A DNA stretch of 64,000 nucleotides from Macrostomum lignano. Taxonomy: Eukaryota. Below the pieces are notes generated by a model. It was not told the origin of the DNA, did not search any database, and saw only the letters and a list, made by a program, of their open reading frames with translations. The position numbers were made by a program, and so were the translations under genes. Shown one piece after another: positions 1 through 64,000 of the stretch. Location: assembly GCA_002269645.1 (NCBI GenBank), contig NIVC01002767.1, forward strand, positions 62,001 to 126,000, written 5' to 3'. Position 1 is the stretch's first letter. Each line of letters begins with the position of its first letter.

Positions 1-50
1 GTCAACAGGGAGTCAACAGGGAGTCAACAGGGAGTTAACAGGGAGTCAAC
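1..50. repeat. 11-bp tandem repeat (GTCAACAGGGA), truncated by window edge
   Basis: About 4 copies read directly. Confidence 0.85.
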
Positions 51-779
51 AAGTATTGAACAAGGGTTGAACAGAAAATACGGTTTTAGAACTATAATCT
101 AAAGTTCACATTGGCGTCTCGATTTTGACATTTCCGTTGTAAATTAGCGAATTTCTGTACAAAACCAATGTGACGGCTGTCTGTGCGGCGTTATTCCTTT
201 TGTTAATATTAAACATTTAAATCTATTTTCTTAGATTTTCTAGAAAGGTTTTCTGCATCTTCTGTGTTCTTCTAACTACTATGCGGTTTTATCCTATAAT
301 TTTATAACATGTATTTCGCACCTATGAGCTGCCTTCAGAGGAAATTGATAGCCTTATGTTTATAAAAAGTGCCACCGACACTTTTCAGCGATGTCTCTAG
401 CGGATTTGGCCTTATTTTTCGATATAATTTCTGCTTTTTATGTCTTTTAGCGTTGTCAAATCTTTCATTCGCATTCCTTAGTAGCCTACTTATTCAGTAG
501 GGTATTGAGAACATTGCAGGAGAAATTGTGCAAAATGCTATTTTTAGCAACAATTAGCCCTTTCGTTAGTAAATATTGTCATCCACAGTTTTGATGCAAA
601 GCCCTCTCTGGCTGATTGACTCCTTAGCATTAGTCTGCTAAACTATTTTCCGCTAATGAAATGATTTATTGCTTCCAGTGTATTATTATTTCAGCTGGGT
701 GGGTTTAGGGCTGTTTGTTCCTGACTACTTCACCTGTTTTTGAAACTAACACTAGTTTCTAGCACTATTTTTTGACACT

Positions 780-1840
780 AAACAGCTCCTGACACCTCAA
801 ACAGTTCCTGACACTTTAAACAGCTCCTGACACTTCAAACAGCTCCTGACACTTTAAACAGTTTCTGACACTTCAAACAGCTGACACTTCAAACAGCTCC
901 TGACACTTCAAACAGCTCCTGACACTTTTAACAGCTTCTGACACTTCAAACAGCTCCTGACACTTCAAACAGCTCCTGGCACTTCAAACAGCTCCTGACA
1001 CTTTAAACAGCTCCTGACACTTTAAACAGCTCCTGACACTTTAAACAGCTCCTGACACTTCAAACAGCTCCTGACACTTTAAACAGCTCCTGACACTTCA
1101 AACAGCTCCTGGCACTTCAAACAGCTCCTGACACTTTAAACAGCTCCTGACACTTCAAACAGCTCTTGACACTTTAAACAGTTTCTGACACTTTAAACAG
1201 TTTCTGACACTTCAAACAGCTTCTGACACTTCAAACAGCTCCTGACACTTCAAACAGTTCCTGACACTTCAAACAGCTCCTGACACTTCAAACAGCTCCT
1301 GACACTTCAAACAGCTCCTGACACTTCAAACAGCTCCTGACACTTTAAACAGTTTCTGACACTTCAAACAGCTCCTGACACTTCAAACAGCTCCTGACAC
1401 TTCAAACAGCTCCTGACACTTCAAACAGCTCCTGACACTTCAAACAGCTCCTGACACTTCAAACAGCTCCTGACACTTCAAACAGCTCCTGACACTTCAA
1501 ACAGCTCCTGACACTTCAAACAGCTCCTGACACTTCAAACAGCTCCTGACACTTCAAACAGCTCCTGACACTTTAAACAGCTCCTGACACTTCAAACAGC
1601 TCCTGACACTTCAAACAGCTCCTGACACTTTAAACAGTTTCTGACACTTCAAACAGCTCCTGACACTTTAAACAGCTCCTGACACTTTAAACAGCTCCTG
1701 ACACTTTAAACAGCTCCTGACACTTCAAACAGCTCCTGACACTTCAAACAGCTCCTGACACTTCAAACAGCTCCTGACACTTCAAACAGCTCCTGACACT
1801 TCAAACAGCTCCTGACACTTTAAACAGTTTCTGAAACTTC
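780..1840. repeat. 19-bp minisatellite (AAACAGCTCCTGACACTTC)
   Basis: Period 19 read directly, about 55 copies with C/T variants. Confidence 0.97.
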
Positions 1841-2066
1841 AACAGGCTCCTTTTAAACCTCTGAACTTGACGCTTCAGCATTCCCTACACTATGCTTCCG
1901 CGATCCGGCTTTGCTTCATGATTTATAAAGACAGAAGACACAAGGCCGAGTTCAAAGTTGAAAGTTCAGAGAGGTCAGGGTGTATTTTGACTCGAACTCA
2001 AAGGCTGTTTTGCATTCCTTTAATCAGTTATCAGTAATAATTAGTAGCGATATTGAGCTCAGCCGG

Positions 2067-2453
2067 TCACTGCAGCAGCTGCATCATCGGACAGGCCCTG
2101 ACCGCCTCCTTCGATGGGGCGCCCGACTTCACCAAGTCGGTGAGGCACCAGCTGTTCGCGCAGTGCAGCAGCTCGGAAGTCTGCAAGAAGGATGGGATGC
2201 AGGTGTTAATGGCCGGTGTTAATCAAACTAACTCTAATAGACTGGCAGAGACCTGTTCAGGTGTCTTGAAGCAGTGGTTACAGAAATACAGGCACCGCTG
2301 CCACGGCTTCATCAGCGGCAGCAAATCGGCGGGCATGAGCTCGTCCTGCTGCTGCTGCTGCTCATCCCGCTGCTGCTGCGCTGCCGGCCCGACGGCAGTT
2401 GCTGCCGCAACGGAGACGGCTAGGAGAATCCAGAGCAGGGAGGAGAAGCTCAT
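2067..2453 (-). CDS. Secreted six-cysteine peptide precursor, eclosion-hormone-like (104 aa, 2 exons)
   Basis: Exon1 2453-2253 (signal peptide MSFSSLLWILLAVSVAAATA, Q-rich linker, ...WQRCLYFCNHCFKTPEQ); phase-0 GT..AG intron 2252-2181; exon2 2180-2067 TSELLHCANSWCLTDLVKSGAPSKEAVRACPMMQLLQ*. Cys spacing C-x3-C-x2-C-x12-C-x4-C-x17-C versus insect EH C-x3-C-x2-C-x12-C-x3-C-x10-C. Gene model is strong; family call is moderate. Confidence 0.7.
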
Positions 2454-2947
2454 GTTTGTTTATCCTGAAACGAGAATTCTTAGAAATTCTTAGAAATTCT
2501 TAGAAATTCGATGTCAGCTGCTGGCAATGCAGGCGGCAGCTGGCGGCTCACCTTAAATACTCCACTCGGCTTGGGCCCCGGGGGCTCAGCGGGGATCTGC
2601 AGGCTCTCCAGAAATCATCGAGAAATCAGGAGCGAGTCCTGCGGTGAAGAATTTTCGATGACAAAATTCTAAATTGAGGACTTCCCGCTCTCTGGCCGGG
2701 AATTCGCCGCGGGGGATGGCAGCTTAAATTCGAATTTCTACGTATTAATGGGGCCGATTGCCGTTGACCTTGCAGCAGTACAGGCTTTGCAGCAATTTTG
2801 AATTTGAATCAAATTTTTGCGACTTAACTGAGGGAGTAATTGTAGCGAGTTAGGCGCTTGGCTCTTTTCACAGGAATTGGCATTCACAGACATTCACAGG
2901 AAGCAAAGATGTGAGCCTCTGAATGACCTTCAGGTGTTAATTAATTG

Positions 2948-3092
2948 TCTATGGCCAGTCACTGTCTATGGCCAGTCACTGTCTATGGCCAGTCACTGTC
3001 TATTGCCACTGTCTATGGCTAATGTCTATGGCTAATGTCTATGGCTAATGTCTATGGCTAATGTCTATGGCTAATGTCTATGGCTAATGTCT
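2948..3092. repeat. Compound 17-bp/13-bp tandem repeat (CTATGGCCAGTCACTGT then CTATGGCTAATGT)
   Basis: Read directly. Confidence 0.85.
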
Positions 3093-3622
3093 AATCAAGT
3101 AGCAGGCTGAGTGAATTGATGGAAAAGCTGTGTAAATTGAGAGGCTGGCTGTGTGAATCGAAGGGCATGCTGATTTAATAAAGAGGGTACTGTGTGGAAT
3201 AGGCAGGCGCTGTGTGAATGGATGGAACTCTGTGTGAGTATTGGGATTTCAGTCCCCAAAGACCCCCTCCCGGATCCGCCCCTGCCCTGTTCCAGCCAAG
3301 CGATTTAGATCACTCTGCATCCGAAAATATAACAGGCGGAACTTAAATCGATGCGGTTGCTACCCTGATAGGGCCCCTGGAACATTTGCCGATCACTTGG
3401 CGGAGCACCAAGTCGGGACTGCAGGATTAATTTTGGCATCCGATCGCAGCGAATGGCAGCCGAATTTAGCCTGCCCCGCTTGCCGAATTTGCAAAACTAC
3501 CACGGGCTTTGGTTGCTGCGAGGAAGCAGGAAGCAGATTAGACTATTTAGCTCGCGCAGTTCTGCACCTCCAGCAAGCAGGAGACCTCAATCTTCCTTGG
3601 AAATATCAACCGCCGCTTGATA

Positions 3623-4396
3623 ATGTCGCCAAGTTGCTTGGCTTCGATTTTGTCGTTTCTGCTGCTACTAGAGGCAGAGCAGCTCAGATCCGAGACTGAG
3701 CACGTTGCCTGCGGCTGGGGCGCCGGGAGCGCGAACCTGAGATTTGACAACTACAAGACTACAACATTAACAATTACATTTTACTGCAACCTTAGCCAAA
3801 GAGTGCGAAATTCTCCGAATCTGGCGGAGAATGCCGATCGGGTCTGCATCGACAAATTCGAGCTCACGACTCAGCTGCCGGCCAACTCGCTGCCAACCCG
3901 GCGCTACAAATCCACCTGCCACTGTCCGACTGCTCTAAGCTGGAGGGGCAGCCGGCCAAGCACCCGCTGCCGCCCCGCCCGCCTGCCCGTGGCGTCTCTG
4001 GAGCCGCTGGATGGCGGCGCGGGCGGTCAGCGCCTCCGTCTGGTGACCCGCCTGCACGGAACCGGCTGCGCCGCGCTGCACCCGCCGCTGAGGCCGCCGC
4101 GGCCGGAGCCGCTGACTGGCGCCGACCTGCGCCGCCTCAACGCCATGCTGGGCCGCCACGGCGCGCTCTACCGGCCCGTCAGCTGCCAGTTGGCCCGAGC
4201 TCAGCCGCAGCCTCAGTTCTTCATCAATGCTGACGCCGCCAGGCTGCCCAGACTGCTGCCGGATGTCCGGTGCCCGTGTCCGGGACAGGCCAGGGTGGAG
4301 CTGCCATTCTTGGAGCTCAGGCGGACGGGCGAAGACGGCCAGCAGCTGCAGCAGAGCCTCGGCAGCATCGGCGTGTCGTGCGCTGTGGCGCCGTGA
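3623..4396 (+). CDS. Secreted protein L1 with two tandem IL-17/cystine-knot-like modules (257 aa, single exon)
   Basis: ATG at 3623, hydrophobic N-terminus (CLASILSFLLLL). Module 1: C..LPTRRYKSTCHC..CRPARLPVASLEP..RLHGTGC. Module 2: RPVSC..FFINADAARLPRLLPDVRCPC..LPFLELRR..SIGVSC, recalling IL-17 N.DP.R.P..L.EA.C..VL.R..V.VGC. Paralogous to 14192-15010. Confidence 0.7.
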   Translation: MSPSCLASILSFLLLLEAEQLRSETEHVACGWGAGSANLRFDNYKTTTLTITFYCNLSQRVRNSPNLAENADRVCIDKFELTTQLPANSLPTRRYKSTCHCPTALSWRGSRPSTRCRPARLPVASLEPLDGGAGGQRLRLVTRLHGTGCAALHPPLRPPRPEPLTGADLRRLNAMLGRHGALYRPVSCQLARAQPQPQFFINADAARLPRLLPDVRCPCPGQARVELPFLELRRTGEDGQQLQQSLGSIGVSCAVAP

Positions 4397-4529
4397 CCGG
4401 CGGCGGGGCTCAGAGGCTCTGCCGACTGTGGGCTGTCCTGTAGACCGCTCAGCAGTCAGCACCCCAGCATCTCCCAACTCTTCATCTATTTATTATTCAC
4501 GGTGCTTTCCTTCATTTCCCACTCTCCCC

Positions 4530-4975
4530 TGCTCTCCCTTCTACTCCCTACTCTCTCCCTACTCTCTCCCTACTCTCTGCCTACTCTCTCCCTACTCTCT
4601 CCCTACTCTCTCCCTACTCTCTCCCTACTCTCTCCCTACTCTCTCCCTACTCTCTCCCTACTCTCTCCCTACTCTCTCCCTACTCTCTCCCTACTCTCTC
4701 CCTACTCTCTGCCTACTCTCTGCCTACTCTCTCCCTACTCTCTCCCTACTCTCTCCCTACTCTCTCCCTACTCTCTCCTACTCTCTCCCTACTCTCTCCC
4801 TACTCTCTCCCTACTCTCTCCCTACTCTCTCCCTACTCTCTCCCTACTCTCTCCCTACTCTCTCCCTACTCTCTCCCTACTCTCACCTCTCCCTACTCTC
4901 TCCCTACTCTCTCCCTACTCTCTCCCTACTCTCACCTCTCCCTACTCTCTCCCTACTCTCTCCCTACTCTCCCCT
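4530..4975. repeat. 11-bp minisatellite (CTACTCTCTCC)
   Basis: Read directly; explains the spurious LSLLSPYSLPT ORFs. Confidence 0.95.
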
Positions 4976-5277
4976 CTCCCTGCCCTCTCGCTCTGTGACC
5001 CCTCCTTTCCATTTTCCGTTGTCCTGACAAACAAACCTGATGCATTGTTTAACAGGGCAGCTGAGACTAAAGCTTGTTGAATGCCGTTTTAATTTGATTT
5101 TTGCTCATAAATAAAGCTGAATAACAAATTTTTCACCTCGATATATTTTTAGAACAAGACTTTTGCTTTTGGAAAACAATATCAATAAAAACACTGGTAG
5201 TGTCCTTAGGTGCGGATATTGAGGGTTCCATGGAATTTCCCATGTAGCCACTTTCATGCTTCTACGAGCGTATGTAC

Positions 5278-11423
<6,146 letters not shown>

Positions 11424-11819
11424 GTCTTTTAGAACTCAGAATCGAAGTGAATTGAATTGAATCCGCGCGAGCAGTTCCCAACAATTTCTGCCATTTATAT
11501 TTGGCTCGGCTGAACAGCCCCAGCTGGCAATGTCAGCCTGTCATTGGCTGCGGGAAATGCAGACAACACATGCCGCCCAGAGCCTGCGATCTCTTGGGCA
11601 GGGAGTTCTAAACGGAGATTCTGGGGGAAACTGACATTCACTGAGCTCTGACACAATATATGGACTCTGGAACTAGCTGGTTGCATCCGTCCTTTCTTCT
11701 CATAGAAAGGGGGTTAATTTTATAGTTCATTCAGATACTTTTTCAATGTGTACCAACCCCCGAGTGCTAATTGGAGTGACATCAGTATCAATAGCCTGCA
11801 GGAGTGCCCACACAGAGCG

Positions 11820-12400
11820 ACAATTAGACAGGGGGTGCGAGTGACAATGCGAGTGACAGCAGGAAAGATACTAGAACAGGAGTGACAACGAGAGTGACAA
11901 CAAAAGTGACAACAGGAGTGACAAGAGTGACAAGAGTGACTACAACAGAAGCGAAAATGAAAATAGTAGTGACAACAGGAGTGATAGCAGGAGTGACAAC
12001 AGGAGTGACAAGAGTGACAACAGGAGTGATAGCAGGAGTGACAAAAGGAGTGACAAGAGTGACAAGAGTGACTACAACAGAAGCGAAAATGAAAATAGTA
12101 GTGACAACAGGAGTGATAGCAGGAGTGACAATAGGAGTGACAACGGGAGTGACAACAAGAGTGACAACAGGAGTGACAAGAGTGACAAGAGTGACTAATA
12201 CAGAAGCGAAAATGAAAATAGTAGTGACAACAGGAGTGATAGCAGGAGTGACAATAGGAGTGACAACGGGAGTGACAACAAGAGTGACGACAGGAGTGAC
12301 AAGAGTGACAAGAGTGACTACAACAGAAGCGAAATGAAAATAGTGGTGACAACAGGAGTGATAGCAGGAGTGACAATAGGAGTGAAAACCAGAGTGATAA
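11820..12400. repeat. Composite GAGTGACAAC/GAGTGACAAG repeat with higher-order period
   Basis: Read directly; a related GGAGTGACAAT composite lies at 38130-38490. Confidence 0.9.
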
Positions 12401-12899
12401 CAAGAATGCTAGCATGAGTTTGTGCTATACAGATAGCTTTAAGATTCGCATCACACTACTATAGTAAGTAGAGATATTGTGCTACTTACAGTAAGCTGTT
12501 GTTATAAGTTTAAGAAGTCGAAGTCTTGAGATGTGCGAGATCGTTGTAGCAACGATAGCGGGGTCTTTGTTGCTCAGGAAACAGTAGCCATGGGCAGTAC
12601 ATAACACCCCAACCAATGCGCAGAAGCACAGAAAGCTCACAAAGTTCGAATGCACCAGGAAACTATACGATCGATCTCTCGGGTGGTTTTCGAATTCTGG
12701 TTTCTGAAGTCTGAACTGAGTTCTGAACTTGGATTGACATCTCGTTTCAGTCGGCTGTACAAATGACTGCATTGAAGACTTTGCATTCAGCCTCAGTAGG
12801 ATTGAGTCGAGATTCTGTCGGTGGGTGAAACTCTGTTACAGAAGAAGAAAGTAGAAAATTTCAGATCGAATATTGGTTCCGCTGTCTGAGACTAAACTT

Positions 12900-13880
12900 C
12901 GGCAAGCCAGCATATTTGAAGGCCTTTCTTCAAGCCTTGAAGACAGAAGATGCGAGCGTGCTGAGAATTTGCACGTCAATCCAGCGAGAAAGACAGATCT
13001 TGGAAAGTACGAGCTAGCACTGTCCGTTGGCTCCGGTACTCAGTCAGAGCCTTTATCCTAGCAGTATCCGGGTACAGTTGACCTTCTTGAAGTATGAATC
13101 CGAGGAACTTGACACTTTCTCTGCACTTTAGCGATCTACGGGTGTTGATTCGGAAGCCGTACTGTGCCAATCTTTCAGATCCTTCGGGCTTCAGCACTGG
13201 CACGATTGGGCATGAAATTATCGGATTTTGTACAGGATAGATGATTCCTGCGCCCGGAAGTCTCTGCAATTCGATCTCGACAATAGTTTTCATAGGACCA
13301 ATCAGATCAACTAATCAGCTCCAGCAGCAGTCACATGCTTATCTCCAAGCGTCTGGCTTCAGAATCAGAGGACAGTCTCGAATCCGGCGTGATAGCTCCT
13401 GACCCGAGTGCCAGCCCTGCTTCCCAAATGGGGTCTTCGTTGGAGTTCAAACTCATAGACATGGCTACTACATATCCGGAGGGGATTCTCCTTCTACCTC
13501 AAAGCTACGGGACACACAGAGGTGAGCAAACAAAGGACGTCTTCCTCACTACCTGCGGATCTGCCGTGCTTACACTAGTTGAGTCTCTGATGAAGCTTAA
13601 TGACATCAGCGCGAACGACTGCACCTACGAAGCAATGAAGGCCAAGATCCTGGAGCAACTCAAGCCAAAAGGCTCCCGTTCAAGAAGCATCAGAATCCGT
13701 GCACGTTACTACCGATCCTCAGAAAACCATCGCCACTATACATCTGCCGCAACAAGTGCGGAAAGCAAGGGCACATTGCATCCGCATGCCCATTATCAGC
13801 GATGCTACAATGCTACAATTCCCTTCAGCGCAAGTTTGCCAATGCTGGCCAGTGAAGAAGCTCGGGGGGGGGGCGTGCAA
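12900..13880. mobile_element. Degenerate, rearranged Ty3/Gypsy-like LTR retrotransposon remnant
   Basis: Minus strand RT-like pieces (GIIYPV..SCPIVPVLKPEGS..; ESVKFLGFIL..LYPDTARIKAL). Plus strand gag-like piece (FLTTCGSAVLTLVESL..TYEAMKAKILEQLKPK) and, in another frame, zinc knuckle CRNKCGKQGHIASAC at 13745-13789. G-run near 13863-13873. Confidence 0.7.
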
Positions 13881-14191
13881 GCAAGCCTCTACGAGCTGCT
13901 ATCAGAAATTCTGTAAACAGAAGCTGCAGATTGAAACAAAAGCCACGAAGGAGCTAAAAATAGCATCAAAATTAACATTATTTAGTAATTCCGGTTCCTT
14001 TTCTGAATACGAATGAATCTGTTGTTGGGCAGCAAAAGCAGAGGCGGCACACTTTTTTGGGCCGGGGGCGGCACAGAGCTTATATTAATAGCGACACCTG
14101 CAGCCGGTCCAATCGCCCAGCTTGGAAGCCAAATAAAAAGTCCAGCAGTTTTGGCAAAGTTGATCATTCAAAGTGCAACAGTCGACCCTCG

Positions 14192-15010
14192 ATGCATCCG
14201 CCGCTGATTCTGTCATTGCTGCTGGCGTTGCTTCTGGCAGCAGAGCTATCCGCCATCGCCGCCGCCTTGTCCAATGCCGCCTGCGGCTGGGGCGCCGGGA
14301 GCTCCGGACTGAGCTATGTGGACTACAGCAGCTCGGAGATGAACGGACCGCCCGGCTGCAGGTTCAGCGTGGAGGATCAGAGCAAATACCAGCTTGCGGA
14401 GAACCTGCGGAGCCTCTGCCCGGAGCAGCTCGCACCGCCGACCTGGGAGAGCCTCGGAGCTTCGGGCAAGTCGCTGCCGGCACTGCGCTACGAGGCGCGT
14501 TGCCAGTGCGCCAGCAGCCTGTCAGGCCCAGTTACAGCAGGCCCAAAACAGGAGCAGCTCAGGCCCGACCTCCGCTGCCGCAACGCCCGCCTGCCCGTGG
14601 CGTCTCTGGAGCCGCTGGATAGCGGCGGCGGCGCCGGCGTCCAGCGCCTCCGTCTGGTGACCCGCCTGCACGGCACCGGCTGCGCCGCGCTGCACCCGCC
14701 GCTGAGGCCGCCGCGGCCGGAGCCGCTGACTGGCGCCGACCTGCGCCGCCTCAACGCCATGCTGGGCCGCCACGGCGCGCTCTACCGGCCCGTCAGCTGC
14801 CAGTTGGCCCGCGCTCAGCCGCAGCCTCAGTTCTTCATCAATGCTGACGCCGCCAGGCTGCCCAGACTGCTGCCGGATGTCCGGTGCCCGTGTCCGGGAC
14901 AGGCCAGGGTGGAGCTGCCATTCTTGGAGCTCAGGCGGACGGGCGAAGACGCCCAGCAGCTGCAGCAGAGCCTCGGCAGCATCGGCGTGTCGTGCGCTGT
15001 GGCGCCGTGA
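14192..15010 (+). CDS. Secreted protein L2 with two tandem IL-17/cystine-knot-like modules (272 aa, single exon)
   Basis: ATG at 14192, clear signal peptide MHPPLILSLLLALLLAAELSAIAAA. Module 1 has RSLCP..LPALRYEARCQC..C..LPVASL..GTGC, matching IL-17 hallmarks RSLCPW and EARC.C. C-terminal half is almost identical to L1. Confidence 0.75.
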   Translation: MHPPLILSLLLALLLAAELSAIAAALSNAACGWGAGSSGLSYVDYSSSEMNGPPGCRFSVEDQSKYQLAENLRSLCPEQLAPPTWESLGASGKSLPALRYEARCQCASSLSGPVTAGPKQEQLRPDLRCRNARLPVASLEPLDSGGGAGVQRLRLVTRLHGTGCAALHPPLRPPRPEPLTGADLRRLNAMLGRHGALYRPVSCQLARAQPQPQFFINADAARLPRLLPDVRCPCPGQARVELPFLELRRTGEDAQQLQQSLGSIGVSCAVAP

Positions 15011-15409
15011 CCGGCGGCGGGGCTCAGAGGCTCTGCCGACTGCGGGCTGTCCTTCATACAGCTGCCTATAAGAGATGAAGACACTGCATGCCAATGAGAC
15101 TGAAAACTTTGCCGATCTTTGCATGGCGCTTCATACTATTCAAAAATAAACTCTGTCAATTTTCAAGATGCATGGAATATCTGTGAGCACTTGGAAAACT
15201 TTGGCTGTGACCTGTACTTCTCTGATTCTTTGAGCGAATGATGAAGAGGGTGCGCTGAGGAAAACTGCTAAGTGGACACATCTGGTAAACCTTTAAGCAG
15301 TTGGCAACAGCATGCATTTATTGTGTTGGAAAATATATTCAATAACATAATATAAACTTATATACAAATTATTTTATATTATAGTAGATTATGACAGATT
15401 GTATATATG

Positions 15410-22337
<6,928 letters not shown>

Positions 22338-22619
22338 CCGGAAGCGCAAACAGCATACAAAGTTGAACCATAACCAGTTTGACTGGAATGCTGTGGCATT
22401 CCGCCTTCAACCATTAATAAACCATCAGTTCGAAGTTAAAAGCCCCCCCAGGCAGCTTGATTGGACCCGAGAGGCCCGACCCCCACCCCTCCCTCAAACT
22501 CTCAACCACTGGCTGGTTGGTTCGGGAAATTTCTCATCATCATCATTTGGGGTGTTCAGATATTTTTGGGATAAAGCCTTGCACCCTTTGCTTTTTATCA
22601 CGACGTAAAATTAAAATTG

Positions 22620-22722
22620 AAAGGTCGGGGGTTCGATTCTCGACCAATTCGGAACAGATTGTGTCCATGAGCAAGACACTTAACTCTGCATTGCTTCAGT
22701 TCACCCAGCTGTAAAATGGGTG
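22620..22722 (+). mobile_element. tRNA-derived SINE, family A, 5'-truncated copy
   Basis: B-box GGTTCGATTCT then GAGCAAGACACTTAACTCTGCATTGCTTCAGTTCACCCAGCTGTAAAATGGG, resembling conserved metazoan SINE central domains. Confidence 0.7.
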
Positions 22723-22832
22723 CCAGCATTAGCTGGGGAAATTGAGGATGTGTGTCCTGGGACTGAACTGCCGTACGCAGCCTTCAGATGCGCCGCGCAA
22801 TAGCTGCGGCTGAGCTGTCGGTTGCACACCTG

Positions 22833-22976
22833 CCCATTTTACAGCTTGGGTGAACTGAAGCATTGCAGAGTTAAGTGTCTTGCTCAAGCACACAAATCTT
22901 TCCAGTGGGATCGGAAATCGAACCCCCGACCTTCAAGTCGTGAGTCCGACGCTCTGACCACAAGCCACAAGGCCAC
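22833..22976 (-). mobile_element. tRNA-derived SINE, family A, inverted copy with A and B boxes
   Basis: Reverse complement reads GTGGCTTGTGGTCAGAGCG..GGTTCGATTTCC..TGAGCAAGACACTTAACTCTGCAATGCTTCAGTTCACCCAAGCTGTAAAATGGG. Confidence 0.75.
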
Positions 22977-23314
22977 TGTATAGTGACTGACGCAAAACCG
23001 AGATAATTTGGTAAGACTTCGGCCCCGACTTAGGCATTGATTGGGATATGTATATTTAAGAGCCAACCCAAGGGTTCGATACGAGAGAACAACATCCAAT
23101 TGTACGTATACATCAGCTCAATGTGCAACTGGAATAAAGTAGCCCGCGCAGAGACTGGGGGTGGCCGCGTGTAACAGCCACAACACCCACCCAGGCTTGT
23201 AGTCTATGGCAGCCAGCAGAACAGAACAGTCAAGCATTTTAAGCGATGCAAGAGCCAGTCAGAAATCCACTGAAATCAACTTAATCACAATTACATGTAC
23301 CAACATTAGTTAAC

Positions 23315-23767
23315 ATGGCGCCGAGAAGGACACAGAGGAATACGAAAAAATCCCGTTCTAGTGCTGCCGGCTCTTCGACTAGCAAAACTCTGAAGTCGTC
23401 GATGAGTCGTCAGACAAGAATTGAAGATTTTTTTCGGATAGTACCGCGGCTTCCAGCACCATCCGCGGCAAACATGAATGAGCGACATCAAATGGCTGTC
23501 CGCGACTCGAATCCTGCCCCGGTTGTCGACGGTTCAGGCGACAATGCCGCATTGACAAGGATGGCCAGAGAGACGCGCCCGCCAACCGATGCGCTGTCCG
23601 GTGCACATGACGTAGAGCAGTGTCGATCTCGCACTTTCGAGGAGATATTTTCTATCGAGGCTTTCCGACAGGACTGGTACAGCGCTCTCTGCCAAGCGGA
23701 CGCCTTCGCACCGCAATGTATTTTGCGCTGTTTAAAAAATCTGACAAACCAGACGAAAGAGTTATGA
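23315..23767 (+). CDS. Orphan 150-aa basic/Ser-rich protein with a canonical PIP-box (QTRIEDFF)
   Basis: Non-repetitive ATG ORF, AG 5 nt upstream of ATG, AATAAA near 23846. Q-x-x-I-x-x-F-F at aa 33-40. Codon style is less GC-rich than neighbouring genes. Confidence 0.5.
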   Translation: MAPRRTQRNTKKSRSSAAGSSTSKTLKSSMSRQTRIEDFFRIVPRLPAPSAANMNERHQMAVRDSNPAPVVDGSGDNAALTRMARETRPPTDALSGAHDVEQCRSRTFEEIFSIEAFRQDWYSALCQADAFAPQCILRCLKNLTNQTKEL

Positions 23768-24164
23768 AATGGGACCAAAAAGATTGACGGTTCGTCCGCT
23801 CAATTTTCACTAACAAAAGGGAGGCAGCGGGATTAAATGCTAAAAAATAAACGGATGGAAATCAGCCGAAAAACCGGTCCAGACGCGTATTTGACGTCTC
23901 GCCCGCCCCCCTCCCCGACTCCCATGACTTCCCCCCACCCCGGACTACCCCAACTGTTGATGCAAGTTCTGTCGCTTGCACATGTACGATTACTATAATA
24001 TAGCTATCAAATATATCACATATTTGTAACCAACAAATAAGAAATGCCTTCGCTGACGCATCTCAGTATCCTCAGGATCAGCCGATCAGGATCTGGTTTC
24101 GGCGATAGTAACAGTAGTAATAGTATCATAATACTGTACCGACTGGAGTTGGTTAATTAATTAA

Positions 24165-24590
24165 TGACTGCTTGTGACACTCGTGAGACACACTGCTTGT
24201 GACACTCGTGAGACATACTGCTTGTGACACTCGTGAGACACACTGCTTGTGACACTCGTGAGACATACTGCTTGTGACACTCGTGAGACGCACTGCTTGT
24301 GACACTCGTGAGACACACTGCTTGTGACACTCGTGAGACAGACTACTTGTGACACTCGTGAGACAGACTACTTGTGACACTCGTGAGACACACTGGTTGT
24401 GACACTCGTGAGACAGACTACTTGTGACACTCGTGAGACACACTGCTTGTGACTCTCGTGAGACAGACTACTTGTGACACTCGTGAGACACACTGGTTGT
24501 GACACTCGTGAAACACTGCCTGTGACACTCATGAGACACACTGCTTCTGACACTCGTGAGACACTGCTTCTGACACTCGTGAGCTATTTG
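24165..24590. repeat. 25-bp minisatellite (GCTTGTGACACTCGTGAGACACACT)
   Basis: Read directly. Confidence 0.95.
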
Positions 24591-24749
24591 ACGCCAGCCA
24601 GCAACCAGAGAAAAAAATTGAAAGCAGTTAAGGCTTCTACCAAAAAAGTATTTCATGAATTTTTTTACTCCAAAGCCCAAACCAGCCATTTCGCTTAGTG
24701 TATTTGAAATTCAGTCCAAGGCCAGTGAGGGGCGGTCAGTCGGGCGCAG

Positions 24750-25133
24750 TCAGATGCGGGACGGGTACAGCATCACGCGGACCCGCTTGCCCATAGCCGC
24801 AGGCGGCAGGTTCGTGGTGAACTTGGCCCTCACGGCGCCCGAATTTCCGTGCGGCCGGGTCACCCGGCCCCAGATGACGCGAACCCGCGACTTCTCCTTG
24901 CCTTTGCCGGGCACGGGGGTCTGCCGCTTGCCTTTGTAAACGTAGGCGCAGCGCTTGCCCAGGTAGAAGTCCACGTCCTGGCGCTTCTCCACGCCTTCGA
25001 TGCGCAGCAGAGCGGTGTTCTCGTGCTGGTTGCGCAGGCCGCGCTTGTAGCCGGTGAACACCGCTTTGACGTACATGCGGCCTGGGGACCGCAGCTTCAG
25101 CGGCTGCTTGGAGGAGGACTGCTCGGATGACAT
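24750..25133 (-). CDS. RPL35A: 60S ribosomal protein L35a (eL33), 127 aa, uninterrupted CDS
   Basis: [83 protein letters not shown]. The N-terminal extension in the ORF track is repeat-derived; ATG at 25133. Confidence 0.97.
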
Positions 25134-25196
25134 GTCTCCGGCTGCTAATGTGAGCTGACTGGCAGCGGGTGGCGGTTGGGGAGTTTGCGGATGCGA

Positions 25197-25570
25197 AATG
25201 ACCTCAGCTGACCCCGACCCCATAGTGACCTCAGCTGAACCCGACCCCATAAGTGACCTCAGCTGAACCCGACCCCTTAGTGACCTCAGCTGAACCCGAC
25301 CCCTTAGTGACCTCAGCTGAACCCGACCTCTTAGTGACCTCAGCTGAACCCGACCCCTTAGTGACCTCAGCTGAACCCGACCCCTTAGCGACCTCAGCTG
25401 AACCCGACCCCATAGTGACCTCAGCTGAACCCGACCCCTTAGCGACCTCAGCTGAACCCGACCCCATAGTGACCTCAGCTGAACCCGACCCCATAAGTGA
25501 CCTCAGCTAAACCCGACCCCTTAGCGACCTCAGCTGAACCCGACCCCATAGTGACCTCAGCTGACCCCAA
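25197..25570. repeat. 27-bp minisatellite (GACCTCAGCTGAACCCGACCCCTTAGT)
   Basis: Read directly. Confidence 0.95.
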
Positions 25571-26189
25571 ATCCCTTGCAACCTAATCTACCCCAAACGT
25601 CCTGTTTTGGTCTCATAAAGCAATAAATTGATACAAGGCAAAAAATCCAACAGTCAAATAGAAGTCCCAATCAGCAGATGGGAACAAGGAAAATCGTCCT
25701 GGATTTATTGAATACAGTCTCCTGGTTCGTGGGGTCATAAAACGATAGCAGCGCGCAGTATTAAAGAATAATTAAGTAAGACAAAAATGATCAAACTGAA
25801 AGAATAATACAACTAAATAAAGCATAATAACCCAAAATGCACTTTATAGCCTACTATACGAGAGTAGTATAAGTAGTAAATTTAAACGCAGACAAAAAGC
25901 AAAAATTTGAAGCACAGAAAATTTTTTGAAATGCATTAAGAAAAAAAAATTTTTTAGCACGCTGTGCATTTGAGCTGGGGGCAAACGACAATCAAGCCAA
26001 TAAATAACGCAGAGCAGAGCGCGAATTACCGGCTAATTATTAATTGAACAGCTTATTGTGGTAACCACAGCGTCATTGCTTTATACAGTAATAAAAAACA
26101 GATGGTAAACAAGCTTATGAATATGATACAGTAGCCACACGGAATACAGGGATTATGGGCTGAGCTAAGGGAATCGGGCTATGGGCGGT

Positions 26190-26445
26190 GGCCCAGCAAC
26201 TGACGATCTGGGAGGCTGGCCCAGCAACTGAGGATCTGGGAGGCTGGCCCAGCAACTGAGGATCTGGGAGGCTGGCCCAGCAACTGAGGATCTGGGAAGC
26301 TGGCCCAGCAACTGAGGATCTGGGAGGCTGGCCCAGCAACTGAAGATCTGGGAGGCTGGCCACAGCAACTGAGGATCTGGGAGGCTAGCGGCGGCCCAGT
26401 AACTGAGGATCTGGGAGGCTGGCGGCGGCCCAGTAACTGAGGATC
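26190..26445. repeat. 28-bp minisatellite family (GCAACTGAGGATCTGGGAGGCTGGCCCA), array 1
   Basis: Same unit at 27157-27905, 33160-33327 and 33985-34440. Confidence 0.95.
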
Positions 26446-26546
26446 AGCGATTTAAGTGGCATCCCGACTATGACTCGAACTCGAACCCGAAAATGGGTAG
26501 TTAATTTAGCTCTTAGCAACCCAGAGCGCAGACGCGCCGGGCCAGC

Positions 26547-29500
26547 TCAGACGGCGGTGAGCCTAACGATGCGGTCGGGCCGCTGGGCGGAGATCTTCAC
26601 GAAGCCCATGAGCTGCAGCTGAGCGCAGGCCCGCATGAATCGAACTTGCAGCATCTGTGACGGCGACGGCGAATTCTCGGCATTGCCAGCGTCACCATCG
26701 GCGGCGCGGCAGGCGGCAAACGACTGCATGAGCTCCACGGTGCGGACCAGCCTGCGGCACTCCTTCACCAGGCGGAAGGCCACGCGCACGTCCGCCATGC
26801 CGTTTGACTCGCTGACCTCCGCCTCATCGCCGCCCAGCAGCTGCTTCTCAAGCCAGCCGGCCGGATCGGCGGCGAAGGCGGCCGTCAGCGCAGGCCGGCA
26901 GTTGGCGTGGAGGCCGGGCAGCGGCGCTTGCAGGTCGGCGCGTAGGCGCCTATTGAGACAATCGGCCAGGCGGGCGCGCAGATTGGCGCCGATTTTGGTC
27001 TGCTCAGCGCGACGGCTGATCTCAGCCTCCAGCTGCTGGCGCTGCGCCTGCCGGGTCAGCTGATGCGGGCAAATAGGTGCGTTTCCATGGCAATAAGTAG
27101 GTACGTTTCCATGGCAATAAATAGGCACAGTGAGTTGCTGCAAACTAGAAAGACACAGCAACTGAGGATCTGGGAGGCTGGCCCAGCAACTGAGGATCTG
27201 GGAGGCTGGCCCAGCAACTGAGGATCTGGGAGGCTGGCCCAGCAACTGAGGATCTGGGAGGCTGGCCCAGCAACTGAGGATCTGGGAGGCTGGCAAACAG
27301 CAACTGAGGATCTGGGAGGCTGGCAAACAGCAACTGAGGATCTGGGAGGCTGGCAAACAGCAACTGAGGATCTGGGAGGCTGGCCCAGCAACTGAGCATC
27401 TGGGAGGCTGGCAAACAGCAACTGAGGATCTGGGAGGCTGGCAAACAGCAACTGAGGATCTGGGAGGCTGGCAAACAGCAACTGAGGATCTGGGAGGCTG
27501 GCCCAGCAACTGAGGATCTGGGAGGCTGGTCCAGCAACTGAGGATCTGGGAGGCTGGCAAACAGCAACTGAGGATCTGGGAGGCTGGCAAACAGCAACTG
27601 AGGATCTGGGAGGCTGGCCCAGCAACTGAGGATCTGGGAGGCTGGTCCAGCAACTGAGGATCTGGGAGGCTGGCAAACAGCAACTGAGGATCTGGGAGGC
27701 TGGCCCAGCAACTGAGCATCTGGGAGGCTGGCAAACAGCAACTGAGGATCTGGGAGGCTGGCAAACAGCAACTGAGGATCTGGGAGGCTGGCAAACAGCA
27801 ACTGAGGATCTGGGAGGCTGGCAAACAGCAACTGAGGATCTGGGAGGCTGGCCCAGCAACTGAGGATCTGGGAGGCTGGCCCAGCAACTGAGAATCTGGG
27901 AGGGTAGCGGCCAAGCTTGAGAATGGGAGGCCCGAAGAACACAGAGTACCCCAGCCACACACCTTGTGCTCGGAGCCGTGGTCGCCCTGTCCGGGGCTGG
28001 CAACTGCAGGTTCGGTCAAAGCTGCGGTCTCGTCCCGCCGTCTGGTTAGTTCATCGGCTAGTTCGTCAAGATAGGCGGACCAGCCGGCAAGCAGCGACTG
28101 GGTGAGCGAGTCGCAGTCCTCATTGAGCAGGTTGAGCAGCTGCCTGGCGGACTCCACCCTGGCCAGCACAGTCTCGGTGCTCTCAGCCAGCAGGGCGGCC
28201 AGGCGGCTCAGGTATTCCTCGCTGTCGCACAGGTGCTGCCGGTTGCTAAGCAACAGAGAATAGATGTCCCGACGTGAGTCCCAGTTGAGCAGTTTGCCAA
28301 TGAGCTGCATGACCAGCGGCACCGCGCGCAGCTGGCGAAGGTGCGCCGTGCCGGCCGGGTCCTCGGCGCCGATATGGCCGAGCAGCGCGAGCCTCAGCCG
28401 CAGCATGAAGGCCGCTATGGAGAACTCTCTCTCGTCGAAGGCTTCAACTAGACAGTCAAAAGTCGGCCGGCTGAGGCGGAAATGCCACTGCCGGCAGTTG
28501 ATGAGGACGCGGTCCAGCACCCGGTCGAACAGGATGCCGGCCGGGGCGGACCGGAAGCAGCGGACGGACAGGCGGGCCAAGGCGCGGCTGGACAGCAGAG
28601 ACTGCAGGCTGGCCAGAGTCTTGGACAGGCTGCACACACAGGCCACGGGCAGCTGGGCCGCGTAGTGGCTGCTCACCTGGAGGAGATCGATCGGGTGACG
28701 TTGCAAAATTAGCAGCATGCAGTAACCCCCCCCCCCCCTCCGACAAACACGGGGAGGGCGGCTGAGGATCGGACACTGCCATCAGATCCGACACTGCCAT
28801 CCGACACTTTACCAGCATAAAGTACTACTTACTAAGTAGACGAAAACATGTCACTCACAAGAATAAATTTGTTTAGCGCCTTGCCGCTGGTGGTCTCGTC
28901 AAAGTCGCGAATCAGCAGAACGAGCTGCGGCGGCTGTTGCTTTTGCTGCTTCTGCCTTTTGTCCGCGGCAGCCCCGAAGACGCTCTGATAGACTTCAGCA
29001 GCCAGCAGAAACGTGTGCTTTATATTGACAGATACTTTGCCAGCCTGTACCGGGGTGGACCCGATCTCCGGCAGCCACTGGGCCAGCGCTTTGGAGAACA
29101 GCTGAGTAGACGATACCAGGTCGCTGGAGTCAACCTGAGGGAGACAGTTGCAGAGCGTAAGGGTGTTGGTTGGATCTTCGGGTCTCTCGTCAGGGTTAGG
29201 TCTCAATGGGATATTTTTTAAAGATCTTAGAGTAATCTCTAGGCACAGCCAAGTCTGTCCGGAAAGCCCCAGGCATAGTCAAGACTGTCCGGGAAATCCC
29301 AGGCACAGCCAAGTCTGTCCGGAAAGCCCCAGGCATAGTCAAGACTGTCCGGGAAATCCCCAGGCACAGCCAAGTCTGTCCGGAAAGCCCCAGGCATAGT
29401 CAAGACTGTCCGGGAAATCCCCAGGCACAGCCAAGTCTGTCCGGAAAGCCCCAGGTATAGTCAAGACTGTCCGGGAAATCCCCAGGCACAGCCAAGTCTG

Positions 29501-30317
29501 TCCGGAAAGCCCCAGGCATAGTCAAGACTGTCCGGGAAATCTCCAGGCACAGTCAAGTCTGTCCGGAAAGCCCCAGGCATAGTCAAGGCTGTCCGGGAAA
29601 TCCCCAGGCATAGTCAAGACTGTCCGGGAAATCCCCAGGCATAGTCAAGAGTGTCCGGGAAATTCCAAGGTTTCTGAAGTGTCCGGAAAATCTCAGTGTC
29701 TTTTCAAGGTCACTGATGAGTCCCTAGGCCTTACCAAAGTTTGTCAAGGTAACCGAAGAATCCCTGTGACCTACCTGAGCCAGTCGGAAATTCCCACTCG
29801 CCTCAAGGCTGGCGGTCAGGCCGGACAGCATGGCGTCCCTGTCGGGCGTGTTGACCCCGGAGTGCAGCGCGGCGAACGGCAGCCGGCCAGCCAGGCAGTC
29901 GAAGAAGCCGTCGTCATCGGCGGTTGGCGAGTCCGACCGTCGACGCCACCGGAGCAGCCATTCGGCGTGCTGTCCGGCCAGAAAGTCGGCCAAACTGCTG
30001 CAAACGCCGACGTTGGACTCGGCGAGGACGCTGGCCGCCTGCTGTTCGTACCAGGGCCAGACGGCGGCGAATCGAGCGTCGGCCGCCGCCTGCTCAGCGG
30101 CTGCGTCACCACCGCCGGCGACGCCGCTGTCAATCTTCATGGCCAGCGGCTGAGGCGACAGGGCGCGACGGCGGCTTTTGCCGGCCGACTGCGGAGGCGG
30201 CGGCTGCTTGGCTGGCGTCCCCGCTGCGGCGCCCGAAGCCCTGGCAAACTTCGGCAGCCGAGCCAGCAGGGCGGGCGGGCCGTCCAGAATGAGCAGTCGG
30301 CGAGGGGCTGGCTTCAT
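26547..30317 (-). CDS. ORC3: Origin recognition complex subunit 3 (about 681 aa, 4 exons)
   Basis: Exons 30317-29775, 29134-28859, 28676-27963, 27059-26547, all phase 0 GT..AG. Motifs [66 protein letters not shown] match ORC3. Confidence 0.92.
27157..27905. repeat. 28-bp minisatellite, array 2 (ORC3 intron 3)
   Basis: Read directly. Confidence 0.97.
29240..29670. repeat. 30/31-bp minisatellite with alternating A/B subunits (ORC3 intron 1)
   Basis: CCAGGCACAGCCAAGTCTGTCCGGAAAGCC alternating with CCAGGCATAGTCAAGACTGTCCGGGAAATC. Confidence 0.93.
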
Positions 30318-30469
30318 TGTGCTACTTGAAGTAGTTTATGTTCACGCGACTATAGTGGGGGAGTTTTGATCAGGAGCTTTTCATGAAACCACGGTAGGAA
30401 TCGGGTGAACGATAATCTATGAATAAATTCAAGTTCGGCCTTTTTAAATCGCCTAGTAGAGTTGTAGCG

Positions 30470-30845
30470 CCCCCAACTACAAGGCCAAAGGGGTGGTGGC
30501 GCCCCCATCTACAAGGCCGAGGGGGTGAGGGCGCCCCCATCTACAAGGCAGAGGGGGTGAGGGCGCCCCCATCTACAAGGCAGAGGGGGTGGTGGCGCCC
30601 CCAACTCCAAGGCCAAGGGGGTGAGGGCCCCCAAATACAAGGCCAAGGGGGTGGCGGCGCCCCCAACTCCAAGGCCAAGGGGGTGAGGGCGCCCCCAACT
30701 CCAAGGCCAAGGGGGTGGCGGCGCCCCCAACTACAAGGCCAAGGGGGTGGCGGCGCCTCCAACTACAAGGCCAAGGGGGTGAGGGCGCCCCCAACTACAA
30801 GGCCGAGGGGGTGGCGGCGCCCCCAACTCCAAGGCCAAGGGGGTG
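30470..30845. repeat. About 32-bp GC-rich minisatellite
   Basis: GCGCCCCCAACTACAAGGCCAAGGGGGTG(GCG/AGG) units. Confidence 0.92.
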
Positions 30846-31569
30846 GCAACCTCAATCAGTGACTTATTTAAGGTTTTTAAAGATAATGCATTCTCTATAT
30901 ATTTTAAGAGAAGCTACTGTCAAACAAACCTGGATATCAGAAACGATTGTATTTCTGTTTGGTTTCTAGTAACAATTTTATTATTATACTAATATTAATT
31001 GTTCATTTAACTACAAAGAGCTAGGTGGACAATGTGATGTGCACGAAAAACGGAAAAGCAAATTTGAACAGTAGTATGCATAGCATATTGTCAGAAAATC
31101 TATTCAAATCACCAGAATTTGAAGTGTCAATAAAGTCAGAGAGAATTATAACGAATTAGACAATTACATGCAACAAATTGAAAACTGGAAGACAATTAAC
31201 TGGCTCTATCTGTAACAATGCTTACCAATAAATAACAATGGCATACAAAGCTGAAAAAGCGCCATGAAAATTTTTTTACACTTTTATAACAACTCTAAGA
31301 CTAAGCAATATCCTATGAGAAAAGTACATTGATATACTAATTAGGGTCCGCAAGCTAAGACTGAAACTGTATTGCATCGGCTTATAAGGTTTACAGAGTT
31401 TATTTTGACTGAAGTTTACTCGAAAGTACACGAAATCAAATAATAGTACATCATATCAAATTAAGAGTACATAAACTCTTATTAAAGTACACAACCCCAT
31501 TAAAGTATACTGGCTTTTTATTTAAAAGTACAAGAACCATAATAAAAGTACATCCACAAACAAAAAGAC

Positions 31570-34500
31570 TCAGTCCCGCTCAACGATGAGCTCAACAACA
31601 GACTGCTCCATGGAGACGGGATCGATGCAGCGGTGCGCGGCGCTGGCCAGAATCTCCTCGAGCAGAAAGTGCACAACACTGTCGTCGGACACGTAGCGCC
31701 AGAGAAACGCGTGCAGATAGTGGCAGTCCACCTGCACCTGCTGCAGGCCGTAGCGGCCGAAGGTCTTCAACCGGACGCATTCTAGCAGGGTTTTCAAAGC
31801 TAACCGGACAACTCCGGACACAACGGAGGCGCGTCCGAATTCGGCCGGACCGAGAAGGTCGACTTTGTCGCTGAACAGGCGGTGCAGCAGGCTGTTGCCG
31901 AGGGTGGACGGCGTTGCCGACCATTGGCTGCGGCTGGCGGCAGTCAGCGGCCGGCGGGCGAGCCGGCTGGCGCTGCTGTCCGAGGACCGGTCGCCGCCGC
32001 CGCGGCCGCCGCCACCGCTAGGCGCTTCATCGTATAGGCTGGACACCGAAGCGTCGATGCCGGCGAGATCTTCAACGACACGTTTGACAACGGCGCGAAC
32101 TGAACGGGGCTCGATGCCCTGCGGAATTCGACAGTAAATGACAGTATAGAGTACAGTAAATTACAGTATAGAGTACAGTAAATGACAGTATAGAGTACAG
32201 TAAATTACAGTATAGAGTACAGTAAATGACAGTATAGAGTACAGTAAATGACAGTATAGAGTACAGTAAATGACAGTATAGAGTACAGTAAATGACAGTA
32301 TAGAGTACAGTAAATGACAGTATAGAGTACAGTAAATGACAGTATAGAGTACAGTAAATGACAGTATAGAGTACAGTAAATGACAGTATAGAGTACAGTA
32401 AATGACAGTATAGAGTACAGTAAATGACAGTATAGAGTACAGTAAATGACAGTATAGAGTACAGTAAATGACAGTATAGAGTACAGTAAATGACAGTATG
32501 GAGTACAGTAAATGACAGTATAGAGTACAGTAAATGACAGTATAGAGTAAAGTAAATTACAGTAGCTTACAGCATGAGATGTGGTAGCTTTTACAATGAA
32601 TTTAAATATTCTAGATACAGTATGCAAACATTTATGAATCATTAACTACTATGAGTAGATAATCAGCACTCGACGGCAGGCCCCACCGTACCTGCAGCCA
32701 GTCCCTGGCATCCACCGACTTGCGCAGCATGCCGGCCAGGGTGCCGCCGCTAGCGCAGACGTAGGCCTGCAGCAGCTCGGCAGCCGAGTCGCTGTACACC
32801 GCCGACAACTCGCTGACGGGCGTCACCAAAGCCTCCGCCTGGGGAGACTCCGGCACCAGGAATTGCTCGTCTGCCAGGGTGCACAGGTAGTGCAGAGAGG
32901 AGTTGCGAAAGTCCAAACAGTAGCGGGACAGAAGCAGCAGCAGGAGAGGCGGTGGCGTTGGCGACAGCTGGGCGAGGCGGGCGCATTGGGTGGCCTGGTG
33001 GTTCAGGAAGCCGGCCAGGAGCTCCTGGCGGACGGCGCGCACGCAGAACCGTTCGCGGAATGCCGGCTTCAGCGAGAAGCTCACGTCCGTTGCTAGGAAG
33101 GCCTGCGAGTGGTTCGGGACGACATTGGGATGATTATGGATTCTTAAATGAAAGATCTGGGAGGTCGGCGCTGGCCCAGTAACTGAGGATCTGGGAGGCT
33201 GGCCCAGCAACTGAGGATCTGGGAGGCTGGCCCAGCAACTGAGGATCTGGGAGGCTGGCTCAGCAACTGAGGATCTGGGAGGCTGGCTCAGCAACTGAGG
33301 ATCTGGGAGGCTGGCCCAGCAACTGAGTGAAGTGATACATTTTGGCTCTAGAAAGCTCCCATCCAGATTGAATGTATTTTAACCAATGAATGCGCTCCAA
33401 ATAGCAAAAGCTGAGGACACGACCCCAACCTCAACCAATGAAAAGCAGTTATGTACCATCCAATGCGATCAAGACTGAAAAGTACTATAAAAGCTCATGT
33501 TAACCAAGCAAGAAGCTCGCCTTTTTTCTGCTCGCTCCGCCTCTCCACGCCCTTGCCTCTCCTTCGCCATTCTCCTAGCTTACCTCGTTTGACTATTTTG
33601 ATTGACACAGTTAGGGTCTCAACCCAAACACCAAAACTTATAAGTCGACTTACTAAAGCCAAACCAACACCCAATCCACGTTTCACAATAGACTGAACCT
33701 TCGGTTCACCCGAACAACTAGAAACACCTTGTGACTTAAATCGAACGAGCTTCTTATTTGGAATTCCACCTTAGACATTATATTTTGTGAGAAAACATCT
33801 CGAGATTGTGACCATCAAATACAACGGTCTGTAAGTTACCATCAAGTGTTTGCATCATCAGGAAAAGTCAGTTGAATCCGCCGCCTCAGTTATTTGGCTC
33901 TCACATTGATATTTGAAGTAGAACAAGAGCCATAGAAGTGAGAGACCAGAAGAAGAACAAGAACATATATTTTAAAATATTTCATGAGGATCTGGGAGGC
34001 TGGCTCAGCAACTGAGGATCTGGGAGGCTGGCTCAGCAACTGAGGATCTGGGAGGCTGGCCCAGCAACTGAGGATCTGGGAGGCTGGCCCAGCAACTGAG
34101 GATCTGGGAGGCTGGCTCAGCAACTGAGAATCTGGGAGGCTGGCCCAGCAACTGAGCATCTGGGAGGCTGGCCCAGCAACTGAGGATCTGGGAGGCTGGC
34201 CCAGCAACTGAGGATCTGGGAGGCTGGCCCAGCAACTGAGGATCTGGGAGGCTGGCCCAGCAACTGAGGATCTGGGAGGCTGGCCCAGCAACTGAGCATC
34301 TGGGAGGCTGGCCCAGCAACTGAGGATCTGGGAGGCTGGCCCAGCAACTGAGGATCTGGGAGGCTGGCCCAGCAACTGAGGATCTGGGAGGCTGGCCCAG
34401 CAACTGAGGATCTGGGAGGCTGGCCCAGCAACTGAGGAACTGCACACAGGACAAAGCAATAAAACAATAAAACAAGAGGTCCCCCTCACCTGCAGCCCAG

Positions 34501-36492
34501 CAAGGGCGGCCTTCACAGCGTCCACCAGCTCCGTGAGCAGGCCGGCCATCAGCTGAGGCAGGCTGACACTGCGGGCCCCGGCGGTGGCCAGCTGGGAGCG
34601 GAGGCCGGACAGCGCGGCGGTCAGGCGGAGGTCCAGCTGCGCCCGCACCGCAGCCGCCCGCTCGGCAGCAGCGTCGCACACCACGGCCAAGGCTCTGACT
34701 GACAGCTCGCCCTCGGTGACCAGCCGGTGCATGGCCTGCAGCTTGCGGTGGAATCTGTCGCAGGCGCGCACCAGCAGGGAGTCGCCGGTGCCGCCGGACT
34801 CTCGGGCTTCAAGACAGAACCGCTTGGACACGATGGCCAGGTAGGAGCGCATGACTGACTCGTGGTAGGCCTCGAGCTTGGCGCGGGACTCGGGACTGGT
34901 TTGGGATATTGAGGAAGGAATGGGATGGGAAACCTAATGACTAACTCAAACAAATGAAAAAATCAAGATATTGGAATCCTCTTGATAAAACCCTGGGGTA
35001 GAAAAACTTTTTGATCCCAAGGGCCAGATAAAGAATCTAGCTTTTGACTACGAGCCAGACGAGAGTGGAAAGGAGATAAGAGAAGAGAGAATAGAGGAGA
35101 GAGGGGAAAGGAGAAAGAAGAGAGAAGAGAGAAGAGAGAAGAGAGGACAGAAGCAAGAAGAGAGAAGAGAAGAGAAGATAGGAGAGAGAAGAGAGAAGAT
35201 AGAGGGAAGAGTAGAGAGGGGAGAGAAGAGGGGAGAGGAGAGAAGTTTCAAAGGACCCGAGGGCCGGACAGATGCTTTGCAGAACGCATGTGGCACGGGT
35301 ACCGGAGCTTGCTCGACCCATGTGCGATGGGATAAAATCCCATGAAATAAGTATACCTGTATAATGAATACAAAAATCCTCACCTGGGAAAGATGTCGCC
35401 AAACACAGCGATGAGAATGCAGAGCTCGGACACCAGGTGGTTGCAGCCCTGGTCAACAAACTGCAGCACGTCGTCCTGCAGGCTGCCAGCCTGAGCTTCG
35501 AGGTCGCCCAGCAGGCGCTGCATCCGCGGGTCGGCCTGACGCAGGAAAGCCGCCGACAGGTCGGCCTCGGACTCGCCCAGCTGGCCGAGCAGGTCCACCA
35601 GTTCCGCCAGCTGCCTGGCGTCTGGGGCGCCGCCACCACTGCCGCCTTCGCCGCCGCTCTCGGTGCCGCTGCCGCCTTCGTTAAACCGCTGCCACAGCTG
35701 GGCGCGCAGCTCGGCCATGATGGCCAGGCAGTCCGCTCTGCGAATTTGGTAAAAGACGGCGATGAAGAACCCGCCAGCCCGCTAGATCTGTGGAGAACCC
35801 GCCAGCCCGCTAGATCTGTGGAGAACCAGCCCGCTAGATCTGTGGAGAACCAGCCCTCTAGATCTGTGGAGAACCCGCCAGCCGATCGCCAGATGCACTC
35901 ACCTGATAGGCCGGAAGCTCGGCAGATCGGCGTACCGACTGAGCACCCGGTCGGCCTGTTGCCAAGCTCGAATGGCCTGCTGGTGAGCTCCCTCACGTCG
36001 CAGCTCGGTGAGCCGAGCCGGCAGGTCCAGCAGGTACTGCAGCTTGTGCAGCAGGGCGGACACCCCGGCCAGCCGCTTCAACTCGGCCCGCTTGCCGCCT
36101 ACGTGCTGGCGGACGTCAGCAGCCTGCTGGCTCATTGCGGACACGCTCTCAGCCAGGTTGTTCATCTCCTGCTCCATCCGGTGGAAGTCGCTCTTCATCT
36201 TTCTAATAGTATCGGTGGCCGATATGAATTTGGAATAATTATCGTAGACCAGAGTCTGCATGTCGGAGTCCAGCTGGCGGATCTGGTCAACCATCTGCTG
36301 CTCCTTTGCCATGAGGCTGGTCAGCGGCTGCTCCTGCAGCAGCTTGCTTAGGTACACCTCCGGGTCGAAGCCGGCGCCGTCAATGTCGCACGGATCGACA
36401 TTCAGGCCGACTGAGGCGGCGTCGGACTCGACCTGGCCCTGCTGGTAGAAACTGCGCAGCCGGCTGTTGCGGCTGGACCGGTCGGGTTCGGC
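31570..36492 (-). CDS. VPS51: GARP/EARP subunit VPS51 (5 exons resolved; start codon not found)
   Basis: Exons 36492-35903, 35737-35384, 34895-34490, 33102-32692, 32118-31570 with compatible phases. Motifs DIDGAGFDPEVYL..LDSDMQTLVYDNYSKFISATDTIRKMK and LKTLLECVRLKTFGRYGLQQVQVDCHYL..RCIDPVSME. Confidence 0.95.
32130..32560. repeat. 22-bp minisatellite (ACAGTAAATGACAGTATAGAGT)
   Basis: Read directly; VPS51 intron. Confidence 0.96.
33160..33327. repeat. 28-bp minisatellite, array 3
   Basis: Read directly. Confidence 0.93.
33333..33860 (+). mobile_element. Possible solo LTR inserted in a VPS51 intron
   Basis: Starts TGAT, ends ATCA; three CCAAT boxes then CTATAAAA near 33486 and a pyrimidine-rich tract; separates two 28-bp arrays. 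No clean target-site duplication. Confidence 0.3.
33985..34440. repeat. 28-bp minisatellite, array 4
   Basis: Read directly. Confidence 0.95.
35060..35245. repeat. GA-rich low-complexity tract
   Basis: Read directly. Confidence 0.85.
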
Positions 36493-36784
36493 CTGAAACA
36501 GCAGGGGGGTCCATGGACTGCTGGGTCTGTTGGATGTGGCAAGGACTGCTGGCTCTGTTGGATGGGGCAAGGACTGCTAGAGTCCATGGACTGATGACTC
36601 TGTTGTATGGGGCAAGGACTGCTAGAGTCAATGGACTGCTGGCTCTATTGTATGGGGCAAGGACTGCCAAGGTTCCATTGGATTGGCAAACTGAAATCCA
36701 AGGACTGATTAGAAAATTCTAACTGAAATGGTAGGCGGTAGTCAAGGACATATAGTTCAACTTGGACTGGAAAACTGGAAGCTA

Positions 36785-37330
36785 AGGACTGCTAATAGTT
36801 CTACTTGGACTGGATAACTGGCAGCCAAGGACTGCTTTAGTTCTACTTGGACTGGATAACTGGCAGCCAAGGACTGCTATAGTTATACTTGGACTGGATA
36901 ACTGGCAGCCAAGGACTGCTATAGTTCTACTTGGACTGGATAACTGGCAGCCAAGGACTGCTATAGTTCTACTTGGACTGGATAACTGGCAGCCAAGGAC
37001 TGCTATAGTTCTACTTGGACTGGATAACTGGCAGCCTAGGACTGCTAATAGTTCTACTTGGACTGGATAACTGGCAGCCAAGGACTGCTATAGTTATACT
37101 TGGACTGGATAACTGGCAGCCAAGGACTGCTATAGTTCTACTTGGACTGGATAACTGGCAGCCAAGGACTGCTATAGTTCAACTTGGACTGGAAAACTGG
37201 CAGCCAAAGACTGCTATAGTTCTACTTGGACTGGATAACTGGCAGCCAAGGACTGCTATAGTTCTACTTGGACTAGATAACTGGCAGCCAAGGACTGCTA
37301 AAGTTCTACTTGGACTGGATAACTGGCCAA
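36785..37330. repeat. 42-bp minisatellite (GGACTGCTATAGTTCTACTTGGACTGGATAACTGGCAGCCAA)
   Basis: Read directly; a related shorter GGACTGCT repeat lies at 36515-36670. Confidence 0.95.
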
Positions 37331-37620
37331 GGATGGATTTTTGTATAAACTAGAATAAAAAAAAAGCAGAACACGATCGCGAATAGCATATTAACAAATC
37401 CGCAACTACCAAAATACTCGTATATAAGCTTTTGTTTTAAACAATCTATTTATGGAATAAACAAATTTTAAAGTCAATTCTAGAGACAAGAATAAACGGT
37501 TTATAATTCGATAAACAGATCACTCTGCAACCAATATAATGAACTTAAATAAAAACAGGAGAAACAATCCATAGAATGTCCAGGCAAATGTTTATTTGCC
37601 AGGCAGTCAGCTGCCAAAGC

Positions 37621-40600
37621 TTAGAAGCTGGCCTCGAAAGCGGCTTTAGTCTTGCTGGGAGCCTCGGGAGTGACCACAGTCACCGGGGCGAACGGATTCT
37701 CGCTGGATTGTAGGTAATTCTGAAATTTTTAACAGATTAGATATATTGGAAGACTATATAAGGCTTTAATGCTATCAAATACGTCAGGATAGAACAGTCA
37801 GCTAAGCGATCTCACGTGAGCATAGCTCAGGGCGTTGCGACGCTCAGCCACGGAGGCCTCCTTGCCAACGTAAACGTAGACTTCGAATCCATTGTCAATG
37901 ATGAATACGTCCTTAAATATATAGAAGATTGTGTCATGCAGATTTGAAAAATCAACTGCGCACGATACTACTTACAACCCTGTTGAGTAAGTAGTGTGTA
38001 AAACCAATAACTTAAATAAAAAACTCACCTCTTCAGTGATGCCGCCGCGATCGAGTGACTCTGACTGAATCTGGTCGAACTGCAGATTGCCCGACTCGTC
38101 GGACAGTCTGTAAGACAAGGGTGAAAATTCGGGAGTGACAATTACAGAGTGACAATCCTGGAGTGAAAAATCGGGAGTGACAATTGCAGTCACAATCCTG
38201 GAGTGAAAAGTCGGGAGTGACAATCCTGGAGTGAAAAGTCAGGAGTGACAATTTCAGAGTGACAATCCTAGAGTGAAAAGTCGGGAGTGACAATTACAGA
38301 GTGACAATCCTGGAGTGAAAAATCGGGAGTGACAATTGCAGTCACAATCCTGGAGTGAAAAGTCGGGAGTGACAATCCTGGAGTGAAAAGTCAGGAGTGA
38401 CAATTGCAGAGTGACAATCCTAGAGTGAAAAGTCGGGAGTGACAACTGCAAAGTGACAATCCTGGAGTGAAAATTGCAGAGTGACAATCGAAAAAGCACT
38501 CGCCTGAGCATCCGCTTCTGTCCAGAGCGGCTCTGCTGCGATCCAAACGGGTTCGAGTCGGCCGGATCCGCCTCCTCTTCGGTAAGTGACGAGTAGAATT
38601 CGTGCTGAATTGAGCGAGTATTGATTTTCTAATTATAGTGAATTTGATTATTAGCAGCATTCATGGCTTTTTATGGCTCAAATTCACTCACATTGGGATC
38701 GGCGCTGTCCTCTTCAATGACCTCGCAGGACAGGCGTCCGTTCCGCTCGCTCTTGAGTCCCTGCAGGTACTGGGCAGCTTTGAACCGCTCGTTCTTATTG
38801 GCCCCGCTGCTGTTCCACTGGATGGCCCGGTCGCCAAGGTCGAGAATGTACACGTCGGTGTTGTCAAGCGATTTGCGCGACTTTGACACCTCCCAAACTA
38901 CGATGTTTTGGCGTTCGCCCTGATGTAGGGGTATGGGGTTTGCATTTTTAGATACGATAACGATACCAGTAAGGATCGAAAGTACCACAGACTTTAAGTA
39001 CTTTTGACTAAAATTACACCAGACTGAAAGTACATCAGACCAAAAGTACAATAGACGGAAAGTACATCAGACTAAAAGTACATCAGACTAAAATTACACC
39101 AGACTGAAAGTACATCAGACCAAAAGTACAATAGACGGAAAGTACATCAGACTAAAAGTACATCAGACTAAAAGTACACCAGACTAAAAGTACACCAGAC
39201 TAAAAGTACATGACTGGAAGTACACCAGACCAAAAGTACACCAGACTAAAGTACACAATACTGAAACTACATCCGACTGAAAATACACTTGATGTAACTA
39301 TATGCCACCTTAAAGTGCAGCAGCCTAGGCTTGTACTCGCGAGTTTTAACGCTGCGAAATCCGCTCGGACAGCCGCCGGCCAGGTAGGTGATCTCAGGAA
39401 AGTAGCTGCGCATCAGGCGACTCTCGTGGCCTTGAACCTCGCGGTGCTGCACAGGCAGGTCGTCTAGCAGAGTGTCCAGCTCCACAGTCTTGTAGGCGGC
39501 GGTGCCGTACTCATCAGCCGTGCTCTCCTTGCCAATCCAGAAGTGCACATCGTAGCAGAGCTTGTCCTGCTCCATATAGGCGTTCAGAATAATGTAGGAG
39601 TCGCCGCTATAGAATTTGCCGTACAATTCTTTGGGCCATTCGACAACTTTGAAGTTCTAGAAAAGGAAAAAGTAATAAAGTAAATATGAAATCACTATCC
39701 AACTGACTACTGAAAGTAACAGTTTGGGAAAGGCAAAGCAACGATTATATATTTTAGTTGAAACCGAACGGAACACCCCACTGAGGAGCATGACTGCAGT
39801 ACATCTCCAGGTTTAGAAATCCTGCTGCCACAGGCCGTTCCTCCATAGACAACGCAAAGTCTGGGGTTGGTAGAAAGGCCCTAATTCTAGGTGTCTAAAG
39901 CTTAATTAGGTCGCTATAAGCTCAAATGCCCGTGTTACGAGTAAAACCCGATAAAAATGACACCTTGGCCAAGAAGCATCCCAAGAGTCAGTTCCGTCGC
40001 CTCAGAGTCGTTGCAGGTCACACAGGTAAAATAGAAAAGAATTGACTCTAGAGACGACTTTAAAACGACGATATGTCACGGTACAAGTAGCCAAAAAGTC
40101 GTCAAAGAGTGCCTAAGAGTCAATTTAAGGAGTGCCTTATTGTCTGCGACTCTGGGGTATCTGAGGCGTGTTGGAGTCGCTGTAGAATCACTGAGTAGCA
40201 TCTAAAGCGCATCTGCGTCATTTTATGCATCAGCTAGCAGAATCGCATTTAGCATTCATCATGACAACTCTATTTAGTCTACTTCAGTTAGTAGACAGTT
40301 AAGCGCTAAAACTGGCGGCTCTTTTACGATTCTGAAACTCGCTTAATGCACTCGTGACTCAACAGTCCCTCTTTTTCGCATTTCAGCCGTTAAAAGTCAC
40401 AAGAATCGTCCCAGAATCGCTAGTAGTGAGTTGTTTTTCAACCCGTTGTTTTCAACGGGGAAAAACAGAAAGGGTTGCTTTATTAAATACTCGCCTCAAT
40501 TCGCCAGACGTACAGTTGAGGCCGCCTGTTCTCAAGTACTGGCGCCCAGGCCCGCTCCTTCTCGGCGGACTCCTCTGAAAAGTGCAAATTTCAAGTCACT

Positions 40601-40740
40601 GAAGCCTGTAGATTATATCACAGATCACAAAGGTTTTGTCACTGTGCCAAATATGTCTCACTTTTCACTTGTCTATCCAAATCTGAACCGAACAGGGCCA
40701 AATTGCTGTCCTTCCAATCGTACTGCTTAGCTTTCTGCAT
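37621..40740 (-). CDS. Three-domain gelsolin/severin-like actin-severing protein (about 369 aa, 8 exons)
   Basis: Exons 40740-40662, 40574-40495, 39656-39309, 38919-38692, 38604-38504, 38107-38029, 37911-37816, 37719-37621. MQKAKQYDWKDSNLALFGSD..YVWRIE|NFKVVEWPKELYGKFYSGDSYIIL..HFWIGKEST.DEYGTAAYKTVELD..QHREVQGHES. Two junctions need GC donors. Confidence 0.95.
38130..38490. repeat. Composite GAGTGACAATCCTGGAGTGAAAAGTCGG repeat in a gelsolin intron
   Basis: Read directly. Confidence 0.92.
38995..39260. repeat. About 16-bp repeat (AAAAGTACAYCAGACY)
   Basis: Read directly. Confidence 0.9.
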
Positions 40741-40899
40741 GATTATTAACTCATACTCAACTTATGCAACAGCTTTAGCTAGCAGGCTAGATTGAAGAGA
40801 ATTAGAATTCCAACACTGCACTATATATAGCTATTCGAGTTTCAAAGTTCAAGCCAGCGTGCGAGAGAGCCAGTGTGCGGCACTCCTACTCAACTCAGC

Positions 40900-41155
40900 T
40901 AGGAAATGGGGAGGAGGCCGGCGCTGCATGTTATTACAGGCACAATTGAAAAGCAACGACGGTGCACGGCCAGAGGGCGCTCAAGAAGTTCGCGACTTGG
41001 GGCTCTTCGATCTGGTTCTGCAAACTAGCAATGCTTTAGCGGAGCAGGTGCTACAGCCTAGCCTAGGAGGAGAGACAATACCATTTGCAGCGCTGCCATT
41101 TTGCAGAGCTGCATGTCGCACTGTGTATGAAATTGCAGAGCTCTTTGCGAGTTGA
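40900..41155 (+). mobile_element. Possible decayed non-LTR (CR1/L2-like) reverse-transcriptase fragment
   Basis: EVRDLGLFD..L resembles the VRDLGV motif near the end of LINE RT domains; single weak motif. Confidence 0.3.
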
Positions 41156-41264
41156 AAGAATAAGAAGAACTACGAAAGCCGCTTGTACCTCGTAAAACGG
41201 CTTGAAATGTAAAACTGCAGAATAATTCTGCCCCAGGCTCCTATTCCTCTGTCGTGCACCCTGC

Positions 41265-41885
<621 letters not shown>

Positions 41886-42501
41886 AATAACCTACAGTTA
41901 GCAGTTAAATAAAGCAACCAAGAGCAGCACGTCAGCAGATTTAAGCGTTTTAATTCATCAATAAAAATCAAGCACTAAAATTAACAGATGCGCTGGAGGC
42001 ATTCAATTAGCTGAATAACTTAATGCAATTAGGTGGCAAAATTGTTCGGCAACCTTTAATTACTGGTAACCACCGAGTTATTACCGGTAGAAAGCGCAAA
42101 AATGGCTTGGTTAAGTGTCTACTGTTATGAACTGCATTGAACACAGCGGTGCACTGTATCAAACATCTTTAAAACTAGTTAATCGGACTCAAAAAACAAG
42201 GCAAATAACATCGTAATTGCATCATAATTGTACTCGTAATATAATATGCTATCGAAATGCGCTGCTATGAAATCTGTCAAATAATGCAGTTAAATAATCA
42301 ACGATAAAATACGCTAAACAGGCTAAAATATCGGTCCGCAAGAACTATATTGTTTAATAAAACAATCCAATTTTCACTAACAATAGGGCGGGCAGCGGTG
42401 CCCCTCTGACAAAATAGAGAAATTAGACAGTTTGCAAAAATAATGTGAGAAGCAACAGTACTAAAAGATTGGCATGAAAGCTACAGCTAAGCATGGGGGG
42501 C

Positions 42502-42580
42502 GTAGCCAGACTCTCTGATGTGCCAGAATCCGAGGCTCGATTTCAAGTGCAGTCGCATTAATTTGGGACTAAATTGAATT
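42502..42580 (+). mobile_element. tRNA-derived SINE-like fragment, family B, second copy
   Basis: GTAGCCAGA..GATGTGCCA..AGGCTCGATTTCAAGTGCAGTCGCATTAATTT, shared with 9868-9960. Confidence 0.5.
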
Positions 42581-42746
42581 GTCCCGACTTGGCTCTGCTC
42601 GTGCAATTAACACCCTTGAGGGCCAACCCCCCCCCCCAGACACAGTGAGGTGTACATGCCTAAGGATGAGCGTACACTCCCCTGCCTCTAGTAAAAAATA
42701 CAGCTAAGCATAATGAAAGATAGGTGTGCTACCGGTACGTGTCATG

Positions 42747-45153
42747 TCACGTGGCGTGCCTTAACGGCATCAGGAAGGTGGCAAAGTGCTCGTACACCAC
42801 GAAGGTGATGCAGCAGGCCGGAGTCACTCTCAGCAGGGTTGGCAGCAAGCCTTTGTAGAAGCCGCGCCAGCCTTCAACGGCTAGAAGGTCGCGGCAGACG
42901 CGGAGGGCGCCGCGCGACTCCCTGTGCTGCTCCTGCAGGCGGGACCTGACCACCTGGTAGGGATAAGTGGTGGCCGCGGCCACAATCTTGGAGAGGGCGG
43001 CGCAGCCCAGGTACACTAGGGTGGGCAGCTTGGCGTTCGCGGCCAGCTGATAGGCGGATGTGTACTGGTTCTTCATCTTCTCGTACACCAGAAACTGGAT
43101 GGCGCCGTGGGAGACGCCGAACAGGCCGGGCAAGTAGCCCTGGTTGAGTGAGGCAACGCAGAAGTTTGCGTACGTCAGGATTCAAAGTCTAGGATATTCG
43201 ACAACCCGGAATTATTGATAGATATCTGCTAACATACTCCGATAGATAAATTTATATGCCAACTACGAGCTACCCTATTAATCTATCTACCAACTAACCC
43301 ACTAATCTATTTACCAATAAACCCACTAATCTACCGATTAACCTACTAATCTATCTACCAATCAACCTACTAATATATCTATTGTACCATTTAACCCACT
43401 AATCTATCTATTGTACCAATTAACCTACTAATCTATCTACCAACTAACCCACTAATCTATCTACCAATTAACCTACTTATCTACCAATTAATCTACTAAT
43501 CTATCTACCAATTAACCTACTTATCTACCAATTAATCTACTAATCTATCTACTAATTAACCTACTCATCTATCTACCAATTAACCTACTCATCTATCTAC
43601 CAATTAACCTACTTATCTATCTACCAATCAACCTACTAATCTATCTATTGTACCATTTAACCCACTAATCTATCTATTGTACCAATTAACCCACTAATCT
43701 ATCTACCAATTAGCCTACTTATCTACCAATTAATCTACTAATCTATCTACCAATTAACCTACTTATCTACCAATTAATCTACTAATCTATCTACTAATTA
43801 ACCTACTCATCTATCTACCAATTAACCTACTCATCTATCTACCAATTAACCTACTAATCGATCTACTTTATTTACCTACTAATCGATCTACCAGTGAACC
43901 TACTAATCTATCTACCAATTAACCTACTTATCTACCAATTAATCTACTAATCTATCTACTAATTAACCTACTCATCTATCTACCAATTAACATTCTCATC
44001 TATCTACCAATTAACCTACTTATCTATCTACCAATCAACCTACTAATCTATCTATTGTACCATTTAACCCACTAATCTATCTATTGTACCAATTAACGTA
44101 CTAATCTATCTACCAATTAACCTACTAATTTATCTAACAATTAACCTAATCATCTATCTACCAAATAACCTACTAATCGATCTACTTTATTTACCTACTA
44201 ATCGATCTACCAGTGAACCTACTAATCAATCTACCAATTAACCTACCAATCTATCTACCATTTAACCTACTAATCGATCTACTAATTAACCTACATATCG
44301 ATCTACTAATAAACCTACTAATCTGTCTATCAACTAACCTATCAACCAAACAATATATCAACTTAGAAGTCAATAATAATCAAAGCTAAATGCCGCAGTC
44401 TCCCAAGACTCCCTCCCACCTTGTACAGCCCGGGCAGACCCTCCAGCCGGGCGATGCTGTACAGAGCGTGCAGCATGCCCCTGTAGCGATGCGCCGCTAC
44501 CGAGGCGTCAGATCCCAGGCCGTACTGCAGGCACAGCCGGGTCTTGCACACCCAGATAGGGTTGGTGAACATCAGCGTGACCGCGCCGGACGCCGCTGCC
44601 GCTCCCATCAAGTGTCCGGCTGGCAGACGGGCTGTCCGGTCGCCGCCCTGCAGCTGCACCTTGGCGGCCTCGTAGAACAGGAAGTACAGACCCCAGCTGG
44701 CGCCCGCGCCCCACAGGTTCGGCACCACCCCGGCGTACAGGCCTGTCAGGCCCTGCGTCCGGTAGATGCTGGACAGCGCGTGCATCAGGCCGCGGTACAC
44801 CGGCCGGGAGCTGGGACGGCCGCTGGCGCCGACTCCTTCGTCCACCTGGTTGGGGTGGGGGTGGTGAGTCATTGGGGATCAGAGACTTCCGCATCGACTA
44901 ATTCTATTGAGCACTACTGGTTGTATCTCTATGTAGTAATTCATTGGGATACCTTCGCTACCTGATACTTGAGAACTCTTGAAAGCTTGAGAACTCTCAC
45001 CTGGAAGCGAATCTTGACCAGGTCAAGCGGGTGCAAGGCCAGTGTGGACAGCAGGCCGCCAGCCACGCCGGCCGCCATGTTCTCCCAGTGCACGTTGCTT
45101 AGCAACTGACGCTGCCAGCTGTCGGAGCCGTTGCTACTGCTGCCCGACTGCAT
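42747..45153 (-). CDS. SLC25A32: Mitochondrial folate/FAD carrier (about 323 aa, 3 exons)
   Basis: Exons 45153-45001, 44845-44420, 43139-42747 (phase 0). Three carrier signatures: HPLDLVKIRFQ, NPIWVCKTRLCLQ, YPYQVVRSRLQEQH. WENMAAGVAGG, GASWGLYFLFYE and VSHGAIQFLVYE are typical of SLC25A32. Confidence 0.93.
43260..44345. repeat. Degenerate about 24-bp repeat (CTATCTACCAATTAACCTACTAAT)
   Basis: Read directly; SLC25A32 intron 2. Confidence 0.93.
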
Positions 45154-45194
45154 TGTGAGCAGGAAAAGCAAGAGTCATATTGGCCAGAGGCTCA

Positions 45195-45960
45195 TGAGGA
45201 AATTCTCTTCAGTTGATCCAGTGCTCATGGGAGATTTTCCCTCTGTTGATCCAGGGCTCATGGGAGATTTTCCCTCTGTTGATCCAGGGCTCATGGGAGA
45301 TTTTCCCTCTGTTGATCCAGTGCTCATGGGAGATTTTCCCTCTGTTGATCCATGGCTCATGAGGAGAATTTGGTTGATCCAGGGCTGATAGGGGGGATTT
45401 ACCTCAGTTGATCCAGGGCTCATAGGGGGAATTATGCTTAGTTGATCCAGAGCTTATGGGGGGAATTTCGCTTGGTTGATCCAGGGCTGATAGGGGGGAT
45501 TTACCTCAGTTGATCCAGGGCTCATAGGGAGGATTTCCCTTAGTTGATCCAGGGCTCATAGGGGGGAATTATGCTTGGATGATCCAGGGCTCATGGGGGG
45601 AATTTCCCTTAGTTGATCCAGGGCTCATGGGGGAATTTCTCTTAGTTGATCCAGGGCTTATGGGGGGAATTTCGCTTGGATGATCCAGGGCTCAAAGGGG
45701 GGATTTCCCTTAGTTGATCCAGGGCTCATAGGGGGAATTATGCTTGGATGATCCAGGGCTCATGGGGGGAATTTCCCTTAGTTGATCCAGGGCTCATGGG
45801 GGAATTTCCCTTAGTTGATCCAGGGCTTATGGGGGGAATTTCGCTTGGATGATCCAGGGCTCAAAGGGGGGATTTCCCTTAGTTGATTGAGGGCTCATGG
45901 GGGGAATTTCCCCAGTTGATTTAGGGCTCCCGAGGGGAATTTCCCCAGTTGATCTAGGAG
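45195..45960. repeat. 36-38-bp minisatellite (GTTGATCCAGGGCTCATGGG..)
   Basis: Read directly. Confidence 0.93.
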
Positions 45961-46302
45961 TCCAGCTATTGAAACTGACCCTGTGCGATATTTAGATTAA
46001 GGTTTAGTTATATACCTGTAGAAATTCTAAAAACTCAAAGCCAAAGGCTGTGGCAGAACCAATAAGAAAAGACACGCAAATCTGCTTTGCTCGGACGCCA
46101 TAAATCAATCAATTGATTTATTATCTGAATACAGATATATAGCGTGTTACACGAGACAATTAAATGCCACTTGAGATGTTTAAACATTGTAGCGTATGCA
46201 GAGTTAATTCTAGAATCGCGACTAAAACTAAACAGATTTCAAATTTTTTGCAACATATACTACTGATTGTAATAAGAACCAGCATTAGAGTCCTTCATTT
46301 GA

Positions 46303-47267
46303 TTAATAAGTTGACTCGTCCAACTGCACGTCGAAGCTGATGTCGACCATTTCCTCTTCTTCAACCGGTTTCAACCAGTTCAGCCGCAGGTTGGCCTGCC
46401 TGTTGGTGCGCGCCTCAGCGTCGGCTGCGGCATTGGCGCCCTCCGCCTGGCTGTCCGCCGGGCCGCGCCGCTCCTGATAAAATATTATAGCCGACATGTC
46501 GATCCGAGAGCCGACGGACACGTAGGGCAGGTAGCTGGGCAGGTTGACCCCGCCGCCAAATACATAGTGATTGACAGTTGACTCGGCCCAGCGCCAGCTG
46601 CCGCCCGGGTTCACCTTTCTGTAGAGCTTCTTTGTGCACAGAATGAACCGGCAGCCCCGGTTGTTGGCTTGGAATATCTGCCAATTGGATGGGGAGGGGC
46701 TGTTGGAGCATGGACCACTGGGAGTAAAATGGACTGAATACAAATGCAAGGACTACTGAGAGTAGAATGGATTGGACGCTTGAATGCAAGGACCACTGCG
46801 AGTAGAATGGACTGGACACTTGATTGCAAGGACCACTGCGAGTATGATGGACTAGACACAAATACAAGGACCACTGCGAGTATGATGGACTAGACACAAA
46901 TGCAAGGACCACTGCGAGTATGGACTGGACACTTATATGCAAGGACCACTGCGAGTATGATGGACTGGAAACTTGAATTCAAGGAATCAAGGATTCAAGA
47001 AATTTAAACAATTGAGATAATAATTCTATCCATGAAAACCGAATGCGTTACCTTGGTAACGGTACCCCGCAGCCTAATTTCGTTATAGTCGCGCGGAGCG
47101 GCGGCCCGAAGCTCGCCGCCTTCGCTTCCAGGCTGTCGTCTACTGCGATTATCGCTGTAGTTCTTGCCATCCCAAGTGTACAAGCCGGCTGTGAGTAGCT
47201 GAAGCCGCTGAGGCTGCTGCTGCTGAAGTAGCTGACGGGCGATTGACTTGTAAGCCGCTGAGAGCAT
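46303..47267 (-). CDS. Divergent mitochondrial SSB-like OB-fold protein A (196 aa, 2 exons)
   Basis: Exons 47267-47052 and 46677-46303 (phase 0). Presequence-like N-terminus. YNEIRLRGTVTK|IF..RFILCT..TVNHYVF..YVSVGSRIDMSAIIFYQ parallels SSBP1 LNRVHLLGRVG..FSLAT..TWHRISVF..YVKKGSRIYLEGKIDY. Confidence 0.72.
46700..46975. repeat. About 34-bp tandem repeat in the SSB-like A intron
   Basis: GCAAGGACCACTGCGAGTA..TGGACT units. Confidence 0.88.
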
Positions 47268-47369
47268 GGCACTTGCGTGCGAGCGTGTCTACATGCAGTA
47301 GAGAGTCGTGCAGACAATGCGATTTTTTAAGGATAGGGATCAATCAATTATTGTCTATACCTCACTTGT

Positions 47370-48160
47370 TGGCCCCTCGGTGAGCTGCCCGCTACCCACT
47401 GCTGCTGATCCTCCAGTGAGCTGCCCGCTACCCCCTGCTGATGATCCTTCAGTGAGCTGCCCGCTACCCCCTGCTGCTGATCCTCCAGTGAGCTGCCCGC
47501 TACCCCCTGCTGCTGATCCTTCAGTGAGCTGCCCGCTACCCCCTGCTGCTGATCCTTCAGTGAGCTGCCCGCTACCCCCTGCTGCTGATCCTCCAGTGAG
47601 CTGCCCGCTACCCCCTGCTGCTGATCCTTCAGTGAGCTGCCCGCTACCCCCTGCTGCTGATCCTTCAGTGAGCTGCCCGCTACCCCCTGCTGCTGATCCT
47701 TCAGTGAGCTGCGCGCTACCCCCTGCTGCTGATCCTTCAGTGAGCTGCCCGCTACCCCCTGCTGCTGATCCTTCAGTGAGCTGCCCGCTACCCCCTGCTG
47801 CTGAGCTGCCCGCTACCCCCTGCTGCTGAGCTGCCCGCTACCCCCTGCTGCTGAGCTGCCCGCTACCCCCTGCTGCTGATCCTTCAGTGAGCTGCCCGCT
47901 ACCCCCTGCTGCTGAGCTGCCCGCTACCCCTGCTGCTGATCCTTCAGTGAGCTGCCCGCTACCCCCTGCTGCTGAGCTGCCCGCTACCCCCTGCTGCTGA
48001 GCTGCCCGCTACCCCCTGCTGCTGAGCTGCCCGCTACCCCCTGCTGCTGAGCTGCCCGCTACCCCCTGCTGCTGATCCTTCAGTGAGCTGCCTGCTACCC
48101 CCTGCTGCTGATATCCTCCAGTGAGCCCGCTCCCCCCGCTGCTGATCCTCCAGTGGTCCT
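47370..48160. repeat. 36-bp minisatellite with 21-bp deletion variant
   Basis: GAGCTGCCCGCTACCCCCTGCTGCT(GATCCTTCAGT) units. Confidence 0.95.
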
Positions 48161-48474
48161 CAGAAAAGAAATAGATTATAAAGCAATTATAAAACAAACG
48201 CAGTTATTCTAACTAAAAAGCCTGTGCAATGCAACAGTTATATATTAATAGATCAATATATACGAGGCCAATATAACAATATTTTTGCATGACTCCAGGC
48301 GGGTAAAGTTTGAAGAAATGCTCGCCAATATTGTTTTTCTTATAAGTAGTATTGAAGCATCTTGTTGTTCTTATTTTTATACGCGTCGAAATTTGAAACC
48401 TACGTAATCATCAGGCTTAGATTAAACACTCCCCTCCTTAGTAAAACAAAACAATTCATCGAAATGCGACCGCA

Positions 48475-49296
48475 TCAGTTGCCCTCGGCTGGCTCCGACC
48501 AGGGGTCCCGATCATCCGCGGCCCGACCGCCCGATCGACTGGAGCGGTCAGAGCCGCCGCGCCTGCCTTCGCCAGAGTCGTCGCCATCGTCCCAGCTGTC
48601 GCGATCGCGGCGCTGCCTCCACTGCCGCTGCGGCTGGCGCTGGTCAGCAAAGGAGCCGCCAACACCCGAATTGGCGATGGGGGCGAGTCGGGTCATGCGA
48701 ATCACCGGCTCGAACTGCGGCCGGTCAGGCTGCTGCTGCTGCTGCCCATCGACGGCGTTGGTGGCTTCGTCGCCAGCCGGCCGACGAACAAACCGATTAG
48801 CCAGGTGGCCGACCACCTCGACCCGGCTGCCCGGGTACAGGTGCTGCTGCCAGTCCGGCTCGCCAGCCTCAGCGGAGCCGCCGCCTTCGAACTCGCCATC
48901 GGCCAGGCCGGCTGACCTGCCGGGGCCGGCGGTCCGCGCGATCACCAGGTGGGAGATTCGCTCCTGCCGGACCTGCGGCTGCTGGTCGCTGCCGGGCTCC
49001 GCCGGCCGGACCAGGCGCTGGTTCTGAGTTGACAGCAGGAACGAGGCCCACTGGGCGCTCAAATTCAGCACCTTGGAGACTCGGCCGACTAGACGAACTT
49101 CGTTGAAGTCCAAGGCTACTCGACGGATATTCTGCTGAGGCTGCTGGGGCGGCGAGGAGCTGTCTGCTGCGTCAGACGCGGCGACGTGGAACCGCGCAGA
49201 GGAGCTGGAGAAGGCAGCTCGCCTGAGCAGGCCGGCCAAGGGAGCGGCGAGGCGGCTGCAGCCAACCGGGAGGGTGCAGAGGCGCAGGGGTGCCAT
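48475..49296 (-). CDS. Divergent mitochondrial SSB-like OB-fold protein B (273 aa, single exon)
   Basis: Arg/Ala/Leu/Ser-rich presequence; FNEVRLVGRV..ASFLLSTQ..SHLVI..HLYPGSRVEVVGHL; R/D/G-rich acidic-basic tail. Confidence 0.78.
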   Translation of the reverse strand: MAPLRLCTLPVGCSRLAAPLAGLLRRAAFSSSSARFHVAASDAADSSSPPQQPQQNIRRVALDFNEVRLVGRVSKVLNLSAQWASFLLSTQNQRLVRPAEPGSDQQPQVRQERISHLVIARTAGPGRSAGLADGEFEGGGSAEAGEPDWQQHLYPGSRVEVVGHLANRFVRRPAGDEATNAVDGQQQQQPDRPQFEPVIRMTRLAPIANSGVGGSFADQRQPQRQWRQRRDRDSWDDGDDSGEGRRGGSDRSSRSGGRAADDRDPWSEPAEGN

Positions 49297-49594
49297 GAGA
49301 TTGGATTGGGCAGTGAAAGGCTCAGGAGCTCATTGTGGCGGCAGCAACCAATTTTTTTGCACCTATATTTTAACTTACTGTGTTGCACTATATCAAACTT
49401 ATTTTAAAAAGAGAGAAGAACAGAGTGAACGGGCATCGGCCTAATTGGCTAATTTTGTTAAAAATGGTTCTATAAGAGAACGCATGTTTCACCAAAAATT
49501 AGATAGTTGCTAATTAGATAGGTTTACATACAACTTTAGAAGTGGTAGTAGTTCGTCACATAGGATTTTCAAAAAATATTTTATTATTTGAGTC

Positions 49595-49670
49595 TCTTTG
49601 GTAGTAGTAGTACTAGTAGTAGTAATATTAGCAGTAGTAGTAGTAGTATAAGTAATAGTAGTAGTACAAG
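49595..49670. repeat. Degenerate (TAG)n microsatellite
   Basis: Read directly. Confidence 0.8.
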
Positions 49671-50224
49671 CCTTATTAGTTATGAATTTGTAAGCTAAAA
49701 ATCTAAACTCAAGAAACGCCATCCTAACATACGTAGCACTATATATTTTAAGCCGCCACTAGAGAAATCCATAGAGTTACTCGTAACTGGAAAACTGAAT
49801 TGAAATTAAAAATGATGAAAAATCAAACAACACAAGTGTTAAGTTAGCGAGAGTTCAGCTTGTACTTTCAACGCTTTTTTTGGCTGTCAACATCAATATG
49901 TACCAGACACCAGCGGGAACTTACAATCAGCAACTTTATACAAAAATATTGAACAGAAAGAGGGCGGGAGAAGCATTAAAAATTAACCAACGTAAGATCT
50001 GCGTAGCTTTAGGAAACGCCTAGAGGGATGCAAAAAAACCAAGCGAAGAAAAAAATTGGGAAGAATTAAAAGGCTCGAGAATATTCCAAGAAATGTTCCT
50101 TAATCCTACCAACTGTTTTACTGCCAACTAATTTAAAGTCAAGCAATAAAGATATGCATTACAAAGGTTTAAAGTTACTTGTAAATGAATGAAGGCACAG
50201 TGCATATCGTAGACTCGGAATTCC

Positions 50225-50890
50225 AGCGGGGTTTAGGGGAATCCCTGATTTCTAGGGAAACCTAAATTTTGATGGGAATTCCGAGTTAAAGGGGAATCCC
50301 TACTGTCAATGATAATTCCGAGTTAAGGGGAACCCCTAGTGTCGATGGGAATTCCGAGTTAAGGGAAATCCCTAGTGTCGATGGGAATTCCGAGTTAAGG
50401 GGAATCCCTAGTGTCGATGGGAATTCCGAGTTAAGGGAAATTCCCTAGTGTCAATGGGAATTCCGAGTTAAGGGGAATCCCTAGTGTCAATGGGAATTCC
50501 GAGTTAAGGGGAATCCCTAGAGTCAATAGAATTCCGAGTTAAGGGAATCCCTAGTGTCGATGGGAATTCCGAGTTAAAGGGAAATCCCTAGTGTCGATGG
50601 GAATTCCGAGTTAAGGGAAATCCCTAGTGTCAATGGGAATTCCGAGTTAAGGGGAATCCCTAGTGTCGATAGAATTCCGAGTTAAGGGAATCCCTAGTGT
50701 CAATGGGAATTCCGAGTTAAGGGGAATCCCTAGTGTCGATAGAATTCCGAGTTAAGGGAATCCCTAGTGTCGATGGGAATTCCGAGTTAAGGGAATCCCT
50801 AGTGTCGATGGAAATTCCGAGTTAAAGGGAATCCCTAGTGTCGATGGGAATTCCGAGTTCAAGGGCATCCTCAGTGTCGATGGGAATCCG
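50225..50890. repeat. About 36-bp minisatellite (GGGAATTCCGAGTTAAGGGGAATCCCTAGTGTCGAT)
   Basis: Read directly. Confidence 0.95.
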
Positions 50891-51641
50891 AAATGCTTTA
50901 AGTAGGAATTGTCACAAAGTCCCAATTTGCACGGCGGCGTCTTCGTTCGCGGATAAATAACAGACTATCAATACAGACAGGTGTAATGATAATTAAGTTG
51001 CGCAGTCGATATAATTTTTTGTTTCAATTGGGTGCCCGTGCAAGGCAGCCAGAGAGGAAGCAATTAGAGTTCGGAAACGGCAGCAAGCTGGCAGTTTTGC
51101 AGTAGACGGGCTTTCACAAGAAACTCAAACAAATCAAACGCAGTAAAGAATGCCTGTGCCAAAAAGAACATGAAAATCAACGAGAATAATTTCAATATTT
51201 AATAAATCCTCAATTGCAAAGCAAATATAAGCCAAAATGAATGAAGACAGTCCTACCTACACAGATAAAATGTACAAACAAATGAATTAATTAACCCGGA
51301 AACCAAAAATACCGCGGACCAAAACGTGAATGATATAAAAATTATACACGTATGCAGAATGATGATGATGAGGCTGGAATGCTGGGGCGGAGAAGCACGC
51401 AGCGGTTAATTTTTTATGCACTGTTTTGAAGCATCTTCGTAGTGAGCGGAAAATAACATCTGTTCTGAACTTACAAGCGCAGTTGATAATTCTTTCAAAT
51501 AAGCGGAAAGAGCTCTGTTTAAAATTCAAATCCTTTCGAACTGAGGTCGAACTTGGCTTACAAAATTGAATCAAAGCAACGGTTAAGCAAAGAGAAATAG
51601 CCGGTTTGACATAAAAAACTTCAAATCAAACTGAATCCTGT

Positions 51642-53940
51642 TCAACTGCTCGAAGAGGCCCCGGCGCCAGCGGATGACGAGCCCGCGGTGGCTGCCGAAG
51701 TCGCCGAGGTCGCCGCCTGCTGCTCGGGATCGTCATCGTCAGTGGCTGAAAATTTTTTAATATTGGATTTTCAGGGCACTGAAGAGAGGGTGTCAGATAC
51801 TGTGAATAGGGTGTCAGATACTGTGAATAGGGTGTCAGAGACTGTGAATAGGGTGTCAGATACTGTGAATAGGGTGTCAGATACTGTGAATAGGGTGTCA
51901 GATACTGTGAATAGGGTGTCAGATATTGTGAATAGGGTGTCAGATATTGTGAATAGGGTGTCAGATACTGTGAATAGGATGTCAGATACTGTGAATAGGG
52001 TGTCAGATACTGTGAATAGGGTGTCAGATACTGTGAATAGGGTGTCAGATACTGTGAATAGGGTGTCAGATACTGTGAATAGGGTGTCAGATACTGTGAA
52101 TAGGGTGTCAGATACTGTGAATAGGATGTCAGAGACTGTGAATAGGGTGTCAGAGACTGTGAATAGGGTGTCAGATACTGTGAATAGGGTGTCAGATACT
52201 GTGAATAGGGTGTCAGATACTGTGAATAGGGTGTCAGATGCTGTGAATAGGGTGTCAGATGCTGTGAATAGGGAGTCAGATACTGTGAATAGGGTGTCAG
52301 ATATTGTGAATAGGGTGTCAGATACTATGAATAGGATGTCAGATACTGTGAATAGGGTGTCAGATACTGTGAATAGGGTGTCAGATACTGTGAATAGGGT
52401 GTCAGATACTGTGAATAGGGTGTCAGATATTGTGAATAGGGTGTCAGATACTATGAATAGGATGTCAGATACTGTGAATAGGATGTCAGATACTTTGAAT
52501 AGGGTGTCAGATACTATGAATAGGATGTCAGATATTGTGAATAGGATGTCAGATACTGTAAATAGGGTGTCAGATACTGTGAATAGTGTGTCAGATACTG
52601 TGAATAGTGTGTCAGATACTGTGAATAGTGTGTCAGATACTGTGAATAGGGTGTCAGATACTGTGAATATGGTGTCAGATACTGTGAAAAGGGTGTCAGA
52701 TACTGTGAATAGGGTGTCAGATACTGTGAATATGGTGTCAGATACTGTGAATAGGGTGTCAGATGCTGTGAATAGGATGTCAGATACTGTGAATAGGGTG
52801 TCAGATACTGTGAATATGGTGTCAGATACTGTGAATAGGATGTCAGATGCTGTGAATAGGGTGTCAGATGCTGTGAATAGGGAGTCAGATACTGTGAATA
52901 GGGTGTCAGATATTGTGAATAGGGTGTCAGATACTATGAATAGGATGTCAGATACTGTGAATAGGGTGTCAGATACTGTGAATAGGGTGTCAGATACTGT
53001 GAATAGGGTGTCAGATACTGTGAATAGGGTGTCAGATATTGTGAATAGGGTGTCAGATACTATGAATAGGATGTCAGATACTGTGAATAGGGTGTCAGAT
53101 ACTACGAATAGGGTGTCAGATATAGAGAATTGGGTGTCAGATGCAGAGAATCGGGGGTCAGGCACTCACCCAATCTGTGATAGTTAATAACTAAGCTGGG
53201 CGTCCGCCTGTGCCCGTCGCCCGGCTTGACGCTGATGTTGATGCTGGAGTGCGGGTTGTCGGGGATCAGCACGGACACCAGGATGGCCAGCAGCACCAGC
53301 ACGGCTCCGAAAGCGAACGGCGGGCCTGGCATGATGGCCTTGTTGAAGTTGTGCATTCGCTGCTGCCAGCTCAGGGCGGTGACGCCTGCCGATGCGACCT
53401 GGAAGTTTATGGCAGATAAAATCCTTTTCGTTTAATATGGGCTGCCCAACAGCAAATCAAAACAGTCTCTCTACTGATTTAACCTATTGGGATTTGGAAA
53501 ATTATTGGATATTTAAACCTCTGTAGAATTCGATGCTAGATAGTCTGGGAGGCATGGATTAAGTAACAGATAGACAGACAGACACTATGACGCAAGAAGG
53601 GCAGACACTAAAACGCAAGAGAAACGATGCTAAGACTGACAGATGGACAGACAGACATACAGACAAACAGACAGACAGAAACAGGCAGACAGAAACAGAC
53701 AGACAGAAAGACAGACAGACAGAAACAGGCAGACAGACAGAAACAGGCAGACAGACAGACAGACAGAAACAGACAGACAGACAGAAACAGACAGTCAGAC
53801 AGACAGACAGACAGACAGACAGAAACAGGCAGACAGACAGAAACAGGCAGACAGACAGAAACAGACAGACAGACAGAAACAGACAGACAGACAGAAACAG
53901 ACAGACAGACAGACAGACAGACAGAAACAGACAGACAGAA

Positions 53941-53971
<31 letters not shown>

Positions 53972-56900
53972 GGCAGGCAGGCAGGCAGACAGAGAAAAAG
54001 ACAGCAGAGAAGGACACTAGAAAGTCTAGAAGGACACAAGCAGACACAAGGCAGACGCAAGTCAGACACCCCTAAAAGAAGCAGACCAACCGTAGCAGCT
54101 GCAGTCCGATTGGCGGCGCCAGCCAGGCCGGGAATGAGCGGCGAGGAGGCCATTTTAGGCGCGTCATTTAAGTCCACCTCGAACACGTAGAAGATGAAGC
54201 CGAACAGGGCCGGGCCGAGGCCGTTGCACAGGCCGCGGATGCCGGTCAGGATGCCCTGGGCGACGCCCTGCTGGTCCTGCTCGGCGTGGTTGGACACGAA
54301 GGCGGAGATGGCCGGGTAGGTGATGCTGCCCAGAGCGGCCAGGCAGCCGGCCAGCCAGAGCAGGAAAGTCTTAGAGGAGAATCCGTAGATGCCCATCTGC
54401 AGCATGTGGAACACCAGGCCAATCATGATTGTCCGCTTCGGGCCGCAGTGCTTGATTAAAAAGCTCAGGCCGGCTGTCTGGGCAATGCAGGACAGAATGC
54501 CCACAACGCAGATGAAATACGCCACGCCCTCCTCTGAGAAGCCCATGATGAGGCGAAGGTAGACAAAGAAGCAGGTGTACTCGCCGGCCTCGGGCAGGTA
54601 GCTCAGAAAGGTGGTGATGCACAGCATCAGAATGAGCTGGTCGGCGCCCATCTTGCGCAGCGAGGAGAACGGATCGGCCTTGGCCCAGCTGATCTGCGAG
54701 CCCCAGGCAACGCAGCGGTTCTTCTCTGATAGGGACTCTGGCACCACCTGCGGGCGGGGGTTCGATTCCGGCTTTTATTGTCTGACTTTATAGCCTCTTT
54801 AAGCATCTGTTTACTATAGGATTGCAGCCTGTTTATGCATCTGTTTACTATGAGGTTGCAGCTTGTTTATGCATCTGTTTACTATGAGATTCCAGCCTGT
54901 CGATGCATCTGTTTACAGTGGGATTGCAGCCTGTTTAAGCATCTGTTTACTATGAGATTCCAGCCTGTTTATGCATCTGTTTACTATGAGATTCCAGCCT
55001 GTTTATGCATCTGTTTACTATGAGATTCCAGCTTGTTGATGCATCTGTTTACAGTGGGATTGCACCCTGTTTAAGCATCTGTTTACTATGAGATTCCAGC
55101 CTGTTTCAAAGCTGAGTAAAAATCCCAAAGCTCAAGAATTGCAGCCCGCAGTCTCACTGTCAGTATAAAGAAGATGTCCAGCAGAGCCACAAACGTGGCC
55201 AGAGCCACTACAAAGTTGTCGCTATACAATTTGCCCAGGTGGGCGCCAATTGCCGGAGAAGTGATGAGGCTGGCAGCGAAGCTGGCCGAGACGAGGCCGT
55301 AGGCCCAGCTGCGGTCCTCCTCGGTGGTCACGTCCGACACGTAGGCGAACACAACGGAGAAGGTGACGGAGAAGATGCCGGACACGGTGATCAAAGTGAA
55401 GTACCACCAGTGTGACACGTGCATAAAGGGGATTGGGGAACAGGTGAAAAACACCGTCACCAATAGAAAAGTTTTGCGGCCGAACACGTCTGACAGAGCG
55501 CCGACCAGGGGAGCGGCCAGGAAGGAGAGGAAGCCCTGCAATGAGTTTAAGTTTCGCAGTACATACGCTATTGAACTACTACTTGTTATTCAGTAGCAAT
55601 CAATTGTGAAGCAATCAGTTGGAGTATCAATTTTGCTGAGACTTTACAAGCTCGAAGCTTCACAAGCTCGAAGCTTCACAAGCTCGAAGCTTCACAAGCT
55701 CGAAGCTTCACAAGCTCGAAGCTTCACAAGCTCGAAGCTTCACAAGCTCGAAGCTTCACAAGCTCGAAGCTTCACAAGCTCGAAGCTTCACAAGCTCGAA
55801 GCTTCACAAGCTCGAAGCTTCACAAGCTCGAAGCTTCACAAGCTCGAAGCTTCACAAGCTCGAAGCTTCACAAGCTCGAAGCTTCACAAGCTCGAAGCTT
55901 CACAAGCTCGAAGCTTCACAAGCTCGAAGCTTCACAAGCTCGAAGCTTCACAAGCTCGAAGCTTCACAAGCTCGAAGCTTCACAAGCTCGAAGCTTCACA
56001 AGCTCGAAGCTTCACAAGCTCGAAGCTTCACAAGCTCGAAGCTTCACAAGCTCGAAGCTTCACAAGCTCGAAGCTTCACAAGCTCGAAGCTTCACAAGCT
56101 CGAAGCTTCACAAGCTCGAAGCTTCACAAGCTCGAAGCTTCACAAGCTCGAAGCTTCACAAGCTCGAAGCTTCACAAGCTCGAAGCTTCACAAGCTCGAA
56201 GCTTCACAAGCTCGAAGCTTCACAAGCTCGAAGCTTCACAAGCTCGAAGCTTCACAAGCTCGAAGCTTCACAAGCTCGAAGCTTCACAAGCTCGAAGCTT
56301 CACAAGCTCGAAGCTTCACAAGCTCGAAGCTTCACAAGCTCGAAGCTTCACAAGCTCGAAGCTTCACAAGCTCGAAGCTTCACAAGCTCGAAGCTTCACA
56401 AGCTCGAAGCTTCACAAGCTCGAAGCTTCACAAGCTCGAAGCTTCACAAGCTCGAAGCTTCACAAGCTCGAAGCTTCACAAGCTCGAAGCTTCACAAGCT
56501 CGAAGCTTCACAAGCTCGAAGCTTCACAAGCTCGAAGCTTCACAAGCTCGAAGCTTCACAAGCTCGAAGCTTCACAAGCTCGAAGCTTCACAAGCTCGAA
56601 GCTTCACAAGCTCGAAGCTTCACAAGCTCGAAGCTTCACAAGCTCGAAGCTTCACAAGCTCGAAGCTTCACAAGCTCGAAGCTTCACAAGCTCGAAGCTT
56701 CACAAGCTCGAATCTAAACTTCAAAAGCCCCAAACTTCAAAAGCTACTCACCTTCACGCCTTGAATAAGGCCGTTCATAAGGAATTTATGCGCCGGAAAC
56801 GTCTCCTCGAGCACGTTGATCATGGGATTAGTGAGCAGGCCCCAGGCGAAGAATTCTAGGAATATCACGATTAGAGCGTGATAAACTGACGGCTTCTGAA

Positions 56901-58694
56901 AGAATGACGCCTGCGGATTGGAGAAAGAGGCCGTTTTGATAGTGAATTGGCCGCGCGCTCGTTTAAACAAGTAAATTATGCAAAAAAATCAACGCAGATT
57001 TTTGCCGTCTAAAAGCTGAACAATTCATAATTCTACAGATTATAAAGAAAAACAGATAGCATATGAGCCAGTTTGCTGATTGAGGCAATGATTTCCAACA
57101 CTAGGTTCATGCTTAATTTAGGCCAACCGGATAAATACGACCGTAATTAATAAATATTCAAACTACTAATAAAATATTGATCCCATGCTACTCCCCCCAG
57201 TCTGATCCCATGCTACTCCCCCAGTCTGATCCCATGCTACTCCCCCAGTCTGATCCCATGCTACTCCCCCAGTCTGATCCCATGCTACTCCCCCAGTCTG
57301 ATCCCATGCTACTCCCCACCCCAGTCTGATCCAGTCATGCTACTCCACTCACTATGATCCCAAAATACACCCCAGTCTGATCCCATGCTACTCCCCACCC
57401 CAGTCTGATCCAGTCATGCTACTCCACTCACTATGATCCCAAAATACACCCCAGTCTGATCCCATGCTACTCCCCCAGTCTGATCCCATGCTACTCCCCA
57501 CCCAGTCTGATCCCATGCTACTCCCCCAGTCTGATCCCATGCTACTCCCCACCCAGTCTGATCCCATGCTACTCCCCACCCAGTCTGATCCCATGCTACT
57601 CCCCACCCAGTCTGATCCCATGCTACTCCCCACCCAGTCTGATCCCATGCTACTCCCCACCCGTCTGATCCCATGCTACTCCCCACCCAGTCTGATCCCA
57701 TGCTACTCCCCACCCAGTCTGATCCCATGCTACTCCCCACCCAGACTGATACCATGCTACTCCCCCAGTCTGATCCCATGCTACTCCCCACCCAGTCTGA
57801 TCCCATGCTACTCCCCACCCAGACTGATACCATGCTACTCCCCCAGTCTGATCCCATGCTACTCCCCCAGTCTGATCCCATGCTACTCCCCCAGTCTGAT
57901 CCCATGCTACTCCCCCAGTCTGATCCCATGCTACTCCCCCAGTCTGATCCCATGCTACTCCCCACCCCAGTCTGATCCAGTCATGCTACTCCACTCACTA
58001 TGATCCCAAAATACACCCCAGTCTGATCCCATGCTACTCCCCACCCAGTCTGATCCCATGCTACTCCCCACCCAGTCTGATCCCATGCTACTCCCCACCC
58101 AGACTGATACCATGCTACTCCCCACCCAGTCTGATCCCATGCTACTCCCCACCCAGTCTGATCCCATGCTACTCCCCACCCAGTCTGATCCCATGCTACT
58201 CCCCACCCAGACTGATACCATGCTACTCCCCCAGTCTGATCCCATGCTACTCCCCACCCCAGTCTGATCCAGTCATGCTACTCCACTCACTATGATCCCA
58301 AAATACACCCCAGTCGGATCCCATGCTATTCCACTCACTATGACCTCAAATTACATTTATTACATTTAAAACATAAAGTGCAAGTAAAAGCGCATATTGA
58401 AATCAGCAATTAATTATTACACTGCTGACTAGCTGTATTAGCACTATTAGTAGTATGACTGGAATATAACAATTTTAAGGCACTTAAATATCAGCTTACC
58501 GATGAGCACTGTAGGTTAATATCATAAATATAGAGAAGGGAAATTATTAGCATAAAATACGCGAAAAGCTGGACGCTGCGGCAGGAATACGCACACACGG
58601 GACATCAGCGAGTACTTACATCTGAGCGCTTAGTCCAGTCTAGAAAGGCCATGGGATTATACTTCTTCTTGTGCTTGGCCCGGTATAGATGCAT
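51642..58694 (-). CDS. MFSD14A: MFS transporter MFSD14/HIAT1 (about 533 aa, 6 exons)
   Basis: Exons 58694-58620 (tentative), 56910-56752, 55535-55158, 54747-54091, 53398-53170, 51745-51642. PSVYHALIVIFLEFFAWGLLT..FLMNGLIQGVK|GFLSFLAAPLVGALSDVFGRK..YLPEAGEY..SITYPAISAFVS..QQGVAQGILTGIRGLCNGLGPALFG..PGPPFAFGA. A/B paralog naming is vertebrate-specific. Confidence 0.93.
51785..53160. repeat. 21-bp minisatellite (GTCAGATACTGTGAATAGGGT)
   Basis: Read directly; last MFSD14 intron. Confidence 0.98.
53565..53995. repeat. Degenerate (ACAG)n microsatellite
   Basis: Read directly. Confidence 0.95.
54780..55110. repeat. About 34-bp tandem repeat (GCATCTGTTTACTATGAGATTCCAGCCTGTTTAT)
   Basis: Read directly. 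Confidence 0.92.
55647..56712. repeat. Perfect 16-bp minisatellite (CAAGCTCGAAGCTTCA), about 66 copies
   Basis: No variant units seen. Confidence 0.98.
57175..58340. repeat. Compound about 22-27-bp minisatellite (CCCAGTCTGATCCCATGCTACTCC..) with interspersed higher-order unit
   Basis: Read directly. Confidence 0.95.
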
Positions 58695-58861
58695 AATATG
58701 CCTGACTGCGGCTGTTAGCAATATGCCAGTTAATTATTGCTAACCATGCGGCTGCAATGCGATTGATTGGGCTCAGTTATAAGGCTTGGATTGTTCAGTT
58801 ACACTGAACTATTTATTGAACATGGAACATAGTTTCATGATCCCATTCTAGGCCAATGGAG

Positions 58862-59325
58862 TAAGGTAGCGGTCCAATCAGGACACAGGAATATGGAGTG
58901 AGGTGGTAGCGGTCCAATCAGGACACAGGAATATGGAGTGAGGTGGTAGCGGTCCAATCAGGACACAGGAATATGGAGTGAGTTGGTAGCGGTCCAATCA
59001 GGACACAGGAATATGGAGTGAGTTGGTAGCGGTCCAATCAGGACACACGAATATGGAGTGAGGTGGTAGCGGTCCAATCAGGACACACGAATATGGAGTG
59101 AGGTGGTAGCGGTCCAATCAGGACACAGGAATATGGAGAGAGGTGGTAGCGGTCCAATCAGGACACAGGAATATGGATTGAGGCGGTAGCGGTCCAATCA
59201 GACACAGAAATTAGGGGTGAGATGTTAGCGGTCCAATCAGGACACAGGAATATGGAGTGAGGTGGTGGGTGGCCCAATCAGGACACAGGAATATGGAGTG
59301 AGGTGGTGGGTGGCCCAATCAGGGG
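58862..59325. repeat. 40-bp minisatellite, 12 copies each containing CCAATCAG
   Basis: GTAGCGGTCCAATCAGGACACAGGAATATGGAGTGAGGTG. Confidence 0.95.
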
Positions 59326-59954
59326 ACAGACTGCACGGGTGTATTAAAAAGTCTATAAGAGACAATAAGAGTTGACTAGGTCATACTAAAAAATCTACAG
59401 CCAGACTTCCAATCTAGATAATTATTATGCCTACTAAAAGTACACAGAGAAGTGCCACATTATTCGAGGCAATACGAATGAATCACAGGAAGCCAGCACA
59501 CAAAAATAAAGCCCACAGATACATATCTTTGCATCTGTATGATATATTTTTTGTTTTAAACAACATTGCATTTGATCGAAACTCTTGGAAAAATTTAAGC
59601 ATCAGTTTTTCAGTTAAAATCTTACATACAGCCATAAATTAGGCGCACAATTTAAACTCAACTACAAAACAGGATTAAAACAGCTCTACGAGTATTAATA
59701 TTGTACATCAAATCAAGCATGACGAATGAGATTATGAAAATACGAAAAACACAGCACTGGGGTGTTATTAAGCATACTGAACTGGCAATAGCCAACACTG
59801 TGGCCAGAAAGCTGGGTAAAAACTACGGGGCGAAAAAAGCATTGCACAAACAGAAAAACCCATTTATTCAATAGCAGCTGATGGCGATGAAGTATCATAT
59901 TGCTTTTTACTGCAATAAAAGTTAATTGCTATTTTTAGGAATTTTTTGTTGATA

Positions 59955-60570
59955 TCATTGGCTGGCCAGGCTCACTGTTACAGCCACCTCACCCCCATCT
60001 CTTCTGATTGGCTGGTCAGATTCACTGTTACAGCCACCTCACCCCTATCTCTTCTGATTGGCTGGTCAGGTTTACTGTTACAGCCACCTCATTTCTATCT
60101 CTTCTGATTGGCTGACAGGCCCACTGTACAGCCACCTCACTCCTATCTCTTCTGATTGGCTTGTCAGGTTTACTGTTACAGCCACCTCATTTTTTATCTC
60201 TTCTGATTGGCTGACAGGCCCACTGTACAGCCACCTCACCCCTCTCTTCTGATTGGCTGGTAGGCCCACTGTTACAGCCACCTCACTCCCATCTCTTCTA
60301 ATTGGCTGGTCAGGTCCACTGTTACAGCCACCTCACCGGCCTCATCTCTTCTGATTGGCTGGCCAGACCCACTGTTACAGCCACCTCACTCCTATCTCTT
60401 CTGATTGGCTAGCAGGCCCACTGTACAGCCACCTCACCCCTCTCTTCTGATTGGCTGGTAGGCCCACTGCTACAGCCACCTCATCCCCATCTCTTCTGAT
60501 TGGCTGGCCAGGCCCACTCGAGCCACCTCTCTCCTCACCATCTAATTCCGCGGTCTCTGATTGGCTACCT
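59955..60570. repeat. About 50-bp minisatellite, about 13 copies each containing (TG)ATTGGCT
   Basis: CTCTTCTGATTGGCTGG..CCCACTGTTACAGCCACCTCA units. Confidence 0.93.
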
Positions 60571-60582
60571 GCCAATTGTGGA

Positions 60583-61405
60583 TCACTTCTCCAGCACAAC
60601 AGCGCGCAGAATTTCAACAAGCAGCTGAGGCGGCAGGCGCAGGAGCGTAGCCGACTGCTCACCGTCCACAATGCGCCTAGCATTCTTAGCCACAATTCTT
60701 AGCGCGTGCGATTTAACGCCTTGAGATTTGATAACATCAGCGGCTTCGAGAATAGTGAGCACATTATCGGGCGAAATATTGACCTCGATATTCTGCTTGC
60801 AGTAGGCCTGCAGCCTGTCATTAGCGAAGTTGTAATAGTCGCAGGCGTTGGCAATGTACATGAGGTCGGCCGGCGGCATGCTCATATCGCCGCAGTAGAT
60901 GTAGCGCAGCAGATTGCTGAAGGCCTGCTTGGTTGGCACGAATTTGCCGAAGCTCACCTCAACCACATCGTCCTTGGGTGGAAAGGAGCGAAACAGGGCT
61001 TCGAAGTAGCCACAGCGGGCGGCCAGAACGGCCCGATGGGCGGAGATTCGATGTTCGCCTAGCAACAGAGTCACGTCCGAATAGTCCGGCCCCACCGTGC
61101 TCAGAAAGATGGCCATATCTTTCTTTAAGCTGTTCGTGTGCTCGAGAATGTCGCGCTTGTGCGCGTCGATAATCCGATTAGCAGAGTTGGCCGCCGACAC
61201 AGCGCCACTCGGCGAGGCGGCAAAACGTTCGCGACGCCGGACAACTTCCAGGATTAGCGGCTTGTCCAGCTCTTCGAACTCGCGGCTGTAAGGAGTTTTG
61301 GGGTTTGTTTATGCCAGGGCTGGTGCCTGTCCGCATCTGCTGTCTACGAGCGTAGTCTGTCTGTCTTAGTGTCTGTATGTCTGTCTGTCTGTCTTAGTGT
61401 CTGTA

Positions 61406-61438
<33 letters not shown>

Positions 61439-61489
61439 TAGTGTCTGTATGTCTGTCTGTCTGTCTGTCTGTCTTAGTGTCTGTATGTA

Positions 61490-61522
<33 letters not shown>

Positions 61523-61667
61523 TAGTGTCTGTATGTGTGTCTATCTGTCTGTATGTCTGTCTATCTGTCTGTCTGTCTGTCTTAGTGTCTGTCTGTTTGT
61601 CTGTCTTTATGTATGTCTGTCTATCTGTCTGTCTGTCTGTCTTAGTGTCTGTATGTATGTCTGTCTA

Positions 61668-61698
<31 letters not shown>

Positions 61699-61727
61699 TA
61701 GTGTCTGTATGTATGTATGTCTGTCTA

Positions 61728-61790
<63 letters not shown>

Positions 61791-61917
61791 GTCTTAGTGT
61801 CTGTATGTATGTCTGTCTATCTGTCTGTCTGTCTTTCTGTCTGTCATAGTGTCTGTATGTATGTATGTCTGTCTATCTGTCTGTATGTCTGTCTATCTGT
61901 CTGTCTGTCTGTCTTAG

Positions 61918-61954
<37 letters not shown>

Positions 61955-62003
61955 TTATGTATGTCTGTCTATCTGTCTTAGTGTCTGTATGTATGTCTGT
62001 CTA

Positions 62004-62069
<66 letters not shown>

Positions 62070-63775
62070 GGCCCGTCTGCCTGTCTGTCTATCTGTCTGC
62101 CTGCCTGCCTGTCTGACACAATCATGAAGTGAACAGTGACACAATATTGTAGACAACAGGCGATGTCTTCCTGTCTGTCTGTCTATCTGCCCGTTCGTCT
62201 GTCTATCCATTAATTTTAAAAAGCAAGCCACTGCACCCCGAGCAACTAACCTGTGTATAACAGATTTATAGACGGAATCCTTGGTCATAAAGTTCAAGCA
62301 GTACTCTTTAACGGGCACTTGGCCCAATTCGCTAGCCCGCTCGTAGGTCACAACAACATTGCGATCGTTGATGCAGGACTCCAGATACTGCGTGACAACG
62401 TGCTGCAGCCTGGACATCTGGAACTGCAGGGCCAGCTGGTAGACCTGCATCATCAGCAGGATAGTGGCCGTGTTCTGCATGTCCTCGGCATTCTCGACCG
62501 GCTGCAGCTGGTCGGTGTACACAAAGGACAGAATCAGGCGGAAGGCGGTGGGATCGGTCTCGGGCAGACGGACACGCAGAGGACCGGACTGCGGCTGCTG
62601 GCCGGCCGCCTGCTGAGCCGCCGCCTGACGGGCCTCGCGAATTCGATTGATGAGAAAGCAGGACCTGCGGGCAGGGGTGGGTCAGTTTCTTAGAACCCCA
62701 TTGGCATACTGTTAAGTCCCATGTTTCTAAGAATCTTATTGCCTAATCCCATATTTCTAAGAATCTTATTGCCTAATCCCATATTTCTAAGAATCTTATT
62801 GCCTAATCCCATATTTCTAAGAATCTTATTGTTTAATTCCATATTTCTAAGAATCTTATTGTCTTAATCCCATATTTCTAAGAATCTTATTGTCTTAATC
62901 CCATATTTCTAAGAATCTTATTGCCTAATCCCATATTTCTAAGAATCTTATTGCCTAATCCCATATTTCTAAGAATCTTATTGCCTAATCCCATATTTCT
63001 AAGAATCTTATTGCCTAATTCCCATATTTCTAAGAATCTTATTGCCTAATCCCATATTTCTAAGAATCTTATTGCCTAATTCCCATGTTTCTAAGAATCT
63101 TATTGTTTAATTCCATATTTCTAAGAATCTTATTGCCTAATTCCCATGTTTCTAAGAATCTTATTGTTTAATTCCATATTTCTAAGAATCTTATTGCCTA
63201 ATTCCCATGTTTCTAAGAATCTTATTGTTTAATTCCATATTTCTAAGAATCTTATTGCCTAATCCCATATTTCTAAGAATCTTATTGCCTAATTCCTATG
63301 TTTCTAAGAATCTTTTAGCAATACAATTTTGACTTTTAAAATTTCATAAATATGCCCTTATAGAACCCTATTGACAAATCCGATATATCCAAGAATTTTA
63401 TTACACAATCTAAATATTTCGGCCACATTCCATTAGAAACCCTCTTCCCTACCAGCTCAAAATCTAAAAAATATAAGCATTCCCCAGACCAATAAGATAC
63501 AATAAAACTCAAGCCGCACCTGGCAGCCAGGAAGCACTGGTGCGCCATGATCGACTGCTTATCAGGGCCAACAAGGAACTCAACATCGCACAGCATGTTA
63601 CTCTGCAACAGTCTGCCAAAATCGTCCTGCAGCGTGCAGCGGGGATAGCTGGACAGCTGGATTCTGTACATGTCGCCGCTGAATAGGTTCTTTTCAACAT
63701 TGCCGCCGAATATGTACATGCTGGAGTCCACCAGCACTGCGCTGTGGTACAGCCGGCCGTCTGGTACGCGACTGC
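60583..63775 (-). CDS. LZTR1: Leucine zipper-like transcriptional regulator 1 (Kelch-BTB-BACK-BTB-BACK), last three exons; 5' part lies beyond the window
   Basis: Exons 63775-63520, 62664-62251, 61285-60583. GRLYHSAVLVDSSMYIFGG..MYRIQLSSYPRCTLQDDFGRL..CDVEF; SREFEELDKPLILEVVRRR; second BTB YSDVTLLL..AHRAVLAARCGYFEALFRSF..NRLQAYCKQNIE. Confidence 0.93.
61335..62115. repeat. Degenerate (CTGT)n microsatellite in an LZTR1 intron
   Basis: Read directly. Confidence 0.95.
62715..63315. repeat. About 30-bp minisatellite (TTTCTAAGAATCTTATTGCCTAATCCCATA)
   Basis: Read directly. Confidence 0.96.
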
Positions 63776-63849
63776 CTGCAGTTGCAGTGGATGGATTTAA
63801 CAGCTTTCAGATCACTCTGATAGTTCTTATAGCCTGTCTTCTTCACCAT

Positions 63850-64000
63850 CCAGTTCTCTTCTTCCCCCTCTAGTTCTTTTTCTTTACCCTCGAGTTCTCT
63901 TCTTTACCCTCCAGTTCTCTTCTTTACCCTCCAGTTCTCTTCTTTACCCTCCAGCTCTTTTCTTTACCCTCCAGCTCTCTTCTTTACCCTCCAGTTCTCT
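63850..64000. repeat. About 20-bp pyrimidine repeat (TCTTTACCCTCCAGTTCTCT), truncated by window edge
   Basis: Read directly. Confidence 0.9.

What the first reader, a model, noticed from the sequence alone, without database searches (positions are those of the whole stretch)
14192..15010. Single-chain ligand with two tandem IL-17-like modules lacking the second C of the terminal CxC
Seen: module 1 (RSLCP..EARCQC..C..GTGCAA) and module 2 (VSC..PRLLPDVRCPC..GVSCAV) in one exon. Knowledge: IL-17s are normally single-domain proteins that act as homo- or heterodimers and end in GCxC. Inference: a covalently fused heterodimer with a variable module and a constant module, and a rewired disulfide pattern. 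Module 1 of L1 (LPANSLPTRRYKSTC) also recalls PTTH/Trunk-type knots.
Basis: partly seen in the sequence, partly recalled or inferred. Interest (0 to 1): 0.7.

Follow-up and report, generated by a model that had tools for sequence, protein, structure and literature searches.

The report
Secreted protein with two IL-17-like modules
Two neighbouring genes in an invertebrate (mollusc-like) genome each encode a secreted protein with two very divergent copies of the interleukin-17 cytokine fold joined in one chain; this arrangement is not described for real IL-17 genes, and here it rests on sequence statistics only.

Summary
The ORF is real: 14192-15010 (+), 272 aa, signal peptide, 11 cysteines. A paralogue lies at 3623-4396.

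No relatives turned up in about 1.8 billion representative proteins, and Pfam IL17 is below threshold (12.4 vs 24 bits). A profile built from 55 published IL-17 domains nevertheless matches both halves of the protein over the whole domain:
- hhalign gives module 2 a probability of 87% (P=4e-6) and module 1 P=1e-3.
- None of 500 shuffles reaches either score.
- HMM scores of 15-17 bits compare with 5 bits for the next best of 500 open frames in the window.

The "missing second C" is not new. C1/C4 plus C2/C5 without C3/C6 is the published T1C type, seen in 8 of the 55 domains, including C. elegans.

The "variable versus constant module" idea is imprecise. A recent conversion or duplication tract, 97% identical, starts inside module 1 and runs past the stop codon.

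An independent fold prediction failed (pLDDT 32). The good model (pLDDT 84.5) was guided by IL-17 rows and is circular.

Verdict: a probable divergent tandem IL-17-like ligand and a new variant of a known kind. Its action as a single-chain pseudo-dimer is inferred, not shown.

The parts
14192..15010 (+). L2 coding sequence, 272 aa plus the TGA stop: signal peptide, N-terminal extension, IL-17-like module 1, linker, IL-17-like module 2
   Evidence: ORF and translation. GC3 is 0.85. IL-17 HMM gives 15.2 bits in two domains.
14192..14269 (+). Signal peptide, about aa 1-26 (MHPPLILSLLLALLLAAELSAIAAAL); the cleavage site is not predicted with a tool
   Evidence: Read from the translation. The only high-confidence helix in the unguided AF2 model is at aa 5-31.
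14279..14302 (+). 24-nt island coding ACGWGAGS, 100% identical to 3707-3730 of L1, inside 5' halves that otherwise cannot be aligned
   Evidence: blastn with word size 7; protein alignment.
14402..14698 (+). Module 1 (aa 71-169). By homology C76 = C1, C104 = C2, C129 = C4 and C164 = C5 (T1C-type knot); C106 is an extra cysteine.
   Evidence: hhalign aligns aa 71-169 to IL-17 profile positions 27-114, score 23.9, P=1.3e-3, and 0 of 500 shuffles reach it. HMM gives 11.2 bits, 0 of 3000 shuffles. In the MAFFT alignment C76 and C129 fall on the two vertebrate Ser columns. The C4-C5 spacing of 34 aa equals that of C. elegans, Lottia and amphioxus.
14699..14827 (+). Inter-module segment (aa 170-212), Pro/Arg-rich, containing RPPR and C203. 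It stands where a normal IL-17 chain has its N-terminal extension and has no signal-peptide-like stretch.
   Evidence: Translation. The P0001 match to aa 176-206 was dismissed as a repeat artefact.
14828..15007 (+). Module 2 (aa 213-272). C232 = C2 and C268 = C5. C234 lies two residues after C2, with the beta2-beta3 loop deleted.
   Evidence: hhalign aligns aa 213-269 to IL-17 profile positions 35-108, probability 86.7%, P=4.3e-6. BLASTP against gibbon IL-17D gives E=2e-5 pairwise. HMM gives 12.3 bits, 0 of 3000 shuffles. An IL-17-guided AF2 model has pLDDT 84.5 and four strands.
14572..15053 (+). Tract 97% identical to L1 3964-4439. It covers the last hairpin of module 1, the linker, module 2 and 45 nt of the 3' flank.
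   Evidence: blastn; DNA alignment.
15145..15150 (+). AATAAA polyadenylation-type signal, 135 nt after the stop codon
   Evidence: Pattern search; sequence.
3623..4396 (+). L1 paralogue coding sequence, 257 aa plus stop, with the same architecture and all 11 mature Cys conserved. Module 1 is about nt 3830-4084 and module 2 about nt 4214-4393.
   Evidence: ORF list (the tool starts at TTG 3617, and the first ATG is at 3623). BLASTP gives 65% identity to L2. IL-17 HMM gives 17.6 bits in two domains.
15400..16527 (.). Second block duplicated with L1 (5550-6693, 97% identical): a (GTCT)n array plus a 74%-GC island. It belongs to the same duplication or conversion unit; whether it is coding is unresolved.
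   Evidence: blastn; composition and frame analysis.

Best explanation
L2 (14192-15010) and its neighbour L1 (3623-4396) are intact genes with no sign of an intron. They lie in an invertebrate genome, probably of a spiralian or mollusc-like animal. Each encodes a secreted, disulfide-rich protein made of two very divergent interleukin-17-type cystine-knot modules in one chain.

Module 1 has the known invertebrate 'T1C' cysteine pattern: the C1-C4 and C2-C5 bonds are present and the C3-C6 bond is lost on both sides. Module 2 keeps C2-C5 and has a shortened beta2-beta3 loop. The segment between the modules takes the place of the N-terminal extension of an ordinary IL-17 chain.

Inferred mechanism: the two modules pack against each other as the two protomers of an IL-17 dimer do. 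This would give a single-chain pseudo-heterodimer with two non-equivalent receptor-binding faces, which would signal through IL-17-receptor-type (FN3-SEFIR) receptors.

The two genes are old paralogues. Their 3' parts, from the last hairpin of module 1 onward, were recently homogenised by gene conversion or partial duplication. They now differ almost only in the N-terminal extension and the first two strands of module 1.

Shown here: the ORFs, the secretion signal, the conserved cysteines, the statistical similarity of both modules to IL-17, and the conversion tract. Inferred: the fold, the disulfide map, the intramolecular pairing of the modules, and the receptor.
For: Coding status and conservation.

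IL-17 similarity:
- Pfam lists IL17 as the only family at E<=10.
- hhalign against six human IL-17s hits module 2 with score 31.1 (0 of 400 shuffles reach it) and module 1 with score 18.
- An HMM of 55 published IL-17 domains gives L1 17.6 bits, L2 15.2, module 2 12.3, L1 module 1 11.7 and L2 module 1 11.2. None of 3000 shuffles reaches these, with or without the cysteines held fixed.
- Among the window's 500 open segments the next best score is 5.0 bits.
- hhalign against the 55-sequence profile gives module 2 (aa 213-269) 86.7% probability and P=4e-6, and module 1 (aa 71-169) P=1.3e-3. Both span almost the whole domain, and 0 of 500 shuffles reach even the lower score.
- BLASTP of module 2 against IL-17D gives E=2e-5 for that single comparison.

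Cysteine pattern:
- The MAFFT alignment places C76 and C129 on the two Ser columns that replace C1 and C4 in vertebrates, C104/C232 on C2, and C164/C268 on C5.
- The CC.CC. pattern occurs in 8 of 55 known IL-17s. The C4-C5 spacing of 34 and 33 aa lies at the family mode.
- The T1C type is described in PMC11087794.

Context:
- Invertebrate IL-17 genes are often found in tandem and have 0-3 introns (PMC8353272; PMC4517768).
- The host is an animal: its RPL35A is closest to that of the octopus ribosome 9EHO.
- No signal-peptide-like stretch lies between the modules, unlike the fused sea-urchin gene models.
Against: - Pfam IL17 scores 12.4 bits against a gathering threshold of 24, and finds nothing for L1 or for either module alone.
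- All 55 bona fide IL-17s score at least 21 bits even with a six-sequence human HMM. The candidates reach only 7.6-11 bits as whole sequences or module 2, and about 0-1 bit for module 1 alone. They are therefore more divergent than any accepted member.
- No homologue was found in the 5.8-billion-protein index, in the exhaustive scan of 1.84 billion representatives, among PDB sequences, or in metagenome contigs. The tandem architecture is thus seen only in two recently homogenised paralogues of one genome.
- AF2 with the protein's own two-row alignment gave pLDDT 32. The confident module-2 model and its Foldseek hits to IL-17A and IL-25 were driven by IL-17 rows in the alignment and are not independent.
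- The C1-C2 spacing is 21-22 aa in 33 of 33 known IL-17s but 23, 27 and 28 aa here. The W of the CPW/SPW motif is absent.
- The IL-17 hypothesis was suggested by the same motifs that the profiles score, so single-family P-values overstate the evidence. Multiplied by 24,736 Pfam families, the HMM E-values become about 0.005-0.03.
Confidence: 0.6

Rival explanations
1. This is a lineage-restricted secreted cysteine-rich protein unrelated to IL-17. The motif matches come from convergence or chance in an Arg/Leu/Pro/Ala-rich, GC-driven sequence.
For: Pfam is below threshold. No homologues exist anywhere. Unguided AF2 failed. The family was picked after seeing the motifs.
Against: No composition-preserving shuffle reaches the scores, even with the cysteines held fixed. 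Other GC-rich open frames of the same window reach at most 5 bits. Two divergent versions of module 1 and module 2 each hit the same family in register over the whole domain.
Confidence: 0.12
2. Only the C-terminal module is an IL-17 domain. The N-terminal two-thirds is a cysteine-containing pro-region or an unrelated domain, as in ordinary IL-17 precursors with long N-terminal parts.
For: Module 1 is much weaker: P=0.05 against the human profile, hhalign probability 18%, and 0-1 bit with the human-only HMM. Its C1-C2 spacing is off by 2-6 residues.
Against: With invertebrate sequences in the profile, both L1 and L2 versions of module 1 score 11-12 bits, and 0 of 3000 shuffles reach that. The hhalign score of 23.9 exceeds the best of 500 shuffles. 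Four cysteines fall on C1, C2, C4 and C5 with the modal C4-C5 spacing.
Confidence: 0.13
3. The protein is a polyprotein precursor. The chain is cut in the Pro/Arg-rich linker (RPPR, aa 172-175), releasing two IL-17-like protomers that then associate as a non-covalent or disulfide-linked heterodimer.
For: A minimal R-x-x-R motif lies in the linker. From established knowledge, many cystine-knot ligands (NGF, Spätzle, PTTH, Trunk) are matured by furin-type cleavage.
Against: The site is minimal, with Pro at P1' and P2, which furin-type enzymes disfavour (established knowledge). Nothing here tests cleavage.
Confidence: 0.1
4. It is not a functional gene: a chance ORF in GC-rich DNA, or a decaying duplicate.
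For: GC-rich DNA here is open in several frames on both strands. L1 has a lower GC3 in its 5' half and no nearby poly(A) signal.
Against: Codon-position GC periodicity is present, both copies have a signal peptide, and the frame and all 11 cysteines are preserved across a region with about 30% identity.
Confidence: 0.04

Closest known systems
Invertebrate IL-17 of disulfide type T1C (e.g. C. elegans ILC-17.1/F25D1.3, Lottia 169526, amphioxus 117645)
   Same: These are secreted proteins with a C-terminal knot. C1, C2, C4 and C5 are present, while C3 ('GC' after C2) and C6 (the second C of the terminal CxC) are both absent. They share a C2-x-C doublet and a C4-C5 spacing of 34 aa. Their genes have few or no introns and often lie in tandem.
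   Different: Those proteins have one domain per chain and all are recognised by a simple IL-17 HMM at 21 bits or more. Here there are two modules per chain, scores of 11-17 bits, a C1-C2 spacing longer by 2-7 residues, no W after C-P, and no Cys in the beta3-beta4 loop to pair with the extra C2+2 cysteine.
Vertebrate IL-17D (best pairwise match)
   Same: Module 2 is 35% identical to it over the beta1-beta3 core: D-x-A-R-x-P-R-x-L-P-x-x-x-C-x-C-x-G ... P-x-x-x-L-R-R-T. L2 module 1 shares NLRS-x-x-P.
   Different: IL-17D is a T2-type protein (C2-C5 and C3-C6, with Ser at the C1 and C4 positions), has a single domain and forms a homodimer. Module 2 lacks 14 residues of the beta2-beta3 loop and lacks C3 and C6.
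IL-17A/F heterodimer
   Same: Two different IL-17 protomers give a ligand with two non-equivalent receptor faces. This is the functional analogy proposed for the fused modules.
   Different: A/F is made of two gene products joined after translation. Here the two modules are one polypeptide. Pairing of the modules has not been shown.
Sea-urchin gene models with two or three IL-17 domains (SPU_022838.1, SPU_019350.1; PMC4517768)
   Same: These are the only published mention found of more than one IL-17 domain in one predicted protein.
   Different: They are multi-exon draft predictions. Each unit repeats a whole precursor, including a hydrophobic leader (sequence), so they look like neighbouring genes fused by the annotation. 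In L1 and L2 one uninterrupted ORF has a single leader and a 40-50 aa spacer.
PTTH / Trunk / Spätzle / noggin cystine-knot ligands
   Same: They are secreted cystine-knot ligands. PMC11087794 places Trunk and PTTH close to the origin of IL-17.
   Different: No Pfam match to any of these families at E<=10.

Membership tests
Interleukin-17 (Pfam PF06083) | Score at or above Pfam's gathering threshold (24 bits) | tested here: not met
   L2 scores 12.4 bits with E=0.22 and no stretch passing on its own. L1 and the isolated modules give no match.
Interleukin-17 (Pfam PF06083) | Statistically significant similarity of each module to a profile of accepted IL-17 domains, in register over the domain | tested here: met
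   HMM of 55 domains gives 11.2-17.6 bits, and 0 of 3000 shuffles reach that. hhalign gives 86.7% probability and P=4e-6 for module 2 and P=1.3e-3 for module 1, with 0 of 500 shuffles reaching either. The next best ORF in the window scores 5 bits. The match is weak by database standards.
Interleukin-17 (Pfam PF06083) | Cysteines at knot positions in one of the published patterns (T1A/B/C, T2, T3; PMC11087794) | tested here: met
   Met for module 1: C76, C104, C129 and C164 fall on C1, C2, C4 and C5, which is the T1C pattern. Only partly met for module 2: C232 and C268 fall on C2 and C5, there is no Cys at the C1 column, and C234 could stand in for C4 only if the loop is deleted.
Interleukin-17 (Pfam PF06083) | CPW/SPW motif and a fixed C1-C2 spacing (21-22 residues in 33 of 33 references) | tested here: not met
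   The motif reads C-P-E in L2, C-I-D in L1 and Q-P-Q in module 2. The spacings are 27, 23 and 28 residues.
Interleukin-17 (Pfam PF06083) | Four-strand cystine-knot fold | tested here: inconclusive
   Unguided AF2 gave pLDDT 32. AF2 of module 2 with IL-17 rows gave pLDDT 84.5 and four strands, and Foldseek then found IL-17A and IL-25 at TM 0.6-0.68. That result is circular. Module 1 was not modelled.
Interleukin-17 (Pfam PF06083) | Secreted, with the knot at the C-terminal end of the chain | tested here: met
   There is an N-terminal hydrophobic leader. Module 2 ends 4 residues before the stop, and module 1 ends 5 residues before the Pro-rich spacer.
Interleukin-17 (Pfam PF06083) | Dimeric ligand that binds FN3-SEFIR receptors (IL-17R) | not testable with these tools
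   No receptor gene lies in the window (Pfam scans). Binding and oligomeric state need experiments.
PTTH/Trunk, noggin, Spätzle/NGF knots | Profile match to the family | tested here: not met
   No such family is listed by hmmscan at E<=10 for L1, L2 or the modules.

The most novel reading that the evidence does not exclude
This is a natural single-chain IL-17: two IL-17 protomers fused into one polypeptide that folds as an intramolecular pseudo-heterodimer with two fixed, non-equivalent receptor faces. The gene family would diversify by keeping one face constant through gene conversion while the other face (the N-terminal extension and beta1-beta2 of module 1) diverges freely, giving a modular way to generate cytokine specificities in a spiralian.
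Probability: 0.3. Interest if true: 0.72.

Novelty: new variant of a known kind. Interest (0 to 1): 0.55.

Why it matters
IL-17 cytokines are known as dimers of separate chains, and how asymmetric dimers recruit two different receptor chains is an active question. A natural fused version would fix the stoichiometry and orientation of the two faces. It would be a ready-made model for asymmetric receptor assembly. It would also show that invertebrate IL-17 repertoires diversify by changing domain architecture as well as by gene duplication.

The case also shows that IL-17 relatives can sit well below Pfam thresholds and be absent from protein databases. Surveys that count IL-17 genes by domain hits would therefore miss them.

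Tried and rejected
Searches and predictions that led nowhere:
- The homologue search with L2 in the 5.8-billion-protein index found nothing.
- The exhaustive HMMER scan of 1.84 billion representatives with the L1+L2 profile gave one hit, P0001 (E=3.5e-4). It is a 1934-aa repeat protein matching only aa 176-206. I rejected it as a repeat-summed artefact, because the same protein collects nine unrelated Pfam families with no passing stretch.
- PDB sequence search found nothing.
- Exact-product look-ups for L2 and a neighbouring ORF found nothing.
- The metagenome contig scan found nothing.
- Rfam over the whole window found nothing.
- AF2 on the two-row alignment gave pLDDT 32, so no Foldseek search was run on it.

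Tests of internal repeat and similarity:
- Direct similarity between module 1 and module 2 is not significant by BLASTP (E=0.18), and Smith-Waterman gives z=2.4. The internal duplication is supported only through the common match to IL-17.

Literature:
- Searches for two or tandem IL-17 domains found no paper.
- The supplements of PMC11087794 are not held.

Side questions left unresolved or dropped:
- For the downstream GC-rich island I tested frames, codon-phase of substitutions and Pfam. All were inconclusive.
- I considered and dropped the PTTH/Trunk/noggin reading (no profile match) and the idea that the variable/constant switch marks a module or exon boundary (it lies inside module 1, and the identical tract extends into non-coding DNA).
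Full report
**What is there.** Window 14192-15010 (+) is an uninterrupted ORF from an ATG to a TGA, encoding 272 aa.
- The protein begins with a hydrophobic leader (MHPPLILSLLLALLLAAELSAIAAAL) and has 11 cysteines after it, at positions 31, 56, 76, 104, 106, 129, 164, 203, 232, 234 and 268.
- A paralogue, L1, lies 10.5 kb upstream. Its first ATG is at 3623 and its stop at 4394-4396 (257 aa); the ORF tool starts it at TTG 3617.
- No third copy is in the window by tblastn or by the IL-17 HMM over all six frames.

**Is it a gene?**
- GC by codon position is 0.71/0.56/0.85 for L2, and the flanks are about 45% GC.
- L1 and L2 keep the reading frame and every one of the 11 mature cysteines across 5' halves that share only about 30% of residues and cannot be aligned as DNA.
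- A TATA-like motif lies about 110 nt upstream of the L2 ATG, and an AATAAA lies 135 nt after the stop.
- The antisense ORFs over the same DNA are what 70-75% GC produces. Their codon-position GC is the mirror image of the + frame.
- I conclude that both are real coding genes for secreted, disulfide-rich proteins. Whether the mRNA is unspliced cannot be shown without transcripts.

**The host.** The window carries RPL35A, ORC3, VPS51, a mitochondrial carrier, an MFS transporter and a BTB protein.
- The VPS51 exon is at best 50% identical to anything in the protein index, with the limpet Patella as top hit.
- RPL35A scores highest against the octopus ribosome 9EHO (180 bits). Zebrafish follows at 164, human/rabbit at 158, Drosophila at 154, C. 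elegans at 145, plants at 128 and yeast at 102.
- The source is therefore an animal, most likely a spiralian with no close annotated relative in the databases.

**Relatives.** None were found.
- The indexed search with L2, the PDB sequence search, two exact-product look-ups and the metagenome scan all returned nothing.
- The exhaustive HMMER scan of 1.84 billion representatives gave one hit, P0001. It is a repeat protein whose score is summed over repeats, and it collects nine unrelated Pfam families in the same way. I dismiss it.

**Is it IL-17-like?** Standard annotation says no.
- Pfam IL17 (PF06083) is the only family listed at E<=10, but it scores 12.4 bits (E=0.22) against a threshold of 24.
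- It covers only aa 93-111, and it finds nothing for L1 or for either module alone.

I therefore tested the hypothesis directly with profiles.

Their profile retrieves the IL-17A, IL-17F and IL-25 PDB chains at up to 175 bits, and my IL-17D is identical to the published NP_612141.1. With this profile, hhalign gives:
  - Module 2 (aa 216-236, INADAARLPRLLPDVRCPCPG) matches the core motif D..RyP..l.eA.C.C.G with score 31.1.
  - Module 1 (aa 71-112) matches the same region with score 18.
  - Of 400 column shuffles, 0 reach 31.1 and 18 reach 18.
- *HMM of 55 published domains.* I took the 55 IL-17 sequences from the S1 dataset of PMC4517768, covering nematodes, annelid, molluscs, Daphnia, sea urchin, Ciona, amphioxus and vertebrates.
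  - The HMM gives L1 17.6 bits and L2 15.2 bits, each as two domains. Module 2 alone scores 12.3, L1 module 1 scores 11.7 and L2 module 1 scores 11.2.
  - None of 3000 shuffles of each query reaches its score, whether or not the cysteine positions are held fixed.
- *Local null.* I scored all 500 stop-to-stop segments of at least 50 aa in the six frames of this window with the same HMM. L1 and L2 score 17.0 and 14.6 bits, and the next best scores 5.0.
- *Profile-profile comparison with the 55-sequence alignment.*
  - Module 2 (aa 213-269) aligns to profile positions 35-108 of 118 with probability 86.7% and P=4.3e-6.
  - Module 1 (aa 71-169) aligns to positions 27-114 with P=1.3e-3.
  - The best of 500 shuffles scores 23.5, below both observed scores of 37.1 and 23.9.
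- *Pairwise BLASTP.* Module 2 against gibbon IL-17D gives 35% identity over 51 columns, E=2e-5 for that single comparison. One 14-residue gap lies at the beta2-beta3 loop.

These are single-family tests of a hypothesis that the same motifs suggested. Multiplied by the 24,736 Pfam families, the HMM E-values become roughly 0.005-0.03. That is still suggestive, and it is reinforced because three sequences hit the same family in register: two divergent versions of module 1, and module 2.

As a yardstick, all 55 accepted IL-17s score at least 21 bits even with the six-sequence human HMM. With that HMM the candidates reach 7.6-11 bits as whole sequences or module 2, and about 0-1 bit for module 1 alone. 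They are more divergent than any accepted member.

**Cysteine pattern.** A MAFFT alignment of the three modules with 27 vertebrate IL-17s is colinear from end to end.
- C76 and C129 fall on the two serine columns (S-P-W and the Ser before beta3) that replace C1 and C4 in chordates.
- C104 and C232 fall on C2. C164 and C268 fall on the first C of the terminal GCxC (C5).
- Neither module has the 'GC' cysteine (C3) or the last cysteine (C6), so both partners of one knot disulfide are missing together.

PMC11087794 classifies exactly this as type T1C, in which the 3/6 bond is lost and the 1/4 and 2/5 bonds are kept, and describes the T1A/B/C supertype as present across non-olfactorian animals. In the 55 references the pattern CC.CC. 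occurs 8 times, including C. elegans F25D1.3 (…VGCHSV) and Lottia 169526 (…IGCVAL).

The C4-C5 spacing is 34 aa in module 1, the same as in C. elegans, Lottia and amphioxus. It is 33 aa in module 2 if C234 is counted as C4. So the feature in the finding's title is real but is a known IL-17 variant.

Three things depart from the family:
- The C1-C2 spacing is 23, 27 and 28 residues, against 21-22 in 33 of 33 references.
- The W of the CPW/SPW motif is absent.
- Module 2 has no Cys at the C1 column, and its C2 and next Cys are separated by a single residue.

After the homology-based pairs (76-129, 104-164, 232-268), five cysteines remain: 31, 56, 106, 203 and 234. One must therefore be free or intermolecular. 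This disulfide map is inference.

**Fold.**
- AF2 of module 2 with IL-17 rows in the alignment gave pLDDT 84.5 and four strands, at module residues 17-22, 30-35, 41-54 and 60-74.
- Foldseek then returned IL-17A, IL-25 and IL-17F at TM 0.6-0.68.
- This shows only that the sequence is accepted on an IL-17 scaffold. It is circular as evidence.

**Two modules in one chain.**
- The spacer between C164 and the start of module 2's first strand is about 49 residues. It is Pro/Arg-rich and has no hydrophobic leader, so it stands where an ordinary IL-17 chain has its N-terminal extension.
- Modules 1 and 2 are not significantly similar to each other directly. Any internal duplication is therefore old.
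- Full-text searches found no paper describing tandem IL-17 domains.
- PMC4517768 notes two sea-urchin models with two and three IL-17 domains. In their sequences each unit is a whole precursor with its own leader, so they look like annotation fusions of neighbouring genes.

**Variable and constant parts.** DNA identity between L1 and L2 jumps from unalignable to 97% at 14572/3964. That is codon 127 of L2, two residues before C129, inside module 1.
- The identical tract runs to 15053/4439, 45 nt past the stop.
- A second colinear block, 15400-16527 = 5550-6693, is also 97% identical.
- Within the coding part of the tract, synonymous and non-synonymous differences are about equal.
- This is a recent gene-conversion or partial-duplication tract laid over old paralogues. 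It is not a conserved 'constant module'.
- Its consequence is still that the two proteins differ almost only in the N-terminal extension and strands 1-2 of module 1.

**Mechanism proposed.** The protein is a secreted tandem IL-17-like ligand whose two modules pair intramolecularly as IL-17 protomers pair. This would give a pseudo-heterodimer with two different receptor faces that acts on IL-17R-type receptors.
- Shown: the secretion signal, the conserved cysteines, and the statistical IL-17 similarity of both modules.
- Inferred: the fold, the pairing, the receptor, and any immune role.
- Rivals: chance resemblance (0.12); only module 2 is IL-17-like (0.13); a precursor cut at RPPR into two protomers (0.10); not a functional gene (0.04).

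**Verdict.** This is a probable new architectural variant of a known cytokine family. It is highly divergent, it is seen so far in one genome only, and it lacks independent structural or expression evidence.

Noticed in passing
window 3707-3730 and 14279-14302: These 24 nt are perfectly identical and code ACGWGAGS just after the signal peptide. They sit inside 5' halves of the two paralogues that otherwise cannot be aligned as DNA. There is no synonymous change in 8 codons. This could be a micro-conversion tract or a nucleotide-level constraint.
   Followed up: partly
window 5950-6700 and 15850-16600: A 74%-GC island lies downstream of each paralogue, after a (GTCT)n array. The two copies are 97% identical and include a CAG/CTG run. 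The island is open in several frames on both strands, and its GC3 pattern fits the minus strand best. There is no Pfam hit, and substitutions show no codon-phase bias. Whether it is coding is unresolved.
   Followed up: partly
window 27056-28003, 32632-33294, 33890-34852 (minus strand): The same minisatellite, translating as ...[28 protein letters not shown]..., recurs inside long open frames of the ORC3 locus and two neighbouring loci. It is probably an intronic dispersed tandem repeat.
   Followed up: no
window 1-20000: Tandem repeats are extremely dense: 16 TRF rows with score >=200 in 20 kb (some overlapping rows describe the same array). They include (GTCT)188, (AGT)152, (AACT)136 and 11-34-nt minisatellites with 40-60 copies.
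   Followed up: no
window 24750-25250 (-), 26547-30317 (-), 35899-36570 (-), 44363-44872 (-), 53608-55541 (-), 60583-61200 (-): The neighbouring genes are housekeeping ones: RPL35A, ORC3, VPS51, a mitochondrial carrier, an MFS transporter and a BTB protein. RPL35A is closest to the octopus ribosome protein (PDB 9EHO), which places the source among spiralian-type animals.
   Followed up: partly
window 3623-3963 and 4396-5200: The 5' half of L1 has a lower GC3 (0.655) than that of L2 (0.794). L1 has a CT-rich minisatellite in place of the L2 3' flank, and its first AATAAA is 714 nt after the stop. L1 may be the less used or decaying copy.
   Followed up: no
published dataset, not the window (S1 dataset of PMC4517768): Sea-urchin models SPU_019350.1 and SPU_022838.1, reported as having three and two IL-17 domains, repeat whole precursors including hydrophobic leaders. 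They look like neighbouring genes fused by annotation.
   Followed up: partly
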